Source of the DNA: Anaerovoracaceae bacterium
GTDB lineage: Bacteria; Bacillota; Clostridia; Peptostreptococcales; Anaerovoracaceae
Length of the DNA: 64,000 bases
Assembly (NCBI GenBank): GCA_963642455.1
Contig: CAVIGM010000003.1
Location: 1,716-65,715 of the forward strand
Direction: 5' to 3'
In this document: positions 1 through 64,000 of the stretch, in pieces
Layout: every line of letters starts with the position of its first letter
How positions within the stretch are numbered: position 1 is the first letter of the stretch
The notes under the pieces: generated by a model
The model's input: only the letters and a program-made list of their open reading frames with translations
Told to the model about the DNA's origin: nothing
The model's database searches: none
Program-made: the position numbers and the translations under genes

Positions 1-839
1 GCAACAAATTCCTCGGGCACATCCGCGAGGTCGACGCCATAGTTCATGTTGTGCGCTGCTTCGACGACGGCAATGTTGTCCATGTTGACGGAAGAATTGA
101 CCCGATTTCGGACATCGAAACGATAAATACCGAGCTGATTATCTCGGACATGGAGGTTCTCGACAGGAGAATTCAGAAGACGATGAAGCAGCTTAAGGCA
201 GACAAAAGCGCCCAGGCAGAGCTTGATCTTCTTAATCGCATCAACGACTTTATCGCTGACGGCAAGCCTGCAAGAAATATGGACCTCGACGACGAGGAGA
301 AAGATTTCGTTAAGAGCCTTGACCTTCTTTCGTATAAGCCTGTAATTTATGCCGCTAATATCTCCGAGGACGATATCGCGGGCGAGGCCAATGATTATGT
401 CAAGAAGGTGCAGGAATATGCGGCTTCCGAAGGCTCCGAGCTCGTTGTTATTTGTGCAAAAATCGAGGCTGAGCTGTCGGAACTTGACGATGAAGAGAAG
501 GCAATGTTCCTCGAGGAGCTTGGTCTATCCGAGTCAGGCCTCGACAAGCTTATTAAATCCTCCTATTCCCTGCTTGACCTCATTTCCTTTATTACGACCG
601 GCGAGGATGAGACAAGAGCTTGGACCATCAAGCGCGGAACACTCGCACCTAAGGCCGCAGGAAGAATCCACACGGATTTCGAGAAAGGTTTTATAAGAGC
701 TGAGACCATCGCTTACGATAAGCTTATGGAATGTGACGGCAAGCTTTCCGCTGCTAAGGAAAAAGGCTGGCTCAGGTCCGAGGGCAAGGACTACGAGGTG
801 AAGGACGGCGACATCTGCCACTTCCTTTTCAATGTGTAA
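1..839 (+). CDS. ychF: Ribosome-binding ATPase YchF (5' end truncated by the window edge)
   Basis: The frame is open from nt 3 (NKFLGHIREVDAIVHVVRCFDD...). The C-terminal TGS-like end (RAWTIKRGTLAPKAAGRIHTDFEKGFIRAE...DGDICHFLFNV) is typical of YchF/Ola1. The GTG at 51 in the ORF track is internal. Confidence 0.9.
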   Translation, partial: NKFLGHIREVDAIVHVVRCFDDGNVVHVDGRIDPISDIETINTELIISDMEVLDRRIQKTMKQLKADKSAQAELDLLNRINDFIADGKPARNMDLDDEEKDFVKSLDLLSYKPVIYAANISEDDIAGEANDYVKKVQEYAASEGSELVVICAKIEAELSELDDEEKAMFLEELGLSESGLDKLIKSSYSLLDLISFITTGEDETRAWTIKRGTLAPKAAGRIHTDFEKGFIRAETIAYDKLMECDGKLSAAKEKGWLRSEGKDYEVKDGDICHFLFNV

Positions 840-910
840 TTAATGTTTAATTATTGTGCGATTAACATGTAATAGCAATCGACAATTATAGTTTCAAATA
901 ATATTTAAGT

Positions 911-1957
911 ATGAAGAAATTCGAGCGAGAATACAATATTTCTGAATACAAAGGCGAGGCTTACTCCCACTACTTTGGTGGGCTTAAGCCTTGTGTTTTT
1001 GATATAGAAGCGACAGGTCTGAGCCCAAGGCTCTGCAAGGTCATTATGACCGCGATGCTTGTGCCTACCGACAAAGGCGTCAAGATCACGCAGTTTCTTG
1101 CGGAGAATCACTACGAAGAGGACAAGGTCCTTACGGCCACCATGGATTTTCTGCATGAAGAAGGAATCGATTATCTGATTACCTACAACGGGCAGACCTA
1201 CGACGTCCCTTTCGTGAACACAAGGCTCGACATGCTCTGCCTCCCTTACCAGCTCGATTTGTATGATTTTGACCTATATAAATTTCTTAAGAAACACAGC
1301 ATACTTCCAAGGCTTCTCGATTCGCTCAGTCAGGCTTCGGTCGAAAGGTTCTTCATGATTAGAAAGGATCGAGAGGATACGATTTCTGGAAAAGAAATCA
1401 TCGTGCTTTTCGACGAGTACGCAAGGACGGGAAACTCGCAGATTGAGAAGGTGATACTGACTCACAATCGCGAGGATGTTCTGCAGTTATATAAAATTCT
1501 GCATAATGCAGGCGGCAATGAGTGGTCTTTCGTTCTTGACGGGGCGTCCTTCGACTCAGCGATTTCGTCCTATGGTGTTCCTGCGGGCAAGGCGCGCTTC
1601 TCTGTTCGCCCTTCAATAGATAAGAGCCGCAACATGCTGAGAATTAGAGGAAGGCAGAATACCGATCCAATCGGCGCCGCTTATTTCTCAGGCATCAACT
1701 CGCCTATTACGGCAATGTTCAACTTTGCTACCAAATCAATCGATATCAATCTGCCTTTAAGCAAATACGCGGATTCTTTCTATGTAGATATAAAAGCCCT
1801 CGGATTCGAGGACTTTGAATGCGTCCAACTCCGAGAGCTTGAAACTTGTGATGCTTATGTAAATGGATATCTTGTTCTGCTTGACGAGGGCAAGCCATCT
1901 TGGCGCGCCATCAACGACCTTTCCTGCAAGCTTGTAAGCATTCTCGCAAATCGCTAA
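911..1957 (+). CDS. RNase H-fold 3'-5' exonuclease, YprB-like (PolB-exonuclease-related), with an unassigned C-terminal region of about 150 aa
   Basis: DEDD-type motifs are present: CVFDIEATGL (Exo I) and YNGQTYDVPFV (Exo II). HNREDV lies further downstream. Confidence 0.6.
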   Translation: MKKFEREYNISEYKGEAYSHYFGGLKPCVFDIEATGLSPRLCKVIMTAMLVPTDKGVKITQFLAENHYEEDKVLTATMDFLHEEGIDYLITYNGQTYDVPFVNTRLDMLCLPYQLDLYDFDLYKFLKKHSILPRLLDSLSQASVERFFMIRKDREDTISGKEIIVLFDEYARTGNSQIEKVILTHNREDVLQLYKILHNAGGNEWSFVLDGASFDSAISSYGVPAGKARFSVRPSIDKSRNMLRIRGRQNTDPIGAAYFSGINSPITAMFNFATKSIDINLPLSKYADSFYVDIKALGFEDFECVQLRELETCDAYVNGYLVLLDEGKPSWRAINDLSCKLVSILANR

Positions 1958-2132
1958 AAAGCGCGACTTCAAGAAGCTTCCTCTTCGCCACTCGGCGCGG
2001 CAACTGCTTCTTGAAGGGCCTTTGGCGACGCCTGTACTTAGCGATTGGCCGAGGGCTCGTCCCTCGGACAGAGCTTAGTATCAGCTGCGTCGACAACGGA
2101 GCGAGAGCGTGCCTTCAAGAAGCTCTTACGCG

Positions 2133-3020
2133 TTATTCTATGTCGCGGATGTCCGAGAAACCTTTTCCAAGGCCCCATACGGAATTGACGCTGAATACCG
2201 CCACAAACGACTGCGGATCGTTCTTCGCAAGATGCCTCTTAATCAGAAAGCTCTCGCGAGGCGAGCAGATAATCTTTAGTTGTTTCTTCATTTCTCCTGT
2301 ATACTCACCTACGATTTCGGTCGACGTAACTCCCCTGCCGATTTCCTTTATAACATATTTGCTAATCTCATCTGGTATCGACGTGATGATATTGAGCTCA
2401 ACGAGCTTGCCGGAAACGCCGTAGAGAACCGCATCTGTCATTTTCATATTTATATACATGATGATGAGCGCATACAGAGCGATGTTGATGCCGAATACGA
2501 AGGCTGACGCCACTACGATAAAGACATCTATTATAAAAGAAATCCTCGACAGCGCAATGTATGGGAAGAATTTGTACTTGATGACCTTCGCAAGCGAGTC
2601 TGTGCCGCCGGAGGAATATCCTCCGAGGAAGGTGATGCCGTTGGAAATCCCGAATGCCACTCCGCAGAAAATAGCCGAAAGGAAAATATCCTGAGTTCTC
2701 AGAAGTTGCAGATTGAGCTTCTCGAAAATGAACATAATAATAGGATAGGCAAATGACATCGCTATGATTTTCCTTGCCTCCTTGAAGCCGAGCGAAACCC
2801 ATACGATGATAAGAACTATCATTGCAAAGCCGTAATAGATTAAAGAATAGCTAAGGCTTGTAAAATGCTGGACGATTCTCGAAAGGCCGGTTACTCCGCC
2901 GTAGGTCAAGCCGCTTGGAATCATAATCGCAACAATCGCAAACGAGCCGACACTACTTCCGAGCAGCACCGTAAGCGCCTCATTTAGGATTTTGCCGAAT
3001 TTGCTATCAGTCTTAATCAT
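2133..3020 (-). CDS. YitT-family membrane protein (2x DUF161-like TM regions plus DUF2179-like C-terminal domain)
   Basis: It is polytopic and hydrophobic, with GGVTGLSRI and GGYSSGGTD motifs. The soluble C-terminal domain (ELNIITS...VTSTEIVGEYTG...) is typical of YitT. Confidence 0.7.
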   Translation of the reverse strand: MIKTDSKFGKILNEALTVLLGSSVGSFAIVAIMIPSGLTYGGVTGLSRIVQHFTSLSYSLIYYGFAMIVLIIVWVSLGFKEARKIIAMSFAYPIIMFIFEKLNLQLLRTQDIFLSAIFCGVAFGISNGITFLGGYSSGGTDSLAKVIKYKFFPYIALSRISFIIDVFIVVASAFVFGINIALYALIIMYINMKMTDAVLYGVSGKLVELNIITSIPDEISKYVIKEIGRGVTSTEIVGEYTGEMKKQLKIICSPRESFLIKRHLAKNDPQSFVAVFSVNSVWGLGKGFSDIRDIE

Positions 3021-3053
3021 TTCCTATCCTCCATTCTCAAATTTTCTTAACAA

Positions 3054-3108
3054 GTTCTAAGTTCTAACTTCGAAATTCTAAGTTCTAAGTTCATGCATTT
3101 CGAAATTC
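3054..3108. repeat. Composite short tandem repeats (GTTCTAA x4, TTCGAAATTC x2)
   Basis: These are read directly in the spacer between the MTase stop and the yitT start. Confidence 0.8.
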
Positions 3109-3123
3109 AATCTCAATGCGTAC

Positions 3124-4512
3124 TCAATTCAAATCACATTCGAAGAAATATTCTCTGCCGAAGACGTCGACGGCAATAAATGCAACGCGGCCAGACGCCA
3201 CTACGCTTATTCTATCCCAATCGGAAGAAATGGTGCTGCCCGTCGCGAAGCCTTGAATCCTTCCTTTATAAGCTGCATCCACCATAATATAATCGATGAA
3301 GCTCTGCGGGCATTTGTTTGCAAGGTCTTCAATATCATCCCTCTCTTTGAAAGGAATATGCCCAATATCTATATCGGGTATGAATTTGCTAAGCGAGAAA
3401 GTGCATAGCCTTCTGCCATCTTCAAGCTCCTCGCTGCTGCTAAGATCAAATTCCAAGCAGCCTCGCCTTAGACGACGCTCATTTGCGTCCGTTATGAATC
3501 GATAATTCGCATTTAGAAGCTCGAGCCTTTTTCTACTCATTCCAAGGGCAAGCTCTTCAACATCGCAGCCTATCCACTTGCGACCTAAGCCCTCCGCAGC
3601 TTCAAGAAGCGAGCCTGATCCGCAGAAGAAATCCGCGCAGATGTCGCCCGCCTTCGAGGCCGAGCATACAATTCTTTCCATTAGCTCCATAGGCTTCTGT
3701 GTCGCATATCCGGTTCTTTCCTTCGACGTCCTTCCGACCATATCAATCGACCAGACATCCTTGGCATTTACCATGGTGTACCAACCGTAATCGTCCTTAT
3801 ATTCCTCGACGCCTTTGAAATTATACGGCTTCAAGTCACGATTGTAAGACTTTTCCTTGGCGACCTCAAGATAGTATTGTGAAGATTTCGCATAGACTAA
3901 GATGGTGTCGTGTTTTCTCGAGAAATGCTTGCTGCTTGAGCCTCCCGATTTGTAACTCCAGATTATTTCGTTGACGAAATTCTTCTCGCCCATGAGTTCG
4001 TCGAGTATGAGCTTGACATAATGAGACGAGTGCCAGTCAAGATGTATCCACAAGGTTCCGTCGTCGGAGAGCAGCTCCTTCATAAGTACGAGCCTTGCCG
4101 TTATATTGCAAATATAAAATTCAAGGCTTCTTTCGAAGGTGTCGTCGTAAGCAAGGTGGTGGAATTTGTGGCTTCGTCCCTCTTCGTCTGTGATGCTGAA
4201 GCTGGCGTTGTATTTGGCCTTAGAGAAAAAAGGCGGGTCTATGTATATCAGCTTGATGCGACCCTTGTATCCGTGTTCGAGCAGCCACTTCATATACGAC
4301 AAATTATCCGCTCTCGCAAGCAGATTCTCGCTGCAGCCTTTGCTTGAATCGAGGCTTAGCTCCCCGCTGCATTCTTTTGCGGGCTTAGTCTCGCTCTTGT
4401 CACCGAGCTCGCCATTTGGCTTGGGCTCATATTCGGCATTTAGAGCGCCTACCCTTTCGGCAAGAGCCATGCCCTCATTCATTCCATTTCTGATTTCGTC
4501 AATGATACTCAA
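3124..4512 (-). CDS. Site-specific DNA methyltransferase, beta-class (N6-adenine or N4-cytosine), with extra N- and C-terminal regions
   Basis: Motif IV (IYIDPPFF) precedes motif I (DFFCGSGS), which is the beta permutation. The start is TTG behind a GAGGAAG RBS. An unassigned tail of about 130 aa follows the MTase core. Confidence 0.8.
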   Translation of the reverse strand: MSIIDEIRNGMNEGMALAERVGALNAEYEPKPNGELGDKSETKPAKECSGELSLDSSKGCSENLLARADNLSYMKWLLEHGYKGRIKLIYIDPPFFSKAKYNASFSITDEEGRSHKFHHLAYDDTFERSLEFYICNITARLVLMKELLSDDGTLWIHLDWHSSHYVKLILDELMGEKNFVNEIIWSYKSGGSSSKHFSRKHDTILVYAKSSQYYLEVAKEKSYNRDLKPYNFKGVEEYKDDYGWYTMVNAKDVWSIDMVGRTSKERTGYATQKPMELMERIVCSASKAGDICADFFCGSGSLLEAAEGLGRKWIGCDVEELALGMSRKRLELLNANYRFITDANERRLRRGCLEFDLSSSEELEDGRRLCTFSLSKFIPDIDIGHIPFKERDDIEDLANKCPQSFIDYIMVDAAYKGRIQGFATGSTISSDWDRISVVASGRVAFIAVDVFGREYFFECDLN

Positions 4513-4554
4513 TCTATCTTCCTCTTTATCGGTATCTTCTTTGGTTCTATCCGT

Positions 4555-4630
4555 TGTCGAAGCTTGTCTCCCTTGTCGAAGCTTATCTCCCTTGTTGAAG
4601 CTTCTATCCCTTGTCGAAGCTTATCAAAGA
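4555..4630. repeat. Four tandem 19-bp direct repeats (TGTCGAAGCTTATCTCCCT consensus), each containing AAGCTT
   Basis: Units lie at 4555-4573, 4574-4592, 4593-4611 and 4612-4630, with 1-4 mismatches each. They are 43-118 nt upstream of the MTase TTG start. Confidence 0.9.
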
Positions 4631-4661
4631 ATTAAAGAATCCCGTGCGTATGCGCGGGATT
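4625..4661 (-). terminator. Terminator of the small P-loop NTPase gene
   Basis: The hairpin AATCCCG..CGGGATT (4638-4661) is followed on the minus strand by CUUUAAUUCUUUG. Confidence 0.55.
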
Positions 4662-4687
4662 GCTTCTTTTATCTTAATCTATATCTC

Positions 4688-5110
4688 TTAGTTCAGAACT
4701 TCAATTCCTTCGAAGTCGACACCAAGCATTTCCTCAAGCTCAGCGCTGATGCTGATTACGAAGTTGATTCCGTATTCCTTTGAAATCACCTTGAGCTTAT
4801 TGATGAAGCTTGGTAATACCTCAAGCGAGAAATCAGCGTGCTTCATAACGCCATCAAGATACATTGTCTCGATATCGTTATCTGAGCTGATGATTCCGAA
4901 GATGAAGCCAATATATTCATCCTCGTTTGTAATATGCTTGAAGTCCTCCATGCAAATTACTCGAATGTTATAGTCAAGGTCGAAAATAAGTCGTGCGTTC
5001 TTGTTAATGAAAATGATGCTTCCCTTTGCCTGCTGAACATGCTCATTAGCAAGCTCAATCATCTTCTTTGTCTTTCCGCTACCCTTATGTCCGACTAATA
5101 CCTTCACCAT
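4688..5110 (-). CDS. Small stand-alone P-loop NTPase (140 aa), function unknown
   Basis: Walker A is GHKGSGKT at aa 7-14 and a Walker-B-like ETMYLDG is present. It has its own TTGAAC-17-TATAAT promoter and its own terminator. Confidence 0.5.
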   Translation of the reverse strand: MVKVLVGHKGSGKTKKMIELANEHVQQAKGSIIFINKNARLIFDLDYNIRVICMEDFKHITNEDEYIGFIFGIISSDNDIETMYLDGVMKHADFSLEVLPSFINKLKVISKEYGINFVISISAELEEMLGVDFEGIEVLN

Positions 5111-5143
5111 TTCGCTTGTCCTCCTACAAAATTAAGTTCCCTT

Positions 5144-5172
5144 ATTATATTCCAGCACGAGAATTTGTTCAA
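5144..5172 (-). promoter_or_regulatory. Promoter of the small P-loop NTPase gene: TTGAAC, 17 nt, TATAAT
   Basis: The minus strand reads TTGAACaaattctcgtgctggaaTATAAT. A GGAGG RBS follows about 20 nt downstream. Confidence 0.65.
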
Positions 5173-5217
5173 GAGAATAAATTCAAGTATTCTAAGATAA
5201 TTTCCTTATTATTTAGC

Positions 5218-6474
5218 TTACTTAGCCTCTTTAGCCTTAGCGTCGAGTTCCTTAACTACCTCGTCAATTCTATGAGCAACTTTGCGGAAATCATCTTCCT
5301 TGAATCCTCTTGTTGTCATAGGCGCTGTACCAACTCTTACTCCTGAAGTCTGCATTGGTGAACGCTTCTCGTTAGGAACGCAGTTCTTATTGAGAGTGAT
5401 GCCAACCTCGTCAAGAGCATTCTGCAGGTCTTTTCCTGTAAAATCATGATCCGAAAGGTCGAGAAGGAATACGTGGTTATCTGTTCCGCCTGTTACAACA
5501 TTGTATCCGAGCTTAACGAATTCGTCTGCAAAAGCAGCACAGTTAAGTCTAACCTGGTGCTGATATTCCTTGAATTCAGGCTTAAGTGCTTCCTCAGCGC
5601 ATACTGCCTTACCTGCGATGATGTGCTCAAGTGGGCCACCCTGTGCGTAAGGGAATACAGCGCTGTCAACCTTCTTAGCGAGCTCTGGCTTTGCAAAAAT
5701 CAGTCCGCCACGAGGTCCTCTAAGTGTCTTATGTGTTGTTGTAGTTACGATGTCTGCATATCCGAATGGTGATGGATGCTCCTCTGCAGCTACAAGTCCT
5801 GCGATATGAGCCATATCTACCATGAAGTATGCTCCAACTTCCTTTGCAACCTCTGCAAAAGCAGGGAAATCTATAATTCTTGAATATGCGCTTGCGCCTG
5901 TCAGGATCAGCTTAGGGTGAAGCTCTCTTGCCTTCTTCTTGAGGTCTTCCATATCGATGAAGCCGTTGTCGTCTACATCATAGAAGTGAACGTCATAGAG
6001 CTTGCCGCTGAAGTTAACGCTTGATCCGTGTGTAAGGTGTCCGCCATTATCAAGGTTAAGACCAAGAATGGTATCTCCTGGCTCAAGTACAGCCTTGTAT
6101 GCTGCGAAATTAGCCTGTGAGCCTGAATGAGGCTGAACATTTACATGGTAGTCTGTCTTGAATACTTTTCTCCACATATCGCAGCAGTATTCTTCGAGCT
6201 CATCAACGTACTTAGTTCCGCCATAATATCTTCCCTTGTTGCCGGAGGTTCTTACATAAGGATAACCCTCAGCATACTTCCAAGAAAGGCAGCTTCCGCA
6301 TGCAGCCATTACAGCCTCTGAGCAATAGTTCTCTGAAGCGATTAACTCGATGTTATTCTGCTGACGCTTATACTCTTTGTTAATCATCTCAGCTACCGTT
6401 GGAGAAACCTTAGCAATTTCGTCAACTATCATCTGGTTGTAATTGCTGTTGTCGATACCATTTCTGTCAAACAT
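5218..6474 (-). CDS. glyA: Serine hydroxymethyltransferase
   Basis: The full-length 418-aa protein carries the SHMT signature [14 protein letters not shown] (PLP lysine). Confidence 0.95.
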
Positions 6475-6544
6475 TTTTTTCTTCTTCCTTTCGCTTTGAA
6501 AAATTTAGATTTTGTTAAAATTGTTATTGTGGTTATGTTTATAT

Positions 6545-7849
6545 TCAGCTTGAAGGCCTATTCACTATCAAGGCTCTGATGCCACCTATAAGATATATCG
6601 AGCCAAGTATAAGAACTATATCGTAATTGTCTCTCTTGGCAAGTTCGAGCAATTCTTCCTTGCTATGACAAGCGATGCAACTACAGCCCTTATCTGTGAA
6701 TCTATCCTTAAGCTTCTCGCAGTCAAATGAACGCTCGCTCTCAACTTGCACTGCCGCAAGATGGCAAGCAGCGAACTCATTTGAAATCTGCTCTATCATT
6801 GTATCGCATTCCTTGTCCGAAAGACAACCAAAAGCCAGCAAAATTTTCTCATCTCTTGCAAACGGGAAGGCCTTACGGAAGGTATTTATCGCAGCATCGA
6901 TTCCCGACGGATTATGCGCGCCGTCGATAATGATATAAGGATTGATCTGCATTATCTCGAAGCGGCCTGGATTTCTCGCTAATCTAAGGCCTTCTCTTAT
7001 CGCCTCATCAGAAATTGCTATTGCCTCCTTAAGAAGGCTTATGCTTGCAATTGCATTTCTTACCTGATGCTCTCCTATCATTCCGATGACGAGATTCTCA
7101 TATAACTGCCCTTCTATCTTGGCGTCGAAGCAGGTCAGCATTCCCTCGTCCGTCTCCAACGCATAATCTCTAATGCTATATTCATTCAGCGAAGAGTCGA
7201 CAAATTTCGCCCCCTTCTCTTCGGCTTCCCCTCTAAGAAGCTCCCTTACCTCATCCTCCGAGGACTCCGAGACTACGGGAATGCTTTCTTTTATAATGCA
7301 GGCCTTCTCGGCTGCAATCGCCGATAGCGTATGACCGAGCATCATAGTGTGGTCAAGCCCGATTTGCGTAATAAGGCAGGCAAGCGGCTTATCTATTGTA
7401 TTAGTCGCATCATAGCGGCCGCCTATGCCAACTTCCATTATTACATAATCTGGCTTCTTCTCTTCGAAATAAAGGTAAGCGACTGCTGTAAGCACTTCGA
7501 ACAAGGAAGGTCCGCCATAGCCTTCATCTATAAGGGTATCCTTGCAGCTAAGCACCTTATCTGAGAGCCTTTGGAAACTTGCATCGTCAATCATCTCCCC
7601 TGTTATCTGAAATCTCTCGTTATAGACCATCACATGTGGTGATGTGAACATTCCGACTGTATAGCCCTCCGCTTCGAGCATGGCCTTAATGAAGAAGGAA
7701 CAAGAGCCCTTGCCATTTGTTCCTCCAACATGAAAAATCCTAAGACTTCTCTCAGGATTTCCCAATAGTTCCATCAGCCTTCTCATTCTCGCAAGGCCTA
7801 CAGGTCCTTTATTTCTTGTTGCTTCAACGATGCGGTCGAATATTTCCAT
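6545..7849 (-). CDS. folC: Bifunctional folylpolyglutamate synthase / dihydrofolate synthase
   Basis: It has the Mur-ligase-type P-loop HVGGTNGKGS, and the length and layout are typical of FolC. Confidence 0.85.
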   Translation of the reverse strand: MEIFDRIVEATRNKGPVGLARMRRLMELLGNPERSLRIFHVGGTNGKGSCSFFIKAMLEAEGYTVGMFTSPHVMVYNERFQITGEMIDDASFQRLSDKVLSCKDTLIDEGYGGPSLFEVLTAVAYLYFEEKKPDYVIMEVGIGGRYDATNTIDKPLACLITQIGLDHTMMLGHTLSAIAAEKACIIKESIPVVSESSEDEVRELLRGEAEEKGAKFVDSSLNEYSIRDYALETDEGMLTCFDAKIEGQLYENLVIGMIGEHQVRNAIASISLLKEAIAISDEAIREGLRLARNPGRFEIMQINPYIIIDGAHNPSGIDAAINTFRKAFPFARDEKILLAFGCLSDKECDTMIEQISNEFAACHLAAVQVESERSFDCEKLKDRFTDKGCSCIACHSKEELLELAKRDNYDIVLILGSIYLIGGIRALIVNRPSS

Positions 7850-7888
7850 TTAATATCAATGACTAAGCTATTGAATAATCTTATCTGT

Positions 7889-7924
7889 AATTTGATCTTG
7901 AATTTGATCTCGGATTTGATCTCC
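7889..7924. repeat. 3 x 12-bp tandem repeat (AATTTGATCTYG)
   Basis: The array abuts the valS stop codon (7924-7926). Confidence 0.85.
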
Positions 7925-10608
7925 TACTTGCTCTTTATAGCCTCTAATCTTGCCTTAACTGTTTCGAGCATTTCCTTGTATTTCTCGCCCTTTGCTCTTT
8001 CCTCGTCAACTACTGCCTGAGGAGCCTTTGCAACAAAGCCCTGATTAGAGAGCTTCTTCTCAACACGAAGCACCTCGCCCTCGAGTCTCTTCGCTTCTTT
8101 CTCGAGTCTCTCAATCTCGGCAGCCATATCTACAAGCTCGTCAAGAGGAACAAGAATCTGTGCGCCCTCGATTACCGCAGACATTACATCATTAGGAGCC
8201 TCGGTATCGCTTGGCTCAAGCTTAATATCCTCAACATTTGCAATTCTGTGAATGTGAGCTCCGATAGCCGAAATAGCATCAGCAAGCGTATCAGTCTTAA
8301 CAATGAGGCTTATCTTCCTGCTTGGCGCAGCATCTGCCTCTGCTCTTATATTTCTTACAGCCTTGATGACATTCTTTGCTGTCTCGATTCTGAAGATAGC
8401 TTCCTCATAATCAAGCTTGTCATCATATACAGGCCAGCTCTCCTTAATGAGAAGGCCGTCTGGATTGTCCTTGCAGGAAGCTTCCTTAGGCAGGAATCCC
8501 CAGATTTCTTCTGTAATAAAAGGCATAAATGGATGCAGGAGCTTGAGAAGGTCCTTGAGAGTCTTCTGAAGAACGAATCTTGCCGTCTTCTTATCCTCTT
8601 CATCATCGCCCCAGAGTCTTGCCTTAACAAGCTCAATATACCAGTCGCAGTATTCGTCCCAGATAAGCTCATATACCTTCTGTCCTGCAAGACCGAGCTC
8701 GAATTTCGTAAGAGCATCTGTAACGTATTTAACTCCGTCATTTATCTTAGCGATAATCCACTTGTCTTCGTCTCTTAGCTTAGCTGTCTTCTCGTCAGCC
8801 ATAGGAAGGAATTCGTCGTCCTCGCCTATGAGATTCATGATGGTGAATCTCGAAGCATTCCAGAGCTTGTTAGCGAAGTTCCTTGAATTCTCAAGTCTGC
8901 TCTTGATGAATCTCATGTCATTTCCTGGTGTGATACCTGTGCAGAGCATGAATCTAAGAGCGTCTGCTCCGACCTCATCGATAATCTCGAGAGGGTCTAT
9001 ACCATTTCCGAGAGACTTAGACATCTTGCGTCCCTGCTCGTCACGAACAAGTCCGTGAATCAGAACATATTTGAATGGGATTTCGTCCATTGCATATAGT
9101 CCTGAGAATACCATTCTGATAACCCAGAAGAAGATGATGTCATATCCTGTTACCATTACCTGATTAGGATAGAAATAGTCAAGCTCAGGAGTTCTCTCAG
9201 GCCAGCCAAGTGTTGAGAATGGCCAAAGAGCCGAGCTGAACCATGTATCGAGTACATCCTCATCCTGATGAAGATGTGTGCATCCGCACTTAGGGCACTT
9301 GCTTGGCATATCCTCTGCTACCACAAGCTCACCGCATTCGTCGCAATAATATGCTGGAATTCTGTGGCCCCACCAGAGCTGTCTCGAGATGCACCAGTCT
9401 CTTATATCTAAGAGCCAGTTCATGTGGATCTTCTCAAATCTTGGTGGAACATATTCGAGCTCTCCGCCCTCACCTTTAGCAGCCGCAATGGCAGGCTTAG
9501 CAAGCTCCTTCATCGCAACGAACCACTGGTCGCTGATTCTTGGCTCGATTACGGTATGGCATCTGTAGCATTTGCCTGTAGGAATTACAAGGTCTTCAAT
9601 CTTCACAAGATAGCCTGCATCTGTAAGTTCCTTAACCCAGAGCTTACGGCATTCGTATCTGTCCATGCCCTCGTATTTGCCGGCAAGAGCTGTCATAACA
9701 GCATGCTCGTCTATGCAAGAAAGGCTCGCATCAAGTCCGTGTCTTTCGCCTACCTCGAAGTCGTTGAAATCGTGGGCAGGTGTAATCTTAACAGCGCCAG
9801 TTCCCTTCTCAGGATCCGCATGCTCGTCTGTGATAACAGGAATTTCTCTTCCGACTATTGGAAGGATAACTGTCTTGCCGATTAAGTTGGCATATCTTGG
9901 ATCGTCCTCCGAAACAGCGATTGCAACATCGGCAAACATTGTCTCAGGACGTGATGTAGCGATTGTGATACCCTCGCCGCCATCGCTTGCAGGATATCTG
10001 AAATACCAATAATGTCCGTCAAGATCCTCGTGCTCAACCTCTGCATCGGAAAGCGTTGTGCCACAGCTTGGGCACCAGTTGATAATCTTGTCGCCTTTAT
10101 AGATGAGTCCCTTCTCGTAGAGGCTTATGAACATGGATTTGACAGCCTTGTTGCAGCCCTCGTCCATTGTAAAACGCTCTCTTCTCCAGTCGCAGGAGTC
10201 TCCGAGCTTGCGGCACTGCTTGGTAATTCGTCCGCCGTATTCTTCCTTCCACGCCCAAGCGTATTCAAGGAATTCCTCACGAGTCATATCGTGCTTATCC
10301 TTGCCTGTTTCCTTCTTAATCTTCTCAACTACCTTAACCTCGGTAGCGATGCTCGCATGGTCTGAGCCAGGAAGCCACAGAGCGCTATAGCCCTCCATTC
10401 TTTTCCATCTAATGAGAACATCCTGCAAGGTCTGGTCAAGCGCATGTCCCATATGAAGCTGTCCTGTGATATTTGGAGGTGGCATTACGATAGTAAAAGG
10501 CTTCTTGTCCTTATCTATCTCTGCATTGAATGCTCCCTTGTTCTCCCACATCTGATAAATGCGGTCTTCGAAATCCTTTGGATTATAAGTCTTTGCTAAA
10601 TTCTTCAT
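7924..10608 (-). CDS. valS: Valine--tRNA ligase
   Basis: The 894-aa protein has a class I HIGH-type motif (PNITGQLHMGHA), KMSKS, and a C-terminal coiled coil. Confidence 0.95.
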   Translation of the reverse strand: MKNLAKTYNPKDFEDRIYQMWENKGAFNAEIDKDKKPFTIVMPPPNITGQLHMGHALDQTLQDVLIRWKRMEGYSALWLPGSDHASIATEVKVVEKIKKETGKDKHDMTREEFLEYAWAWKEEYGGRITKQCRKLGDSCDWRRERFTMDEGCNKAVKSMFISLYEKGLIYKGDKIINWCPSCGTTLSDAEVEHEDLDGHYWYFRYPASDGGEGITIATSRPETMFADVAIAVSEDDPRYANLIGKTVILPIVGREIPVITDEHADPEKGTGAVKITPAHDFNDFEVGERHGLDASLSCIDEHAVMTALAGKYEGMDRYECRKLWVKELTDAGYLVKIEDLVIPTGKCYRCHTVIEPRISDQWFVAMKELAKPAIAAAKGEGGELEYVPPRFEKIHMNWLLDIRDWCISRQLWWGHRIPAYYCDECGELVVAEDMPSKCPKCGCTHLHQDEDVLDTWFSSALWPFSTLGWPERTPELDYFYPNQVMVTGYDIIFFWVIRMVFSGLYAMDEIPFKYVLIHGLVRDEQGRKMSKSLGNGIDPLEIIDEVGADALRFMLCTGITPGNDMRFIKSRLENSRNFANKLWNASRFTIMNLIGEDDEFLPMADEKTAKLRDEDKWIIAKINDGVKYVTDALTKFELGLAGQKVYELIWDEYCDWYIELVKARLWGDDEEDKKTARFVLQKTLKDLLKLLHPFMPFITEEIWGFLPKEASCKDNPDGLLIKESWPVYDDKLDYEEAIFRIETAKNVIKAVRNIRAEADAAPSRKISLIVKTDTLADAISAIGAHIHRIANVEDIKLEPSDTEAPNDVMSAVIEGAQILVPLDELVDMAAEIERLEKEAKRLEGEVLRVEKKLSNQGFVAKAPQAVVDEERAKGEKYKEMLETVKARLEAIKSK

Positions 10609-10622
10609 TATGCAAAATCTCC

Positions 10623-11324
10623 TTAATATCTGCTATAGTCTGTGTCGCCGTTCAGTACCTCGTGCCTAATCGAACTCATCTCCTCATCGACCTTGGCAAG
10701 GTTAGCGGCACACTGCTTAAGTCTGCTAACTGTTTCGTCTGATAATTCGCCCTTATTCTTGTATCTGAGCTCGTGCTCAAGGCAGGCCCATGTATCCATT
10801 GCGACGCTTCTGAATTGAAGCTCCACAGGTACCATCGCCTTGCGATTTACAAGATATACGGGCAGTGCGACGACGACGTGAAGACTTCTATATCCGCTAT
10901 CTTTTGGCTTCTTGCAATAATCCTTGATTCTTATAAGCTCAACATCTGATTGCTTAAGAAGAAGTCCCGACATAGTATATAGGTCCTCTTCATAGTTGCA
11001 AATAACTCTGATTCCAGCGATATCATATACTTCCTTAAGAACCTGGTCGAGATTGTTGATTGGGTCCTCGATTCCATATCGTACAGCCTTCTCAATCATG
11101 CTGTCGAAAGTCTTAAGCCTCTCTTGGAAATGATGTATAGGCATATATGAATGCGTCTTCTCGAAATCATCTGACAGGACCTCAAGCTTGGTCGAAAGCT
11201 CCTTGAGAGCCGAGCCATAGAGCAGGCTTATATTGTCTATCGCCTCCTGCAGCTCTTCATCGGTGCCTTTATACTGAGGCATCTTATCTCTAATCCTGTC
11301 TGCATGGTAATATCTAAATGACAT
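10623..11324 (-). CDS. Small alarmone synthetase (RelQ/RelP-type GTP pyrophosphokinase, synthetase-only)
   Basis: The RelA/SpoT synthetase core is present (DIAGIRVICNY...GYRSLHVVV...ELQFRSVAMDTWA). There is no hydrolase or TGS domain. It ends 14 nt upstream of valS. Confidence 0.85.
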   Translation of the reverse strand: MSFRYYHADRIRDKMPQYKGTDEELQEAIDNISLLYGSALKELSTKLEVLSDDFEKTHSYMPIHHFQERLKTFDSMIEKAVRYGIEDPINNLDQVLKEVYDIAGIRVICNYEEDLYTMSGLLLKQSDVELIRIKDYCKKPKDSGYRSLHVVVALPVYLVNRKAMVPVELQFRSVAMDTWACLEHELRYKNKGELSDETVSRLKQCAANLAKVDEEMSSIRHEVLNGDTDYSRY

Positions 11325-11364
11325 ATTATCTTATTCCTTTCTTTCGCGCAAAAGCGCCTCGTAA

Positions 11365-12660
11365 TTATATCATATCAAGAGCACTCTTCGCTAATTTATC
11401 GGCCAATTCATTGTACTTATTTCCTGCATGCGCCTTGACCTTCACGAACTTAATTGTCATTTTCTTTCTTGCCTCGGCAACATATTCCTTATACGATCTT
11501 GTCATCTCTAAATTCGCCTTCCAAAGGTCGTCTCCCCACTTGCCTACGCCCTCGTAGTCGTGGTAAATGGTCAGAGCATCTATGCCTTTTCTTAAGCAAT
11601 AATCTATCGCAAGCCTTGCTCCCATAATCTCGCCTGCAACATTTCTAAGCTGTGCCTGATTGTCGTCATAGGCCTGCGAGAGCTCAATTGTCACATCTCC
11701 ATTGATAATAACCGCAGCACCTGCATATCGCCCGTCTGCTACATTATAGCTTCCGTCAACATAGGCCTTGATGCCCGGCTCAGAGAGTTCGTTAACCGCT
11801 GACCAGCCCATATAGCATAGCGCCTCTTCAGGATCTACGAAGCTCTTATATTCAGCGCCCTTGAATCCGTCGACGCTTCTCTTGCAGCTTTCCCATGTAT
11901 CGAAGATTCCTATTTCTCTGCCCTTGCGAACCGCATAGACCTTGCTTGCTTTTGTCTTAGCTGCTGCCATATCGCCCATCCTCTCGGCTTTTCTCGCCTC
12001 TTCCTCTGCTTTGAATTTATGCAAAAAACTTTTTCTATGTATCGGAGTCTGCCCGAGCCTACGAAGGCCCTCGTAGTGCGCAGCTGTTCCGTATCCCTTG
12101 TTGCTTGCAAAATCATATCCTGGATATTTCTCGTCCATCAGGCTCATAAAATTATCCCTTGCGACCTTTGCGACAATTGAAGCCGCAGCAATCGAAAGGC
12201 ATTTCTCATCGCCTTTGATAATAGATTCTTGCGGAATGTCTATGTCGAGCTTGACTGCGTCTATAAGAAGCTGGTCTATTGATTCTCCTGCGGGAAGTCC
12301 GGCATTGGCATTTATGATTGCTCGTATCATCGCATTTCGAGTTGCATTAAGAATATTAAGCTCGTCGATTTCGTCATTATCTGCGATTCCTATACCTACG
12401 GTAATCGCCCGCTCGCGAATAAGAATGTCAAGCTCTTCTCTTTTCTTGGCCGATAACTTCTTAGAATCGTCGACGCCAAGAACATCGAAATCAGCAGGAA
12501 GAACTACAACGGCGGCATACACAGGTCCTGCAAGAGGGCCTCTTCCAACCTCGTCTATTCCTGCAATATATTTATGGCCGCGGGCTCTAAGCTCATCTTC
12601 GTGAGATTTCATCTCTATAAGCTTGCTTGCCTGCTTTTCTAATCTTTCCTGCTTGGTCAT
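11365..12660 (-). CDS. rnhB: Ribonuclease HII fused to a hybrid-binding domain and an RNase HI-type domain
   Basis: The N-terminal half has RNase HII motifs (DEVGRGPLAGPV, DSKKL, ASIVAKVARD, HRKSF). Then comes a linker and an HBD (KVYAVRKGREIGIFDTWESCKRSVDGFKGAEYKSF). The C-terminal part has a DEDD RNase HI fold (AYVDGSY, AGEIMGA, IYHDYEG, NELADKLAK). Confidence 0.85.
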   Translation of the reverse strand: MTKQERLEKQASKLIEMKSHEDELRARGHKYIAGIDEVGRGPLAGPVYAAVVVLPADFDVLGVDDSKKLSAKKREELDILIRERAITVGIGIADNDEIDELNILNATRNAMIRAIINANAGLPAGESIDQLLIDAVKLDIDIPQESIIKGDEKCLSIAAASIVAKVARDNFMSLMDEKYPGYDFASNKGYGTAAHYEGLRRLGQTPIHRKSFLHKFKAEEEARKAERMGDMAAAKTKASKVYAVRKGREIGIFDTWESCKRSVDGFKGAEYKSFVDPEEALCYMGWSAVNELSEPGIKAYVDGSYNVADGRYAGAAVIINGDVTIELSQAYDDNQAQLRNVAGEIMGARLAIDYCLRKGIDALTIYHDYEGVGKWGDDLWKANLEMTRSYKEYVAEARKKMTIKFVKVKAHAGNKYNELADKLAKSALDMI

Positions 12661-13496
12661 GGCCTCTCCAATGTAATCTTGCCTATCTTGCCGCCTCTGA
12701 ATTCGTCAAGAACAATTCTTCCTGTTCTCTCATAATCTATTCTCTTGCCCGACATTATGAAGCCTCTCTTGAGAGCGATTGCGTCCATATTGTCTATGGT
12801 CTCTTCTTTGATGCCGTCAAGCTTGTATCTGTCAATTAGGTTCTGCGGATATTCCTTCTCGAGTAGCTTGATAAGCTCGAAGGCAAGGTCCTGCACACCG
12901 AGTATATCGTCCTTAATGCTTCCGCAGAAAGCAAGCTTCAAGCCGACATTTCTATCTTCGAACTTAGGCCACAGAATTCCCGGGGTATCAAGAAGCTGCA
13001 TGCCGTTTTGCAAAGTAACCCACTGCTTGCCAGTGGTAACTCCGGGCCTGTCGCCTGTCCTTGTGCTTTTGCGACCTATCAATCTATTTATAAGAGAGGA
13101 TTTGCCGACATTCGGAACGCCAACTATCATGAGCCTAAGAGGTCGCTCGAAGGACTTAGCGGCATTTCGCCTATCCTGCTCTTTCTCGAGAAGTCTATAA
13201 AGTTCCTTGATGTTCTCGCCGGTCTGGGCATTAAGCGCAACAACACGGCTTCCGTCCTCGCTTAGCTTCTTCTTCCATTGTTCCGTAGCTGCATCATCGG
13301 CAAGGTCGCATTTGCCAAGCACAATGATTCTCCTTTTGCCCTGAATAATCTGGTCGATAATAGGGTTGCGGCTCGAAATAGGAATACGGCTATCGACTAT
13401 CTCGATAACTACATCTACAGCCTTAAGGTTGTCCTGTATAAGCTCCCTGGTCTTCTTCATGTGACCGGGATACCAGTTGATATGCTCTAAAGCCAT
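12657..13496 (-). CDS. rbgA: Ribosome biogenesis GTPase A (YlqF/RbgA)
   Basis: It is a circularly permuted GTPase, with KCDL before GVPNVGKSS and DTPG. It has a 4-nt ATGA overlap with rnhB, matching the canonical ylqF-rnhB synteny. Confidence 0.9.
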   Translation of the reverse strand: MALEHINWYPGHMKKTRELIQDNLKAVDVVIEIVDSRIPISSRNPIIDQIIQGKRRIIVLGKCDLADDAATEQWKKKLSEDGSRVVALNAQTGENIKELYRLLEKEQDRRNAAKSFERPLRLMIVGVPNVGKSSLINRLIGRKSTRTGDRPGVTTGKQWVTLQNGMQLLDTPGILWPKFEDRNVGLKLAFCGSIKDDILGVQDLAFELIKLLEKEYPQNLIDRYKLDGIKEETIDNMDAIALKRGFIMSGKRIDYERTGRIVLDEFRGGKIGKITLERP

Positions 13497-13507
13497 TTGC
13501 CCTCCTC

Positions 13508-13546
13508 AAAAAAAATACATACCCTCAGCCTATGCTTAGGGTATGC
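13508..13546 (-). terminator. rplS intrinsic terminator
   Basis: On the minus strand CATACCCT...AGGGTATG forms an 8-bp stem followed by ATTTTTTTT. The rbgA RBS GAGGAGG comes directly after it. Confidence 0.7.
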
Positions 13547-13565
13547 ATCCTTATTGCTATTTACA

Positions 13566-13904
13566 TTAAGCGTTCTTAATTCTTGCAGCCTTACCAGTTC
13601 TCTGACGCATGTAGTTGAGCTTAGCTCTTCTAACCTTACCGCGCTTAACCAGCTCGATCTTCTCAATTCTTGGTGAGTGAAGTGGGAATGTCTTCTCTAC
13701 TCCGATACCATTTGAAAGCTTACGAACTGTGAAAGTCTCGTTAACGCCTCCATGCTGCTTCTTAAGTACATATCCCTCGAAAACCTGAATTCTCTCTCTC
13801 TGGCCCTCGACAATCTTGATATGCACCTTTACAGTATCACCAACGTTGAATGCAGGAATTCCTTCCTTCTTGTAGTCTGCTGTAATCTGATCAATAATGT
13901 TCAA
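13566..13904 (-). CDS. rplS: 50S ribosomal protein L19
   Basis: The protein reads [26 protein letters not shown]...RRAKLYY-like. I place the start at TTG 13904, preceded by GGAGG and 7 nt, rather than at the upstream codon at 13925. Confidence 0.9.
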
Positions 13905-13992
13905 TGTTATTCCTCCTCTCCTCAAAGACGTTCGTGGTTCCCGTATGCTCTCTACTATTCAGCATATCCCCAGAGGACCGCCCGTAATAACC
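13905..13992 (-). ncRNA. Roughly 90-nt 5' leader of rplS, candidate L19 autoregulatory leader
   Basis: A long untranslated leader lies between the promoter and the TTG start and has local helices (TATGCT...AGCATA). Firmicutes are known to carry an L19 leader upstream of rplS. I could not verify the covariance model. Confidence 0.35.
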
Positions 13993-13998
13993 TTTCAG

Positions 13999-14027
13999 AG
14001 TATACCACAGAGGCCATGCCCTGTCAA
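13999..14027 (-). promoter_or_regulatory. rplS promoter: TTGACA, 17 nt, TATACT
   Basis: The minus strand reads TTGACAgggcatggcctctgtggTATACT. The -35 overlaps the stop codon of the xerD-like gene. Confidence 0.65.
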
Positions 14028-14911
14028 AGAATAATTTGCGCTCTTGGATGAGTTTTTGAGAAAACATCCTTGACGTGAATTTCAACAAGTGCAAGGTATG
14101 CGAGCCCCGCAGACAAGTCGTCGAAGCCCATAAGTTCCTGCAGCGTTCTAAGGTCTCCGCCGTTCTGCAAGATGTGAATTGCGAAGCTGTCTCTTAGAAT
14201 CTGAGGCGTCATTCTGTCTTCGATTTCGAGCTTCTTGCCGTAGTCTTTGAGAATCTTCCAGATTCCCTGTCTTGTCAGGCAGTCTCCTGCCATATTGATG
14301 AAGAGGAATTCCTCAGGCTCGATTTCTTTGCCTTTTATTACAGGATAAGCTTCTTCTATATATTTAACCAGTGCCACATAGGCATATTCTCCAATCGGAA
14401 CTATGCGGCTCTCATCGTTTGAGTCCTTGATTCTCGCGAATCTCATTCGAAGATTGATGTCCTCGTATTTGATTCTTACAAGTTCGGTAACCCTGATTCC
14501 CGTTCCATACATAAATTCCATAAGTGCCTTGTCTCTTATGCCTCTTGGGGAATCATCAGGAAGCTCAAGCAATGCGAAGATCTCTTCAACACTCAGATAA
14601 TCAATATCTCTCGCACCTGGCTTAGACGATCTTAGCTTGGCAAAAGGATTGCTCTCAAGCTCGCCCTTGCTTAGCTTGTAATCATAGAATGATTTGAGAG
14701 ACGAAATCTTCCTGTTGACCGTAGGCCTTGACATATTCTGATTCCTAAGTTTCAGAACATAGGCCACCGCATCGCCCTCGGCGCATTCATAAAGAGTCTT
14801 GCCCCTCTCCTCAAGAAAATCCGCAAAGCCTCTTAGGTCCCTTTCGTACGCAAGAAGGGTATTTGGTGCTTTTCTCTTTTCGTTCTTAAGATAATCTAAG
14901 TAGGTCTTCAT
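14024..14911 (-). CDS. XerD/RipX-like tyrosine recombinase paralogue with substituted catalytic residues
   Basis: It has an N-terminal SAM-like core-binding domain (APNTLLAYERDLRGFADFL) and a C-terminal catalytic fold. Aligned by eye to E. coli XerD, GKGNKER is replaced by DSNDESR, HVLRH by QILRD, and LGH by MGF. Arg (GIRVTEL), the second Arg and the Tyr (AYLA) are kept. Confidence 0.75.
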   Translation of the reverse strand: MKTYLDYLKNEKRKAPNTLLAYERDLRGFADFLEERGKTLYECAEGDAVAYVLKLRNQNMSRPTVNRKISSLKSFYDYKLSKGELESNPFAKLRSSKPGARDIDYLSVEEIFALLELPDDSPRGIRDKALMEFMYGTGIRVTELVRIKYEDINLRMRFARIKDSNDESRIVPIGEYAYVALVKYIEEAYPVIKGKEIEPEEFLFINMAGDCLTRQGIWKILKDYGKKLEIEDRMTPQILRDSFAIHILQNGGDLRTLQELMGFDDLSAGLAYLALVEIHVKDVFSKTHPRAQIIL

Positions 14912-14921
14912 ATCATCACCG

Positions 14922-15455
14922 CTATATCAAGCCGGCATTTCTCGCATAGAGTATGCCCGCTACCGTCTTCGCATCGAGAATCTCGCCTCGCATAATCATA
15001 TCGATTATTTCGTCTGGCTCGTATTCGTAAATATCAAGGTCCTCTGTATCATCCCAGTTGACCTCGCCTGGAACAAGCTCCTTGCACAGGTAGATATACA
15101 GAAGCTCGTTTGAATATCCGCAGCTTGGTGTAATTGTAAACAAATATTCCACGCTTCCTGCGGTATATCCTGTTTCTTCCTTAAGCTCTCTTGCCGCCGT
15201 TTCCTTGGAATCTTCGCCCGGATCAAGCTTGCCTGCAGGAATCTCAAGCATATCTCTTCCAAGTGCTTTTCTATATTGGCGAACAAGGAGGAGCTTGCCC
15301 TCATCGGTAATTGCAATCATGGCAGCACCGCCGTTATGCTCAAGGACATCTCGGTAGCTCTCGCCCGCCACTGTTTCGACCTTGTGTTTTCTTATTTGGA
15401 AAATAGGTCCTTCGTATACGATCTTGCTCTCGATCGTTCTTTCTTCAAAAGACAT
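14922..15455 (-). CDS. nudF: ADP-ribose pyrophosphatase (Nudix hydrolase, NudF-like)
   Basis: The Nudix box is GKLDPGEDSKETAARELKEETGY. It sits in nudF-xerD synteny as in Bacillus. Confidence 0.75.
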   Translation of the reverse strand: MSFEERTIESKIVYEGPIFQIRKHKVETVAGESYRDVLEHNGGAAMIAITDEGKLLLVRQYRKALGRDMLEIPAGKLDPGEDSKETAARELKEETGYTAGSVEYLFTITPSCGYSNELLYIYLCKELVPGEVNWDDTEDLDIYEYEPDEIIDMIMRGEILDAKTVAGILYARNAGLI

Positions 15456-15477
15456 TTATGCCTCCTAATCGTTATGC

Positions 15478-15544
15478 GCTTGCGCGATACGCTGTCGCTG
15501 CTTGCTCTCGCAATATGCTTGCGCAATACGCTGTCGTTGCTTGC
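15478..15544. repeat. Two 28-bp direct repeats (GCTTGCGCRATACGCTGTCGYTGCTTGC), period 39
   Basis: The copies share 26 of 28 positions. They lie between the hypothetical gene stop and the nudF start. Confidence 0.85.
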
Positions 15545-15559
15545 CTTTGCTTGCTTTCT

Positions 15560-15883
15560 TCAAATCAGCTCGAGCTCGACGGCAAGCTGGTAGATGTAGC
15601 GCTTCTTCCATTTCCTCCACGTATTGTCGTGGGCGAAATCCGGGAATTTCGTGCCATAAATGATATTGTCCATTACAGCCTCTCGGTATTCCTCTGGGAG
15701 TGCCTCCTTAGCCCTATTTATGGCATCGAGTCTATTTGCGCTGGCTCTTCCTATGGATGACCTATTCGCATTTGCCGCAAGCTCTTCTAATCTTACTGCA
15801 TCTCTTGCAAGCCAAAGGCACTGATAATAGACCTCTCTTGGAATATCATAGCTATCAACACCTCTTAGAATTTTCCTTCCCAT
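15560..15883 (-). CDS. Hypothetical 107-aa protein
   Basis: It is a clean ORF 8 nt downstream of the PHP gene. I recognise no motif with confidence. Confidence 0.4.
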   Translation of the reverse strand: MGRKILRGVDSYDIPREVYYQCLWLARDAVRLEELAANANRSSIGRASANRLDAINRAKEALPEEYREAVMDNIIYGTKFPDFAHDNTWRKWKKRYIYQLAVELELI

Positions 15884-15891
15884 AGAATCAC

Positions 15892-16707
15892 CTATCTATA
15901 TATTCTTCTCATATTGTCCCCGTGGAAATCCGAGCCTGTCGTCTTGAGAAGGCCGTATTTGTCGGCATAGTCGATAAGCAGGGCTCTGTCGTCCGCGTTT
16001 GCAGATGGATGATTGCACTCAATTCCATCGATTCCATATTCTCTGAAGCAGTCAAGCAATTTCCTAAGTCTTGGATAGAAATCCTCTCTTTGCTCGTCTG
16101 CTCTAAGTTGCTCCATTGGATGTGCAAGCACAGCCTTGCCTCCCGCCTCATGAATCACCTTTACTATCTCGGCTGAATTCATGGTCTTCTTCTCGAACCT
16201 GCCCATATTGCATTTATCTTCGAAAATCCTCTCAAAGACCTCCTGGACACTTGAGGCGTAACCTTTTCTTACAAGAGCCTTTGCGAAATGTGGCTTCAAG
16301 AGGTATTCGCCTCTTGTTCCGTAAGCAACATCCTCAAGACTCAGCTCATAGCCTGCTTGATTCAAGGTCTTAAGCATATTATTATTTCGCTCTTCTCTCC
16401 AAGCACGAAGCGTATCGACGGTATCATTAAGTATGCGACTTTGATAATCGAAATCATAAGCTAATATATGAAGCTTCTTGCCAAGCTCATTTGATGAATC
16501 AAATTCAGCTCCGGGAATCAATTCGATGCCTTCAATTGACTTCGCATATTGGTAGGCTTCAAGCGATCCTTTGATCCCGTCATGGTCGGTTATGGCAATT
16601 CTCGTATAGCCTTCTTTCTTCCATCTGTCAACTATCGCGCAAGGATCAAGCTCGCCATCAGAATAAGTCGAATGAATATGTAAATCTATCTTTGCTATAT
16701 TCTCCAT
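15892..16707 (-). CDS. PHP-domain metal-dependent phosphoesterase (TrpH/YciV-like)
   Basis: The N-terminal sequence is DLHIHSTYSDGE. ITDHD, HP and GSDFHG motifs follow. Confidence 0.75.
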   Translation of the reverse strand: MENIAKIDLHIHSTYSDGELDPCAIVDRWKKEGYTRIAITDHDGIKGSLEAYQYAKSIEGIELIPGAEFDSSNELGKKLHILAYDFDYQSRILNDTVDTLRAWREERNNNMLKTLNQAGYELSLEDVAYGTRGEYLLKPHFAKALVRKGYASSVQEVFERIFEDKCNMGRFEKKTMNSAEIVKVIHEAGGKAVLAHPMEQLRADEQREDFYPRLRKLLDCFREYGIDGIECNHPSANADDRALLIDYADKYGLLKTTGSDFHGDNMRRIYR

Positions 16708-16763
16708 GCTCTCAAGCCTTCTATGTCATCCATGCTGTTCTAAGCTACCATCGACACCAAATT

Positions 16764-17315
16764 CTAAAGAGCCTCTACATCGTCAGGCTCGAGATAGCTG
16801 ATATATGGGAGATTTCTGTATTTCTCGTCATAGTCAAGTCCGTATCCGACTACGAAAAGGTCCTCTATCTCAAAGCCGACATATTTAGGCTTGATGTCAT
16901 TCGTTCTTCTTGCTGCTTTGTCGAGCATTGTGCAAATTTCGATGCTCTTAGGATGTCTTTCCTCAAGCTTCTTTACAAGATAAGCAAGTGTATTTCCTGT
17001 ATCGATAATATCCTCAACGACAAGAACATGCTTGTTATAAAGATTCTGAGTTGGCTCGAGCGCAATCTTAACGATACCTGAGCTGATTGTTGATGAACCA
17101 TAGCTACTTGCGATTACGAAATCAAAGATTGTATTATTGCTAATGCACTTAGAAAGGTCAGCCATCCAAGGAAGTGATCCCTTCAATGTTCCTATAAGAA
17201 TTATCTCCTCTCCTTCGTAATCCTTGCTGATAAGCTCTCCGAGCTCCTTTGCTCTCTTTCTGATCTGCTTCTCGTCAAAAAGAACTTTGCCGACCATTTT
17301 TGGTTCCTTGCTCAT
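16764..17315 (-). CDS. hpt: Hypoxanthine phosphoribosyltransferase
   Basis: The PRPP-binding motif VLVVEDIIDTGNT is present, and the 183-aa length fits. Confidence 0.9.
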   Translation of the reverse strand: MSKEPKMVGKVLFDEKQIRKRAKELGELISKDYEGEEIILIGTLKGSLPWMADLSKCISNNTIFDFVIASSYGSSTISSGIVKIALEPTQNLYNKHVLVVEDIIDTGNTLAYLVKKLEERHPKSIEICTMLDKAARRTNDIKPKYVGFEIEDLFVVGYGLDYDEKYRNLPYISYLEPDDVEAL

Positions 17316-17355
17316 TTCATCCTCCTAAATAATTTCGCTTTGTCTTAAATTCTAA

Positions 17356-17412
17356 TTTATTATTGTTATCTTCTTGATATTCTTATTGTTATTGTTATTC
17401 TTCTTCTTATTA
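17356..17412. repeat. Degenerate TTATTG/TTCTTC trinucleotide-type repeat tract
   Basis: The tract runs from the hpt upstream region into the stop codon of engB. Confidence 0.6.
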
Positions 17413-18018
17413 TTGTTGTTCTGCTTCCTCTGCGGCTGCAAGAAGCTCGCCTAAGGCATCAAGCAAGCTGTCGTGTCCGCTCCTCTTAAGGGCCGAAACA
17501 GGTATTATAATATCCGTCTTATCCATGCCGAGCGTTTCTCTTATGAGCTTGAGATTCTTCTGCTTCTCATTTGCCGACACCTTGTCAGCCTTAGTTGCAA
17601 CAACGATGCCGCTTAGCCCGTAATATTTAAGGTAATCGTACATCTGAACATCCTGTGCAGATGGCTTATGCCTTATGTCGACAAGCTGAACTACCTTGAG
17701 GAGCTTCTCCCTGTTCTCAAGGTAATTCTCCATCATCTCGCCCCACTTCTCGCTCTCGCTCTTAGAGACCTTCGCATAGCCGTAGCCTGGCAGGTCAACT
17801 ATGCGAAAGTCATCATTGCATAAATAGAAATTTATTGTCCTCGTCTTCCCGGGGCTTCCCGAGACTCTCGCGAGGCTCTTTCTTCCTGTAATCAGATTGA
17901 GAAGCGAAGACTTGCCAACATTCGACCTTCCCGCAAAGGCAATCTCATATTTGTCCTCAGCAGGATACTGCGAAGGCTTAACCGCAACACATTCAAGCTC
18001 TGACTTATTTATCTTCAT
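17410..18018 (-). CDS. engB: Ribosome biogenesis GTP-binding protein YsxC/EngB
   Basis: G1 is GRSNVGKSS, DLPGYG is present, and the G4 motif is TKADK. It overlaps the 3' end of lon by 14 nt, matching lon-ysxC synteny. Confidence 0.9.
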   Translation of the reverse strand: MKINKSELECVAVKPSQYPAEDKYEIAFAGRSNVGKSSLLNLITGRKSLARVSGSPGKTRTINFYLCNDDFRIVDLPGYGYAKVSKSESEKWGEMMENYLENREKLLKVVQLVDIRHKPSAQDVQMYDYLKYYGLSGIVVATKADKVSANEKQKNLKLIRETLGMDKTDIIIPVSALKRSGHDSLLDALGELLAAAEEAEQQ

Positions 18019-20326
18019 CGATGATTATCTCCTTGAGGGCATCCTCAACCGTATCGATAAGTACGAATTCGATTTGCTTGTTAAGCTGAATAGGGATATC
18101 CTTGATATCCGGCTCGTTCTCTCTTGGAATCAAGATTCTTGTAATTCCCTGTCTGTAAGCTGCCAGAGCCTTCTCCTTGAGTCCTCCAATCTTGAGCACC
18201 CTTCCGCGAAGTGTGATTTCTCCTGTCATTGCGATATTCCGTCTTGCTTTTTTCTCTGAGAGACAGGAATACAGCGCACAGAACATTGTCACACCAGCTG
18301 ATGGTCCGTCCTTAGGAGTTGCACCCTCTGGGATATGAATCTGAATATCGTAATCCTTGAAATATTCGTCAGGAATATTGTGTTCCTTTGCAATTGAGCG
18401 AATATAGCCAAGAGCTGTTGTTGCAGATTCCTTCATTACATCGCCCATCTGACCTGTGAGAATGAGCTTGCCTGTTCCAGGCATCTTGACTGTCTCGATT
18501 TCGAGAGTTACTCCGCCGACACTTGTCCATGCCATACCTGTCGTTGTTCCGACTGCAGGTGCAAGGTCTGCCATATCCTCTGAATATATCCTCTTGCCGA
18601 GGTATTTCTCAAGATTTCTTGGCATGATGCGATAAGGCTTCTTCTTCTCTGTTACAAGACGCTTAGCAATCTTGCGGCAGATATTTGCTATCTCTCTTTC
18701 GAGATTACGCACGCCGGCCTCTCTTGTATAATAGTTGATGATTTCTCTTATCGCCTCTTCATTGAATACAAGCTGAGATTCTCTGATTGAATGCTCCTTA
18801 AGCTGCTTAGGAATAAGGAAATTCTGCGCGATGCTTACCTTCTCATCCTCAATATAGCTTGAGAGCTCAATTACTTCCATTCTGTCAAGAAGAGGAGCTG
18901 GTATTGTCGAGGTCGTATTTGCCGTTGTAATGAACATAACTTTCGACAAATCGAAAGGTATCTCAAGGTATCTGTCTGTGAAGCTGCTATTCTGCTCAGG
19001 GTCTAATACCTCAAGAAGCGCGGATGCTGGGTCTCCTCTGAAATCCGAGCCGATTTTGTCAATCTCATCGAAAAGGAAGAGCGGGTTATTCGTACCAGAC
19101 TCGATTATTCCGTTGATTACTCTTCCCGGGATTGCTCCGACATAGGTTCTTCTGTGGCCTCTAATCTCTGACTCATCAGTTACGCCGCCAAGCGACATTC
19201 TGACAAATTCCCTATTTGTAGCATGAGCTATCGACCTTGCAATAGAGGTCTTTCCAACTCCTGGAGGGCCTACAAGACAAAGAATAGGCGCCTTTGAGCC
19301 TTTAGTGAGCTGCATTACGGCAAGGCTCTCTATGATTCTTTCCTTGACATTCTTGAGTCCGTAATGTTCCGCGTCGAGAATCTTCTCAGCCTTCTTGATG
19401 CTTGTGCTGACCTTCGATGATTCATTCCATGGCAGAGAAAGAACGGTCTCAATATATGTCCTTGATACATTTGCATCAGGGCTCATAGTGTGCATCTTGG
19501 AGAACTTGTCGATCTCCTTGCGCATCTTTGTATCTACCCTCTCAGGGAGCTTAAGCTCATCAAGCTTCTCGAGCCATTGCTTCGCCTCGTCGTCAGAATC
19601 CTCATCTTCTCCGAGCTCCTTCTTGATTTCCTGAAGCTGCTCTCTGAGATAATATTCCTTCTGACTGCGGTTCATATTCTTCGCAACTCTATTCTTGATT
19701 TTCTTTGCGAGGGAAAGAATCTGGTTCTCGTTGCTTATCATCTCGATGAGCTGCTCAATTCTAAGCTGAACCGAATCAATTTCGAGAAGTGTCTGCTTGA
19801 ATTCGAAATCTATCTCGATTTCGCCGGCAATCGTATTGCAGAGCAAGGATGGGTCATCTATTCCATCTATCAGAGCTCTTGCTGCTGCCTCTCCGGTATT
19901 ACTCAACTCAATATACTTAAGAAAACTCTTCTTAAGTACTCTAAGTAGGGCCTGTGTGTTAAGGTCTTCAAGATTATTGTCGGTCTCAGGTGCTATCTCA
20001 TATGTGCAGCTAAGCATCTTGTCATCATCAAAGAAATCGTTGAGTCTGACTCTCTCCTCACAATCAGCAAGCACCCTGACATATTCATTTTGGTGTTTTA
20101 CCACCTGCCTTAATCTAAGAAGTATTCCGGTCTTGTAGCAATCATCCTCACAAGGGTCATTTACCTCTATATCTTTCTGCGTTACAGCGACAATATATTT
20201 ATCGCTATTCATTGCAGTGTCGATAGCTACAAGTGATTTGTCTCTTCCTATATCAAAGCCTACGATATTCCCTGGGAAAAAGACCTGTCCTCTTAATGCA
20301 ATTAAAGGTGTTCTGTTATCTTCCAT
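18005..20326 (-). CDS. lon: ATP-dependent protease LonA
   Basis: It has a LON N-domain, an AAA+ module (GPPGVGKTS) and a protease domain with PKDGPSAGV (the catalytic Ser lies in GPSAG). Confidence 0.95.
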   Translation of the reverse strand: MEDNRTPLIALRGQVFFPGNIVGFDIGRDKSLVAIDTAMNSDKYIVAVTQKDIEVNDPCEDDCYKTGILLRLRQVVKHQNEYVRVLADCEERVRLNDFFDDDKMLSCTYEIAPETDNNLEDLNTQALLRVLKKSFLKYIELSNTGEAAARALIDGIDDPSLLCNTIAGEIEIDFEFKQTLLEIDSVQLRIEQLIEMISNENQILSLAKKIKNRVAKNMNRSQKEYYLREQLQEIKKELGEDEDSDDEAKQWLEKLDELKLPERVDTKMRKEIDKFSKMHTMSPDANVSRTYIETVLSLPWNESSKVSTSIKKAEKILDAEHYGLKNVKERIIESLAVMQLTKGSKAPILCLVGPPGVGKTSIARSIAHATNREFVRMSLGGVTDESEIRGHRRTYVGAIPGRVINGIIESGTNNPLFLFDEIDKIGSDFRGDPASALLEVLDPEQNSSFTDRYLEIPFDLSKVMFITTANTTSTIPAPLLDRMEVIELSSYIEDEKVSIAQNFLIPKQLKEHSIRESQLVFNEEAIREIINYYTREAGVRNLEREIANICRKIAKRLVTEKKKPYRIMPRNLEKYLGKRIYSEDMADLAPAVGTTTGMAWTSVGGVTLEIETVKMPGTGKLILTGQMGDVMKESATTALGYIRSIAKEHNIPDEYFKDYDIQIHIPEGATPKDGPSAGVTMFCALYSCLSEKKARRNIAMTGEITLRGRVLKIGGLKEKALAAYRQGITRILIPRENEPDIKDIPIQLNKQIEFVLIDTVEDALKEIIIDEDK

Positions 20327-20400
20327 TCGACTGAAATCCTCCTTTACTATTCATATTATACCGACATTTTATGATACGTTCGAAATTTTTATACCGAATA

Positions 20401-20441
20401 GGCGGCATACGTTGAAATTTCCGCTTGCCGCCCATTTTTTT
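20401..20441. terminator. Hairpin between clpX and lon whose T7 tract lies on the plus strand
   Basis: GGCGGCA, 18 nt, TGCCGCC, then CATTTTTTT on the plus strand. On the minus strand the A-run precedes the stem and only UAUUCGGUAU follows it. Confidence 0.45.
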
Positions 20442-20454
20442 CTCTCTCTATAAC

Positions 20455-21717
20455 TTACTTCTGCTTCTCCTCAAGAAGCGGTCTTGCTCCACTTACCACA
20501 ACGTCCTTAGTGATTGTGCACTTGCCTATCTCTGGCCTGGATGGAAGCTCATACATGATATCTGTCATCATGCTCTCAAAAATACCTCTCAAGCCTCTTG
20601 CTCCAGTCTTGAGTTCGAGTGCCTTGTCGGCTATTGCAGTGATTGCCTCGTCAGTAACCACAAGCTCCACATCATCCATCGACATAAGCTTCGCGTACTG
20701 CTTGATAATAGAGTTCTTAGGCTCTCTGATAATTCTCTCAAGAGCCTGCTCGCTTAACTCGCTTAGAGAAACAATCATTGGAAGTCTTCCGATAAGCTCA
20801 GGAATGATTCCGTATCTCAGAAGATCCTCAGGCTCAACCTTGAGAAGAATATCGTTCTCTGTAAGCTGCTCATTGTCTTCTTCTGAGTTAGACGAATTGA
20901 AGCCTATTACCTTATCGCCAAGTCGCCTTTTGATAATGGTTGACAGTCCCATGAAGGCTCCGCCGCATATAAAGAGCACATTCTTTGTATCGAAATGAAT
21001 GAACTCCTGCATTGGATGCTTCCTTCCGCCCTGAGGTGGAACATTTGCAACGGTTCCCTCGATAATCTTCAAAAGCGCCTGCTGAACGCCCTCGCCACTT
21101 ACATCTCTTGTGATGGACATGTTCTCGGACTTGCGGGCTATCTTGTCGATTTCGTCTATATAGATTATGCCCCTCTCGGCTCTTTCGAGGTCGCCATCTG
21201 CTGCCTGATATAATCTCAAGAGAATATTCTCAACGTCCTCTCCGACATAGCCGGCCTCTGTAAGCGTTGTCGCATCTACGATTGCAAAAGGAACATTCAG
21301 AGTCCTTGCAAGTGTCTGTGCAAGCAAGGTCTTGCCGCTTCCTGTAGGTCCGAGAAGAAGGATGTTGCTCTTCTGAATCTCAACATCGTCCTTGTTATTG
21401 CCTCGGCTCTCAAGATATCTGATTCTCTTATAGTGATTGTAGACTGCAACCGCAAGAGCCTTCTTAGCAGGCTCCTGCTCAATTACATATTCGGATAATT
21501 CCTCGAAAATTTGCTCAGGCTTAGGAAGCTTCTCAAGTCTCTTAGGTGCAATAGCTTCGCGGTTCTCTTTGCAGAGATCAACGCATAGCTCTACGCACTC
21601 ATCGCAGATATATACACCTGGGCCTACTATGATTTTCTTGACCTCGTCATTTGTCTTTCCGCAGAAAGAGCAGACTAGTCCTTTGCCATTTCCCGATGTC
21701 TTTGTACTCTTAGCCAC
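20455..21717 (-). CDS. clpX: ATP-dependent Clp protease ATP-binding subunit ClpX
   Basis: It has a zinc-ribbon N-terminus (CSFCGK...ICDECV), Walker A GPTGSGKT and an IGF-type loop region. Confidence 0.95.
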
Positions 21718-21730
21718 ATTAACTCCTTTA

Positions 21731-21799
21731 TCGCTGTTGTTGCTGTTGCTGCCGATATTGTTGTTGCTGCCGATATTGCTACCGCTATCGCTATCGCTT
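21731..21799. repeat. Tandem repeats (GTTGCTGCCGATATT x2 with period 18; GCTATC x2)
   Basis: The array fills the clpX-clpP spacer and reaches the clpP stop. Confidence 0.8.
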
Positions 21800-22369
21800 C
21801 AATACTTCATCGATAATTCCATATTTAACAGCCTCATCAGCTGACATGAAATTATCTCTATCGGTATCCTTCTCAATGGTCTTAAGGCTCTGCCCTGTAT
21901 TCTCAGCGAGAATCTTATGGAGCTTAGCCTTAGTCTTCATCATCCAGTCAGCCTGAATCTTAATATCTGATGCCTGACCTTGCGCTCCGCCGAGAGGTTG
22001 ATGAATCATAATCTCTGCATTTGGAAGAGCAAATCTCTTGCCCTTTGTTCCTGCGGAGAGGAGCACTGCGCCCATGCTTGCAGCCATACCTACACAAATC
22101 GTGCAAATATCTGGCTTAACATATTTCATGGTATCATAGATAGCCATTCCGGCAGTTACTACGCCACCCGGAGAATTGATATATATATTGATATCCTTCT
22201 CTGGATCTTGTGCCTCGAGGAAAAGAAGCTGCGCAACAACAAGGCTTGCTACGTGGTCGTTAATCTCCTCATCAATGAAGACGATTCTGTCCTGCAGAAG
22301 TCTTGAATAAATGTCATAGCTTCTTTCGCCGCTGCTGGTCTGCTCAATAACATAAGGTACGTAATTCAT
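21791..22369 (-). CDS. clpP: ATP-dependent Clp protease proteolytic subunit
   Basis: GMAASMGA (catalytic Ser) and IHQPLGG (catalytic His) are present in a 192-aa protein. Confidence 0.95.
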
Positions 22370-22400
22370 AATTCCCTCTCTAATTTATCTCTTGGTCATC

Positions 22401-22467
22401 TTGAATTCAGATTGAATTCCGCTCGAGTTCGGCTTGAATTCGTCTCGCGAATTGTCTTGCGAATTAT
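22401..22467. repeat. Dispersed or tandem TTGAATTC x3 and GCGAATT x2 repeats
   Basis: These lie in the clpP-tig spacer and end at the tig stop codon. Confidence 0.7.
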
Positions 22468-23783
22468 TCAGCCTTGTCTGTTACGGTCTCAACAGGCTCG
22501 CCCTTAACAGCGTTCTTGTAGATAAGGTCGATAGCCTTCTTAGTCTGAACATCCTCTGCGAAATATTTCTCAGCAGTAGTTCCAACCATTTCCTTAACCT
22601 GCTCTGCAGTCTGGCCATACTGTGCGCCAAATTCTGCCATCATGTCATTGATCTCTTCTTCAGAAGCCTCAATGTTCTCTATTCTAATAATGTTCTTAAG
22701 AAGGATTCTTGTGATAACTCTCTTAAGAGCATCAGGTCTCATATCCTCGCGGAAATCTCCGATGTTCTTGCCCATCCAGTTCAGATAGTCGTCAAGCTTA
22801 AGGCCCTGATATGACAGCTGCTGGTTCATCTCATATACCATATTGTCAATCTCGCCCTCAATCATAGCTACAGGTGGCTCAATCTGGTTAGCATTGTAAA
22901 GTGCTTCTAATGCTCTATCCTTCATGATGCTCTCGTCTCTCTCGTCAGCCTTCTTCTGAAGCTGCTTCTTAAGATCCTTCTTGTAATCAGCAAGTGTCTC
23001 GAAATCACTTACATCGCTTGCAAGCTCGTCATCGATTGCTGGCAGAATTTCTTCTTTAATCTCATGAATCTTAGTCTTGAAGAGAGCTTCCTTACCTGCG
23101 AGCTCCTCAGCATGATAGTCTGTTGGGAATGTAACAAGTACATCAACATCATCTCCTGCGTCCTTCTCTGTGAGCTGATCCTCGAAGCCTGCGATGAACT
23201 GGCCGCTTCCAAGCTTAAGCTCGAAATTATCAGCTGTGCCGCCCTGGAATTCTTCGCCATCAACAGATCCAACGAAGTCGATAATTACAGTGTCGCCAAG
23301 CTTAGACTTTCTGTCCGTAACAGTCTCCATTCTGCCCTGGCTCTTCTGAACTTTCTCAAGCTCTTCATTAACTTCCTTAGCTCCAATCTTGGTTACGATA
23401 TTCTCAATCTCAAGGCCCTTGTAATCCTTAACATCGATTTCTGGAAAACCTGCAACAGTTACTTTAACAAGCACGTCCTCGCCCTTTACGATATCGTTAA
23501 GCTCAATCTTTGGTTGGTCGATAGCCTCGATATCAAGCTCGTTAAGTGCATCATAGTAGCCCTTGTCGAAAAGAGCATTCAGAGCGTCGTTATAGAAAAC
23601 ATCTGCGCCATAGTAGCTCTCGATGATCTTTCTTGGTGCTTTTCCCTTGCGGAAACCATCGATAGAGAATTGTCCTCTGTTCTTCTTGTAGGACTTGTTA
23701 ATCTCCTCTTCAAATTCCTCATTTGAGAAAGCAATCTCAAATTCGTAAGTGCTGCCATCCTTTGAAATCAGTGTGGTCTTCAT
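22464..23783 (-). CDS. tig: Trigger factor
   Basis: It has the N-terminal ribosome-binding motif GFRKGKAP, a central FKBP PPIase domain and a C-terminal arm. It lies in tig-clpP-clpX synteny. Confidence 0.9.
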   Translation of the reverse strand: MKTTLISKDGSTYEFEIAFSNEEFEEEINKSYKKNRGQFSIDGFRKGKAPRKIIESYYGADVFYNDALNALFDKGYYDALNELDIEAIDQPKIELNDIVKGEDVLVKVTVAGFPEIDVKDYKGLEIENIVTKIGAKEVNEELEKVQKSQGRMETVTDRKSKLGDTVIIDFVGSVDGEEFQGGTADNFELKLGSGQFIAGFEDQLTEKDAGDDVDVLVTFPTDYHAEELAGKEALFKTKIHEIKEEILPAIDDELASDVSDFETLADYKKDLKKQLQKKADERDESIMKDRALEALYNANQIEPPVAMIEGEIDNMVYEMNQQLSYQGLKLDDYLNWMGKNIGDFREDMRPDALKRVITRILLKNIIRIENIEASEEEINDMMAEFGAQYGQTAEQVKEMVGTTAEKYFAEDVQTKKAIDLIYKNAVKGEPVETVTDKAE

Positions 23784-23903
23784 TTGTATTATTCCTCCTA
23801 AGTCTATAAAAGATTCACTGTTAATGTTATGTATTTGTATATATAAATAATTATCTAATTGACTGATTATCTATTCATATCTATTCATAACTATTTATAA
23901 CTA

Positions 23904-24515
23904 TTATTGAAAAGCCCTTTGCAATTTGGAAAATTTCTCAGGCTCGAGCTTGTATTTCCTTGCAATATCCGTTGCAAGCTTCTTGAAGTCCTCTTCATCG
24001 CCGTAATACCATTCAATCTCAAGTTCGAGAATCGGTACGTCTCCGGCCTTCCTTCTTATCGCCCCATCATCGAGCGAAATCGCGCTTATTGATTTGCCCG
24101 TATCGAAGATAGCCTGTTTTCTTAGAAAATCCATCTCGACCACCTTCCGAAGTTGCTTATTACCAGCGGCCTTTTGCAATACCTCGTACGCACCGCTTGA
24201 AGCGAAGGCTTCGATGTTAGGTCTTTGGGCGAACTTCTCATCGCTGATATAAAGATTGAATTCCTCTCGTACATGCAAGCCGTCAACAACCTTGTTGTCC
24301 CACTTGATGGTCGCGATTATTCGGTCGTTCTCATATCTGATTCTGTATGCGATACCCCTTTTGCGCAAATCCTCGTCTTCCGTGTCGAAATAGACAGCAT
24401 GCATTCTCAGCTCTTCAACGCTCTTGTTCTTAAGAAAAGGTCCGAATTCCTCATCCCTTAGAATCTCAGAAAACACAGCGGTGTCTGTTGCACGGTACTT
24501 GTATTCTGTTTCCAT
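23904..24515 (-). CDS. CYTH-domain protein (triphosphate tunnel metalloenzyme / CyaB-like)
   Basis: The ExExK signature sits at the N-terminus (METEYKY). I place the start at ATG 24515 behind a GAGGAG RBS, not at the upstream codon 24542. Confidence 0.65.
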   Translation of the reverse strand: METEYKYRATDTAVFSEILRDEEFGPFLKNKSVEELRMHAVYFDTEDEDLRKRGIAYRIRYENDRIIATIKWDNKVVDGLHVREEFNLYISDEKFAQRPNIEAFASSGAYEVLQKAAGNKQLRKVVEMDFLRKQAIFDTGKSISAISLDDGAIRRKAGDVPILELEIEWYYGDEEDFKKLATDIARKYKLEPEKFSKLQRAFQ

Positions 24516-24622
24516 ATAATCTCCTCGGTTAATTTCTCGCAAATTAGCCTAACAATTATACATTAAAGGAGAGTATTCATTCAAGCATTATCGCAATTCA
24601 AATCCTAAATCAGATGCTTAAT

Positions 24623-25423
24623 TCAATTTTCGAACTTTACAAGCTTGATTTTGCTATTTCGGTCAGCGAAAAGCAAATCCGTCATCGAAATAAAGTTGTC
24701 TGAAAGGTCGCTTGCATAATATCTGTCGTTGAAATCGTTTCGTTCTGCGAGCATATCGTTCTCTTTGAGATAATTTGCAAGCTCGTTTACAACTTCTGTT
24801 GACGAGTTGTAGAGATTGAGCTTAGGATACAGCTTTCTTATATGCTTAGCTATAAGCGGATAATGCGTGCATCCGAGTATCAGATTATCGAAGTCATTCT
24901 CACTAATGAAGTCATCAAGATAATATGCGACTGTCTTCTCCATTATTTCTGTATCGGCAAAGCCCTCTTCTATCAAAGGAACAAGGGCCGGGCAGGCAAG
25001 GCTGTAGGTCTTAATCTCAGGCTTAAGCTCATGCAGCTTCTTTGAGTAGACATCGCTTGATATCGTAGCCTTAGTCGCAATAATGCCAACCTTGTCGCAG
25101 CCATCGCTTATTACCTTTCGAACTGTCGGTCCGACAACTCCGTAAATAGGAACATCAGGATATTTGGCTCTCAGCGAATCAAGGGCCATAGCCGTAACAG
25201 TATTGCAGGCGATTATTACAAGCTTGACATCCTTAGATATAAGGTAGTCAACTATCTGCCCTGCGAATTCTTTAATTGTCTCTGGTGATTTCGAACCGTA
25301 AGGTGTTCTTGCCGTATCTCCAAAATACAGGACCTTCTCATTCGGGAGCTTCTCGTGAAGTTCCTGAACGCTGGTCAAGCCGCCTAAGCCGGAATCGAAA
25401 AACCCAATAGGTCTGTTATCCAT
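24623..25423 (-). CDS. murI: Glutamate racemase
   Basis: GFFDSGLGGLT is present, together with the two catalytic Cys contexts (IACNT and GCTHYP). Confidence 0.9.
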   Translation of the reverse strand: MDNRPIGFFDSGLGGLTSVQELHEKLPNEKVLYFGDTARTPYGSKSPETIKEFAGQIVDYLISKDVKLVIIACNTVTAMALDSLRAKYPDVPIYGVVGPTVRKVISDGCDKVGIIATKATISSDVYSKKLHELKPEIKTYSLACPALVPLIEEGFADTEIMEKTVAYYLDDFISENDFDNLILGCTHYPLIAKHIRKLYPKLNLYNSSTEVVNELANYLKENDMLAERNDFNDRYYASDLSDNFISMTDLLFADRNSKIKLVKFEN

Positions 25424-25488
25424 ATTATACTTCTTTCGCTAAATCCCTCTCGAAATTTTATTATTAAAAGCCTGTCATTAGTTCGAAT

Positions 25489-26427
25489 TTAGATTCTGTC
25501 GTTGCTGCCAAGAACATCTACGATCTTGTGAGCTACCATATCCTTAACTGCCTGACGAGCTGGCTTCAGATACTGGCGAGGGTCGAAGTGGTCAGGATGC
25601 TCTGCCATGTATTTTCTTATGCTTGCTGTAATTGCAAGGCGAATATCCGAGTCGATATTGATCTTGCATACTGCAGAAGCTGCTGCCTGACGAAGCTGAT
25701 CTTCTGGCACTCCGATTGCTCCTGGCATTGCGCCGCCGTATTTATTTATCTCAGCAACAAATTCCTGAGGAACTGAGGATGCTCCATGGAGAACGATTGG
25801 GAAGCCCGGCAGTCTTCTTGCTACTTCATCGAGTACATCAAATCTAAGCTGTGGCTTGGTGCCTGGCTTGAATTTGTATGCGCCGTGTGATGTGCCGATT
25901 GCGATTGCAAGCGAGTCGCAGCCAGTTCTTGCTACAAATTCCTCAACCTCTTCAGGCTTGGTATAAGATGCATTTCCAGACTCAACTACAACATCGTCCT
26001 CGATTCCGGCAAGAGTTCCAAGCTCGGCTTCAACTACTACGCCTCTTTCGTGAGCATAGTCTACAACCTTCTTCGCAAGCTCAATATTCTGGTCGAATGG
26101 CAGCGAGGATCCGTCTATCATTACCGATGTGAAACCGCCGTCGATGCAGGACTTGCAAGTCTCGAAGTCAGGGCCGTGGTCAAGGTGAAGTGCGATAGGA
26201 ATCTCAGGGCATTCAATCAGTGCGGCCTCAACCATCTTCACAAGATATGTGTGGTTAGCATAGGCTCTTGCGCCCTTTGATACCTGCAGAATTACAGGCG
26301 ACCTATTCTCCTTGCAGGCCTCGGTGATGCCCTGCACGATTTCCATATTATTAACATTAAAAGCGCCTATGGCATATCCTCCAGCATAGGCTTTGTCGAA
26401 CATTTCTTTGGTAGTTACTAAAGGCAT
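25489..26427 (-). CDS. fba: Class II fructose-1,6-bisphosphate aldolase
   Basis: Diagnostic motifs are PVILQVS, LHLDHG, and GTSHGAYKF in a 312-aa protein. Confidence 0.9.
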   Translation of the reverse strand: MPLVTTKEMFDKAYAGGYAIGAFNVNNMEIVQGITEACKENRSPVILQVSKGARAYANHTYLVKMVEAALIECPEIPIALHLDHGPDFETCKSCIDGGFTSVMIDGSSLPFDQNIELAKKVVDYAHERGVVVEAELGTLAGIEDDVVVESGNASYTKPEEVEEFVARTGCDSLAIAIGTSHGAYKFKPGTKPQLRFDVLDEVARRLPGFPIVLHGASSVPQEFVAEINKYGGAMPGAIGVPEDQLRQAAASAVCKINIDSDIRLAITASIRKYMAEHPDHFDPRQYLKPARQAVKDMVAHKIVDVLGSNDRI

Positions 26428-26542
26428 TGTATCTCTCTCCCTTTTCGTTTAATTATTATGTGAAGACTCTTAATTTGAGCCACTTTAATGCATTGTAAAT
26501 ATAACATAAATTGACTTATATCGCCACAATGGAAAAATGAAG

Positions 26543-26571
26543 ATTAGATGTGCATAAATTCATGCTATAAT
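26543..26571 (+). promoter_or_regulatory. Promoter of the acyltransferase gene with an extended -10 (TGcTATAAT)
   Basis: The sequence is aTTAGATgtgcataaattcaTGcTATAAT, 40 nt upstream of ATG 26611. Confidence 0.5.
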
Positions 26572-26610
26572 AGAAGAAAATTTGCGAAGAAGAAATAACG
26601 AGACTATTTA

Positions 26611-27786
26611 ATGAAGAACACACGTCACAAATTCGCCTATTCAATCGGCGGCACTTTATCCAAGCCTTGGGTAGCCAAGTTCAACTTCCATACCACTCCC
26701 TACACTCACAAAGGGGACTGGCCCTATGTTGTTCTATCCAATCACAATACAGACTACGATCCACTTTTTCTGAGACAGACTTTTAGCGAGCCGATGTATT
26801 TCGTCGCAGCTGAGAACATTCTTCGTATGGGCCTTGCAAGCAAGCTCATCGTCCGCTACTTCGACCCGATTTTCCGAATTAAAGGCAAGCAGGAAATCCG
26901 AACGACCTCAGAGGTTCTGAGAAGGCTTCGCGCGGGCAACAACGTATGTATTTTCGCTGAGGGCAACCGCTCCTTCAACGGCGTAACCGGCTATATTTTT
27001 CCCGCAACTGCTAAGCTTGTCAAAAAATCTGGCGCAGGTCTCATCACGTACAGGCTCTCGGGCGGCTATCTTTCGTCGCCAAGATGGAGTAGGTCGCTGA
27101 GAAAAGGCGAAATGAAAGGTGAGATTGTGGGCGTCTACTCGCCTGAGGAGTTGGCTAAGCTTAGCTCCGATGAGCTTCATCAGATAATCGTAAGGGACCT
27201 TTATGAGGACGCCTATGAGAGTCAGGAGATTAAGCCTATCGCTTACAAGGGCGAGAAGCTTGCCGAAGGACTTGAATCGACGCTCTTCACCTGCCCTTGC
27301 TGCAAATCCATCGGGACGCTTCACACTCACGACGATATCATAGAATGTTCCTGCGGCTATCGGGCTAAATATGATGAATACGGATATATTGTTGAAGCCG
27401 ACGGAAGTCGCAAGACCATAAAGGCCCTCGACAGATGGCAGTACAATCTTTTGCGAGAGCAAGTTAAGGAGATGGCGGGAGGCACTGAAGCCTTGCTTTT
27501 CCAAGACGCCAATATTTCTCTAAGAAAAATCGGCCCAGACCACGAGCTTGTGTCCGAGGAGATGGGAACGCTCTACGGCTACTGCGACAGGCTCGTCTTC
27601 GCGAATGACAATGCAAGCTATAGCTTCGGTTTCGACATTCTATCGGGGCTTAGCATCTTCGGGAATAACAAAATGGTGCTTAATTATAAGGACGGCGAAC
27701 TTAAGCATTACGAGATGCATGGGCCTTTCTCGTACTCCGCCCTTAAATATCTATATCTTTACGAAATCTTCAATGCTGTTATATAA
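26611..27786 (+). CDS. PlsC-family (lysophospholipid) acyltransferase with a C-terminal Cys4-containing extension
   Basis: The HX4D motif is NHNTDYD and the FAEGNRS block is present. The C-terminal half contains CPCC...18 aa...CSC. The RBS is weak, so the start is uncertain. Confidence 0.6.
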   Translation: MKNTRHKFAYSIGGTLSKPWVAKFNFHTTPYTHKGDWPYVVLSNHNTDYDPLFLRQTFSEPMYFVAAENILRMGLASKLIVRYFDPIFRIKGKQEIRTTSEVLRRLRAGNNVCIFAEGNRSFNGVTGYIFPATAKLVKKSGAGLITYRLSGGYLSSPRWSRSLRKGEMKGEIVGVYSPEELAKLSSDELHQIIVRDLYEDAYESQEIKPIAYKGEKLAEGLESTLFTCPCCKSIGTLHTHDDIIECSCGYRAKYDEYGYIVEADGSRKTIKALDRWQYNLLREQVKEMAGGTEALLFQDANISLRKIGPDHELVSEEMGTLYGYCDRLVFANDNASYSFGFDILSGLSIFGNNKMVLNYKDGELKHYEMHGPFSYSALKYLYLYEIFNAVI

Positions 27787-27925
27787 TTTGAAGGTGAAAT
27801 CGGCGAGATTAGTCGTCGAATTAGATTGGCAATAAATCGGTGGCAGCAGTCGCCGAACGAAGCATAACACTAAGAAAACTAAAACTAAGACTAAGAAAGA
27901 AAGAAAAAAGAATTGGAGGCTATCG

Positions 27926-29302
27926 ATGGACTATTCAGCTCAAAACGTTGCACTTTGGAATCCGATCATTCAGATCGGCCTAATCGCTATTGTAATTCTT
28001 CTTGCAAATGCATTAAGACGCAAAGTCGCTTTCATTAGAAACAGTATGATACCGACCGCTGTATTGGCAGGCTTCATACTGCTTTTTCTTAAACTTCTCG
28101 GAATAGCACCCGTTGATGAAGACTTCAGTTCAAATATCACATATCACTGCATCGCCCTTGGCTTCATCGCTCTGAGCCTCAGAGTTCCGGAGGCTGGTGA
28201 TGTTAAAGGCGACACTCTTACAGGTCTTAAATCAGGAAGCATAATCGTAGGCTCCTATATGATACAGGCTCTTACAGGCCTTATCATCTCAGTGACCTTG
28301 GCGCTTACCGTAATGCCAGGTCTCTTCCATGCTTGCGGAATTCTCCTTCCAATGGGCTACGGACAAGGCCCAGGACAAGCCAATAACGTCGGTCTTACAT
28401 ACGAAGCACTCGGCTTTGAAGGCGGACAGTCCTTCGGACTTTCCATCGCTGCTGCCGGCTACCTTTGCGCTTGCACCGTCGGAGTTTTCTATATTGCATA
28501 TCTTCAGAAGAAAGGCAAGGTCAAGAAAGTCGACCACGACGAGCTTTCGGGTTCTGTTACAATCGATATTTTCCAAGCCGAGAACGAGCTTCCGATTGCA
28601 GAGTCAATTGATAGAGCGTCCATTCAGGTTGCACTTGTATTGATTGTATATGTAATCACTTACCTTATGACCGCTGGAATTACAGGCCTTCTGACAAGTA
28701 AGGCTCCAGGATTAGCTGGCACACTTAACCCACTTCTTTGGGGCTTCAACTTCATGATTGGCGCAGGCGTTGCTGTACTTTTCAAAATCGGATTAAGGAA
28801 GCTCAACGAGGCAAAGATCGTTAAGCATCAATATCAGAACAATTATCTTCTGAATAGAATTTCTGGTCTTGCATTCGATATCATGATTGTTTCCGCAATT
28901 TCGACAATCAATATTTCTAAGCTCAGTGGCCTTTGGGTACCATTCATTCTGATGGCAATTGCAGGCGCAATAGTGACACTCATTCACCTTCAGTTCACCT
29001 GCAAGAAGGCTTATGGAGATTACTACTACGAGGGCCTTGTGTCCATGTACGGAATGATGACAGGAACAATCAGTTCGGGCATAATTCTCCTTCGTGAAAT
29101 CGACCCTGAATTCAAGACGCCGGCAGCTAACAATTTGGTTGTAGGCTCAAGCTTTGCAATCGCACTTGGATTCCCGCTGCTGATTCTTGTCGGCATCGCG
29201 CCTAAGTCGATCATGTCCTGCCTTATCGTAATGGCAATTGTCCTCGTATATTATCTGGTGCTTCTTAAGATTACGTGCATCAAGGGAAAGTCCAAACGCT
29301 AA
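27926..29302 (+). CDS. Sodium/glutamate symporter-like (GltS/ESS family) membrane transporter
   Basis: The 458-aa polytopic protein has an overall GltS-like layout. The family assignment is from memory, not from an alignment. Confidence 0.5.
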   Translation: MDYSAQNVALWNPIIQIGLIAIVILLANALRRKVAFIRNSMIPTAVLAGFILLFLKLLGIAPVDEDFSSNITYHCIALGFIALSLRVPEAGDVKGDTLTGLKSGSIIVGSYMIQALTGLIISVTLALTVMPGLFHACGILLPMGYGQGPGQANNVGLTYEALGFEGGQSFGLSIAAAGYLCACTVGVFYIAYLQKKGKVKKVDHDELSGSVTIDIFQAENELPIAESIDRASIQVALVLIVYVITYLMTAGITGLLTSKAPGLAGTLNPLLWGFNFMIGAGVAVLFKIGLRKLNEAKIVKHQYQNNYLLNRISGLAFDIMIVSAISTINISKLSGLWVPFILMAIAGAIVTLIHLQFTCKKAYGDYYYEGLVSMYGMMTGTISSGIILLREIDPEFKTPAANNLVVGSSFAIALGFPLLILVGIAPKSIMSCLIVMAIVLVYYLVLLKITCIKGKSKR

Positions 29303-29368
29303 GTACGAACGTCAGCAAAGGCCCTTCAAGCAACAATCGTCGCGCCAAGTGGCGAAGATGAAAGATGG

Positions 29369-29420
29369 AAAAAAATGCTGTAACTATCGAACACCCGATA
29401 GTTACAGCATTCTTTGATTC
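29369..29420. terminator. Bidirectional intrinsic terminator between the convergent gltS-like and C_GCAxxG genes
   Basis: It has a perfect 13-bp stem (GCTGTAACTATCG/CGATAGTTACAGC, 29377-29408) and a 6-nt loop. A7 lies upstream and a T-rich run lies downstream. Confidence 0.8.
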
Positions 29421-29434
29421 TATTGCGGTTGAAC

Positions 29435-30220
29435 TTATTTCTTCTCGACGGTGGTTTCGGCCTTCCATCTCAGCTTGAAGGCCTTGAGGAATCCCATGGT
29501 TGGCGTTTCGAGGTGCACCTTCTGGTCTGCCTCGCTCTCCCATTCTTCGAATAGCTGAAGAATTAGGTCGTTGTCCTCTGGAATAATGTACTCGTATCTT
29601 ATGCAACCTGGCTCTGCTTGGACAATCTCAGAAATTCTATTGCTTGTGACTGAATCTGCGAAGCCGTCGCGCTGCTCCTTGGTTGCGAAGCTATAGGTCA
29701 CATTCAATTTCAAGGCTTTTGCGTTGGTGTCAGCAGAGCAAGCATTGCCGCCTAATAGATATTGCTCGGCGATCTGGGCTGCTGTTCTGCAAGCGGCTAC
29801 GCAAGGTCTGCTCGTATAATATTCTTCCGTTCTGACTGCAGGCTCTTCAAGGTCTTCGCCTTTCTTAAGGCCGAGAAGTTCCCTGCAAATTATCGTCTTA
29901 TGTACCTCTTCGAACTTGGCGCACATTTCCTGCTCAAGTGCATAGAGGGCTTTCTTCCCTTCGGAATCTGCGGGATCCGAATAGCCTTTGAAGGCTCCAA
30001 GGAGCATCGTCATTCCGCAGACTGCTCCGCATACCTCACGCAGCTTGCCGAGGCCTGCACCGAATGCACTTGCCATTTGGGCAGCCTCCGGAACAGTCAT
30101 TTCAAGTTCGTCTGCGAAGGCTGCATATACGGACTGGCTGCAGTTATACCCTTGTCTGAAAAGTTCCTCGGCTCTGTCAGCCTTTGTAATTGCTTTGTCT
30201 TTGATTTCCATTTGAACCAT
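29435..30220 (-). CDS. C_GCAxxG_C_C-family redox protein fused to an antibiotic-biosynthesis-monooxygenase (ABM)-like domain
   Basis: The N-terminal part has GYNCSQS...VCGAVCGMTMLLG...CRELL...C. The C-terminal roughly 95 aa is ferredoxin-like (LNVTYSF...GCIRYEY...LFEEWESEADQKVHLETP). An alternative start at ATG 30211 has better RBS spacing. Confidence 0.6.
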   Translation of the reverse strand: MVQMEIKDKAITKADRAEELFRQGYNCSQSVYAAFADELEMTVPEAAQMASAFGAGLGKLREVCGAVCGMTMLLGAFKGYSDPADSEGKKALYALEQEMCAKFEEVHKTIICRELLGLKKGEDLEEPAVRTEEYYTSRPCVAACRTAAQIAEQYLLGGNACSADTNAKALKLNVTYSFATKEQRDGFADSVTSNRISEIVQAEPGCIRYEYIIPEDNDLILQLFEEWESEADQKVHLETPTMGFLKAFKLRWKAETTVEKK

Positions 30221-30330
30221 CCTTTCCGCCTAATGTTGATCTTGATTCGTTCCCAATTCCTCGCAATTTGTCTTAAGATATCGCAAGACTTCGCAGGGAA
30301 TTGAGGCCATATCCTATTCCTATCCTATTC

Positions 30331-31770
30331 TTATTCTTCGCCATCCTCGTAGTCGACACAAGGTATTGTAATCGTGAAGCAGGTGCCCTCGCCGAGCTTG
30401 CTGTCAAGCGCAATACTCGACATATTATTCTGCAGAATCTGCTGAACTATCGCAAGGCCAAGTCCCGTTCCTTTATGCGGCCCCTTCGTTGTATAGAAAG
30501 GCTCAAAAATCTTATCCTTTATACTATCGTCAATTCCGCAGCCGTTGTCACTGACCTTAATCTCGATGTTGTCACCCCTATTCTCTGTCGAAATCCTCAC
30601 GATTCCACCGTCCGGCTCGAGCGCATGGAAGGCATTTGTAATAAGATTTATAAATATCTGAGAAAATTGAGTCTCATCGAAGCAAATCCGCATATCGGAG
30701 TTAAGCTCTGTAACAACCTGCACATTCTCGAACCGAACAGGCTCAAGCAAGTTAAGTATGCTCAAGATAAGTTCGTTTGGATTGATTATCCCTATCGCAC
30801 CTCTGTCCCCTTTTCCCGAGATAAGGCTGAGCCTTTTGACAAGGTTTCTTGCCTTATCAGCGGAATTATATATTTCGAGAAGTTCATCATAGTGCTCGTT
30901 GTCCTCAGGCGCTGTCTCGTTGAGAAGAAGCAGGCTATATCCTATTATCGGAGTCAGCATATTATTGAATTCGTGGGCAATTCCCGCAGTCAGAGTTCCA
31001 AGATACTCAAGTCTCTGGTGATGTTCAATCTCCGCCTGCTGGTCAAGAAGTTGCTTGGTATATTCAGTCTCTTTCTTGAGGCCCTCAAGTTGATTCTCAA
31101 GCAGTGACTGTTTCTTTGATCTCATATAAATCGCAACGACGAGTATGACAACGCTGGCAACCGTCGCAGCAACGCTGAGCAGGAGCATCAGCATTATTTT
31201 CTTAAGAGAATTGAAAATATACGAGCTATCGCCCGAAACCATTATGGAAATCTGGCCGTTCTGTGACTTGACAGACGGAATCACCACTCCCCTGTAATTG
31301 CTACTGCCCCCATTGGGATTCTTGCGAGAAAAAGCGTCGGTGTCGGTCTTGCCTTTTCTAATATGTTCAATCAGCGTCTTATATTGCGCGCTCTGCTTCT
31401 CGAGATCTTCCGGTGCTACCACCGAATAAATCGGGCTCGTATCATCATTTTGGAGCAGCACACCAGTATTCTCGTCATAGAAAACAATCAAATATTTATC
31501 GAAGAGCTTGCTGTCTACCGCATCATAGTAAAACTGCTGCCAAGCTTTCCTATCACCCGACGCGTAATAATCTTTATCGCCATTGTTAAGCATGGAACTG
31601 AGGCTGTAGTCGAGAGAATTCGCGACCTCCGTCACCTGCTTGTCGTATTCGCTAATCAGAAGATTTGATGTTGCATTGTACGAATCATAGGTTGCTCCAA
31701 CACTAAAGATCGAAACAAAGCATAGAATCATCAATATCACCTGCGCCAAATTTTTCTGACCTTGCTTCAT
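30331..31770 (-). CDS. Membrane sensor histidine kinase
   Basis: It has a signal/TM segment, an extracytoplasmic region of about 150 aa, a second TM, an H-box (AGIAHEFNNMLTPI) and an HATPase_c domain (DNGCGI, GTGLGLAIV). Confidence 0.8.
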   Translation of the reverse strand: MKQGQKNLAQVILMILCFVSIFSVGATYDSYNATSNLLISEYDKQVTEVANSLDYSLSSMLNNGDKDYYASGDRKAWQQFYYDAVDSKLFDKYLIVFYDENTGVLLQNDDTSPIYSVVAPEDLEKQSAQYKTLIEHIRKGKTDTDAFSRKNPNGGSSNYRGVVIPSVKSQNGQISIMVSGDSSYIFNSLKKIMLMLLLSVAATVASVVILVVAIYMRSKKQSLLENQLEGLKKETEYTKQLLDQQAEIEHHQRLEYLGTLTAGIAHEFNNMLTPIIGYSLLLLNETAPEDNEHYDELLEIYNSADKARNLVKRLSLISGKGDRGAIGIINPNELILSILNLLEPVRFENVQVVTELNSDMRICFDETQFSQIFINLITNAFHALEPDGGIVRISTENRGDNIEIKVSDNGCGIDDSIKDKIFEPFYTTKGPHKGTGLGLAIVQQILQNNMSSIALDSKLGEGTCFTITIPCVDYEDGEE

Positions 31771-31868
31771 TATTTGAACCTCATTGAAATATTGCTGTTC
31801 AAATTATATAATATTACATATTGTGTTTCAAAAATATTTAGAATATTTAGAGACTAATGGTAAAAATG

Positions 31869-31950
31869 ATATCGGAGGATTCGGAGGATATCGAAGATTC
31901 GAAAATATCGGAAGATTCGGAGGATTCCGAGGATTCCGAAGACTCAGAAG
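31869..31950. repeat. Degenerate tandem array of GGATTCSGAR-type units
   Basis: The sequence reads tcggaggattcggaggatatcgaagattcgaaaatatcggaagattcggaggattccgaggattccgaagac. It lies in the divergent HK/RR promoter region. Confidence 0.85.
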
Positions 31951-31989
31951 AACGCACAAAGAAGAATATACGAGACGGGAATTTATAAA

Positions 31990-32673
31990 ATGAACAAGAA
32001 AGTACTAATTGTTGATGACGACCAGGCAATACTGAATATGGTTTCGAAGGTAATCCGCAGTAATTCGATGGATTATGAGACAGCCACAAGCGGCGAAGAG
32101 GCTCTTTATCTAATCGACGAGCAGAAATACGACCTGATGCTTCTTGATATCAATATGAGCGGCATCGACGGATTCGAGGTAATTAAGAAGCTAAGAGAAG
32201 AGAACAATTCTCTTCCTATTATTGTTATCAGCGGCCGCAAGGACGATTACGACGCCCTTTATGGCATGGAAATCGGCGCCGACGATTATATTTTCAAGCC
32301 TTTCAATCCTGTAATTCTTGGTGCAAAAGTCAAGGCTCTGGTTCGCCGCAGCGAGCATGCCGATTCTCAGGACAACCCTGTACTTAAGGCCGGACCTTTC
32401 GAATACAACACAAGCACCCTGCGTTTTTACAAAAACGGCACCGAGATTAGCCTTTCGAGCAAGGAGAGCGCTCTGATTAAGCTCCTCCTTGATAATGTAG
32501 GCGAGCTTTTCACTAAAGATTCGCTCTATGATCTTGTCTGGGGCTCCCCTGTAGTAGACGAGAATACCATCACCGTATATATCAACAGACTTCGCCAGAA
32601 GATTGAAGACGATCCGTCTAAGCCTCAATATATTGTTACTGTAAGAGGGCTTGGATATAGATTTGTGATATAA
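31990..32673 (+). CDS. OmpR/PhoB-family response regulator
   Basis: It has a REC domain (VDDD...LLDINMSGIDG...K) and a winged-helix C-terminus (VTVRGLGYRF). It is divergent from the kinase at 30331-31770. Confidence 0.85.
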   Translation: MNKKVLIVDDDQAILNMVSKVIRSNSMDYETATSGEEALYLIDEQKYDLMLLDINMSGIDGFEVIKKLREENNSLPIIVISGRKDDYDALYGMEIGADDYIFKPFNPVILGAKVKALVRRSEHADSQDNPVLKAGPFEYNTSTLRFYKNGTEISLSSKESALIKLLLDNVGELFTKDSLYDLVWGSPVVDENTITVYINRLRQKIEDDPSKPQYIVTVRGLGYRFVI

Positions 32674-32676
32674 CAT

Positions 32677-32710
32677 AAAGACTCAAGACATAGGTCTTGA
32701 GTCTTTTTTT
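32677..32710. terminator. Bidirectional terminator between the response regulator and FGGY kinase genes
   Basis: It has a 13-bp stem (AAAGACTCAAGAC/GTCTTGAGTCTTT) and a 4-nt loop, followed by T7 on the plus strand. Confidence 0.8.
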
Positions 32711-32732
32711 CTTGAGTCTTGATTCTCGCCCC

Positions 32733-34316
32733 TTACAGCATCGCGAACAACTTCTTGTTGGCTGCGTATATCTTCCTAAACGTCTGATAATATTTCTCAT
32801 ATTCGGCATGGCGTCCCATATCTGGCATATAGACTTCGGTCGCAGGGATGAAATCCTTAACGCATGACAGATCTGGAATCAGGCCAAGTCCGACAGCAAC
32901 AACTGCAGCCGCACCAACAGAGCCTACATTCTGAGGCGATGCGACAGTCTCTACCTGCCTACCGATAATGTCCGCAAGCATCTGACAAGATACTGGCGAC
33001 AGGGCTCCGCCACCAACGAAGCGAATCACATCTGAAGTCTTGATTTTCCTATCCTGACATTCGAGCATCCATCTTAAGTGATAGAAAATTCCCTCGAGAA
33101 CCGCGTGTATAAGTTCTGTCTTGCCTGTTTCGATGCCGATTCCGAAGAACATTCCCTTAGCATTAGGATCCTCAAATGGGCATCTGTTGCCATGAAGCCA
33201 TGGTGTAAAAATCACGCCGCCCGAGCCCGGCTCCACATCCTTGACCGCGTCGGTCATGTACGAATACAGGCTTGAATATCTCGCTTCATAATCCGAAGGC
33301 ACGCCTTCTTTTCTTATATAAATTCCTATTTCGTCAAGCGCGAGGTGGTCCTTGACCCACTCGAGACACTTGCCAGCAGTCTCCATCTCTGCAAAATAAT
33401 TAAATTTACCGCTCTGGGCTCCAACGATTGCGGCAATCATTGCGCTTGTGTCAACCACCTGCTTGTCGGTTACGGTTCCGACCCAGCCCGAGGTACCGCT
33501 GTAAATATGCGTGTCTCCGACTTCAACGCTGCCGGCTCCGACGCCTATAAGAGACGAATCTCCGCCACCGCCAAATACTGCCGTTCCCTCGACAAGTCCA
33601 AGCTCCGATGCCGCTTTTGCAGTAAGGCCGCCGACGAGGTCCGTCGACTTGATGATTTCTGGTAGCAGGTCCATATTGATGTCGAACATCGAGCACATCT
33701 TCTTGCTCCAGCCCTCTTTGCCCTTTCGCGTATCGTAAATCAAGGTCGCAAAAGCAGAATCCTCCGTGGCCTTGAACTCGCCCGTGCATCTGCAAATCAG
33801 GTAGTCCTTCACATCGAACCATTTGTATGCGTTCGCAAAATTAGGCTCGTGAGCCTCGAGCCACTTATATTTCCAGACTGGGTCTTTGACGCTTGAAGTC
33901 ACCGCACCAGTAATCGCAAGGCTCGGAATGAGCTTGAAGATATTAGCCCCCGCAATCTGAGGACCGTATGCGATACCCTTGCTGATTTCTTCCTTCGCGC
34001 GCTGATCCATATAGCTCATCGGACGATGAATAGGCTCGCCGTCTTTATCAACGAGAACGACACCTTGCATCTGCGAACAGAACGAAATTCCTTCAACCTG
34101 CTCAGGCTTCACGCTAATCTTGGAGAAAAGTTCCCTTGTGCTGTCACACATCCCCTTCCACCAGTCGTCGCCATCCTGCTCAGCTCCGCCGTCATCAAGG
34201 ATGTAAAGCGGATAATTCGCTGTCGCCGATTCAATCAAATCAATTCTCTCGTTCACATCGAAGAGGCATGTCTTCACGCCCGTCGTTCCGATGTCATAAG
34301 CCAAAATATATGCCAT
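32733..34316 (-). CDS. FGGY-family carbohydrate kinase (xylulokinase-like)
   Basis: The N-terminal sequence is YDIGTTGVKTCLFD. A C-terminal FGGY domain (GGGALS) is present in a 527-aa protein. Confidence 0.8.
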   Translation of the reverse strand: MAYILAYDIGTTGVKTCLFDVNERIDLIESATANYPLYILDDGGAEQDGDDWWKGMCDSTRELFSKISVKPEQVEGISFCSQMQGVVLVDKDGEPIHRPMSYMDQRAKEEISKGIAYGPQIAGANIFKLIPSLAITGAVTSSVKDPVWKYKWLEAHEPNFANAYKWFDVKDYLICRCTGEFKATEDSAFATLIYDTRKGKEGWSKKMCSMFDINMDLLPEIIKSTDLVGGLTAKAASELGLVEGTAVFGGGGDSSLIGVGAGSVEVGDTHIYSGTSGWVGTVTDKQVVDTSAMIAAIVGAQSGKFNYFAEMETAGKCLEWVKDHLALDEIGIYIRKEGVPSDYEARYSSLYSYMTDAVKDVEPGSGGVIFTPWLHGNRCPFEDPNAKGMFFGIGIETGKTELIHAVLEGIFYHLRWMLECQDRKIKTSDVIRFVGGGALSPVSCQMLADIIGRQVETVASPQNVGSVGAAAVVAVGLGLIPDLSCVKDFIPATEVYMPDMGRHAEYEKYYQTFRKIYAANKKLFAML

Positions 34317-34481
34317 TTAATCTGCCACCTTTCCGGAAGTGTTTTTCTTGTTCTTTTGTTTCCTTATTTTTTACCGCGTGCTCGCAGCCTATTTGTCTGC
34401 AGATATTATAACACAGCGCCTGCCTTGATTCTACCGAGCATTAAAAGGTGACATTCTTAGTTGTATTTTTAATAGTTGAAA

Positions 34482-35615
34482 TTAAATTCCGTATTTATCT
34501 GAATGGAAGCCTTCAAATATAGGCTTTCCGTCGTATTCGAGTATTTCTTCCTCGCCGATGAGAGCTCTGTATGCTCCCGCAGCAAGTGCAGCTACCTCAA
34601 GCTCTCCCGGATATACATAGACAGGTGCAATCCAGTCTACATATTCCTTGACCTTGTCGATAACATAGTCACATCTTGCAACTCCGCCCGTCATCAGAAT
34701 GGCATCGAATTTGCCTTTCATAACTACCGAATACATTCCGATTGTCTTAGCGAACTGGTAAGCCATTCCGTCAACAACCCTCTTAGCGTACTCGTCGTTC
34801 TCTTCATTTATGCGGCGCATAATTTCCTGCATATCCGAGGTTCCGAGATGGTCAATGAGTCCGCCCTCTCGAATCAGCTTAGTCTCGAGGTCAATCATTG
34901 TTGGATGTTCGCTACTATATGCCATCTTGAGAACTGTTGAGTTAGGAAGTATTCCGGCACGAGTTGGAGTCATAGGGCCATCGCCAATCAAGCTGTCGCT
35001 TGTGTCAATCATTCTTCCGTTGTGGTGAACCGTAACCGATACACCGCCGCCAAAGTGCGCAACAAGAAGGTCAGCCTCTTTATATTTAAGGCCATGCTCC
35101 TTGCAGAATCTATAAGCGACTTCCTTCTGATTGAGGCAGTGGCAGTGGCTCTGTCTGTAAAGGCCCTTAAGGCCGGATATTCTTGCAATATCCATAAGCT
35201 CATCAGTATCAGGAGAATTTACTGTAAAAGCAGGAACTCCATATTCGTCGGCGAGCTTGCGGCAAATCTGCGGAGCAAGCATTGCGGGATGCGGCACGCC
35301 TGATGCTGCTGTAATGCAGTCCTTGAGCATGACCGTATTTATTTCATATACGCCGCCGAGACAACCTACCATACCGCCGCCACGACCTACAAAGGCGTCC
35401 ATTTTCGAAAGATCTACGTCGTGATCCTTGCAGGCCTTCTCGACCATTTCCCAGCGGTAATAGAGCTGATCCTGAATACACGAATATTTAGCCAGCTCGT
35501 CTTTCTCGTGATGAAGGTTCTCAATCCACACCTTCTCATCATTGTGGTAATAGCCAATCTTAGTTGACGTTGAACCTGGATTCAGAGCGATGATGTGATA
35601 AATTTTCTTTTCCAT
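34482..35615 (-). CDS. buk: Butyrate (short/branched-chain acyl) kinase
   Basis: It is an ASKHA kinase with INPGSTSTK, HFGGGVSV and TGGVA motifs in a 377-aa protein. Confidence 0.85.
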   Translation of the reverse strand: MEKKIYHIIALNPGSTSTKIGYYHNDEKVWIENLHHEKDELAKYSCIQDQLYYRWEMVEKACKDHDVDLSKMDAFVGRGGGMVGCLGGVYEINTVMLKDCITAASGVPHPAMLAPQICRKLADEYGVPAFTVNSPDTDELMDIARISGLKGLYRQSHCHCLNQKEVAYRFCKEHGLKYKEADLLVAHFGGGVSVTVHHNGRMIDTSDSLIGDGPMTPTRAGILPNSTVLKMAYSSEHPTMIDLETKLIREGGLIDHLGTSDMQEIMRRINEENDEYAKRVVDGMAYQFAKTIGMYSVVMKGKFDAILMTGGVARCDYVIDKVKEYVDWIAPVYVYPGELEVAALAAGAYRALIGEEEILEYDGKPIFEGFHSDKYGI

Positions 35616-35650
35616 ATCCTAATATTCCCCCGAAATAGAATGAGATAGTT

Positions 35651-35685
35651 ATTGGTCCCCCTGTCTTATGGGCAAGGGGACCAAT
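35651..35685 (-). other. Perfect 10-bp stem-loop between etfA and buk
   Basis: ATTGGTCCCC, a 15-nt loop, then GGGGACCAAT. No clean U-tract follows, so it could be a partial terminator, an mRNA processing site or a stabiliser. Confidence 0.5.
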
Positions 35686-35707
35686 ATTTCAATAATAAGG
35701 AAGTGTG

Positions 35708-36823
35708 TTATGCTTCTGCCTTAGCAGCTTTAATTGAGTCAAGAAGCAGAGGTCCAACCTTGAAGAGGTCGCCTACGATACCATAGTCAGCAATCTCGAA
35801 AATTGGAGCTGCATCATTCTTGTTAACTGCGATGATGCACTCTGAATCCTGCATACCAGCCTTATGCTGGATAGCTCCAGAAATACCAAGAGCGATATAT
35901 ACCTTAGGATGTACAGTCTTACCTGTCTGTCCAACCTGGTGGTCTGCCGAAATCCATCCTGCGTCTACAACAGCACGGGATGAGCCAACTACTCCGCCGA
36001 GTTCCTCAGCGATAGCTTCAGCAATCTTGATTCCGCCTTCAACGTCCTTAGCGATTCCACGACCAACTGATACGATGAAGTCAGCTCCGATAAGGTCAAC
36101 CATCTTCTTAGCAGCCTTAACGATTTCAACTACTTCAGTCTTAATATCCTCAGCTGTGAGTGTGAACTCAGGGTGGATAATCTCTACAGCGTTAGCCTTA
36201 GCCTCGTCAAATACTCTCTTCTGCATTACTCCAGGACGAACTGTTGCCATAGCAGGTCTGAATCTTGGGCATACGATAGTAGCCATCAAGTGTCCGCCAA
36301 AAGCAGGTCTTGTCATCTTGAGGTTAGTATTAACGTCAAAGAGTGGTGAATCAAATTTAGTATTGTCAACATCAACGTTTGATCCTTCACGGAGGAAGTT
36401 GATGTATCCGTCAAGATCTACATCAAGGTGTGTGCAGTCAGCACAGAGTCCTGTATGAAGTCTTGCAGCACAACGAGGAGCAAGGTCTCTTCCGATGTTG
36501 GAAGCTCCGAAGATCATGATTTCAGGCTTATATTCCTGTACCATGTCTGTGATAACCTTTGTATATCCATCTGTTGTGTAGTTCTTGAGGAGTGGGCTGT
36601 CGCATACGTATACCTTGTCAGCTCCGTAGCCGCCAAGCTCCTTAGCAATTCCGTCCACATTCTCACCGAGAAGAATTCCGTGTAACTCTACACCGAGCTC
36701 ATCAGCAAGCTTGCGGCCTTCGGAAATAAGTTCAAAAGTTGTAGGCATCATTTTGCCCTGACGCTGCTCACAGAAAACCCATACATTCTTGAAGGCAGCG
36801 ATATCAGCACTATTATAAGACAT
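35708..36823 (-). CDS. etfA: Electron transfer flavoprotein subunit alpha
   Basis: The EtfA FAD domain is present (SRAVVDAGW...QVGQTGKTV, AVNKN). The central TGLCADCT...RPAFGGHLMATI block resembles that of bifurcating-type Etf proteins. Confidence 0.85.
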   Translation of the reverse strand: MSYNSADIAAFKNVWVFCEQRQGKMMPTTFELISEGRKLADELGVELHGILLGENVDGIAKELGGYGADKVYVCDSPLLKNYTTDGYTKVITDMVQEYKPEIMIFGASNIGRDLAPRCAARLHTGLCADCTHLDVDLDGYINFLREGSNVDVDNTKFDSPLFDVNTNLKMTRPAFGGHLMATIVCPRFRPAMATVRPGVMQKRVFDEAKANAVEIIHPEFTLTAEDIKTEVVEIVKAAKKMVDLIGADFIVSVGRGIAKDVEGGIKIAEAIAEELGGVVGSSRAVVDAGWISADHQVGQTGKTVHPKVYIALGISGAIQHKAGMQDSECIIAVNKNDAAPIFEIADYGIVGDLFKVGPLLLDSIKAAKAEA

Positions 36824-36837
36824 TCTATATACCTCCT

Positions 36838-37638
36838 TTAAATAATGTGTTTACCTGTAAGAATCTTAACGAGTTCATCAGTTGTTTCCTTGCCTGAACC
36901 CTCAAGCATCATGCCTGCTCCCTTTACAGGAGGTGCAAATGACTTGTAGATATTTGTTGGGGATCCCTTAAGACCGATTGTTGAAGGGTCGATAAGCTCG
37001 TGATCCTTAAGAGCATCATATCCCATTACAGTAAGAGGCATATCCCAGCATGCTTCTGTTCCTGCTACTGTCATGTAACGAGGAGTGTTGAGTTCCTTGA
37101 TGCAAGTGATCATGCAAGGTGTATCAACCTTGATTACCATGTATCCATCCTCAAGCATTCTGTGGATAGTAAGAGTCTTGCCATCCTTAGTGATTTCGCC
37201 TGCGTATGTAACCTGTGGAAGGTGAAGCTTCTCAGCGATCTGAGGTCCAACCTGTGCTGTATCTCCATCGATAGCCTGACGGCCTGCAATGATGATATCG
37301 TCATCTTCAATTCCGTATGTATCGATAGCTGCAGCGAGTATCTGTGATGTAGCGTATGTATCGGATCCACCGAACTCTCTTGCAGATACGAGAACTGTCT
37401 CATCAACGCCCATAGCCATGAGCTCTCTGAGCATACCCTCTGCAGGAGCAGGTCCCATTGTGAATGCTACAACCTTATAGCCGTATTCGTCCTTAAGTGT
37501 CAGTGCAGCCTCAATAGCATTGAGGTCATCTGGGTTGATGATAGTCTGCATTGATGCACGATCAAGTGTTCCATCTGCCTTAACAGCAACCTTGCCGGAA
37601 GTATCAGGAACCTGTTTAACTGTTACAATAATTTTCAT
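36838..37638 (-). CDS. etfB: Electron transfer flavoprotein subunit beta
   Basis: The protein starts MKIIVTVKQVPD. I place the start at the second ATG (37638), 8 nt after AGGAGG. Confidence 0.85.
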   Translation of the reverse strand: MKIIVTVKQVPDTSGKVAVKADGTLDRASMQTIINPDDLNAIEAALTLKDEYGYKVVAFTMGPAPAEGMLRELMAMGVDETVLVSAREFGGSDTYATSQILAAAIDTYGIEDDDIIIAGRQAIDGDTAQVGPQIAEKLHLPQVTYAGEITKDGKTLTIHRMLEDGYMVIKVDTPCMITCIKELNTPRYMTVAGTEACWDMPLTVMGYDALKDHELIDPSTIGLKGSPTNIYKSFAPPVKGAGMMLEGSGKETTDELVKILTGKHII

Positions 37639-37656
37639 TTCCATTACCTCCTTTAA

Positions 37657-38799
37657 TTACTTAAGCAGTGCGCTTGCGATAACCATTTCCTGAATCTGGC
37701 TTGTACCCTCATAGATGCTTGTGATACGAGCGTCTCTGTAGAGTCTCTCAACCTTGTATTCATTGATGTATCCATAACCACCGTGAATCTGTACTGCCTT
37801 ATATGCGCAACGGTTAGCTGCCTCTGCTGCGAAGAATTTAGCGATTGAGCAAGCCTTACTTGCTTCTGGATCGTCAGCATCCTTGAGTACAGCAGCATGT
37901 CTTACAAGCTGTCTTGCAGCCTCAACATCTGTTGCCATCTCTGCGAGCATGAAGCTTACACCCTGGAAATCCGAAATAGCTCTTCCGAACTGCTTTCTTT
38001 CCTTTGAGTACTTAACAGCCTCATCAAGACAGGACTGAGCAATACCTGTAGCCTGAGCAGCAACACCAAGACGTCCGCCGTCAAGAGTCTTCATAGCATA
38101 CTGGAAGCCCTTGTGGAGTGGTCCAACAAGGCAATCCTTGCCTACTCTTACGTCTTCAAATACTACGTCGCATGTTGGGTAACCCTTGATACCCATCTTC
38201 TTCTCAGGTGCACCAAGAGATACTCCAGGAAGCTTCATGTCAACGATGAACATCGAAATTCCCTTTGAGCCCTTGAGCTTAGGATCTGTCTTAGCAAAGC
38301 AGATAATCCAGTCAGCCATAGGAGCTGCTGAGATGAAGCACTTACGACCGTTGATGATAAAATCGTCTCCATCCTGAATTGCTGTTGTTACTGTGCCGCC
38401 AGCATCTGAACCTGCGCCAGGCTCTGTGAGTCCGAAGCAGATAATCTTCTCACCACTTGCAATAGGTGGGAGATACTTCTTCTTCTGCTCTTCATTACCA
38501 GCAAGAAGAAGTGGGCCGCCGCCGAGTGAGTTAGAAGTGTTAGCGTAAAGTGACAGAACTGTGCACTGTCTTGCGAACTCTTCGATCATGAGAGTGTAAG
38601 TAAGGTAATCACATCCTGAGCCGCCGTATTCCTTTGGAATCTTTACGCCCATGAATCCATACTTAGCAATCTTGTTGTGGATATCCCAGTTGAATTCTCC
38701 TGTGCTGTCCAGTTCGTCCTGCAGCTCCTTTGTAAACTCTGTTTCTGCGAATTCGCGGAAAAGTTTCTGCTGCAGAGCATGTTTCTTGTCAAGAATCAT
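37657..38799 (-). CDS. Acyl-CoA dehydrogenase (Bcd/AcdB-like)
   Basis: The 380-aa protein has ACAD motifs ([26 protein letters not shown]) and lies immediately upstream of etfBA. Confidence 0.9.
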
Positions 38800-38829
38800 A
38801 TTTTCCTCCTTATAATAAATAATAACTAA

Positions 38830-39831
38830 TTAAGCTGGAATCTCGTGTGATGACTTACCTTCTGTAAGTACTTCATAGATTCCGTTAACACCGCACTCTG
38901 CCATCTGCTCAGCAGCCTCAGCTGTGAAGAATGCCATATGTGGTGTATGAACGAAGTTAACGAATGAACGCAGGTATTTAAGCTTGAACCAAGGCATACC
39001 CTCTGTCTTTACGATATCTTCGTTGTGTGGTGTGTGGATAATTCCGGTCTCTCCTGGGAAAGCATCCATGAACATTCCACCTATCTTCTCTGTCTCCATT
39101 CCCCAGATGATAGCGTCAACATCTACAAGCTCACCACGAGCATTGTCGATAAGAATAACGCCGTCCTTCATCTTCTCGATGGCTTCCTTGTTAATCATTC
39201 CTGTTGTGCTTGGAAGAAGTGGTGTATGAATTGTGATTACATCACATTCTTTATAAATAGTATCAAGATCAACATATTCAGCATATTCCTTAACTGCATC
39301 GTTCTGGAATACATCATAAGCAAGGATCTTGCATCCGAAGCTTGAGAGAAGCTTGCAAACGGTGAATCCGATCTTACCTGTTCCCATAACACCAACTGTC
39401 ATGGTTCTGAGCTCTCTTCCCATCTTGCCCTTCAGTGTGTAGTCGTTGTCGTCTGTATTGTACAGAGCCTTCTTGAACTTTCTGATTGCGATGAGAATTG
39501 ACATTACTGTATATTCAGCAACACCGTTAGGCGCATAAGCACCATTGCAAAGCTTGAAGCCGAGCTGTCTTGCATATTCAACGTTCATGTGGTTGTAACC
39601 AACGCAACGTGATGCAAGTACCTTTACTCCATATCCCTTCAGAGTATCAAGAACCTCGTTGCAGTAATTGCTCTGTCCGAGTGTTGTTACTCCGTCTGCT
39701 CCCTCTGCCATTCCTACTGTTGTAGGGTCGAGGTTAGCTCCTGTGCTTACTAATTCGATTCCGTACTTCTTGCAAAGGCCCTCAATAATAGGTGCCTCAT
39801 CAGGTCTTACCTCATAAGCTGCAATTTTCAT
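38830..39831 (-). CDS. D-isomer-specific 2-hydroxyacid dehydrogenase (LdhA/FldH-like)
   Basis: The NAD fold GVMGTGKIG is present. The catalytic context is ARG...D...H(TPH), and the 333-aa layout is D-LDH-like. Confidence 0.8.
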   Translation of the reverse strand: MKIAAYEVRPDEAPIIEGLCKKYGIELVSTGANLDPTTVGMAEGADGVTTLGQSNYCNEVLDTLKGYGVKVLASRCVGYNHMNVEYARQLGFKLCNGAYAPNGVAEYTVMSILIAIRKFKKALYNTDDNDYTLKGKMGRELRTMTVGVMGTGKIGFTVCKLLSSFGCKILAYDVFQNDAVKEYAEYVDLDTIYKECDVITIHTPLLPSTTGMINKEAIEKMKDGVILIDNARGELVDVDAIIWGMETEKIGGMFMDAFPGETGIIHTPHNEDIVKTEGMPWFKLKYLRSFVNFVHTPHMAFFTAEAAEQMAECGVNGIYEVLTEGKSSHEIPA

Positions 39832-39892
39832 GATCTTTTCTCCTTTTAGTCATGCTTAATTATTTTGTTTAGAATAAATATATGTATTAGAC

Positions 39893-41137
39893 TTAGTCGG
39901 CTAATTCAGGATCCATTGGCACTGCAACGCCATTGTCGATCATTGACTTAACCTCTTCATCTGAATAACCGTACTCCTTCAGAACCTCTACTGTATGCTC
40001 GCCAGGATATGGTCCTCTCTCGTATGGAGGAAGTCCGATTTCCTCGAACATCATTGGAGGTCTTACCATTGTTCTCTTATTTCCATTTGAGTATGTCATC
40101 TCATAGAAAATGTCTGAGCCCCATGCCTGCTCGTCCTTGAGAAGCTCGTCCCAGTTCTGAGCAATTGCGTATGGCAGGTCAGCAGCGTCCATAAGATCTG
40201 TCCACTCCTTAAGAGTCTTAGATGCCATAAGAGCAACCAGCCAATCATAGAACTCTTCCTTGTTAGCCTGCAGATTAGCCTGTGGGTAGAACTTAGGATT
40301 GTCTGCCATTTCAGGATGTCCAACTGCGTTCATGAAGATTGGATAGTGTCTGTCATACTGTGGCATAGCAATCTGCAACCAACGCTCGTCCTTTGTCTTG
40401 TAGCAAACAACAAGTGGGTTAGCAAGATTTGATCTCTTCTGAGGATACTTCATGCAGTCCTCACCATACTGGCTTGCCTGAAGTACAAGGGAAATATCCC
40501 ATACAGCGCTGTGGAAAAGTGATACAACAACCTTGTCTCCCTGGCCTGTCATCTTAGCTCTGAAGAGTGCTGCGAGAATTCCGCAAGCAAGGTTCATAGC
40601 AACCTGGTGATCTCCGAAGCCTGCTACTGTGAGCATTGGAAGGCTGTCGCTGTCTCTGAGTGGTCCGATGATTCCGCCACGAGCATAGAATGCTGTGAAG
40701 TCGAAACCAGGAAGGTCCTTATCAGGTCCCTTCTCGCCATATCCTGAAATGTAACCGAATACAAGTGAAGGATACTTAGCGTGAAGTGTCTCATAATCAA
40801 ATCCCATCTTCTTAAGAGGGCTCTGACGCATGTTAGTGATGAAAATATCTGCCTCTGAGATCATCTTCTCGAGTGCATCGTGACCTTCAGGTGTCTTTGT
40901 ATTAAGAGTGATTCCTCTCTTACCTGCGTTCTCAAGGTCATAGGAAGTGTTCTCCTTGTGTGTGAGAGGTCTTCCCTCGTTAACTGCTGTAAATCTCAGT
41001 GGGTCGAGATTTGGAGCCTCGATCTTGATTACATCTGCACCAAGGTCAGCAAGAACACGTGCTGTGCAAGGTGCTGCGATGAAGGTTGCAAGCTCAACAA
41101 CCTTTATACCCTCAAGAGGGCGTTTTACTTCTGACAT
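39893..41137 (-). CDS. Family III CoA-transferase (CaiB/BaiF family; HadA/FldA-like)
   Basis: The N-terminal sequence is LEGIKVVELATFIAAPCTARVLADLGADVIKIE. The 414-aa length and interlocked-domain layout are typical of family III. Confidence 0.85.
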   Translation of the reverse strand: MSEVKRPLEGIKVVELATFIAAPCTARVLADLGADVIKIEAPNLDPLRFTAVNEGRPLTHKENTSYDLENAGKRGITLNTKTPEGHDALEKMISEADIFITNMRQSPLKKMGFDYETLHAKYPSLVFGYISGYGEKGPDKDLPGFDFTAFYARGGIIGPLRDSDSLPMLTVAGFGDHQVAMNLACGILAALFRAKMTGQGDKVVVSLFHSAVWDISLVLQASQYGEDCMKYPQKRSNLANPLVVCYKTKDERWLQIAMPQYDRHYPIFMNAVGHPEMADNPKFYPQANLQANKEEFYDWLVALMASKTLKEWTDLMDAADLPYAIAQNWDELLKDEQAWGSDIFYEMTYSNGNKRTMVRPPMMFEEIGLPPYERGPYPGEHTVEVLKEYGYSDEEVKSMIDNGVAVPMDPELAD

Positions 41138-41154
41138 TTCTTTTCCTCCTATTT

Positions 41155-42270
41155 CTACATGCTTAACAGGTCGCGGAATGTTTCAAGGTTGGTGCGAACC
41201 TGCTCGAAATGTGTCATCTGTCTGTCAATTTCTATCTGTGTAATAGGAAGTCCTGCCTTCTCGCAAGCCTTCTTAATCATTACATAGTCGAATTCCTCAG
41301 GGTCACAGAACTTGGTCATAACTATAACCACGCCCTTTGCTCCCCTTGCCTTTGCAGTCTCAACAATCCAGTCTACACGAGGCTTATCAGCGTTGTATAG
41401 AACACTGCAATTGTCCATAGCTGCGAATTTCTCGGCAAGTGCTGTCAGCGCATCATCTCCGCAAGGTACATCTGTGCGGTACTGTCTTGACTGCGCTGCA
41501 ACATCATCAGCAACAATATGCATTCCCATATCGTCAAAGATCTCATTGAGTGCCGGTGCATCAGTCAGGATGCCGGATACAAGTACTGGTAGCTTTCCTG
41601 CTGATTCTGCGTTTTTATTAAGCTCCTCAATCAATTTCTCTACGAGAGCCGTATGCTCTTCCTTCAGCATGAAAAATGCGCTCTTGAAAATGTCACTTCT
41701 CTGTGCTGCAGTAACTTCTGGGTGCTTAGCAAGTACTTCATCAGCAAGACGCATAACTGAATTGTGCTTGTTATATACCTCATTTGATGCTGCGAGTGCT
41801 TCATTTGTGAAGGTTCCGCCGGCTCCCGTAAGATCATTGATCACTCTTTCATAGCCTGCTTTAGTAAATTTAATTCCGAAGTCAGGCTTACGATTCTGAG
41901 GATATGTCATTGGGATAAATTGAATCCCATTAACAGCATATTTCCAGTTCTCACCAAGAGTCTTAAGTGTATCGCAGAGTGAAGGAATAACGATTGCGCT
42001 TGCTCCTTCATAAGTTCCGTTGATACCAAGCTCAAGGATTGACTGTGCGATTGAGCAAAGAAATGCTGGGCAATATTCTTTAGCTCTGTCAAGCTCTGTA
42101 TCTGCGCCCCAAGCACCAAATGGAACGAAGCCCATCGAGTGAATTACCTCTTCAGGTGTGTAAACAGGTGCAGTAAGAACTATTTTCTTTCCTTCCGAAA
42201 GATATTTATCCATCTGTGCACGAGGAGATGTTGCTACCTCATGGAACTGATTAAGAATCTCATTTAACAT
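41155..42270 (-). CDS. 2-hydroxyacyl-CoA dehydratase, beta-type subunit (HadC/FldC/LcdB-like)
   Basis: It is a member of the HgdB/BcrBD-like family and sits 12 nt downstream of the alpha-type subunit. Confidence 0.8.
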   Translation of the reverse strand: MLNEILNQFHEVATSPRAQMDKYLSEGKKIVLTAPVYTPEEVIHSMGFVPFGAWGADTELDRAKEYCPAFLCSIAQSILELGINGTYEGASAIVIPSLCDTLKTLGENWKYAVNGIQFIPMTYPQNRKPDFGIKFTKAGYERVINDLTGAGGTFTNEALAASNEVYNKHNSVMRLADEVLAKHPEVTAAQRSDIFKSAFFMLKEEHTALVEKLIEELNKNAESAGKLPVLVSGILTDAPALNEIFDDMGMHIVADDVAAQSRQYRTDVPCGDDALTALAEKFAAMDNCSVLYNADKPRVDWIVETAKARGAKGVVIVMTKFCDPEEFDYVMIKKACEKAGLPITQIEIDRQMTHFEQVRTNLETFRDLLSM

Positions 42271-42282
42271 AGCTTTCCCTCC

Positions 42283-43518
42283 TTACTTATCTGCTTTCTT
42301 AGCTTCCATAATTTCCATAAGGCCCTGTACTCTTGTCTCGTACTGTGCCTCTGAGAAATTACGAGGATCTGCCTGGTCGCCGTCGAAGCTTGCTACAGGA
42401 ATGTCGCATGCCTCTCCAATCTGACGGCTCATCTCTGGCATAAATCCGCTCCAGAGCTTGCATGAACGGTTAGTGTGAACCAGAAGTCCCTCAACATTGT
42501 CGTCCTTGCAGAGCTTAATTCTCTTATCTCTTGATTTCTCAAGGTTAATTGCATTAGGTACGCTGCAGTATGCTGCAATCATCTCGTCGAAGCTGTGGTA
42601 ATCGAAGCCGAATGCGTCAGCATAAATTGTTGTTACCATATTGATACCGCGGCTCTTGAGTCCCTTTGAAGTTGCTCTAAGATATGGCCAGCAAGCGATA
42701 CCCTCGAACATAATTCTGTATTTCTCTTCTTCTCTGAAGGTGCTTACACCGTTCTCGTGATTCTCTCTATATTCCTTAAGAAGAGTCTCCATAGCCTCGC
42801 CTGCTTCTTCCTTACCACGAGCTGTTACCATTACAGCCATGTGGTTGAGAAGGTCAAAACCATTGAATGGTGATGGTGTATGCTTAGCTTCTCCTGTTGC
42901 TGCGAGCCATGCCTTACTTGATCTGCAGCTGAAGCCTGTTACTTCCTCGAAGCGCTTGTCATCCCATTTGATGTTGAAAATCTTCTCGAGCTGTCTTACA
43001 GCATCCCAGAACTGAGCTCCAACATAGTCGATGAACGCCTGATTAACTTCGTAATTAGGATTGAATGGGATATCCAACATAATCATTGGAATGTCGAGCT
43101 CCTTAGCGAGGTTCTCGTACCACTTGATCATGCAGTTGCAAATATTATTGCAACAAAGCAGTACATCCGGCATTGCTACATCCTGCTCAGGGCACTCCTT
43201 GAGCTTAGCGTAAGCAAGGCTTACTCTTGCATAAGCACAGATATCATTTGAATATCCTTCTGCCTCTGCAACATCACACATTCTCTCTCCTGCACCTCTT
43301 GCAGCAATTCCTGCCGCCTGGTTCTCAGGATAAACGGTTGCAATTCCGAGAGTCTCTGGAATCTCTACTGGGAAATTACTTGATACCCATGCTACAGGCT
43401 TACCCTGCTTCTTTGCTTCGATAGCATTTACATAAGCATCTCCTGCAATCTTCCCGAGCTTGTACTTGGCTGAATTTGGATCCACAGGGCGTGGCGCTTT
43501 TTTTGCTTCTTCTGCCAT
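42283..43518 (-). CDS. 2-hydroxyacyl-CoA dehydratase, alpha-type subunit (HadB/FldB/LcdA-like)
   Basis: It is a 411-aa member of the HgdA-like family with conserved Cys contexts (LLCCNNICNCM). It sits between the activase and the beta subunit. Confidence 0.8.
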   Translation of the reverse strand: MAEEAKKAPRPVDPNSAKYKLGKIAGDAYVNAIEAKKQGKPVAWVSSNFPVEIPETLGIATVYPENQAAGIAARGAGERMCDVAEAEGYSNDICAYARVSLAYAKLKECPEQDVAMPDVLLCCNNICNCMIKWYENLAKELDIPMIMLDIPFNPNYEVNQAFIDYVGAQFWDAVRQLEKIFNIKWDDKRFEEVTGFSCRSSKAWLAATGEAKHTPSPFNGFDLLNHMAVMVTARGKEEAGEAMETLLKEYRENHENGVSTFREEEKYRIMFEGIACWPYLRATSKGLKSRGINMVTTIYADAFGFDYHSFDEMIAAYCSVPNAINLEKSRDKRIKLCKDDNVEGLLVHTNRSCKLWSGFMPEMSRQIGEACDIPVASFDGDQADPRNFSEAQYETRVQGLMEIMEAKKADK

Positions 43519-43561
43519 TACTCTTCCTCCTTAAATTATTTGTTTGCTTTTGTTTGCTGTT

Positions 43562-44344
43562 TTATTTATTTACTTTTTTATATCCATAGCATGCCGCTCC
43601 TATCGCCCCAAAGAATTGAGCTCGAGGGTCATACTCGATATTCACTCCTAATCTCTGTCCGAGCATTTCGCGTAGGGCCTCGTTAGCCGCAACGCCTCCG
43701 GACATACATACTTTCTCCTTGACGCTTGCCCTTCTTGCAAGAGCTCCTACTCTTGTCGCAACGCTCTCGCAGATTCCGGCAACGAGGTCAGGCCTTTGTA
43801 CACCATTCGCAAGCTGGCTTATTACCTCGGATTCTGCAAAAACAGTACAGGTACTCGAGATGGATGCGGGTTCCGTGGACTTCTTCGCGCAGTCGCTAAG
43901 CTCTGCGATATCCATCTTGAGGATATTTGCCATTACCTCGAGGAATCTTCCTGTACCTGCAGCACATTTGTCGTTCATAAGGAAATTCGACATTCTTCCC
44001 TGTTCGTCGAGGCATATAACCTTAGCATCCTGTCCGCCTATATCTATGATTGTTCTTAGGCCATCGAATACGAAGCTTCCGCCCATCGCATGACAGCTAA
44101 GTTCGCTAAGCTCCGCATCAGCGCCTTCATATTTCATTCTTCCGTAGCCTGTGACAATCGTATACGACATATCGTCTTTGCTAAGTCCCGAGCTTGCCCA
44201 GAGCTCCGATGTAGCTGTCTCAGGTCCGTCAGTTCCCATACCGCCAATACACAAAGACTGTGCGATGATTTCTTTGCCATCTTTCAAAATCACGCACTTA
44301 GATGTTGTTGATCCTATGTCTATGCCTGCTGTATAGATACTCAT
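43562..44344 (-). CDS. 2-hydroxyacyl-CoA dehydratase activator (BcrAD/BadFG-type ATPase, HadI/FldI/LcdC-like)
   Basis: It has an ASKHA fold (GIDIGSTTSK, DIGGQD). The cluster-bridging Cys motifs DKCAAGTGRF and SSTCTVFAESEV are present. Confidence 0.85.
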   Translation of the reverse strand: MSIYTAGIDIGSTTSKCVILKDGKEIIAQSLCIGGMGTDGPETATSELWASSGLSKDDMSYTIVTGYGRMKYEGADAELSELSCHAMGGSFVFDGLRTIIDIGGQDAKVICLDEQGRMSNFLMNDKCAAGTGRFLEVMANILKMDIAELSDCAKKSTEPASISSTCTVFAESEVISQLANGVQRPDLVAGICESVATRVGALARRASVKEKVCMSGGVAANEALREMLGQRLGVNIEYDPRAQFFGAIGAACYGYKKVNK

Positions 44345-44444
44345 TTCTCTTTGAATTTCTTATTCTCTTTCGCGGAATTTCGCACGAGTTACGCCAGATT
44401 GCGTTATTTTTCAAACGAAATTATGTTCTGTCTTCAAGCGTTCT

Positions 44445-44462
44445 TTGTGAATAAATTCACAA
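44445..44462. promoter_or_regulatory. Rex-type operator 2 (TTGTGAAtaaaTTCACAA)
   Basis: All 14 specified positions match TTGTGAA-N4-TTCACAA. It lies 9 nt downstream of the leader U-tract and about 100 nt upstream of the activase ATG. Confidence 0.7.
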
Positions 44463-44470
44463 TTTGCCTT

Positions 44471-44532
44471 AAAAAAAAGAACACATGCATAGTCTTGCGA
44501 CCACCCACTTCTCGGGTTAATGCACTGTGTTC
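44471..44532 (-). terminator. Intrinsic-terminator-like hairpin plus U8 inside the operon leader (attenuator or sRNA 3' end)
   Basis: A 12-bp stem with one bulge (44479-44490 pairs with 44520-44532) encloses a 29-nt loop that has two mini-hairpins. On the minus strand it is followed by eight U residues (plus-strand A8 at 44471-44478). Confidence 0.5.
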
Positions 44533-44583
44533 CATGATTTAGTATTCAAGCGATAATTTACTAATGAATAGCTACTGAATAGC

Positions 44584-44601
44584 TTGTGAATAATTTCACA
44601 C
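44584..44601. promoter_or_regulatory. Rex-type operator 1 (TTGTGAAtaatTTCACAc)
   Basis: 13 of 14 specified positions match the Rex consensus TTGTGAA-N4-TTCACAA. It lies at about +11 to +28 relative to the predicted TSS. Confidence 0.65.
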
Positions 44602-44617
44602 TTTTCATCTATCGCAA

Positions 44618-44645
44618 ATTATAGCACCCGTTATTTTTGTGTCAA
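44618..44645 (-). promoter_or_regulatory. SigmaA-type promoter of the dehydratase operon: TTGACA, 16 nt, TGcTATAAT (extended -10)
   Basis: The minus strand reads TTGACAcaaaaataacgggTGcTATAAT. The -35 is at 44645-44640 and the -10 at 44623-44618. The predicted TSS is near 44611, about 267 nt upstream of the activase ATG. Confidence 0.7.
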
Positions 44646-44761
44646 TATTTTTGTGTGATTTTTCCTTTACAATTTATGTATTTTTCCCGTACATTCCGCA
44701 TGGATTTATATGCTTAATTTCCATACTGAATTTCTGTACCGCGGCCTTGGAATTCTCCTCA

Positions 44762-46657
44762 TCAACTGTTCTCCGCAGCCTCTTTATAGTGGCTATAGCT
44801 TGTTATTCCGTCGCCCGTATTTGGATGAGTGTGGGTATAGACCATATCCCCCGCGAAGCTTGCAACAAGCACGGCACAGAGCGGAATCAATATGTTCAAT
44901 TTGATCTTCGACAGCATCCTTGCAAGCGCTGGCGCAATAATGTAGACGACTGCCATTCCGCCTATGGCGAATACAAGCAGACCTTCTGCGCAAATTCTTC
45001 CGTTGATATTAAGAAAATATCCTGTGTAATCCCACCAGCGTATTCCCTTGGTAGCCTCCAGAAAATACGAGGTGCTATATTCAACGATTCCGCAGAGCAC
45101 AATCGCAGCGGTCGCCTCGAGCGCAGGTCTGTCACGGAATCTCTTGAGAATAAGAAGTATCAGCACTGCTCCTGCTCCATAGATAGGAAGCCAAGGGCCG
45201 TGCATGGTTCCTCTGTTAACAAAGACTCCGTCATTTACTACATGAATCATTACCTCCCATGTCCATCCGCCAAAGGAGAATACGAAGAACATTGCTATGA
45301 TGTCCCAGATGCTGTAGGTTCTCAGGGCGTTGAATTCCCTCATCATCAGCTTAGATTTGATAAGCTTGACATTCTTCTCGCTTGCCTCCCAGAGCTTATT
45401 TAGGCGAGTCGGATATACTTCTCCCTCAGCGCAGCGGCATACCTTCTTGATGGTGAGGGCCTCCGCCTCGTATTTCTCATACTCTTGCTGCGTAGCTGTT
45501 TTGCCAATCCAAATGCCCAAATTATCCGCAAAGAATTTCTTCACTCCGCTAAGCTTGATTCTATTTGCTTCAATATCCTGTGTGCGCTCGTAAATATCTG
45601 CGTATTTTCTCTCAATCAGGCTCTTCTCAGGTCTTTCGAAGAGGTAGTAGTCATTGAGCTGATCAATTCCGACAAGGCGCTGCTTCTTACATTCGGATCT
45701 GATTACCGCATAGAATTCCGTATCTGCCGCGAGCTTATATGGGCCGACAAAGAAGAATTGCAACAAGCCGAAGCTGATATATGACAATATCTCCCATCCA
45801 ACGAAGGTCAGGTCAAATTTGAAGGTCTCCCATTTTCTGCCATTCATCATCATTCTCGAGAGTCTTATAGCCTCTTTAGGCTCTATATCTGGATTCTCTG
45901 CAATGATGAATGGAACAAGCCAATAGGAATAATATTTAATCACACCGCCGACTATCGTGAGGCTCCATAGGAAAAGCTGTAACTGAACCAAGAACATTCC
46001 CTTGGCCGCCTTCGACCACTTGCCGACACTTTTGAAGAAAAAGAAATGTGCTGGGTCTACTTTCTCGTATAACCTTGCCTCAAGGAAAATTCTCCGCATT
46101 ACAGCTCTATATAGGTTGATGACAAAGACCCATATAAGAACTATAACAAGTAAGGCAGCGAGAACCATAAGGGCTACCGATATCTTGCTGCTCTGGATGA
46201 CGGAATTTGTAGCCTTTGCAATCTTGACGATCAAGGTGCCGGATGATAAGTCGTTGGCAACTCCTGCGAGAATTCCGTATTTCCTGCCGAGAACGGCATT
46301 TGTAACTTTGGCTTTCTTGTATTTATTTGATTCGCTGTCGGCAATCTTCTCTGCCTCATCGTAGTCGCCGTCGTTCAGACTCTTTGTGAAAGCCTCCGCC
46401 TTGCTTGAATCATTTGAAATCAAGGACTTGATAAGCGTTCCCTCGAAGCCTGACTGTTGCTCTTCAATGCTTGCTAATCCTCTTGAGTCGCTCAGCGGTC
46501 TTGAGTCCACGAAGTAGCCCTTCTGTATGCCGAAAACACCTGCAACGGCAACGGTCAATATAAGTAGCACATAATGCTTCTTGAGGCTGGTCTTCGCCGC
46601 TTTCTTCCATTCTGTGCGCTCCTCGTGCGTGTATTTTCTCCTTGCTTGTTCTTCCAT
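44762..46657 (-). CDS. Polytopic membrane protein: DUF975-like module fused to a PF06541-like ('putative ABC-transporter type IV') module
   Basis: The middle part (VIKYYSYWLVPFIIAENPDIEPKEAIRLSRMMMNGRKWETFKFDLTFVGW) is DUF975-like. The C-terminal part (FSFGGWTWEVMIH...NRGTMHGPWLPIYGAGAV) is PF06541-like. Confidence 0.6.
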   Translation of the reverse strand: MEEQARRKYTHEERTEWKKAAKTSLKKHYVLLILTVAVAGVFGIQKGYFVDSRPLSDSRGLASIEEQQSGFEGTLIKSLISNDSSKAEAFTKSLNDGDYDEAEKIADSESNKYKKAKVTNAVLGRKYGILAGVANDLSSGTLIVKIAKATNSVIQSSKISVALMVLAALLVIVLIWVFVINLYRAVMRRIFLEARLYEKVDPAHFFFFKSVGKWSKAAKGMFLVQLQLFLWSLTIVGGVIKYYSYWLVPFIIAENPDIEPKEAIRLSRMMMNGRKWETFKFDLTFVGWEILSYISFGLLQFFFVGPYKLAADTEFYAVIRSECKKQRLVGIDQLNDYYLFERPEKSLIERKYADIYERTQDIEANRIKLSGVKKFFADNLGIWIGKTATQQEYEKYEAEALTIKKVCRCAEGEVYPTRLNKLWEASEKNVKLIKSKLMMREFNALRTYSIWDIIAMFFVFSFGGWTWEVMIHVVNDGVFVNRGTMHGPWLPIYGAGAVLILLILKRFRDRPALEATAAIVLCGIVEYSTSYFLEATKGIRWWDYTGYFLNINGRICAEGLLVFAIGGMAVVYIIAPALARMLSKIKLNILIPLCAVLVASFAGDMVYTHTHPNTGDGITSYSHYKEAAENS

Positions 46658-46751
46658 ATAATAATTCCTCTTTGCTATTCTATTGGTTTTCTTTGTTAAT
46701 CGGCCTTGCGATTATTTATTCTATTCTTTGTTAATTTGCTTTGCTCTATAT

Positions 46752-47633
46752 CTATTTGATTTGTTTGCTTTCTTCTTTGACGAGGTCTATAAAATGCTCT
46801 TCTATCGTCGGTAGTGGTCTGCCCTTGCGCCATACGAATCGGTAGTTGATATATTTATCATCGCCTGCAAGCTCCTTTGTTACAAGGCCTGGCCCCGGCG
46901 AGAATTCAGATTGAGGGAAGATGCTTATGCCGAGTCCCTCGTCACTTAGCATAGCCGCGTTGATGTAGCTGTCCACCTCGCAGACTATATTAGGCTCACT
47001 TCCGATCTGCCTGAACCATTTGTATATCATTTGAATGGCAGCTTGACGCCTTGGTACGATAAGTGGCTCGCCGATGAGTTCCTTAAGGTCGATTTCGCCT
47101 TTCCTTGCAAGTCTGTGGTCTGCACTCATGCTCACCGCGAGCTTCTGTCTTCCGACAAGGAAGCTGTTAAGAAGCGACTGGTCGCAAGGCTCTGTAATAA
47201 GAGCAATGCTTATAAGGCCGCTTCGAAGCTTCTCGGCAAGATCATCGCTGTTGCCTTCGATGATTCTGTATTTGACCTTCGGAAAGCTCTTCTTGAATTC
47301 AATAAGCCACTTCGCCAGAAGCTCCTTAGCCATTCCATCGACTATTCCAAGCGAAATAGTTCCCGTCATTCCGCTTTTCATCGAGCGAATCTCCGACTCA
47401 GCCTTCTCGGTCAGATTAAGAATCTCCTTCGCCCTTCTGTATAGAAGCTCGCCAGACTCTGTCAGCTTAAGCGTCTTCTTGTCTCTTATGAAAAGAATGG
47501 TGTCGAGCTCTTGCTCGAGATTTCTAAGCTGAATGCTAAGAGGCGGCTGGCTCATATTAAGCTTGGCCGCAGCCCTTGTAATATTTAGTTCCTCTGCTAC
47601 TACAACAAAGTAGGACAAGCTTCTTATATCCAT
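46752..47633 (-). CDS. LysR-family transcriptional regulator
   Basis: It has an N-terminal wHTH (FVVVAEELNITRAAAKLNMSQPPLSIQLRNLE) and a LysR substrate-binding domain. Confidence 0.85.
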   Translation of the reverse strand: MDIRSLSYFVVVAEELNITRAAAKLNMSQPPLSIQLRNLEQELDTILFIRDKKTLKLTESGELLYRRAKEILNLTEKAESEIRSMKSGMTGTISLGIVDGMAKELLAKWLIEFKKSFPKVKYRIIEGNSDDLAEKLRSGLISIALITEPCDQSLLNSFLVGRQKLAVSMSADHRLARKGEIDLKELIGEPLIVPRRQAAIQMIYKWFRQIGSEPNIVCEVDSYINAAMLSDEGLGISIFPQSEFSPGPGLVTKELAGDDKYINYRFVWRKGRPLPTIEEHFIDLVKEESKQIK

Positions 47634-47682
47634 GCAAGTCTCCTTTAACTCCTTTAGCTTATTAGATTATACACTTTTTTCA

Positions 47683-47691
47683 TGCTATAAT
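47683..47691 (+). promoter_or_regulatory. Extended -10 element (TGcTATAAT) 6 nt upstream of the dus-like ATG, candidate leaderless promoter
   Basis: TGCTATAAT at 47683-47691 is followed by tccatc and then ATG at 47698. There is no RBS. Confidence 0.5.
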
Positions 47692-47697
47692 TCCATC

Positions 47698-48612
47698 ATG
47701 AGTATCAAATTATATGCCGCCCCACTTGAGGGCGTAACGGGCTTTGCTTGGCGCAAGGCACACGACGAGGTCTTCGGCTATGCCGACAAATATTTCTCGC
47801 CTTTTCTCTCGCCGACAGAGCACCATTCTTTTACAACAAGAGAACTTCGCGATGTCACACAGAGCGAGCCTAAGCTTGTGCCCCAGATTCTTGCAGCTAA
47901 GGTAGACCATTTCGTATGGGCCGCCGAATATATGCGAGAGCTCGGTTATAGCGAGGTAAATCTTAATCTCGGTTGTCCGAGCGGCACCGTTGTTTCGAAG
48001 GGAAAAGGTTCGGGGATGCTTCGAGACCTTGTCGCCCTTGACAGCTTCCTTGACGGGATTTTCGCTAAGCTAAGCGACCTTCGTATTTCTGTCAAAACAA
48101 GAACCGGCCTAAGCGATTCAAGCGAGTGGCCGGCTATTCTTGATGTCTATAATAATTATCCAATCAGCGAGTTAATCATTCATCCTCGCGCAAAGGTCGA
48201 GCTGTATAAAGGCAAGGCCAACAGAGAGCTCTTCCTTGATAGCATGAATAAGACTAAGCTTCCCCTTGTATATAACGGAGATATTGCTGCGCCCGATGAT
48301 GCCGCACTGTCTTATGGGTGCTCACTCATGGTCGGTCGAGGTCTTATAAAAAGGCCTGCTCTTTATCGAGAGATTCGCGGTGGCAAGCCTGCAAGCAGAG
48401 ACGAGCTCTGCCGTTTCCACGAGCTTGTCTTGGAATATTATCAGCTATATATAAGCGGAGATTCTCAGATTCTTCATAAGATGAAGGAATTCTGGCATTA
48501 TTTCGAAGCTAATTTCGATGCGCCTGACTCTTATCTTAAGCGAATCTATAAGGCGAAATCCCTATCCGAATACAAAATGGCTGTCAGCCTTGTTATTCTT
48601 GCTCCTCGATAG
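47698..48612 (+). CDS. tRNA-dihydrouridine synthase family flavoprotein
   Basis: Dus motifs are present: MSIKLYAAPLEGVTG, NLGCPSG, IHPR, NGDI and MVGRG. I place the start at ATG 47698 (see the leaderless-promoter finding), not 47632. Confidence 0.8.
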   Translation: MSIKLYAAPLEGVTGFAWRKAHDEVFGYADKYFSPFLSPTEHHSFTTRELRDVTQSEPKLVPQILAAKVDHFVWAAEYMRELGYSEVNLNLGCPSGTVVSKGKGSGMLRDLVALDSFLDGIFAKLSDLRISVKTRTGLSDSSEWPAILDVYNNYPISELIIHPRAKVELYKGKANRELFLDSMNKTKLPLVYNGDIAAPDDAALSYGCSLMVGRGLIKRPALYREIRGGKPASRDELCRFHELVLEYYQLYISGDSQILHKMKEFWHYFEANFDAPDSYLKRIYKAKSLSEYKMAVSLVILAPR

Positions 48613-50863
48613 TCGAGTGAGCCGCGAGCCTCTTGAGGTTCTCGTCCGTTCCGACTATCCACAATATATCCCCTTCGAGAATTTGCATATTTGCATCTGG
48701 CATCTTCGTCGTATAAGCATCTCTTTCGATGCCGAGAACTATGCAATTTGCTCTTGCGCTTATTCCCGTATGCTTAAGCGGCTTGCCAGCATAATTCTCC
48801 GTTCCCTTGACCTTAAGTACAAGGCAAGACAGCGCATGGTCTGCGTCAGGATATCCGTTATCTAAGAAATCCTTAAGAGTTCTCAGATTCTCAAGCGGCC
48901 CGATATCAAGTCCGTTATGGAAAATTCTAAGAGACTCCTCATCTCCCATTACGTATACCTTGTCGCCCTCATGAATCACTGTATTTGCTGGCGGCATAGC
49001 TATATTCTTATTATGGTGCCTTATCTTAACGACATATACGCCAAGATTTCTTCCCCACGCAAGATCCTTAATTGTTTTCTCCGCATAAGGAGCACCTTCG
49101 GGTACGAACCAACTGAAGATTGAATAATCCTCTTCAAGCCAATGCTCGTTATTCATACCATTCTCCCTAATCGTTCTCTGATTCAAATTCGCAAGGAATC
49201 GAGCTTCAAGCTTCAGATAATAAGTAGCGACAAAGTCGAGCTTGCAGAAGACAACAAGCGCGAGCAGAATCAGAACAATAACAAGGTCGTAGCCTAAGTT
49301 GAACATCACCTTAAATGGAATATATGCAATAAAGACAAGTCCCGCTATCTTAATCAAGACCATTACAAAGAGTGGCGGTCTGTTGTAGAACTTGCTCATC
49401 CATAGCTGTGTGAACGCTATGCTGCGGCTTCCCATATATGGTCTTGCGAATAGCGCAATGATTCCATAAATGAGAACAAATATAATGAGCTTCGACAATG
49501 TCTCGGGGATGATAGCCGCAAGTTTTGGCTCTATCCACCTGCTTCCCGCAATAGATACAACAAGCATGATCGGGCCATAGATTACAAGCTTAAGGAAATA
49601 TTCTTTAAGAAAAGCATTCCAAGCCTCGACCTGCTCCGTCTCCTTGTCATTTGAGGTGTAGCTCTCGATGAGCTTCTTGAGCTTGCCTGGCAGAATTCTT
49701 TCGATCTGTTCAACGGTCTTGTCCGACTGCTTCACAAGGCCCGGCGTTAGTATAATCGTCAGAATCGATGCCGCAACAATTATCGGATACAAGGTTTCGT
49801 CCATAACTCCAAGCGACAATCCAAGGCTTGCAATAATGAAAGAGAATTCTCCTATAGGTGCAAGCGCAACTCCGCCTCTAACAGATGTGTCGAGGTTCTG
49901 TCCAGAAAGCACCATTCCAACCGTCGCGAAGATGAGCTTAGCTACGATTGCGATAACTGCGATTGGCACGATAATAGTCCATTTAGTAGCTATAATCTGA
50001 GGGTCAACCGTCATTCCTACAGATAAGAAGAAAACCGCTCCAAAGATGTCTTTGACACCTGATGTTACTCTCTCGATGTCGTGCACGTGCTTCGTCCCTG
50101 CAAAGAACGAGCCAGCGAGGAAGGCTCCAAGCTCCATTGAGAAGCCGAGCTTATTTGCGAGCAGAGCCATCATGAAGCAAAAGCCTATACTCAGAATCGT
50201 AAGTACCTCGTCAGACATGTGCTTCATCGCCTTATCAAGCCAGGTCGGAACAAGATAGATTCCAGCCACGAGCCATATAACAAGGTAGCAGAGCATCATA
50301 AGTATATGTGCAATCACACCACCCGTTCCGGTATTCTGACTCACTGCCATAGTCGAAAGAATAACCATTATGAAGATTGCGAGCACATCCTCGACGACCA
50401 AGGACCCAAGCACAAGCTCTGAGAATTTCTCTTTGGCTAAGCCGAGCTCGTCAAGGCATTTCTGTATTACAACAGTGGAGCTGATTGAGAGCATCGCCCC
50501 AAGGAAAACGCTGTTGGTCGTTGACATTCCCATCAGCATGCCGAAGCCATAGCCGACTATCATTACTCCGGACATTTTGACAAGCGCCGAAACGAAGGCC
50601 GTACTGCCTATTCTGACAAGCTTCTGGAAATTGAATTCAAGACCGATATGGAAAAGTATGATGACAACTCCTATTTCCTTCCAGATCTCTACTGAGCTGA
50701 TGCTCTCGACCTCAAGGAAATATGGGAAATATGGGCCGGTCAGAAAGCCGGCAAGAATGTATCCGAGTATCGTCGGAATGTTGAGCTTCTTAAAGATGAT
50801 GGCAACAACCGCAGCTGTTGAAAGCATGATTGCTAAATCAATTATCAGTTGTGGAATATGCAT
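48593..50863 (-). CDS. CPA2-family monovalent cation:proton antiporter with two C-terminal RCK_C (TrkA-C) domains
   Basis: The N-terminal part is a Kef-type exchanger core (LGYILAGFLTGP...). The C-terminal part has two copies of an ...EGD(K/I)(V/L)(Y/W)(V/I)(M/V)G(D/T)(E/D)E(S/N)L... RCK_C module. It overlaps the dus-like gene convergently by 20 nt. Confidence 0.75.
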   Translation of the reverse strand: MHIPQLIIDLAIMLSTAAVVAIIFKKLNIPTILGYILAGFLTGPYFPYFLEVESISSVEIWKEIGVVIILFHIGLEFNFQKLVRIGSTAFVSALVKMSGVMIVGYGFGMLMGMSTTNSVFLGAMLSISSTVVIQKCLDELGLAKEKFSELVLGSLVVEDVLAIFIMVILSTMAVSQNTGTGGVIAHILMMLCYLVIWLVAGIYLVPTWLDKAMKHMSDEVLTILSIGFCFMMALLANKLGFSMELGAFLAGSFFAGTKHVHDIERVTSGVKDIFGAVFFLSVGMTVDPQIIATKWTIIVPIAVIAIVAKLIFATVGMVLSGQNLDTSVRGGVALAPIGEFSFIIASLGLSLGVMDETLYPIIVAASILTIILTPGLVKQSDKTVEQIERILPGKLKKLIESYTSNDKETEQVEAWNAFLKEYFLKLVIYGPIMLVVSIAGSRWIEPKLAAIIPETLSKLIIFVLIYGIIALFARPYMGSRSIAFTQLWMSKFYNRPPLFVMVLIKIAGLVFIAYIPFKVMFNLGYDLVIVLILLALVVFCKLDFVATYYLKLEARFLANLNQRTIRENGMNNEHWLEEDYSIFSWFVPEGAPYAEKTIKDLAWGRNLGVYVVKIRHHNKNIAMPPANTVIHEGDKVYVMGDEESLRIFHNGLDIGPLENLRTLKDFLDNGYPDADHALSCLVLKVKGTENYAGKPLKHTGISARANCIVLGIERDAYTTKMPDANMQILEGDILWIVGTDENLKRLAAHSTIEEQE

Positions 50864-50972
50864 AAATAATCTCCTGTCGAATAATTTAAATATCTAATTG
50901 CGATATATCTTAGTATAACATAGCCCGAGCCCCGCTTTATAATCGTTATGTGTTGAAAATAAATTGTATGTT

Positions 50973-50990
50973 TTGTATACATTTATACAA
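50973..50990. promoter_or_regulatory. Perfect 7-4-7 palindrome TTGTATAcattTATACAA (candidate operator)
   Basis: It lies in the 296-bp divergent spacer between the CPA2 antiporter and the AGCS symporter genes. Confidence 0.4.
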
Positions 50991-51159
50991 AAAATGGCTC
51001 AAAACTATGGACATGGCATTTTCATTTTGGTAAAATAGCGGCAGATTTTTAAGCAGTTACTATGTTTTTGAACAAAAAAGCATAATACTGAGGCTAAGAA
51101 CAAAACACAATCAAACCTAAGCAAACGCGAATTAAATCAAAGAAAAAGGAGAATCAAGA

Positions 51160-52584
51160 ATGAACGCATTTGTAAACTTCATGAACAACTGGCTTTATCA
51201 GCCATACATTGTTCCTCTATTTCTGATTGGTGTAGGTATTTACTTCACAATTAGAACAAAGGCTGTACAGATCAGACTTTTCCCTGAGATGTTCAGGGTT
51301 GTTATGGAAAAGCCTGAGAACGAGAACGCTGTATCATCTTTCGGAGCATTGATGGTATCAACAGCATCGAGAGTAGGTACAGGTAACATCATCGGTGTAT
51401 GTACCGCTATTATCCTCGGTGGACCTGGAGCTATTTTCTGGATGTGGATTACTGCTATTTTCGGTGGCGCTAACGCATTCATCGAGTCAACTCTTGCTCA
51501 GATTTACAAGAAGAAGAGAGGCGATGACGGCACATATTATGGCGGCCCTGCTTACTATATGCAGAACGCACTTGGTCAGAGATGGCTTGGAGTTCTCTTC
51601 TCAATCCTGATCATTTTCACATATGCTGTTGGATACAATATGCTCGCTGCATATAACCTCCAGTCAACATTCGCTAACTTCAGTTTCTACGGCGATAAGA
51701 CTCCTGCTATCATCGGAGTTATCCTCGCAATTCTCTTCGCTGCAGTAGTAATCGGCGGAGCTAAGAAGCTGACAAAGGTAACAGAATACCTCGTTCCTAT
51801 CATGGGAGCAATCTATGTTATTATGGCTATCGTAGTTCTCGTACTCAACGGAAAGAACCTCGGAACAATGTTCGGAATGATCTTCCAGAGCGCGTTTGAC
51901 TTCAAGTCAATCTTCGGTGGATTCGCAGGATCATGCATCATGTGGGGACTTAAGAGAGGTCTTTACTCCAACGAAGCTGGTATGGGTTCTGCTCCAAATG
52001 CTGCTGCAAACGCAGACGTTGCTCACCCAGTTAAGCAGGGACTTGTACAGGCTCTGTCAGTATTCATCGATACACTGCTTATCTGCACAGCTACAGCATT
52101 TATGTGCCTCTCATCAATCGGTATTGACTCCGCAGCATATAATGTTGACGGAAGCGCAGACGCTGCAGGATATGTAGGTGATTGTCTTACAGCTTCACTC
52201 GGAAGCTTCGGACCTATCTTCATCGCAATTTCGATGTCACTCTTCGCTTTCACAACACTTATCGGTAACTATTCATACTGTGAGGGCTGCTTAGCATTCA
52301 TTCTCAAGAGAGACATTACTAAGACAGAGGCTCTTATCTTCAGAATCGTTGCTACAGTTGTTGTATTCCTCGGAGCTATCGCATCTGCATCACTTGTATG
52401 GAACACTGCAGATATGTGCCAGGGTCTGATGGTAGTTACAAATATTCCTTCAATCGCAATTCTTGGTGGAGTTGCTTGCAAGGCACTTAAGGACTACACA
52501 GATCAGAGAAAAGAAGGAAAGGCTCCTGTATTCAAGGCTGCTAATATCGGACTTGACGAGAGCAAGGTTGATTGCTGGAAGTAA
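51160..52584 (+). CDS. Alanine/glycine:cation symporter (AGCS family)
   Basis: The 474-aa protein has AGCS motifs (SRVGTGNI, GLKRGLYSNEAGMGSAP). Confidence 0.85.
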   Translation: MNAFVNFMNNWLYQPYIVPLFLIGVGIYFTIRTKAVQIRLFPEMFRVVMEKPENENAVSSFGALMVSTASRVGTGNIIGVCTAIILGGPGAIFWMWITAIFGGANAFIESTLAQIYKKKRGDDGTYYGGPAYYMQNALGQRWLGVLFSILIIFTYAVGYNMLAAYNLQSTFANFSFYGDKTPAIIGVILAILFAAVVIGGAKKLTKVTEYLVPIMGAIYVIMAIVVLVLNGKNLGTMFGMIFQSAFDFKSIFGGFAGSCIMWGLKRGLYSNEAGMGSAPNAAANADVAHPVKQGLVQALSVFIDTLLICTATAFMCLSSIGIDSAAYNVDGSADAAGYVGDCLTASLGSFGPIFIAISMSLFAFTTLIGNYSYCEGCLAFILKRDITKTEALIFRIVATVVVFLGAIASASLVWNTADMCQGLMVVTNIPSIAILGGVACKALKDYTDQRKEGKAPVFKAANIGLDESKVDCWK

Positions 52585-52600
52585 AGTAGAAGTAACGCAC

Positions 52601-52630
52601 AGGGCGGACCGTCGGTCCGCCCTATTTTTA
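52601..52630 (+). terminator. Terminator of the AGCS symporter gene
   Basis: AGGGCGGACC-gtc-GGTCCGCCCT is followed by ATTTTTA. Confidence 0.75.
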
Positions 52631-52799
52631 TTGATTATATTGCTGATATATTGCTGCGTCACGAATTTGAAACACGTCACAGATTACTTCCTAAATTGGT
52701 CCTAAGTCGCCAAATTTCCTATGTATATGAAGCCTCAAATGTGCTATACTCTATCTAATATCTACTATGAGTTCAAGATAACAGAAACGGAGTGATATT

Positions 52800-53888
52800 T
52801 TGTTAGGACAGCTTCAAATTAATTATATAATTCCTGTAGCGGCTTGCATTTGCTTTCTGTTTTTCCTTTACTTCGGAAAATCAACCGCAATGAATAATAT
52901 TTCTGGTTATTTTATTGCCGGAACAATCACGATTCTCTTCATTATTGTGGCAGAGATTTGCGAGCCTAAATTTTCATACCCTAATTATACAACTGTTAAT
53001 TGGCAGCGCTGGCTATTCTCTATGATGGCTTATATGTTGCGTCCAGCGGTAGCTTATTTCCTTCTTTTGATACAATTTCGAAATGATTCTAATAAGAAGA
53101 AGACTTCGCTTATTCTTGCGATACCGCTTATTATAAATGCAATCTTCTTGCTGATTTCGCCATTATGCGGCATTGTATATACTTTTGATGCTGCGAATAC
53201 ATTCAACGGAGGTCCTCTTAGATACCTGCCTTTCGCAGTAGGCTTCATATATCTTTGCTATCTGGTGATTTTCCTTGGAATCTCTTCCAAAAAGAGCAGT
53301 GGCAAAGAGTGGACAGTCTTCATTCCAGTCATCATAATGATTGGTATTGCAGTCTATTTGGAATCGTTCCGCAATCTTCTGGGTTCGCTTCCACTTGCAT
53401 GCATCATCGGTATGATATTCTATTATGTATATTTCTATATGGATTATTATACAAAGGATGCCCTCACTGGAGCTTATCAGCGAAACAAGTTCTATCATGA
53501 TATCAATCATAACGGCCAAAGATATTTCATCATCTTCGATATGAATGGTCTTAAGCGCATTAACGATGAGCTTGGTCATATATGTGGAGATAATGCACTC
53601 AGAAGTTTTGGCCATATAGTTCTTTCCGTATTGCCACCTAAGGCAACTGTCTACCGCACAGGCGGTGATGAATTTGCAATTCTGTATTCACATGCAAACG
53701 AGAAAGATGTCCTTGAACTAATAGGGGTAATCGAGAGCAAGACAGATGCAGATTCTCTTCCTTACGGATTCTCGTATGGTTATTCCAGCTTCGATAAGTC
53801 CGTGGATTTCAATTCCGCATACAAGGAAGCAGACGTAATGTTATATAAGAACAAGGATAAATTCTGGCAGAAGTACAGAGCGAATTAG
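52800..53888 (+). CDS. Membrane-anchored diguanylate cyclase (GGDEF)
   Basis: A polytopic N-terminal module of about 190 aa precedes a GGDEF domain (RTGGDEFAIL). The start is TTG behind GGAG. Confidence 0.75.
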   Translation: MLGQLQINYIIPVAACICFLFFLYFGKSTAMNNISGYFIAGTITILFIIVAEICEPKFSYPNYTTVNWQRWLFSMMAYMLRPAVAYFLLLIQFRNDSNKKKTSLILAIPLIINAIFLLISPLCGIVYTFDAANTFNGGPLRYLPFAVGFIYLCYLVIFLGISSKKSSGKEWTVFIPVIIMIGIAVYLESFRNLLGSLPLACIIGMIFYYVYFYMDYYTKDALTGAYQRNKFYHDINHNGQRYFIIFDMNGLKRINDELGHICGDNALRSFGHIVLSVLPPKATVYRTGGDEFAILYSHANEKDVLELIGVIESKTDADSLPYGFSYGYSSFDKSVDFNSAYKEADVMLYKNKDKFWQKYRAN

Positions 53889-53956
53889 ACTAACAGAATC
53901 AAATTAGGTTAACAAGTTAGATTAACAAGTAAGGTTCAAAAATAAGATTAACAAAA

Positions 53957-53992
53957 CCCGATGAGTGTAGATTCAAACTCATCGGGCTTTTC
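53957..53992. terminator. Bidirectional terminator between the convergent GGDEF genes
   Basis: The stem is CCCGATGAGT..ACTCATCGGG. AAAA lies upstream and CTTTTC lies downstream. Confidence 0.75.
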
Positions 53993-54069
53993 TTATAAAT
54001 CATAGCAAGTTCGGAGTGAGAGCGTGTCATCAAGCAAGCCTTGCCTCGCTTGCCTCGCTGACGCCTCGC

Positions 54070-55218
54070 CTATGCTTCTTGATGCTGCGAATGATATTTG
54101 CCTTTCTCTATATACATCGCTTCATCCATTTTTCTCTGGAAGGTCTCCTGATTATCTTCTTTCTCGAATTTCGCATATCCCATGGATACTCTCAAGGCGA
54201 AAGGTTCTGCACCAGTCTGATTAAATTGCTCGAGCCTATCACTTATTTCGTCCATCACAGCGCGGACATCTCTGTCCTCAACATCCGGAAGAAGCATTAT
54301 GAATTCATCGCCTGAATATCGAATTACAATGCCGCTTCTTGGCATAGACTTAAGTAGCAAATCTCCCATCCAGCGGATTGCGCGATCTCCCGCATTATGT
54401 CCATAGGTATCATTTATCTTCTTGAAATCATTTACATCCATCATAATTCCATGAAGCGAGCCTCTGTATGCATTCTCCCTCTTGGTGAGCACACCATTCA
54501 GGTATCTTCGGTTAAGAAGACCTGAGAGCGCATCCATATAAGAATTCTCCGCATATATTTGCATCTGTACAAATATCAGGCCTATTGTCACAGATATGAA
54601 GGATGTTGTTATTCCATAGAATATAAGCTGCAAGATTGCCCCTGCAAAGCAAGGAACTACGAAATACAGCACTGGGAAGAAGTGAAGTCTGAGCTTCTGC
54701 GTATCGGAGCTGTATACAAGATAGATGCTGTAGACAATATATATCACAAGTGATATATAACCGATGATAATACCGTTCTCCCTATGATATACATTACTCT
54801 CCGATACAGTGAACATAAGGCCTGTACCGAAGGCGTTGAGAATAAGGGCTGTAATTTCAATTGCCCACGGAATAATCACTAATCTTATGTTACGAGTAAT
54901 CTTATCGAAGCTCTTATAAATATAAAGTAATACGTAAAGACACCACAGAAGCCCTATGCTAACGGTGCTGGCATAACTTATACTATTTGACAAATAGTTA
55001 AGCAGTCGGCCCGCCGGCATATCCTGCCCTTCCACAAGGAATGAAATCGTCTCCCATGTTGCTCCGAGCATGGTCAGAATTATCATTCCGTCATATATTC
55101 TATCTTTGGTTCTGGTGCTTTCTCTATGCTTACGCCTGGTAACAAGGAGATAGCTCATCATCAATAAGCTTATCCCGTTAGCGGCGATTATTTCTTTCAA
55201 ATCAACCAATTGATTCAC
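54070..55218 (-). CDS. Membrane-anchored GGDEF-domain protein with an SGDEF active-site variant
   Basis: A polytopic N-terminal module precedes a GGDEF domain that reads RYSGDEFIML. Confidence 0.75.
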   Translation of the reverse strand: MNQLVDLKEIIAANGISLLMMSYLLVTRRKHRESTRTKDRIYDGMIILTMLGATWETISFLVEGQDMPAGRLLNYLSNSISYASTVSIGLLWCLYVLLYIYKSFDKITRNIRLVIIPWAIEITALILNAFGTGLMFTVSESNVYHRENGIIIGYISLVIYIVYSIYLVYSSDTQKLRLHFFPVLYFVVPCFAGAILQLIFYGITTSFISVTIGLIFVQMQIYAENSYMDALSGLLNRRYLNGVLTKRENAYRGSLHGIMMDVNDFKKINDTYGHNAGDRAIRWMGDLLLKSMPRSGIVIRYSGDEFIMLLPDVEDRDVRAVMDEISDRLEQFNQTGAEPFALRVSMGYAKFEKEDNQETFQRKMDEAMYIEKGKYHSQHQEA

Positions 55219-55269
55219 TCAGCTTTCAATGTTTCAATTTATCAATATTACAATGTTTCAATAAATCAC

Positions 55270-58200
55270 TTATGCCTTTGCTGCGAATATTCTATCGAGT
55301 ACCTTCGCAATATCCTCCATGCTGATAGGCTTAGCGATATGCGCATTCATGCCCGCCTCGATGGATTTAATCCTGTCTTCTTCAAAAGCATTTGCGGTCA
55401 TAGCAACGATTGGGATATTCGCTTTTCTATTATTTGTCAGCGTGCGTATCTCCCTTGTTGCGGTATAGCCGTCCATCTTAGGCATTTGAATATCCATAAA
55501 AATCAAATCATATTTGTCCTCATCTGCATGGTACATGATCTCGACGGCCTCTGCTCCATCTGATGCAGTATCTACTTCCATGCCGGCATCCTCGAGTATT
55601 GCGGTAGCAATTTCACTGTTAAGCTCGTTGTCCTCTACAAGAAGAACATGCTTGCCGCTATAATCGTAGCGTACCTTTTCCTGCTCTTTGGTAATCTCGT
55701 CATCGTCCCTCTTAGTCAGAACGCTTCTTAATTCGGACATGAAAAGTGGCTTAGATACGAAGGCTGTAACTCCTGCTTCTCTTGCCTCTGCTTCGAAATC
55801 CGCCCAATCATAAGCGGTAAGTACGATAATTGGTACCTCCTCGCTTATAACCCTGCGAATGCGACGAACCGTCTCGATGCCGTTCATGTCAGGCATCAGA
55901 TAGTCGATGATATAGACCTTATATTCGTCCTTAATCTCCGAAGCCTCCTGCGCACGAATGACTGCTTCCCTGCCGGATACAGTCCAGTCAGGCCTCATTT
56001 CAATATCGCGAAGCATCTGGCTGACGCTTCTGCAGGTATTCAAATCGTCATCTACCACAAGCACTCTTGCGCCTTTGAGATAAGGTATAGGTTCCTTATT
56101 CACACGCTCAGTCGCAAGCTTAAGGTCTAATGTAACCGTAAAGATTGAACCTTTGCCTTCCTCACTCTCAACGACTATATCTCCGCCCATCAGGTCTATG
56201 ATGTTCTTTGTGATAGCCATGCCAAGACCAGTACCCTGAATGCCACTGACAGTTGAGCTATGCTCTCTTGAGAAAGTCTCGAAGATATGCTCCTTGAATT
56301 CCTGCGTCATACCTATGCCGGTATCCTTTACAGAAAATTCATAAGTTCTGTAGTGTTCTCTTGTGCTTGGTCTTTCAAGAAGACGAATGATGATGTCGCC
56401 GCCCGGCGGTGTATACTTGACAGCATTGCCGATAATATTGATCAGCACCTGATTCAGACGCAGCCTATCTGTGATGACATCCTCATGAACAACATCCTGT
56501 GTATCGATATACAGATTCTGATTCTTGGCATTTACAAGTCCTTGAACCATGGTGCGAAGGTCATGCAAAATGTCAGGAATGTGTATTGGCTTCTCGTCAA
56601 GCTTGACTGTTCCGCTCTCTATGCGGCTCATATCAAGAATATCGTTGATAAGGCTCAGCAAATGAGTACTTGACGTGCTAATCTTCGCAAGATAATCCTG
56701 CACCTGAATTTGATCGTCCATGTGCGTCTGGGCAAGTGCCGTGAAGCCTATAATCGCGTTCATAGGTGTACGGATGTCATGCGACATACTGTTAAGGAAA
56801 GTGGACTTCGCCTTATTGGCCTGCTGTGCCGCAGCCAGAGCATTGGACAGCTGTTCATTTTGCTCGAGTTCCTTAGTCTTCTCGAATGTACTATCGCGAG
56901 CAACATATAGAACTTCCTTGGCAACACCATTCTCGTCCCTATTCTTTACGATGAAACGCGCCTTATACCAATTTCCTGCAGGATCCTTATATTCAGCCGA
57001 AACAGTATTTACATTCTCAAGGCGGCTTGCGAGCGTATTAAGATCTAAGAATTCTCGCATTGAGCCCCGCATCTCAGGAGCCATAAATGCCGTAATAATC
57101 TTCTCTTCTACATCATCGAAATTGCCGACCGTTCCTGCAACAGTTCCCATAAGAGGAACGCTGTTGAGTATTTCGTATTTATGTGTGTCAATTTCCGCTC
57201 TGAAAATAGTCGAATAGATTGTTGACAGAGCCGAAATAACTTCGGTATGCTCTCTTTCTTGACGAAGCCTTGCCTCTTCGAGCTCGCGCTCTTTTCTTTC
57301 TTGTGCACGATGCTCTGCGACAATATCATCGACGCTCTGATAACCAAGTACAGCCTTCATGCCAGGCAGGTCCAGTCTGCTCATCGTATACTGGAAGTGA
57401 TGCACCTTTCCATCGATGATGCTGCGGTAATAGCCAGAGAATTCGCCCTGCGTTTGAAGAAGATTCTTGACATTATCTGTTTCGAAGGTCTTTCTTATCT
57501 CGGTCCTATCCTCAGGACATACCACATTCTCAATCCAATTCTTTCGAATAGCGTCAAATGGGAATTCGTAATCAGGGCCTACGTCAAGAAGTTCCTTGTA
57601 TCCCTCGTCTAACTTAAGTATTCTTATTGTCCCCTTATCCATATCTGCAAAGTAGACATTCCTGAAATTGCTTGCAAGTCTATCGAAAATCTTGAGTTGC
57701 TCTTCCATTTGCTTCTGGTAAACAAGCTCTTTCTCGCGTTGCGCCTTCTCCTCAGCTAAATGCCGAGCGATGATATCGTCAATATTGCGGAAGCCTGCAA
57801 CAACACAATTGAGATTAGCCAGCTTGAAGTAAGTATAACGATAGTGATGCACCTCGCCATCTATCAAGCCACGATAACTACCAGTATATTCATCTTTATC
57901 TGAGAATACCTCACGCAGATGCTTAAGAGAAATGTTATGCCTAACCATCTCACGATCCTCTGGATGGACGCGTTCCTCGATATAGCCTTTGCAAATTCCG
58001 TCATAAAGGAATTTCTGATTTACCGTATCGTCTACTTCTTCGGAGATATAGCTATTCATCTTGAGTATGCGAGATGAGCCGTCTTCAAGATTGATCCAGA
58101 ATACATTCTGATAATCTCGAGAAAGTACATTGATGATTGCCTGGCTCTTTTCCTCGTCTACCTTCTCAACAGCGAAAATAACATGGCAAAGCTCACCATA

Positions 58201-58947
58201 CTCGTCCTCATCTTCTGCGAAGAAATGCAGTCTGCATGTTTCTGCAGCATAAGACAGGAACTCCATCATGATGTGATTCTTGTCTGCCAAACGCTCCTTG
58301 AGAGTGCTTCTGTCCACAAATTGCAGTGCCTCTCCTAAGCTCCATTTCGAAGAAAGTGCGGTGATAATACGCTTAGAATTGTCGTCATAGTTGTCGGAAT
58401 TCGGAATAGTAGCCTTATCTATCGACGGTGTGGTCTTGATGGTGCCATAGCGATTCGTTTGAATATTCACTCTGTGCAGTGAGAAGAAAATGCTTGAAAT
58501 AGCATTATAAGCGTTATACAGGCCCTTTCTATGATGCTCACGCTCGATTCTTACTATAGAATCTATATTCTTGAAAGCCACAACAAGGCGCAGTTCCTCA
58601 CCTGGCTCAGAAATACGACTGTAACGCGCCGAATAGTATCGAATCTCGTCATCTTCGAGGATGCGGTAATCACAATCAAGATGTTCTCGGCCGTCGGAAA
58701 AGATCTCAATCAAAGACTCGCACGAGAGTGTCTCCAAGAAAGTATCTATGTCCTCGCTATATACGCGGTCTTCGGCATAGGTTCTAAGGAGCTTAGAGTA
58801 TTGAAAGTTCTGCAGGTCACTTGAGATGCCTTTCGTTACGTAACCCTGTAGCTTAATTACATCCGCGCTATCCTCATTAGGCCTTAGCACATATACATTC
58901 AGATAATCTGCGGTCAGCGCCGCCAACAAGTCAGTATAATTAAACAT
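55270..58947 (-). CDS. Soluble hybrid sensor histidine kinase: five PAS-like repeats, HisKA, HATPase_c and two REC domains
   Basis: The H-box is FLNSMSHDIRTPMNAI. HATPase motifs (DTGIGM, GTGLGMAI) are present. REC1 has LVVDDD...IIDYLMPDMNG and REC2 has LLVEDN...FMDIQMPKMDG. The N-terminal 700 aa consists of recurring modules. Confidence 0.85.
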   Translation of the reverse strand: MFNYTDLLAALTADYLNVYVLRPNEDSADVIKLQGYVTKGISSDLQNFQYSKLLRTYAEDRVYSEDIDTFLETLSCESLIEIFSDGREHLDCDYRILEDDEIRYYSARYSRISEPGEELRLVVAFKNIDSIVRIEREHHRKGLYNAYNAISSIFFSLHRVNIQTNRYGTIKTTPSIDKATIPNSDNYDDNSKRIITALSSKWSLGEALQFVDRSTLKERLADKNHIMMEFLSYAAETCRLHFFAEDEDEYGELCHVIFAVEKVDEEKSQAIINVLSRDYQNVFWINLEDGSSRILKMNSYISEEVDDTVNQKFLYDGICKGYIEERVHPEDREMVRHNISLKHLREVFSDKDEYTGSYRGLIDGEVHHYRYTYFKLANLNCVVAGFRNIDDIIARHLAEEKAQREKELVYQKQMEEQLKIFDRLASNFRNVYFADMDKGTIRILKLDEGYKELLDVGPDYEFPFDAIRKNWIENVVCPEDRTEIRKTFETDNVKNLLQTQGEFSGYYRSIIDGKVHHFQYTMSRLDLPGMKAVLGYQSVDDIVAEHRAQERKERELEEARLRQEREHTEVISALSTIYSTIFRAEIDTHKYEILNSVPLMGTVAGTVGNFDDVEEKIITAFMAPEMRGSMREFLDLNTLASRLENVNTVSAEYKDPAGNWYKARFIVKNRDENGVAKEVLYVARDSTFEKTKELEQNEQLSNALAAAQQANKAKSTFLNSMSHDIRTPMNAIIGFTALAQTHMDDQIQVQDYLAKISTSSTHLLSLINDILDMSRIESGTVKLDEKPIHIPDILHDLRTMVQGLVNAKNQNLYIDTQDVVHEDVITDRLRLNQVLINIIGNAVKYTPPGGDIIIRLLERPSTREHYRTYEFSVKDTGIGMTQEFKEHIFETFSREHSSTVSGIQGTGLGMAITKNIIDLMGGDIVVESEEGKGSIFTVTLDLKLATERVNKEPIPYLKGARVLVVDDDLNTCRSVSQMLRDIEMRPDWTVSGREAVIRAQEASEIKDEYKVYIIDYLMPDMNGIETVRRIRRVISEEVPIIVLTAYDWADFEAEAREAGVTAFVSKPLFMSELRSVLTKRDDDEITKEQEKVRYDYSGKHVLLVEDNELNSEIATAILEDAGMEVDTASDGAEAVEIMYHADEDKYDLIFMDIQMPKMDGYTATREIRTLTNNRKANIPIVAMTANAFEEDRIKSIEAGMNAHIAKPISMEDIAKVLDRIFAAKA

Positions 58948-58990
58948 GTATTATATTGCCCTTCTATTCTTAGATTGATAAGTTTGACTG

Positions 58991-59036
58991 CAATTTCGAT
59001 TGCAATTGTGATTGCGACTTCGATTGCGACTTCGTT
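58991..59036. repeat. Tandem CGATTGCRAYTTS units (x4)
   Basis: The array lies between the start of the 1225-aa kinase gene and the stop codon of the 629-aa kinase gene, which it abuts. Confidence 0.8.
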
Positions 59037-60924
59037 ACTTTGTTCCGCAGCACAGCTTCAATGTATCCTGCAGTTCTTTAGGATCAATAGGCTTGGTTAA
59101 ATGATAATTCATACCAACCTCAAGTGTGCGCATACGTTCATCATCGAAGGCGTCTGCTGTCATAGCTATGATAGGAATGCTTGCGGCATCTGGACGATCA
59201 AGTGCCCTTATCGTCTTAGTCGCCTCAAGTCCATCCATTATAGGCATACGAACGTCCATCAAGATTACACCATAGGTATTAAGTTCACTTGCGGCAAAAG
59301 TATCCACTGCCTCCTGACCATTTGTCGCTTCGGTAATCTTGCATCCGATATTCTCCAGAATAATCCTCGCTACATACGTGTTAATCTCATTATCCTCTAC
59401 AAGAAGGACATGAAGTCCGTCCAGCGAAGAAGAAGAAGAAGAAGAAGAAGAAGTTATTGATGATGATGCTCCTTTGTCTTCGCTTGCAACGATATCTACG
59501 CTCAGCAGCACCGTAAATTCCGATCCCTCGCCAAGCTTACTTTTGACTGAAATTGTGCCATCCATGCTGTCCACAAGGTTCTTTACGATAGAAAGTCCAA
59601 GTCCCGTTCCCTTCGTGGCGTTGCTCAAGTCAGAATGCTCTTGCGAGAAAGGCTCGAACAAATGCTGCTGGAATTCTTCGCTCATGCCGATGCCGTTATC
59701 ACGAACGACAAATTTAATCTTAAGCTTGCCGTCTTCTGTTTCGAGATTCTCAACATTGAACCAGATATCTCCACCCTCTGGAGTGAATTTAACGGCATTT
59801 GACAAGAGATTGAAGAAAATCTGATTGAAGCGAAGCTTATCCACAGAAATGGTATATTCCCCTGGGTTAAGCTCGGTGTGGAAGTTGATATCCTTTTCTT
59901 TCATCAGAGGCGAAATAACAGTCTCCACGGTAGATAGGAATTCCGAACGAGTCAGATTGCTCTTGTTCAGCACCAGGCCGCCGCTTTCGATACGGCTCAT
60001 ATCAAGAATGTCGTTGATAAGACCCAGAAGGAATTTGCTTGAAATCATCATTTTGTTCAGATAGTCGCGCACGGTATCTGAGACAGGCTCTTTGAGCGCC
60101 AATTCGTTCAGATTGATAATGGCATTCATAGGGGTTCTGATATCATGGCTCATACGGGAGAGGAAATCCGTCTTTGCCTTGCTTGCCTCCTGCGCCTTCT
60201 CGAGTGACTCTTGAATTATTTGCTGCTGCTCATCCTTCGCCATATCGGAATCCTTAGTAGCGATGAAGTAGAATGCAAGCATCGTAACTATAACCTGACA
60301 GAATGGCATGAATGGGAAAATCGTTCCCATAGGGATAACCGAGCCATTAACAAATGCGCCTATCAGTACAACAAGAGAAATCATTGCAGCTCTTATTGCA
60401 TAACGTTCCTTCTGTTCGTTCTTGCGTATCAATATTATCAGCATATCAATTATTGAATCCGCATAGTAGAAGAAGTTGAGATAGGAATATATGGTGTATA
60501 ATTGGCCTCTTGCATACATGCCATTATTGTCGAAATAATACAATGCACCTGTAGAAGGTGTCATTATAATCATGACAAGCAGGATTACAATAGGAATTAG
60601 CTCTAATATCCTGACCAACTTTCCGAGGGTGCTTCCTACGTAATTACGCACAAATAAGTGCCATATAAATGGAAGTGCTGTATATACTATATAGAAGACA
60701 AATGCGACTATGCTCCACTGGCTTACGGTGAGTCCTCCGGAGAGGTGGCAAGCGATAAAAACGCAGTCCGTTATAACATATAGTGCAGTTCCGCCTATAA
60801 GAAGCAGCGAATAGTTGCGGCTTGTCTTCTTCGTAACAGCTGTGAAGGATCGAGCCGCAATGATTGCCAAGATAATGATCATGAAGACCGCACTCAGCAC
60901 ATAACTAGATAGTATACTATTCAT
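59035..60924 (-). CDS. Membrane hybrid sensor histidine kinase with a poly-Ser linker and a C-terminal REC domain
   Basis: A polytopic module of about 220 aa precedes the H-box FLSRMSHDIRTPMNAI and HATPase_c (DNGIGM, GTGLGLSIV). An S-rich linker follows, then REC (LLVEDNE...LMDVRMPIMDG). Confidence 0.85.
   Translation of the reverse strand: MNSILSSYVLSAVFMIIILAIIAARSFTAVTKKTSRNYSLLLIGGTALYVITDCVFIACHLSGGLTVSQWSIVAFVFYIVYTALPFIWHLFVRNYVGSTLGKLVRILELIPIVILLVMIIMTPSTGALYYFDNNGMYARGQLYTIYSYLNFFYYADSIIDMLIILIRKNEQKERYAIRAAMISLVVLIGAFVNGSVIPMGTIFPFMPFCQVIVTMLAFYFIATKDSDMAKDEQQQIIQESLEKAQEASKAKTDFLSRMSHDIRTPMNAIINLNELALKEPVSDTVRDYLNKMMISSKFLLGLINDILDMSRIESGGLVLNKSNLTRSEFLSTVETVISPLMKEKDINFHTELNPGEYTISVDKLRFNQIFFNLLSNAVKFTPEGGDIWFNVENLETEDGKLKIKFVVRDNGIGMSEEFQQHLFEPFSQEHSDLSNATKGTGLGLSIVKNLVDSMDGTISVKSKLGEGSEFTVLLSVDIVASEDKGASSSITSSSSSSSSSLDGLHVLLVEDNEINTYVARIILENIGCKITEATNGQEAVDTFAASELNTYGVILMDVRMPIMDGLEATKTIRALDRPDAASIPIIAMTADAFDDERMRTLEVGMNYHLTKPIDPKELQDTLKLCCGTK
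59426..59452. repeat. Perfect (GAA)9 microsatellite inside a CDS, encoding Ser9 as TCT on the minus strand
   Basis: It reads gaagaagaagaagaagaagaagaagaa and is followed by (GAT)3. It corresponds to the linker ...SSSSSSSSS... of the hybrid kinase. Confidence 0.9.
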
Positions 60925-61108
60925 AATTATTTCCCCTCTTTTCTGAAGATATAGAAAGCATTTCTTTCAATATCCAATTCCGCAATCAGCATACATTAAG
61001 CATAAATAATATACTTAATCAAGATATATAATCTCATAAAATCATGCTTTTGGCAACTGATATTCAACGCGAGGATAGTTTTTATATTCATACAGAATTC
61101 ATACGGAA

Positions 61109-61139
61109 AGAGGCTGCATCGGTGTCCGATACAGCCTCT
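61109..61139. other. Strong orphan hairpin in a divergent promoter region
   Basis: AGAGGCTG(c)ATCGG-tgt-CCGAT(a)CAGCCTCT forms 8+5 bp. It lies between the divergently transcribed kinase (start 60924) and lipoprotein (start 61406) genes. Confidence 0.45.
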
Positions 61140-61189
61140 CCTTTATGTAGCTTCAAATTTGTATTTTTTTGCAAATTGCATATTGTGTC

Positions 61190-61256
61190 GCATTTCGATT
61201 TACGGTTCGGGGGGATGCATTTCGATTTGCGTTTCGGGTTACTCTGCGATTTGCAT
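61190..61256. repeat. 27-bp-period direct repeat GCATTTCGATTTRCGKTTCGGG x2, plus a partial third copy
   Basis: These are read directly in the 480-bp spacer upstream of the lipoprotein gene. Confidence 0.8.
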
Positions 61257-61405
61257 TCTCATTATAGATTTAAGTTGCGATTGAGGTCTAATTCTTATTT
61301 TCAATTTAATGGCACGAAATTATAGAAACAAATTATTAGAAGTATGGTAGAATCAAGACAAACCTGAACAGAACAAGAATGAACAGGAATGAACAGGAGG
61401 AAGAA

Positions 61406-62617
61406 ATGAGAATGCGTAAATTCAAAACAAGATCAAAGATACTCGCTTCGCTGGCGTTAGTATTGCTTATGGTCTTAGGTCTTACTGGATGCGGTAACAA
61501 TGACAGAGTGAAGGGAACGGTCCTCGGAGACTATGTAATCGAGCTTCCAACAATTACGGAAATCGACTATGACGCTGGCCTTAAGAAAGGCAAAGAAATG
61601 TTCGGCAAGTTCGGTTGCTCTGCAATCGGCAAGGTTCTGGACGATGGCGACATGGTTATCGGCCGCTCTTTTGACCTCTACTACAGCAACAACCCTGCTT
61701 ATGTAATCAGAACGGATGTTGAAGGCTACTATAAAACAGTTGGTCTTGCATACGATAACTTCGACGGAGAGACCTTCGACGTTATTAAAGAGAAAGGCGT
61801 AAGCCAAGACGAACTTTTGACTTTGATTTTCTTTACTAACGACATTATGAACGAGAAGGGCCTTTACATCGAGGCAAATATGCGCCCTGAGCAGCCAGAA
61901 TCTACTGGAATTGTCGCAAGCACAGGCACGAACCCTGACGCAGAGATCAGCCTTTCTTTCCCTGCACTTGTCAGATACCTTGGTGAAAGATGCGCCACCG
62001 TTGATGAGGCTGTTGAGCTTGCACAGACACTGAATGTATATGGCATGATTACTGATGATTTCAGCTGGGGCGGAGCCTATTTCTTGGCTGACGAATCCGG
62101 TCACTACGGTGTCATGGAGCTCGTTGACAACAAGCTTATTTGGCTCGACGGACAGAATTGCCAGACTAACTACTACCTCAACGACGAATACAAGGATGTT
62201 GCAACTATAGGTGCCGGAACAGGCAGATATGACCTTCTTACAAGCGAAATCGGCTCGGTTCAGAGCGAGGACGACATGACAAGTCTTATCAAGAAGGTTA
62301 GATATACTCAGATTCGCAGCCCTTATACCAGCCTATTTGATCCACGCAGTGAGTTTACAGGATTCGGCGATGGCTTCGAGGACTTTGGTGGTGCGCTTAC
62401 GATTGAGATGAGCCAGAGCGATGAGTACAAAGATCAGCTCTACGAAGCAATCGAGCAAAACGAAGCGGCTGAGAGAGATAAAGACATTCAGACGCTTAGA
62501 GACGAAGGCACGCAGTGGCTCTCCGTATGGCAGTCGATTTCAAATTGTAACAAGAGAACAATCAAGGCTATCTTCTTCGAAGACGACAATCTGACCTTTG
62601 ACCTTACGGTTGAATAG
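61406..62617 (+). CDS. Lipoprotein of the choloylglycine hydrolase / linear-amide C-N hydrolase (Ntn) family
   Basis: The lipobox is LGLTGC. A CBAH-like nucleophile context (GC-SAIGKVLDDGDMVIGRSFD) lies about 55 aa later. I place the start at ATG 61406, 5 nt after AGGAGG. Confidence 0.55.
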   Translation: MRMRKFKTRSKILASLALVLLMVLGLTGCGNNDRVKGTVLGDYVIELPTITEIDYDAGLKKGKEMFGKFGCSAIGKVLDDGDMVIGRSFDLYYSNNPAYVIRTDVEGYYKTVGLAYDNFDGETFDVIKEKGVSQDELLTLIFFTNDIMNEKGLYIEANMRPEQPESTGIVASTGTNPDAEISLSFPALVRYLGERCATVDEAVELAQTLNVYGMITDDFSWGGAYFLADESGHYGVMELVDNKLIWLDGQNCQTNYYLNDEYKDVATIGAGTGRYDLLTSEIGSVQSEDDMTSLIKKVRYTQIRSPYTSLFDPRSEFTGFGDGFEDFGGALTIEMSQSDEYKDQLYEAIEQNEAAERDKDIQTLRDEGTQWLSVWQSISNCNKRTIKAIFFEDDNLTFDLTVE

Positions 62618-62681
62618 TAGAATAGTAGAATAGTAGAATAGTTGAATAGTTGAATTGTTGAATTGTTGAATTGTCGAATAG
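62610..62681. repeat. 9 x 8-bp tandem array (TTGAATAG / TAGAATAG / TTGAATTG / TCGAATAG)
   Basis: The first unit contains the last sense codons and the TAG stop of the lipoprotein gene (62615-62617). Confidence 0.9.
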
Positions 62682-62730
62682 CTGCGCTGAACGATTCTCG
62701 CATTCAGCCTTACAGTAGAATATGTGAAAA

Positions 62731-62761
62731 CCCGCCCTGGAAATGCCCGGGCGGGCTTTTT
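62731..62761. terminator. Bidirectional terminator between the lipoprotein and AlbA_2-like genes
   Basis: CCCGCCC..GGGCGGG is followed by CTTTTT on the plus strand. AAAA lies on the other side. Confidence 0.75.
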
Positions 62762-62775
62762 GTTATGATTTGAAT

Positions 62776-64000
62776 TTATGCCTTGTGATATTTGACTCCT
62801 CTACCAGTTCCTGAAATATACACTATCTTTTCTGATACGAGCTCGTTTAAGATATTGCGTATTTTACTTTTTCCAAATGGCAGTTCTGTAGCAAGTTCTC
62901 CCATAGATTTCCCCTCTTCCATGGATAGTGTTCCGAATACAATAGCCTTATCACCTTTTAAATTCGTGTTTGATTGAAGAAGTGGCAATGTGACTTTTAT
63001 TGAATTCTTATAGACATTGAATTCCGGCTTAATTATGCTACTTGCATATTCCTCCTTAATTCTACGCACCCCCGTCCCAAACGTCTCAACCAAGTGTAAT
63101 CGATAAAAAACATTGCTTATAATTGGGTTTCTTAATTTAGAATAATCTCCTGAAATATATTCTTCAGCAGTCATTCCTGCTGGCAGTCCGCCAGGTGATG
63201 AAATTTCAATACGATCATCAAACATGAGAATTCTGATTTGTTCAGGGACATCCCAGGTTCTATGAATAATTGCATTTGCAACGGCTTCTCTGAACGCCTT
63301 CTCTGGGATAGATTCTACTGTTTTGCGTAATGTTCCTTCTATAATTTCATATTTATAATTATCTCTAAATATTTCACAGACGCTGTCATATGCAGACAAC
63401 ACGGAAATATTTTCAAAGGTCTTTCTGCTTTTAACAATGCTTATCGAATCGCCAAATCTACATACGTCTATACCTGGAAACGAATTCTTATCTGCCAATA
63501 TCTCTGCAGCAATATTAAAGCCATCCTTGTCAGAATATAGATTAAGTGTTTTTAGCACATTGCTATCGCAAGCATCTATACCCGCTTCCTGTATGAGCTT
63601 ATGTTCAAGTATCTTGAAAGTAAGAGACTGTTGATTTGATTTGAGCTCCTCGAAATTCCGATTACTTCCGCTTAGTATCAATCTTGTAAGGTCAATTGTG
63701 TCCACTTCAATTGTTGCAGTGCCATTCCGTTTATACGCCTTTGATTTATACATATATGGCTTGTTTGATCCGTTTTCTATGATTAGCTTAATCGTTTCGT
63801 TTTCCTCCACGCTGATACGATAATCAGGCTGAGGACTAATTGAATCGTTGATTCTATTCTCTATATCAAGGCAAGCCTGTTCAGGATTATGAACACCTAT
63901 TACCTCACCATCATCCGATATGCCAAAAATGATAGTTCCACCATCATAATTAGAAAATGCGCTTACCGTCTTTAGAAAAGTGCTTGTTATTGTTTCTTTC
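62776..64000 (-). CDS. AlbA_2 (Schlafen-like divergent AAA) / HATPase_c_4 / wHTH putative regulator (5' end beyond the window)
   Basis: The frame stays open to the window edge (KETITSTFLKTVSAFSNYDGGTIIFGISDDGEVIGV is AlbA_2-like). The middle part (REAVANAIIHR...ISSPGGLP) is HATPase_c_4-like. The C-terminal part is a wHTH (GELATELPFGKSKIRNILNELV). The GTG at 63810 in the ORF track is internal. Confidence 0.6.
   Translation of the reverse strand, partial: KETITSTFLKTVSAFSNYDGGTIIFGISDDGEVIGVHNPEQACLDIENRINDSISPQPDYRISVEENETIKLIIENGSNKPYMYKSKAYKRNGTATIEVDTIDLTRLILSGSNRNFEELKSNQQSLTFKILEHKLIQEAGIDACDSNVLKTLNLYSDKDGFNIAAEILADKNSFPGIDVCRFGDSISIVKSRKTFENISVLSAYDSVCEIFRDNYKYEIIEGTLRKTVESIPEKAFREAVANAIIHRTWDVPEQIRILMFDDRIEISSPGGLPAGMTAEEYISGDYSKLRNPIISNVFYRLHLVETFGTGVRRIKEEYASSIIKPEFNVYKNSIKVTLPLLQSNTNLKGDKAIVFGTLSMEEGKSMGELATELPFGKSKIRNILNELVSEKIVYISGTGRGVKYHKA

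What the first reader, a model, noticed from the sequence alone, without database searches (positions are those of the whole stretch)
11365..12660. One polypeptide combining RNase HII, a hybrid-binding domain and an RNase HI domain
The 431-aa product of the canonical rbgA-rnhB locus has three parts:
- A complete RNase HII (DEVGRG, DSKKL, ASIVAKVARD, ending with HRKSF at about aa 212).
- A Lys/Ala/Glu-rich linker, then a hybrid-binding domain of the viroplasmin/RNase H1 type (KVYAVRKGREIGIFDTWESCKRSVDGFKGAEYKSF).
- A type-1 RNase H catalytic domain with all DEDD positions (AYVDGSY, AGEIMGA, YHDYEG, NELADKLAK).

Type 1 and type 2 RNases H are normally separate enzymes with different substrate preferences: RNA runs and R-loops versus single embedded rNMPs. 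A covalent fusion would tether both activities to one hybrid-binding module.

There is no stop codon or frameshift between the halves in this sequence.
Basis: seen in the sequence. Interest (0 to 1): 0.6.

Follow-up and report, generated by a model that had tools for sequence, protein, structure and literature searches.

The report
Natural RNase HII–RNase HI fusion enzyme
In one small group of Mogibacterium-like anaerobes, the two enzymes that remove RNA from DNA (RNase HII and a hybrid-binding RNase HI) are joined in a single gene that is the cell's only RNase H; the fusion is real and conserved, was not described in the papers I could search, and is built from well-known parts.

Summary
Window 11365-12660, minus strand, is one 431-aa ORF. 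It holds RNase HII (aa 33-213), a hybrid-binding domain (HBD, aa 240-280) and a type-1 RNase H domain (aa 298-427). All three score above Pfam's cut-offs.

- **Active sites:** every catalytic and substrate-sensing residue is invariant in 19 fused homologues (58-100% identity).
- **Structure:** the predicted model shows three folded domains on floppy linkers.
- **Not an artefact:** 23 of 24 genomes of the genus, about 6 further genera of the family and the cultured Mogibacterium timidum ATCC 33093 carry it in one frame.
- **Narrow spread:** among 1.84 billion representative proteins, only one 50%-identity cluster in the best 150 has this architecture.
- **Origin:** two neighbouring genes joined. 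Relatives show rbgA-rnhB-[11 nt]-HBD-rnhA. Most fused genes still carry the downstream gene's Shine-Dalgarno site and start codon in frame in the linker.
- **Role:** it is the only RNase H gene in this 1.3-Mb genome. In this lineage the HBD-type RNase HI replaced the canonical rnhA that the rest of the family keeps.

Cooperation between the two nucleases on primers and R-loops is inferred, not shown. A second product from the internal start is possible. No paper I searched describes the fusion, and databases call it "ribonuclease HII".

The parts
11365..12660 (-). Whole fused gene rnhB::HBD-rnhA, 431 aa plus stop
   Evidence: ORF list. It has three Pfam domains and is the only PF00075, PF01351 and PF01693 match in the genome.
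12571..12660 (-). N-terminal helix (aa 1-30), typical of RNase HII in Bacillota. The start codon overlaps the rbgA stop.
   Evidence: The AF2 model has a helix at aa 3-26. NF000594 covers aa 3-212.
12022..12564 (-). RNase HII catalytic domain (aa 33-213). D36, E37, D134 and D151 are the catalytic carboxylates, G39-R40-G41 is the 2'-OH sensor and Y190 is the junction-sensing tyrosine.
   Evidence: Pfam PF01351 scores 133 bits. The NF000594 equivalog scores 280 bits against a cut-off of 243. The residues align to T. maritima RNase H2, and their roles are described in PMC3025331. Foldseek gives TMt 0.80 to E. coli RNase HII 7uwe_C.
11944..12021 (-). Linker 1 (aa 214-239), rich in Lys, Ala and Glu, variable in length and sequence between homologues, and of low model confidence
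   Evidence: Alignment A1; pLDDT is below 50 at aa 203-211 and 227-238.
11968..11985 (-). Relic ribosome-binding site and start codon of the former downstream gene, in frame: GAGAGGA (11979-11985), 8 nt, then ATG of M231 (11968-11970)
   Evidence: Junction DNA. The same feature occurs in 10 of the 11 fused loci that keep a start-like codon, against a 13% background. The unfused G147 and G098 genes start AAGGAG...ATG GCA AAA AAG.
11821..11943 (-). Hybrid-binding domain (aa 240-280) with Y242, W256, Y271 and K272 conserved
   Evidence: Pfam PF01693 scores 60.6 bits. It aligns to the yeast (1qhk) and human (3bsu) HBDs. The residues are invariant or nearly invariant in A1.
11770..11820 (-). Linker 2 (aa 281-297), variable in length
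   Evidence: Alignment A1; pLDDT is below 50 at aa 287-294.
11380..11769 (-). Type-1 RNase H catalytic domain (aa 298-427) with D302, E344, D368, H411 and D421, and no basic protrusion
   Evidence: Pfam PF00075 scores 43.6 bits. The best PDB sequence match is 2kq2, E 4e-18. The residues are invariant in A1. Foldseek gives TMt 0.85 to 4e19, 0.80 to 3aly and 0.78 to 3hst. Only two helices lie between strands 4 and 5.
12657..13496 (-). rbgA (ylqF) ribosome-biogenesis GTPase, the upstream gene of the operon, translationally overlapping the fusion gene
   Evidence: ORF. Pfam matches MMR_HSR1 and RsgA_GTPase. The gene order is conserved in all relatives examined.
10623..11324 (-). RelQ-like small alarmone synthetase, a conserved downstream neighbour (context only, not part of the fusion)
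   Evidence: Pfam PF04607 scores 102 bits. It lies downstream of the fusion or rnhB gene in 10 loci of the clade.

Best explanation
This is a real, lineage-specific gene fusion, rnhB::HBD-rnhA. [quoted passage not shown]

Shown here:
- The fusion exists.
- It is conserved in a sub-clade of a Mogibacterium-like family.
- Both catalytic centres and the HBD contact residues are invariant.
- It is the only RNase H gene of any type in this 1.3-Mb genome.
- The HBD-type RNase HI displaced the canonical rnhA that the rest of the family keeps.
- It sits exactly where relatives have two adjacent genes, rnhB then HBD-rnhA, and the downstream gene's ribosome-binding site and start codon survive in frame inside the linker.

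Inferred:
- The fusion arose when the rnhB stop codon and the short spacer were lost or shifted into frame.
- The HBD anchors the protein on stretches of RNA/DNA hybrid such as Okazaki primers and R-loops.
- The RNase HI domain lacks a basic protrusion, so it probably depends on the HBD, and it cuts inside the RNA run.
- The RNase HII domain cuts 5' of the last ribonucleotide at the RNA-DNA junction, which type-1 enzymes leave behind. It also nicks at single embedded rNMPs to start ribonucleotide excision repair.
- Pol I, whose 5'-3' exonuclease domain is present in the genome, finishes the job.
- The fusion guarantees 1:1 expression and co-localisation of the two complementary activities.
For: - **Domains:** profile matches.
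- **Active sites:** the invariant residues are D36, E37, GRG, D134, D151 and Y190 (RNase HII), Y242, W256, K272 and F274 (HBD), and D302, E344, D368, H411 and D421 (RNase HI), in 19 fused proteins of 58-100% identity. They map onto T. maritima RNase H2 and the human and yeast HBDs.
- **Fold:**
- **Sole RNase H in the genome:**
- **Family pattern:** RNase HIII was found in 0 of 151 family genomes. 146 of 151 have a type-1 RNase H, nearly always a single one. About 130 have the canonical form; the fused and HBD-type genomes lack it.
- **Spread:** the fusion is in 23 of 24 genomes of the genus and about 6 other genera, and in M. timidum ATCC 33093.
- **Unfused neighbours:** G147 and G098.
- **Trees:** the RbgA+RNase HII tree and the HBD-RNase HI module tree are congruent.
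- **Relic start:** SD site plus start codon in the linker.
- **Pol I:** the 5'-3' exonuclease domain is present.
- **Replacement model:** the idea that HBD-RNase HI replaces other RNase HI genes comes from Kochiwa 2007 (PMC1950709).
Against: - No enzyme assay exists for any member, and the closest solved relative of the C-terminal domain (2kq2) is only annotated 'RNase H-related'.
- The model's pTM of 0.47 and its floppy linkers give no sign of a fixed contact between domains, so cooperation in cis is conjecture.
- G147 nests among the fused genomes yet has two separate genes, so the fused state is not obligatory.
- The conserved internal SD and ATG suggest that some or much of the RNase HI may be made as a free protein.
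Confidence: 0.8

Rival explanations
1. The gene yields two products. Besides, or largely instead of, the 48-kDa fusion, translation starts at the retained internal SD and ATG (M231 in the window) and gives a free HBD-RNase HI of about 22 kDa. In that case the locus works much like the ancestral two-gene operon. This is not exclusive of the best explanation.
For: - Ten of the 11 fused loci that keep an in-frame ATG or GTG 3-12 codons before the HBD have an SD-like motif at -15 to -7, against 13% of all codon positions.
- The Met is retained although the rest of the linker is hypervariable.
- The motif copies the true RBS and start of the unfused G147 and G098 genes.
- G147's split state shows that the two halves can work apart.
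Against: - G087 and G134 have lost the internal Met and SD, and G090 keeps a start codon without an SD, yet all three keep the fusion. In those genomes the RNase HI can only act as part of the fusion.
- The linker is rich in Glu and Lys codons, which are purine-rich, and the loci are related, so the naive P value overstates the case.
- There are no expression data.
Confidence: 0.35
2. The fusion is neutral. A stop codon was lost between two adjacent, co-transcribed genes and the loss was tolerated. The two nucleases act independently and the covalent link brings no functional gain.
For: - The linkers are flexible and variable in length, and the model's pTM is low.
- Apparent reversion to two genes in G147.
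- Most of the family and the class manage with separate genes.
- RNase HI fuses with many unrelated partners.
Against: - The fused frame has persisted across several genera that have diverged to about 58% identity, with only one split seen among 15 clade members.
- The two activities are biochemically complementary on the same substrate, the RNA-DNA junction of primers (established knowledge; PMC3025331, PMC1950709).
- In the mycobacterial RNase HII-RSD fusion RelZ, the domains are reported not to work in isolation (PMC7591505).
Confidence: 0.4
3. The C-terminal RNase H-like domain is catalytically dead (as reported for B. subtilis YpdQ) and serves only as an extra nucleic-acid-binding module for RNase HII.
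For: - The score against the canonical rnhA equivalog is weak (PRK00203, 24.5 bits against a cut-off of 160).
- The best PDB relative is only labelled 'RNase H-related protein'.
- Kochiwa 2007 notes that B. subtilis RNase HI, which lacks an HBD, is inactive.
Against: - D302, E344, D368, D421 and H411 are all invariant.
- HBD-bearing RNases HI, such as those of B. halodurans and Shewanella, are reported active (PMC1950709).
- It is the only type-1 RNase H in the genome, in a family where 146 of 151 genomes keep one and none has RNase HIII.
- The fold matches protrusion-less type-1 RNases H (4e19, 3aly, 3hst). Their activity is from my memory, except for the weak activity of the Halobacterium and S. 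tokodaii enzymes noted in PMC1950709.
Confidence: 0.05
4. The single ORF is an assembly or sequencing artefact that hides a stop or frameshift between two genes.
For: The genome is a 71-contig draft, and raw reads could not be inspected.
Against: - The identical protein occurs on 3 contigs, and the best 120 protein clusters (grouped at 90% identity) all share the architecture.
- It is in one frame in 23 of 24 genomes of the genus, in other genera, in complete chromosomes (G043, G162) and in the isolate M. timidum ATCC 33093.
Confidence: 0.01

Closest known systems
Bacterial RNase HII (RnhB), e.g. T. maritima RNase H2 (3o3g), E. coli RnhB (7uwe_C) and S. aureus RNase HII (5y9p)
   Same: The N-terminal 213 aa is a full orthologue. 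It passes the NF000594 equivalog cut-off. It has the same four carboxylates, the GRG motif and the junction tyrosine. The fold matches at TMt 0.78-0.80. It sits in the same rplS-rbgA-rnhB position.
   Different: It carries about 220 extra C-terminal residues holding an HBD and a second nuclease. The known RnhB enzymes listed here have a single catalytic domain.
HBD-bearing bacterial RNase HI (B. halodurans RNase H1, T. maritima and Shewanella RNase HI; 'dsRHbd' group B' of Kochiwa 2007) and eukaryotic RNase H1
   Same: The C-terminal 196 aa has the same HBD-linker-RNase H layout. The HBD aromatic and lysine residues are conserved. The catalytic domain has DEDD plus His and no basic protrusion, as reported for B. 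halodurans. As in Kochiwa's model, it replaces the canonical RNase HI and never coexists with RNase HIII.
   Different: Here the module is not a free protein but the C-terminal half of RNase HII. It forms its own clade together with the neighbouring-gene versions G147 and G098.
RelZ / MS_RHII-RSD of Mycobacterium smegmatis (RNase HII fused to a (p)ppGpp synthetase)
   Same: It is a natural bifunctional RNase HII fusion linked to R-loop handling (PMC7591505). In the present clade a RelQ-like synthetase gene is the conserved downstream neighbour of the fusion.
   Different: The partner fused here is RNase HI plus an HBD, not the alarmone synthetase, which remains a separate gene.
Rv2228c / MSMEG_4305 (RnhC): RNase HI fused to a CobC-type acid phosphatase; also SCO2299
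   Same: It is a bifunctional protein containing a protrusion-less type-1 RNase H. The Rv2228c RNase H domain (3hst) matches the C-terminal fold at TMt 0.78.
   Different: Its partner domain is a phosphatase, not a second RNase H, and it has no HBD.
RNase HIII (RnhC of Bacillus)
   Same: It is conceptually similar: a type-2 fold given RNase HI-like hybrid-cleaving ability by adding a substrate-binding domain (PMC3597702).
   Different: RNase HIII has one active site, a TBP-like N-domain and no junction tyrosine. The present protein scores 21 bits against TIGR00716 (cut-off 161) and gains RNase HI-type activity by adding a whole second nuclease.

Membership tests
RNase HII (type 2, bacterial RnhB) | Four active-site carboxylates (T. 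maritima D18, E19, D107, D124) | tested here: met
   D36, E37, D134 and D151 align to them and are invariant in 19 homologues. PMC3025331 states that the active site is made of absolutely conserved carboxylates; the T. maritima residue numbers are from my memory and fit the alignment offsets.
RNase HII (type 2, bacterial RnhB) | GRG 2'-OH-sensing motif and the junction-recognising tyrosine (T. maritima Y163), which RNase HIII lacks | tested here: met
   G39-R40-G41 and Y190 align to GRG and Y163. Their roles are described in PMC3025331. Both are invariant.
RNase HII (type 2, bacterial RnhB) | Curated equivalog model score above its cut-off | tested here: met
   NF000594 scores 280 bits against a cut-off of 243, and NF000595 scores 220 against 167.
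RNase HII (type 2, bacterial RnhB) | Fold | tested here: met
   Foldseek gives 7uwe_C TMt 0.80, 5y9p 0.78 and 3o3g 0.70, with E down to 2e-18.
RNase HII (type 2, bacterial RnhB) | Cleaves 5' of a single rNMP embedded in duplex DNA | not testable with these tools
   This needs an enzyme assay.
Hybrid-binding domain (PF01693, RNase H1 N-terminal / Cauli_VI) | Profile match above the gathering cut-off, and a three-strand, two-helix fold | tested here: met
   PF01693 scores 60.6 bits against a cut-off of 21. The model has strands at aa 241-246, 251-253 and 270-274 and helices at 256-263 and 277-283, at pLDDT about 85.
Hybrid-binding domain (PF01693, RNase H1 N-terminal / Cauli_VI) | Conserved nucleic-acid contact residues (human Y29, W43, F58, K59, K60; residue roles from my memory of Nowotny 2008) | tested here: met
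   Y242, W256, Y271 and K272 align to Y29, W43, F58 and K59. The K60 equivalent is Ser273. Y242, W256, K272 and F274 are invariant, and Y271 is kept in at least 90% of sequences.
Type-1 RNase H (PF00075) | DEDD catalytic carboxylates plus the His of the E. coli H124 position | tested here: met
   D302, E344, D368, D421 and H411 are invariant. The first and last Asp and the His align to the corresponding positions in 3h08, 1g15 and 2kq2.
Type-1 RNase H (PF00075) | RNase H fold | tested here: met
   PF00075 scores 43.6 bits against a cut-off of 25.8. Foldseek gives 4e19 TMt 0.85 (rmsd 2.2), 3aly 0.80 and 3hst 0.78.
Canonical E. coli-type RnhA (NCBIfam PRK00203 equivalog) | Equivalog score above its cut-off, and a basic protrusion (helix C) | tested here: not met
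   PRK00203 scores 24.5 bits against a cut-off of 160. Only two helices lie between strands 4 and 5 in the model. The domain belongs to the protrusion-less, HBD-dependent subgroup and is not an orthologue of E. coli RnhA. Relatives have the canonical form, at about 100-120 bits, instead.
Type-1 RNase H (PF00075) | Cleaves the RNA of RNA/DNA hybrids of 4 or more nt | not testable with these tools
   This needs an enzyme assay.
RNase HIII | TBP-like N-domain plus a type-2 catalytic domain without the junction Tyr; TIGR00716 above its cut-off | tested here: not met
   TIGR00716 scores 21 bits against a cut-off of 161. Tyr190 is present. RNase HIII is above its cut-off in 0 of 151 family genomes.
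RelZ-type RNase HII-(p)ppGpp synthetase fusion | RelA_SpoT synthetase domain in the same polypeptide as RNase HII | tested here: not met
   The RelA_SpoT domain lies in the separate downstream ORF 10623-11324, after a 40-nt gap.

The most novel reading that the evidence does not exclude
The fusion is an obligate in-cis 'primer and R-loop eraser'. The central HBD docks on the hybrid, and the tethered RNase HI and RNase HII act in succession on the same molecule: RNase HI degrades the RNA run, then RNase HII cuts the RNA-DNA junction. This would give complete RNA removal that the separate enzymes achieve less efficiently. In addition, the retained internal start would make the locus a programmed two-product gene that sets the ratio of fused enzyme to free RNase HI, possibly coordinated with the adjacent alarmone synthetase during replication stress.
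Probability: 0.2. Interest if true: 0.65.

Novelty: new variant of a known kind. Interest (0 to 1): 0.45.

Why it matters
Type-1 and type-2 RNases H are treated as separate enzymes with complementary substrates, and how they divide the work on Okazaki primers, R-loops and embedded ribonucleotides is still debated.

- **A natural experiment:** here both are joined around one hybrid-binding domain, in organisms where the fusion is the only RNase H. The fused state, the adjacent-gene state (G147) and the separated state (G098, with the fhs gene between rnhB and HBD-rnhA) all exist among close relatives. That allows a direct test of whether physical coupling of the two activities matters.
- **It can be tested at the bench:** a cultured strain, Mogibacterium timidum ATCC 33093, carries it.
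- **Gene evolution:** it is a clean, datable example of gene fusion by stop-codon loss in which the downstream gene's ribosome-binding site and start codon are fossilised, and perhaps still used, inside the linker.
- **Practical uses:** the protein could serve as a single-protein reagent for removing all RNA from DNA. Current annotation ("ribonuclease HII") hides the second activity, which would mislead gene-content surveys into scoring these genomes as lacking RNase HI.

Tried and rejected
2. **A possible 'RNase HII + HBD only' architecture.** Ruminococcaceae KHP2 and Saccharofermentans (L073, L074) matched query residues 4-287. In L073, the one I inspected, this was a tblastn over-extension past the stop of an ordinary 236-aa rnhB; L074 gave the same match.
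3. **Candidates for independent fusions among the 50%-identity representatives** (P0124, P0197, P0231, P0131, P0122, P0183, P0187, P0123, P0154). None has RNase HII together with RNase HI. They are multi-HBD RNases HI, RNase HII-UPF0102 fusions, a doubled RNase HII match or DJ-1-HBD-RNase H.
4. **Long open frames holding the HBD-RNase HI module in the class-wide sample.** Of the six I fetched, the five scanned (G526, G468, G491, G210, G286) and G451 contain no RNase HII. G336, G321 and four frames of 317-334 aa were not fetched.
5. **RNase HIII as the missing partner in unfused relatives.** It was above its cut-off in 0 of 151 genomes; they use a canonical RNase HI instead.
6. **Literature.** Five full-text searches and targeted reading of Kochiwa 2007, a 2022 RNase H review, a 2026 RNase HII review and the TBP-domain paper turned up no mention of an RNase HII-RNase HI fusion. 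Absence from this library is not proof of absence, because subscription journals are not covered.
7. **A single clean fusion event.** The trees do not fully support it. G147, which is unfused, nests inside the fused set, so either one fusion plus one fission or several fusions are needed. Several standalone-length representatives also nest among the fused modules. Those may be real fissions or truncated gene calls; I did not resolve this.
Full report
**1. Observation**

Window 11365-12660 contains a single 431-aa ORF on the minus strand. The plus-strand reading of the same interval is full of stops. Its ATG overlaps the stop of the upstream rbgA gene (12657-13496). rplS and a xerC/D-type recombinase gene lie further upstream, and a RelA_SpoT-domain small alarmone synthetase gene (10623-11324) lies 40 nt downstream.

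Pfam finds three domains, all above their gathering cut-offs:

| Domain | Residues | Bits |
|---|---|---|
| RNase_HII | 33-213 | 133 |
| RNase_H | 298-427 | 43.6 |

- NCBIfam's RNase HII equivalog NF000594 is passed, at 280 bits against a cut-off of 243.
- The RNase HIII model and the E. coli-type RnhA model are far below their cut-offs.

**2. Are both nucleases intact?**

I aligned 19 fused homologues of 58-100% identity. The invariant residues include:

- **RNase HII:** D36, E37, G39-R40-G41, D134, D151, Y190.
- **HBD:** Y242, W256, K272, F274.
- **RNase HI domain:** D302, E344, D368, H411, D421.

An HMMER alignment to T. maritima RNase H2 maps D36, E37, D134 and D151 onto the four catalytic carboxylates. 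It maps GRG and Y190 onto the 2'-OH sensor and the tyrosine that recognises the RNA-DNA junction (residue roles from PMC3025331). That tyrosine is what distinguishes RNase HII from RNase HIII.

The HBD aligns with the yeast and human HBDs and keeps the aromatic and lysine positions.

An AlphaFold2 model built from the 19-sequence alignment has mean pLDDT 81.
- It shows three well-folded domains.
- The linkers are of low confidence (aa 203-238 and 287-294).
- pTM is 0.47, which indicates beads on a string rather than a fixed assembly.

Foldseek matches both halves to solved structures.
- The N-terminal half matches bacterial RNase HII: E. coli 7uwe_C at TMt 0.80 and S. aureus 5y9p at 0.78.
- The C-terminal domain matches type-1 RNases H: Halobacterium 4e19 at TMt 0.85 and rmsd 2.2 Å, S. 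tokodaii 3aly at 0.80, and the Rv2228c N-domain 3hst at 0.78.

The model has only two helices between strands 4 and 5, so it has no basic protrusion. Kochiwa et al. describe this layout for B. halodurans RNase HI, where the HBD is proposed to compensate for the missing protrusion (PMC1950709).

**3. Is the fusion real, and how widespread is it?**

- The best 120 protein clusters (grouped at 90% identity) in a 5.8-billion-protein collection, at 61-100% identity and 400-470 aa, all carry the same three Pfam domains.
- Sources name them 'ribonuclease HII' (NCBI; Mogibacterium sp. and Candidatus Crickella) or 'ribonuclease HII/viroplasmin and RNaseH domain-containing protein' (JGI).
- In whole genomes, 23 of 24 species of the window's genus have the full-length protein in one open frame. 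The one exception is a genome that is 71% complete.
- In a sample of 150 genomes from about 121 genera of the family, the fusion appears in only about 6 further genera: G043 and G162, G087, G090, G128, G134 and G160. All the others have a standalone RNase HII of about 210-290 aa.
- HMMER read all 1.84 billion 50%-identity representatives. Among the best 150, only one full-length representative (P0092) and one fragment have the architecture.
- In a class-wide sample of 399 genomes from about 217 genera, the HBD-RNase HI module is common (95 genomes). Apart from the window's own genome, it sits in frames of about 200-260 aa. None of the long frames I fetched and scanned contains RNase HII; a few long frames were not fetched.
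- A named-genome scan shows that the cultured type strain Mogibacterium timidum ATCC 33093 carries a 438-aa version next to rbgA.

Very divergent independent fusions, scoring below about 170 bits in total, would have escaped.

**4. Origin**

| Genome | Gene order |
|---|---|
| G147 (unfused) | rplS-rbgA-rnhB (227 aa)-TAG-11 nt-HBD-RNase HI (218 aa)-folD |
| G098 | rbgA-rnhB-fhs-HBD-RNase HI-folD |
| G043 (fused) | rbgA-fusion-folD-SAS |
| Window (fused) | rbgA-fusion-SAS |

- **Species-proxy tree.** A maximum-likelihood tree of concatenated RbgA and RNase HII places all 13 fused genomes plus G098 and G147 in one clade, with support 97/92. G147 nests inside the fused set, with support 97/87.
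- **Module tree.** The HBD-RNase HI modules of the fused genes cluster with those of G147 and G098 (94/91). They sit apart from the other standalone HBD-RNase HI genes of the family.

The simplest history has three steps:
1. An HBD-RNase HI gene settled next to rnhB.
2. The two genes fused.
3. At least one lineage split them again. Alternatively, fusion happened more than once.

**5. A fossil start site in the linker**

- Standalone HBD-RNase HI proteins begin MAKK(Y/V)YAV, preceded by AAGGAG.
- Eleven of the 13 fused loci keep an in-frame ATG or GTG 3-12 codons before the HBD.
- In 10 of those 11, an SD-like motif lies at -15 to -7, against 13% of all codon positions in the same genes. The loci are related, so the naive P of about 1e-8 is overstated.
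- In the window the feature is GAGAGGA-N8-ATG, at M231.
- This supports an origin by loss of the stop codon and spacer. It also raises a second possibility: that a free HBD-RNase HI of about 22 kDa is still made by internal initiation.
- G087 and G134 have lost the internal Met, so in those genomes only the fusion can supply RNase HI.

**6. Cellular role**

- The fused gene is the only match to PF00075, PF01351 and PF01693 in this 1.32-Mb genome, which is 96.7% complete.
- Across the family, RNase HIII is above its cut-off in 0 of 151 genomes.
- 146 of 151 genomes have a type-1 RNase H, almost always a single one. About 130 have a canonical, high-scoring form (about 90-120 bits). The fused genomes and the genomes with a separate HBD-type gene have only the HBD type (31-54 bits). 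Only G080 has both.
- This is the replacement pattern that Kochiwa et al. proposed for HBD-bearing RNase HI (PMC1950709). It implies that the module is the cell's working type-1 RNase H.
- Pol I with its 5'-3' exonuclease domain is present.

**7. Most likely mechanism (inferred)**

1. The HBD docks the protein on RNA/DNA hybrid.
2. The RNase HI domain cuts within the RNA run.
3. The RNase HII domain cuts at the RNA-DNA junction and at single rNMPs.
4. Pol I completes the removal.

The fusion enforces equal amounts and co-localisation of two complementary activities. Whether it brings any kinetic benefit is untested, and a neutral fusion remains a serious rival (about 0.4).

**8. Comparison and novelty**

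- Each part is a textbook domain. The N-terminal half meets all the membership features of RnhB that could be tested here.
- The C-terminal half belongs to the HBD-bearing, protrusion-less type-1 subgroup and is not an orthologue of E. coli RnhA.
- Bifunctional RNase H fusions are already known: RelZ (RNase HII with a (p)ppGpp synthetase; PMC7591505) and Rv2228c/RnhC (RNase HI with a phosphatase).
- I found no report of type 1 and type 2 joined in one protein. I ran five full-text searches and read the main comparative and review papers for this point.
- An earlier first-stage note from this scan describes the same architecture (439 aa) in another genome.

I rate it a new variant of a known kind, of moderate interest. 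It is a tidy natural experiment and an annotation gap rather than a new principle.

**9. Limits**

- There are no expression or activity data.
- The trees rest on 200-500 columns.
- The taxon names of several metagenome-assembled genomes are unreliable.

Noticed in passing
window 10623-11324 (-), and loci L005, L006, L010, L012, L013, L015, L037, L056, L057, L059: A RelQ-like small alarmone synthetase (PF04607, 102 bits) lies immediately downstream of the fusion gene. It is a conserved neighbour, either directly or after folD, across the clade. This echoes M. smegmatis RelZ, in which RNase HII is fused to a (p)ppGpp synthetase and is linked to R-loop stress.
   Followed up: partly
family-wide, (for example G061:C9:41010-41423 against G000:C3:13095-13484): In about 150 genomes of the family, the canonical RNase HI (about 90-120 bits) and the HBD-type RNase HI (31-54 bits) are almost perfectly exclusive of each other. 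Only G080 holds both, and no genome has RNase HIII. This is a clean large-sample confirmation of Kochiwa's replacement model.
   Followed up: partly
P0131, P0183, P0187: RNase HII fused at its C-terminus to a UPF0102 (YraN-like, PD-(D/E)XK-type) nuclease domain, in proteins of about 376-391 aa. This is another recurrent rnhB fusion, apparently with its usual downstream neighbour.
   Followed up: no
L112:1213-2199 (+); L108:1121-2101 (+); L109:438-1640 (+); P0123; P0231: Other RNase HI fusions in Clostridia: HBD-RNase HI-RnlA_toxin-like domain, HBD-RNase HI-cytidine/dCMP deaminase, short-chain dehydrogenase-RNase HI, DJ-1/PfpI-HBD-RNase H, and RNases HI with up to six tandem HBDs.
   Followed up: no
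L056 (CAVAIH010000010.1) and L059 (CABTXQ010000016.1): The metagenome-assembled genomes labelled 'Sphaerochaetaceae bacterium' (92% identical fusion protein, with the same SAS neighbour) and 'uncultured Ileibacterium sp.' carry this Mogibacterium-type locus. The taxon labels look wrong, or the bins are mixed.
   Followed up: no
L010 2655-2725 (G147): In the unfused relative, rnhB and HBD-rnhA are in different reading frames, 11 nt apart (TAG AAGGAGAAGTA ATG). The split differs from the fused state by an indel as well as a stop. Together with its nested tree position, this suggests fission made easy by the retained internal RBS.
   Followed up: partly

Follow-up and report, generated by a model that had tools for sequence, protein, structure and literature searches.

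Operons of the had/fld type give rise to isocaproate and aryl-propionates (phenylpropionate, indole-3-propionate), which are gut-microbial products, and to our knowledge almost nothing is known of how such operons are regulated outside C. difficile. There, an operon with the same enzyme set and pathway as the one described here is subject to several layered global regulators, of which CcpA binds hadA directly; the clostridial cre motif, creCD, reads RRGAAAANGTTTTCWW (PMC3510511). Fermentation genes of Gram-positive bacteria carry 18-bp palindromic operators for the NADH/NAD+ sensor Rex, for which the overall consensus is TTGTGAANNNNTTCACAA (PMC6391272) and the clostridial consensus TTGTTAANNNNTTAACAA; Rex operators have been reported in an Anaerovoracaceae (bioRxiv 10.64898/2026.09.09.750506). 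At the RNA level, the RAT (BglG/SacY/LicT), ANTAR and HutP systems share default termination in the leader and a conserved RNA target over the 5′ side of the terminator; the RAT target of CAT-domain antiterminators is an imperfect palindrome of about 30 nt, a stem-loop that overlaps the terminator (review, PMC12591593).

Here we analysed a 64 kb stretch of DNA (hereafter the window) from an uncultured gut relative of Clostridium. Its minus-strand segment 44645-44345 is best explained as the leader that regulates a had/fld-type operon, a reductive and NAD+-regenerating one built around 2-hydroxyacyl-CoA dehydratase. One strong promoter would carry two layers of control there, Rex-type redox repression on top of a new and probably factor-dependent attenuator; on the comparisons below, we put the probability of this reading at roughly 0.55. 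The amino-acid-fermentation operon (35708-44344, minus strand; Pfam and NCBIfam) encodes an activase, dehydratase alpha and beta subunits, a family III CoA-transferase, a D-2-hydroxyacid dehydrogenase, an acyl-CoA dehydrogenase, EtfB and EtfA, and the next gene is butyrate-kinase-like (34482-35615; Pfam). The dehydratase subunits score 473 bits (HadB) and 400 bits (HadC) against NCBIfam, both under the equivalog cut-offs, so that they can be labelled only HadB/HadC-like and a substrate is not assignable. On the other side of the leader, on the same strand as the hairpin described below, lies a membrane-protein gene (44762-46657).

The leader begins with a sigma-A-type promoter on the minus strand (44618-44645), TTGACA, 16 nt and TGcTATAAT, with the -35 at 44645-44640 and the extended -10 at 44626-44618. 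An earlier note on this DNA had called it near-consensus; it matches at 12 of 12 positions, carries the TG extension and is the sole such site in 44000-45200 according to a promoter scan. Transcription from it would lead through a first palindrome, a terminator hairpin, a second palindrome and the rest of the 5′ UTR (44345-44444, minus strand), where a purine-rich ribosome-binding region, AAAGAGAA, precedes the activase ATG at 44344. All of the elements that the earlier note had named are present where it had placed them.

Orthologous leaders were found in seven further lineages (L084/L001, L085, L087, L090, L128, L129 and L130), which are Anaerovoracaceae-like and have activases 73-79% identical. 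Wherever the upstream sequence is complete, these leaders have four features in common with the window's: its promoter, a palindrome near +5 to +30, a near-invariant sequence block and, directly ahead of the first gene, an intrinsic terminator. The TTGACA-(16-17 nt)-TATAAT promoter recurs in L084, L085, L087, L090, L129 and L130, often with the spacer AAAAATATCA. Promoter, palindrome, terminator and first gene are thus kept together in seven other lineages with differing upstream neighbours, which supports reading the region as a true leader of the operon. Three strain variants of the window (L081-L083) have identical leaders and therefore add no information.

The first palindrome, box 1 (GTGTGAAattaTTCACAA; 44584-44601, unstranded), spans about +11 to +28 relative to the predicted start site and matches the Rex consensus at 13 of 14 positions. 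Box 2 (TTGTGAAtttaTTCACAA; 44445-44462, unstranded) lies 139 bp away, at about +150 and 8 nt 3′ of the terminator's U-run, and matches at 14 of 14. These two are the only sites in the 64 kb window within one mismatch of the consensus, against 0.01 expected by chance, and two or more arose in 0 of 100 shuffles. Both predicted operators are in the 5′ region of an NADH-consuming fermentation operon, the sort of pathway that Rex acts on elsewhere, and tandem sites occur in other Rex targets as well. Both boxes had been proposed before, box 1 in letters that prove to be its plus-strand spelling, together with the claim that TTGTGAA-N4-TTCACAA is the Rex consensus in Clostridia; that sequence is the overall consensus, which box 2 equals, but the usual clostridial spelling is TTGTTAA-N4-TTAACAA, the half-sites used by the window's relatives.

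Box 1 counterparts in relatives occupy the same position and share the core GTTA-N6-TAAC (for example TTGTTAAagtaGTAACGA in L129 and GGGTTAAagatTTAACGA in L090), although they are degenerate, at 9-12 of 14 consensus positions, and may instead be RNA hairpins at the 5′ end. Box 2 is missing from all relatives except the closest, L128, in which TCGTTAAtattTTAACAA, a clostridial Rex variant matching at 13 of 14 positions, stands 8 nt past the U-run. The half-site is GTGAA in both window boxes and GTTAA in the orthologous boxes. Such joint change at two places would be expected if one protein binds both, but not if each were an independent hairpin; this is evidence for the predicted boxes being protein operators rather than RNA hairpins. 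Across 80 loci from 80 genomes, Rex-like boxes are enriched 13-fold upstream of the activase gene in homologous operons. L018 (C. aromativorans) carries TTGTGAAattaTTTACAA and the hybrid TTGTGAActtgTTAACAA on either side of its -10, and L002 has two boxes, one each side of the promoter. These comparisons make the Rex reading of the boxes plausible; the literature searched gave no report of Rex controlling dehydratase operons of the had/fld type.

It is unlikely, in our estimate, that the palindromes are bound by a different regulator, for example of the Crp/Fnr family (TGTGA-N6-TCACA), or that box 1 is merely a 5′ stabilising RNA hairpin. Both window boxes do contain TGTGA-N6-TCACA, but box 2 agrees with Rex throughout the 14-position consensus, the outer TT/AA and the inner A/T among them, and sites 3′ of the start site are suited to repression rather than to a class I/II activator. 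L090 has a related palindrome, TGTGA-N8-TCACA, 5′ of its -35, and in L129 the box 1 palindrome lengthens into a 10-bp RNA stem; against this, the GTTAA half-sites of the relatives are the clostridial Rex variant, and L018 combines both half-site types in one box. The 64 kb window holds no rex gene by tblastn and Pfam, which counts for a non-Rex regulator, but by tblastn it likewise holds no crp/fnr gene, and a pathway that regenerates NAD+ is one that Rex would be expected to control. In the Rex reading, which we prefer, a dimeric DNA-binding repressor, most likely Rex itself, would sit on the two 18-bp palindromes and repress at low NADH. It would act from box 1 just 3′ of the start site, while box 2, 8 bp beyond the terminator, could serve as a roadblock or loop with box 1. 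Such a predicted operator, lying some 150 nt inside the transcribed region and right after an intrinsic terminator, would be unusual and would distinguish this leader from other Rex targets.

The hairpin between the boxes, P1, had been described as having a structured 29-nt loop followed by U8, and folding bears this out. Its 5′ arm (GGAACACAGUGCAU; 44533-44520, minus strand) and 3′ arm (AUGCAUGUGUUC; 44490-44479) form a closing stem of 13 pairs that runs into U8 (44478-44471), so that the 3′ arm and U-run together span 44471-44490; the fold reaches -22.5 kcal/mol with z = -3.5, and an equally good fold appeared in 0 of 200 shuffles. The 29 nt of interior (44491-44519, minus strand) are predicted to fold into two mini-hairpins, CCCGA/UGGGU and GGUC-GCAA-GACU, one of them with a GCAA tetraloop, giving a three-way junction. 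With the U8 run, P1 is predicted to be an intrinsic (Rho-independent) terminator. A simple terminator scanner missed it because that scanner allows loops of at most 8 nt.

The earlier note had called for a check of covariation in homologous leaders, and these do keep the terminator stem by compensatory changes. P1 pairing is retained in 8 of 8 leaders, with such changes at arm positions 6 (G.U, A-U, G-C or U-A), 13 and 19 (U-A, C-G or A-U), and a stem followed by a T-run stands just 5′ of the first gene in all relatives (folding z-scores of -1.6 to -3.0, against -3.5 in the window). The P1 interior is unconserved among them in sequence and in length (14-52 nt).

We consider it scarcely credible that the hairpin is just the terminator of the upstream membrane-protein gene and that the operon is transcribed from an unrecognised promoter 3′ of it. 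Although the hairpin does lie 3′ of that gene on the same strand, a consensus promoter separates it from the gene's stop codon, and the promoter scan saw no second sigma-70-like site between hairpin and activase ATG, in agreement with what had been noted from the sequence. The block and terminator also travel with the operon in relatives despite unrelated upstream genes (MFS/acetyltransferase, GDPD, Exo_endo_phos, DUF1836); because leader elements and first gene co-occur in seven lineages, all differing upstream, the hairpin does not belong to the upstream gene. In L084, L087 and L090, moreover, only 10-25 nt separate the U-run from the ATG. This leaves no room for a second promoter, so that expression in these three relatives requires read-through, which strengthens the earlier suggestion of an attenuation step.

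What that suggestion had missed is the near-invariant block, TTATCG-CTTGAATACTAAATCAT-GGAACACAGTGCAT (44520-44556, minus strand), which comprises the 3′ strand of a stem, P0, an unpaired A/U-rich stretch of 13-17 nt and the P1 5′ arm (44533-44520). Its consensus across leaders is GTTAYnnCTTGAATAMWWAATCATnGAACAC; the window's invariant core can be written CUUGAAUACUAAAUCAU-GGAACAC, and the block also as CUUGAAUACUAAAUCAUGGAACAC. Block length is 24-31 nt, the longer form of about 31 nt being 17 nt of unpaired RNA plus the P1 5′ arm. The comparison covers eight lineages, all uncultured; the block columns are invariant in an alignment of seven sequences (A1), and the window and L001/L084 match perfectly over 25 nt. 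A profile of the block searched with nhmmer against all 132 loci matched solely these leaders (E-values of 1e-10 to 1e-12) and yielded none new. The block occurs nowhere else in the window; a pattern scan of metagenomes gave 29 chance matches and a single true one, which lies on the contig that carries L090, and a viral scan gave one chance match. L131 (73% activase identity) and the Mogibacterium loci (70-71%) are without the element. That the front half of the leader's stop signal is nearly identical in eight related species points to an undescribed, putative RNA control element.

Conservation of this kind could also mark a DNA operator, such as a CcpA cre acting as a roadblock. The Bacillus-type cre is WTGNAANCGNWNNCW, from which TTGAATACTAAATCA in the block departs at two positions. 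The direct binding of CcpA to C. difficile hadA (PMC3510511) would provide a precedent, but the block lacks the central CG, matches creCD at only 9 of 16 positions and is non-palindromic. Its conservation extends into a stem arm with a co-varying partner strand, which argues for constraint at the RNA level and leaves a DNA operator very unlikely. A CodY box also fits poorly. A sigma-54 promoter, which needs GG-N10-GC at -24/-12, was likewise rejected: TGGAACACAGTGCA is GG-N8-GC, and its GG is unconserved (AG or TG in relatives).

The block is embedded in two different layouts. In the window and four relatives it serves as the terminator's 5′ arm. In L084, L085 and L087 it instead closes an anti-antiterminator around a sequence complementary to the 5′ arm of a separate terminator, and when the block is masked, the nascent RNA of each folds into the antiterminator. 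The antiterminator duplexes of L084, L085 and L087 reach -13.9, -18.2 and -11.0 kcal/mol, respectively (matched by 11, 1 and 51 of 2000 shuffles), compared with -11.3, -14.3 and -11.0 kcal/mol for their terminators. With the block masked in the full-length RNA of these three, the minimum-energy fold retains the terminator, so that any switch would need to be under kinetic control, during transcription. In the five leaders in which P1 is the terminator, there is no competing antiterminator fold that is consistent across them. This overlooked second architecture, of anti-antiterminator, antiterminator and terminator, reveals a candidate regulatory logic: sequestration of the block would, on these models, give read-through in both layouts.

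We propose that, since every transcript meets an intrinsic terminator before the first gene, transcription by default yields a short leader RNA, some 140 nt long. In the second layer of control, the block on the nascent transcript would be captured by a factor acting in trans, most likely an antiterminator protein that binds RNA and possibly an RNA; the structure comes from comparison, and the sensor is inferred. In the window and four relatives, capture would directly stop the terminator stem from forming; in the other three, it would free the enclosed sequence to pair with the 5′ arm of the separate terminator. Either way, a captured block would let the operon be read through. A more specific and tentative possibility is an undescribed antitermination system that recognises the block: an RNA-binding protein, with a new riboswitch class as the less likely alternative, would sense an amino-acid-derived substrate of the pathway, this signal would join Rex redox sensing in the one leader, and two interchangeable expression platforms (direct terminator arm and anti-antiterminator) would have evolved. 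The leader offers a specific example, open to experiment, in which a single promoter would answer both to redox state, by way of Rex-type operators, and to a second signal, by way of a conserved attenuator. The block, an orphan cis-regulatory motif absent from Rfam, could be used as bait for a new RNA-binding regulator or ligand, and the two expression-platform designs on the same sensor sequence may show how attenuators are rewired in evolution.

A small-molecule riboswitch would make a compact aptamer of P0, the invariant 13-17-nt joining strand and P1, with a ligand stabilising P1. As a stabilised P1 terminates whether it is the terminator or the anti-antiterminator, this would be an OFF switch whose logic holds in both architectures, but an OFF switch is less expected on a catabolic operon than induction is. 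An invariant unpaired strand between two stems is typical of small aptamers, and the P0 3′ strand (UUAUCNC) pairs with an upstream complement with which its variable NN positions change (GCGAUA/UUAUCGC in the window, CAAGUGGUGA/UUAUCACUUG in L087, local hairpins in L085 and L090); yet P0 is not evident in L084, L129 and L130, and the P1 interior is unconserved. No candidate RNA-binding regulator gene lies beside any of the eight loci, a point in favour of a riboswitch and against the antiterminator protein proposed above. P1 with its U-run already reaches -22 to -27 kcal/mol, however, and a competing ligand-free fold is absent from five leaders, so a ligand would have nothing to switch, and we regard a riboswitch as improbable.

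Much the same doubt attaches to the leader as a source of a Rex-controlled small RNA of about 140 nt, with the invariant unpaired stretch as a seed for other mRNAs and the operon served by constitutive leaky read-through. RoxS/RsaE is a Rex-controlled small RNA in Bacillus and Staphylococcus and provides a precedent for a short transcript under a Rex operator (predicted in the window) that ends at an intrinsic terminator. An invariant single-stranded A/U-rich stretch ahead of a U-tailed terminator hairpin is also the standard layout of a base-pairing small RNA. But read-through appears to be regulated rather than a fixed leak, as the three leaders whose antiterminator is complementary to a separate terminator indicate; in the profile search the block was always fused to this operon; and no complementary target was found in the window. 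The window leader, physically an operon leader, is without the C-rich seed motifs of RoxS/RsaE and matches neither RsaE nor any Rfam small RNA. The small RNA and attenuator roles are not mutually exclusive.

The attenuator that we favour fits none of the described classes with which we compared it. Rfam 15, T-box included, gave no match in the window leader at E<=10 or in the seven related leaders at E<=5, and none in the whole window at gathering score, consistent with the earlier note, which recognised no known riboswitch class and had suggested such a scan. The resemblance of GUGGGUGGUCGC to a T-box sequence is superficial only, and the block's UGG is unconserved (AG or UG in relatives). 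As in the RAT, ANTAR and HutP systems, binding would be predicted, by analogy, to prevent terminator formation, and HutP too controls an amino-acid catabolic operon; no regulator gene of these kinds is adjacent to the window operon. The block overlaps the terminator 5′ arm but is unpaired and non-palindromic, unlike the RAT stem-loop of about 30 nt. ANTAR targets consist of two hairpins with A1/G4 hexaloops, whereas the window's small hairpins have loops of 5 nt and 4 nt (GCAA) and the box 1 loops of relatives vary (GAAAAA, AAUAAA, UUUCUU). HutP recognises regularly spaced UAG triplets, and the block has no such run.

The four-segment attenuators (trp, pyr and T-box style, 1:2/2:3/3:4) are matched exactly in layout by L084, L085 and L087, where P1 as anti-antiterminator is followed by antiterminator and terminator. 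The leaders differ from them in having no leader peptide, no T-box or specifier features and no Rfam match, and in the window the design is collapsed to a single stem. Leader-peptide attenuation was rejected: a 15-codon ORF in the window (ATG 44607) stops 18 nt before the CUUG and has no counterpart in relatives, and in L085 stop codons occur in all three frames inside the block.

Other had loci are built differently. C. difficile-type loci have a sigma-54 -24/-12 promoter, TTGGCACGnnnnATGCTT, 5′ of hadA and no attenuator block, whereas Mogibacterium-type loci rely on a divergently transcribed LysR gene instead. A LysR gene also lies near the window's operon (46752-47633); it is non-orthologous to the Mogibacterium one, and the two align in the HTH region alone, at 38% over 72 aa.

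The leader of the 2-hydroxyacyl-CoA dehydratase operon appears to combine a transcription attenuator with Rex-type operators. On the minus strand, a promoter scoring 12/12 (TTGACA at 44645-44640, a 16-nt spacer and TGcTATAAT at 44626-44618), the sole site of such score within 44000-45200, is followed by two palindromes, box 1 (GTGTGAAattaTTCACAA, 44601-44584) and box 2 (TTGTGAAtttaTTCACAA, 44462-44445). Between the boxes lies a hairpin with arms GGAACACAGUGCAU (44533-44520) and AUGCAUGUGUUC (44490-44479), whose 29-nt interior forms two small hairpins (one of them capped by a GCAA tetraloop); a U8 tract (44478-44471) stands directly 3′ of it, and the stem-loop folds at -22.5 kcal/mol (z = -3.5 against shuffles). 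All of these elements had been described in the earlier note and were located, and, as it also held, no promoter-like site was found between the hairpin and the activase ATG at 44344.

The operon (44344 to 35708, minus strand) encodes the activase, dehydratase alpha and beta, a family III CoA-transferase, a D-2-hydroxyacid dehydrogenase, an acyl-CoA dehydrogenase, EtfB and EtfA, and is followed by a butyrate-kinase-like gene. The dehydratase subunits match HadB and HadC best with scores under the equivalog cut-offs, which indicates a had/fld-type pathway that is reductive, consumes NADH and acts on some 2-hydroxyacid. Adjoining the leader upstream is a gene for a 631-aa membrane protein (44762-46657, minus), a fusion of DUF975 with a CmpB-type 'ABC-transporter type IV' membrane domain, and this protein has no NCBIfam match; a LysR gene (46752-47633) lies upstream of the operon on the same strand. 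The activase is identical in NCBI assembly GCA_963617625.1, and the closest relatives that bear a name are Mogibacterium and Candidatus Crickella metagenome-assembled genomes (MAGs; family Anaerovoracaceae, order Peptostreptococcales).

Among loci fetched around activase homologues, an orthologous leader was present in seven further lineages with 73-79% activase identity: L084 (identical to L001, a Mogibacterium sp. MAG), L085/L086, L087-L089, L090/L091/L103, L129, L130 and, in part, L128. The L128 contig starts within the conserved block. Each of the other relatives carries a TTGACA-(16-17 nt)-TATAAT promoter, often with an identical spacer (AAAAATATCA), a palindrome 4-16 nt 3′ of the -10 element, the conserved block (GTTAYnnCTTGAATAMWWAATCATnGAACAC(R)ATGCAY), then a structured region and, immediately before the gene, a stem and U-run. 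The block columns are mostly invariant (alignment A1), though the encoded proteins differ at a quarter of residues. A profile of the block matched only these leaders across all 132 loci and the window (E 1e-10 to 1e-12), and the block was absent from loci at 70-73% activase identity (L092-L097, L131, L002 and L003). A pattern scan of a metagenome collection returned one true match, L090's own contig, and 29 chance matches; in four of the latter (L114, L118, L120 and L125) the pattern fell in a spacer of a CRISPR array with repeat CTGCCAAACCACTGATGCCGCAAGGCGTTGAGCAC. The known range of the element is eight lineages, all uncultured.

The upstream neighbour genes differ in every relative, indicating that the leader belongs to the operon; the possibility that the hairpin merely terminates the upstream gene was not upheld. 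Furthermore, the activase ATG follows the U-run by only 14 nt in L084, 10 nt in L087 and 25 nt in L090, so that the operon can be transcribed only through the terminator. This spacing supports the attenuation step suggested in the earlier note: judged from sequence, the element is an attenuator, neither a free-standing small-RNA gene nor the terminator of the preceding gene. We put the probability that the leader contains a functional, conserved terminator, which the operon must read through, at about 85%.

In 8/8 leaders, the sequence AUnGAACACRAUGCAY in the 3′ portion of the block supplies the 5′ arm of a long stem, P1. The 3′ arm varies in sequence and bulges between leaders with pairing kept, and the few variable arm positions change together with their partners: G.U, A-U, G-C and U-A at position 6, A-U, G-C and G.U at position 13, and U-A, C-G and A-U at position 19, the covariation that had been proposed as a check on the hairpin. 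Every P1 region is more stable than its own shuffles (z -1.6 to -3.5), the interior (14-52 nt) is unconserved, and 13-17 nt, CUUGAAUACUAAAUCAU, are predicted unpaired in all leaders. At the start of the block, GUUAYnnCUUG together with an upstream complement is paired in the window (GCGAUA/UUAUCGC), in L087 (CAAGUGGUGA/UUAUCACUUG, G.U pairs included), in L085 and in L090; this pairing is not clear in L084, L129 or L130.

Several smaller features were seen at the 5′ end. The predicted first transcribed bases of the window leader, UUGCGAU (44611-44617, minus), are complementary both to UUAUCGC just 5′ of the block and to GUCGCAA (44494-44500, minus) in the terminator's interior hairpin, which would allow alternative 5′-end pairings, contingent on the true transcription start. 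In L084 the -10 region CAAGCTATAAT (1410-1420) is perfectly complementary over 10 nt to GTTATAGCTTG at the block start (1465-1475); the -10 side would lie outside the transcript if the start-site prediction is correct. A 15-codon ORF, MKSVKLFTSYSVAIH (44563-44607, minus), begins 4 nt past the presumed first transcribed base and spans box 1; lacking a Shine-Dalgarno sequence and counterparts in related leaders, it is probably a chance ORF.

Two architectures are built on P1. In five leaders (those of the window, L090, L128, L129 and L130) the U-run directly follows P1, which is therefore itself the terminator. In L084, L085 and L087, P1 has no U-run and acts as a predicted anti-antiterminator, with a separate terminator downstream (AyCGGAACUCGC, loop, GCGGGUUCC, U7; -11.3, -14.3 and -11.0 kcal/mol, respectively). 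The P1 loop of these three holds CG(G/A)GUUyyGU, complementary to the terminator 5′ arm and 2-3 nt beyond; the resulting antiterminator duplexes reach -13.9, -18.2 and -11.0 kcal/mol, equalled by 11, 1 and 51 of 2000 shuffles. When nascent RNA was folded up to the 5′ arm of the terminator, a free block gave P1 and a masked block gave the antiterminator in all three. In both designs, sequestering the block is thereby predicted to cause read-through. It is chiefly on this ground that we take the block for the sensor, whose capture would switch the operon on. Full-length equilibrium folds with the block masked retained the terminator, implying that the switch must act during transcription.

What captures the block was considered against known elements. 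As the earlier note had expected, the leader lies outside recognised riboswitch classes: an Rfam scan matched no family in the window leader or its relatives, and the whole window yielded no Rfam family or tRNA gene. No intrinsic antiterminator was found in the five leaders with a single stem. This argues for a trans-acting factor rather than a self-contained riboswitch; factor-dependent antitermination is the favoured reading, ahead of a riboswitch or the seed of a small RNA. The block fits neither a RAT palindrome nor an ANTAR dual hairpin as defined in PMC12591593. Also rejected were a T-box (UGG is unconserved), a sigma-54 promoter (spacing GG-N8-GC), a leader peptide (L085 has stops in all three frames inside the block) and a cre site (9/16 positions of the clostridial creCD motif, with the central CG missing).

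In the whole 64-kb window, no site other than box 1 and box 2 comes within one mismatch of TTGTGAANNNNTTCACAA; 0.01 such matches would be expected, and 0/100 shuffles reached two. Given what is established about Rex regulons, a pathway that is reductive and regenerates NAD+ makes a logical target. The consensus quoted in the earlier note equals the overall Rex consensus, TTGTGAANNNNTTCACAA (PMC6391272); that for Clostridia is given as TTGTTAANNNNTTAACAA, and an Anaerovoracaceae is reported to carry Rex operators (bioRxiv 10.64898/2026.09.09.750506). Among orthologous loci, box 2 has an equivalent in the closest relative, L128 (TCGTTAAtattTTAACAA, again 8 nt past the U-run), and is missing from the other relatives. 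In 5/6 relatives with complete leaders a counterpart of box 1, with the core GTTA-N6-TAAC, stands in the same position, the exception being L085 (left half-site only); the box 1 equivalents reach just 9-12/14 matches. Both window boxes are of the GTGAA type and those of the relatives of the GTTAA type. That two separate sites differ in concert is better explained by one shared DNA-binding protein than by two RNA hairpins independent of each other. Homologous operons elsewhere have boxes too: TTGTGAAattaTTTACAA and a hybrid TTGTGAActtgTTAACAA on either side of the -10 element in Clostridium aromativorans (L018), and two on either side of the promoter in L002. Across 80 genome loci, the density of boxes of ≥12/14 is 0.41 per kb within 400 nt 5′ of the activase versus 0.031 per kb elsewhere, an upper estimate of the enrichment because the comparison takes in coding DNA.

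That shared protein could also be of the Crp/Fnr type, with which TGTGA-N6-TCACA is compatible. The absence of rex from the 64-kb window, where no crp/fnr homologue was found either, counts against Rex, as does the position of box 2: it is unusual for an operator to lie beyond a terminator, and a roadblock or loop would be implied. Rex-type control of the operon is, from the motifs, plausible and somewhat the likelier case, if unproven. In L090, a palindrome two bases wider than a Rex box, TTGTGATAGAAAATTCACAA (TGTGA-N8-TCACA, 1207-1226), lies 7 nt upstream of the -35 element.

Other lineages control the same operon differently. In C. difficile-type loci (L034, L040 and L044; C. difficile, Metaclostridioides and Paraclostridium), hadA is preceded at about 1590-1620 by a clear sigma-54 -24/-12 promoter, GTTGGCACGnTAAATGCTTAAC, and C. 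difficile hadA is a direct CcpA target (PMC3510511). In L034 and L040 a Rex-like TTGTTAATTTTACAACAA occurs ~200 nt further upstream, in a region shared with a divergently transcribed gene. Mogibacterium-type loci (L092-L097, about 440-1500; activase 70-72% identical) lack the attenuator block and instead have a divergent LysR-family gene beside the activase, to which the window LysR (46752-47633) proved not orthologous. Elsewhere in the window, two long plus-strand ORFs of 458 and 412 aa (27926-29302 and 61379-62617) have no Pfam match, and 52800-60924 holds a signalling cluster of two GGDEF-domain genes and two hybrid histidine kinase/response-regulator genes (1225 and 629 aa).
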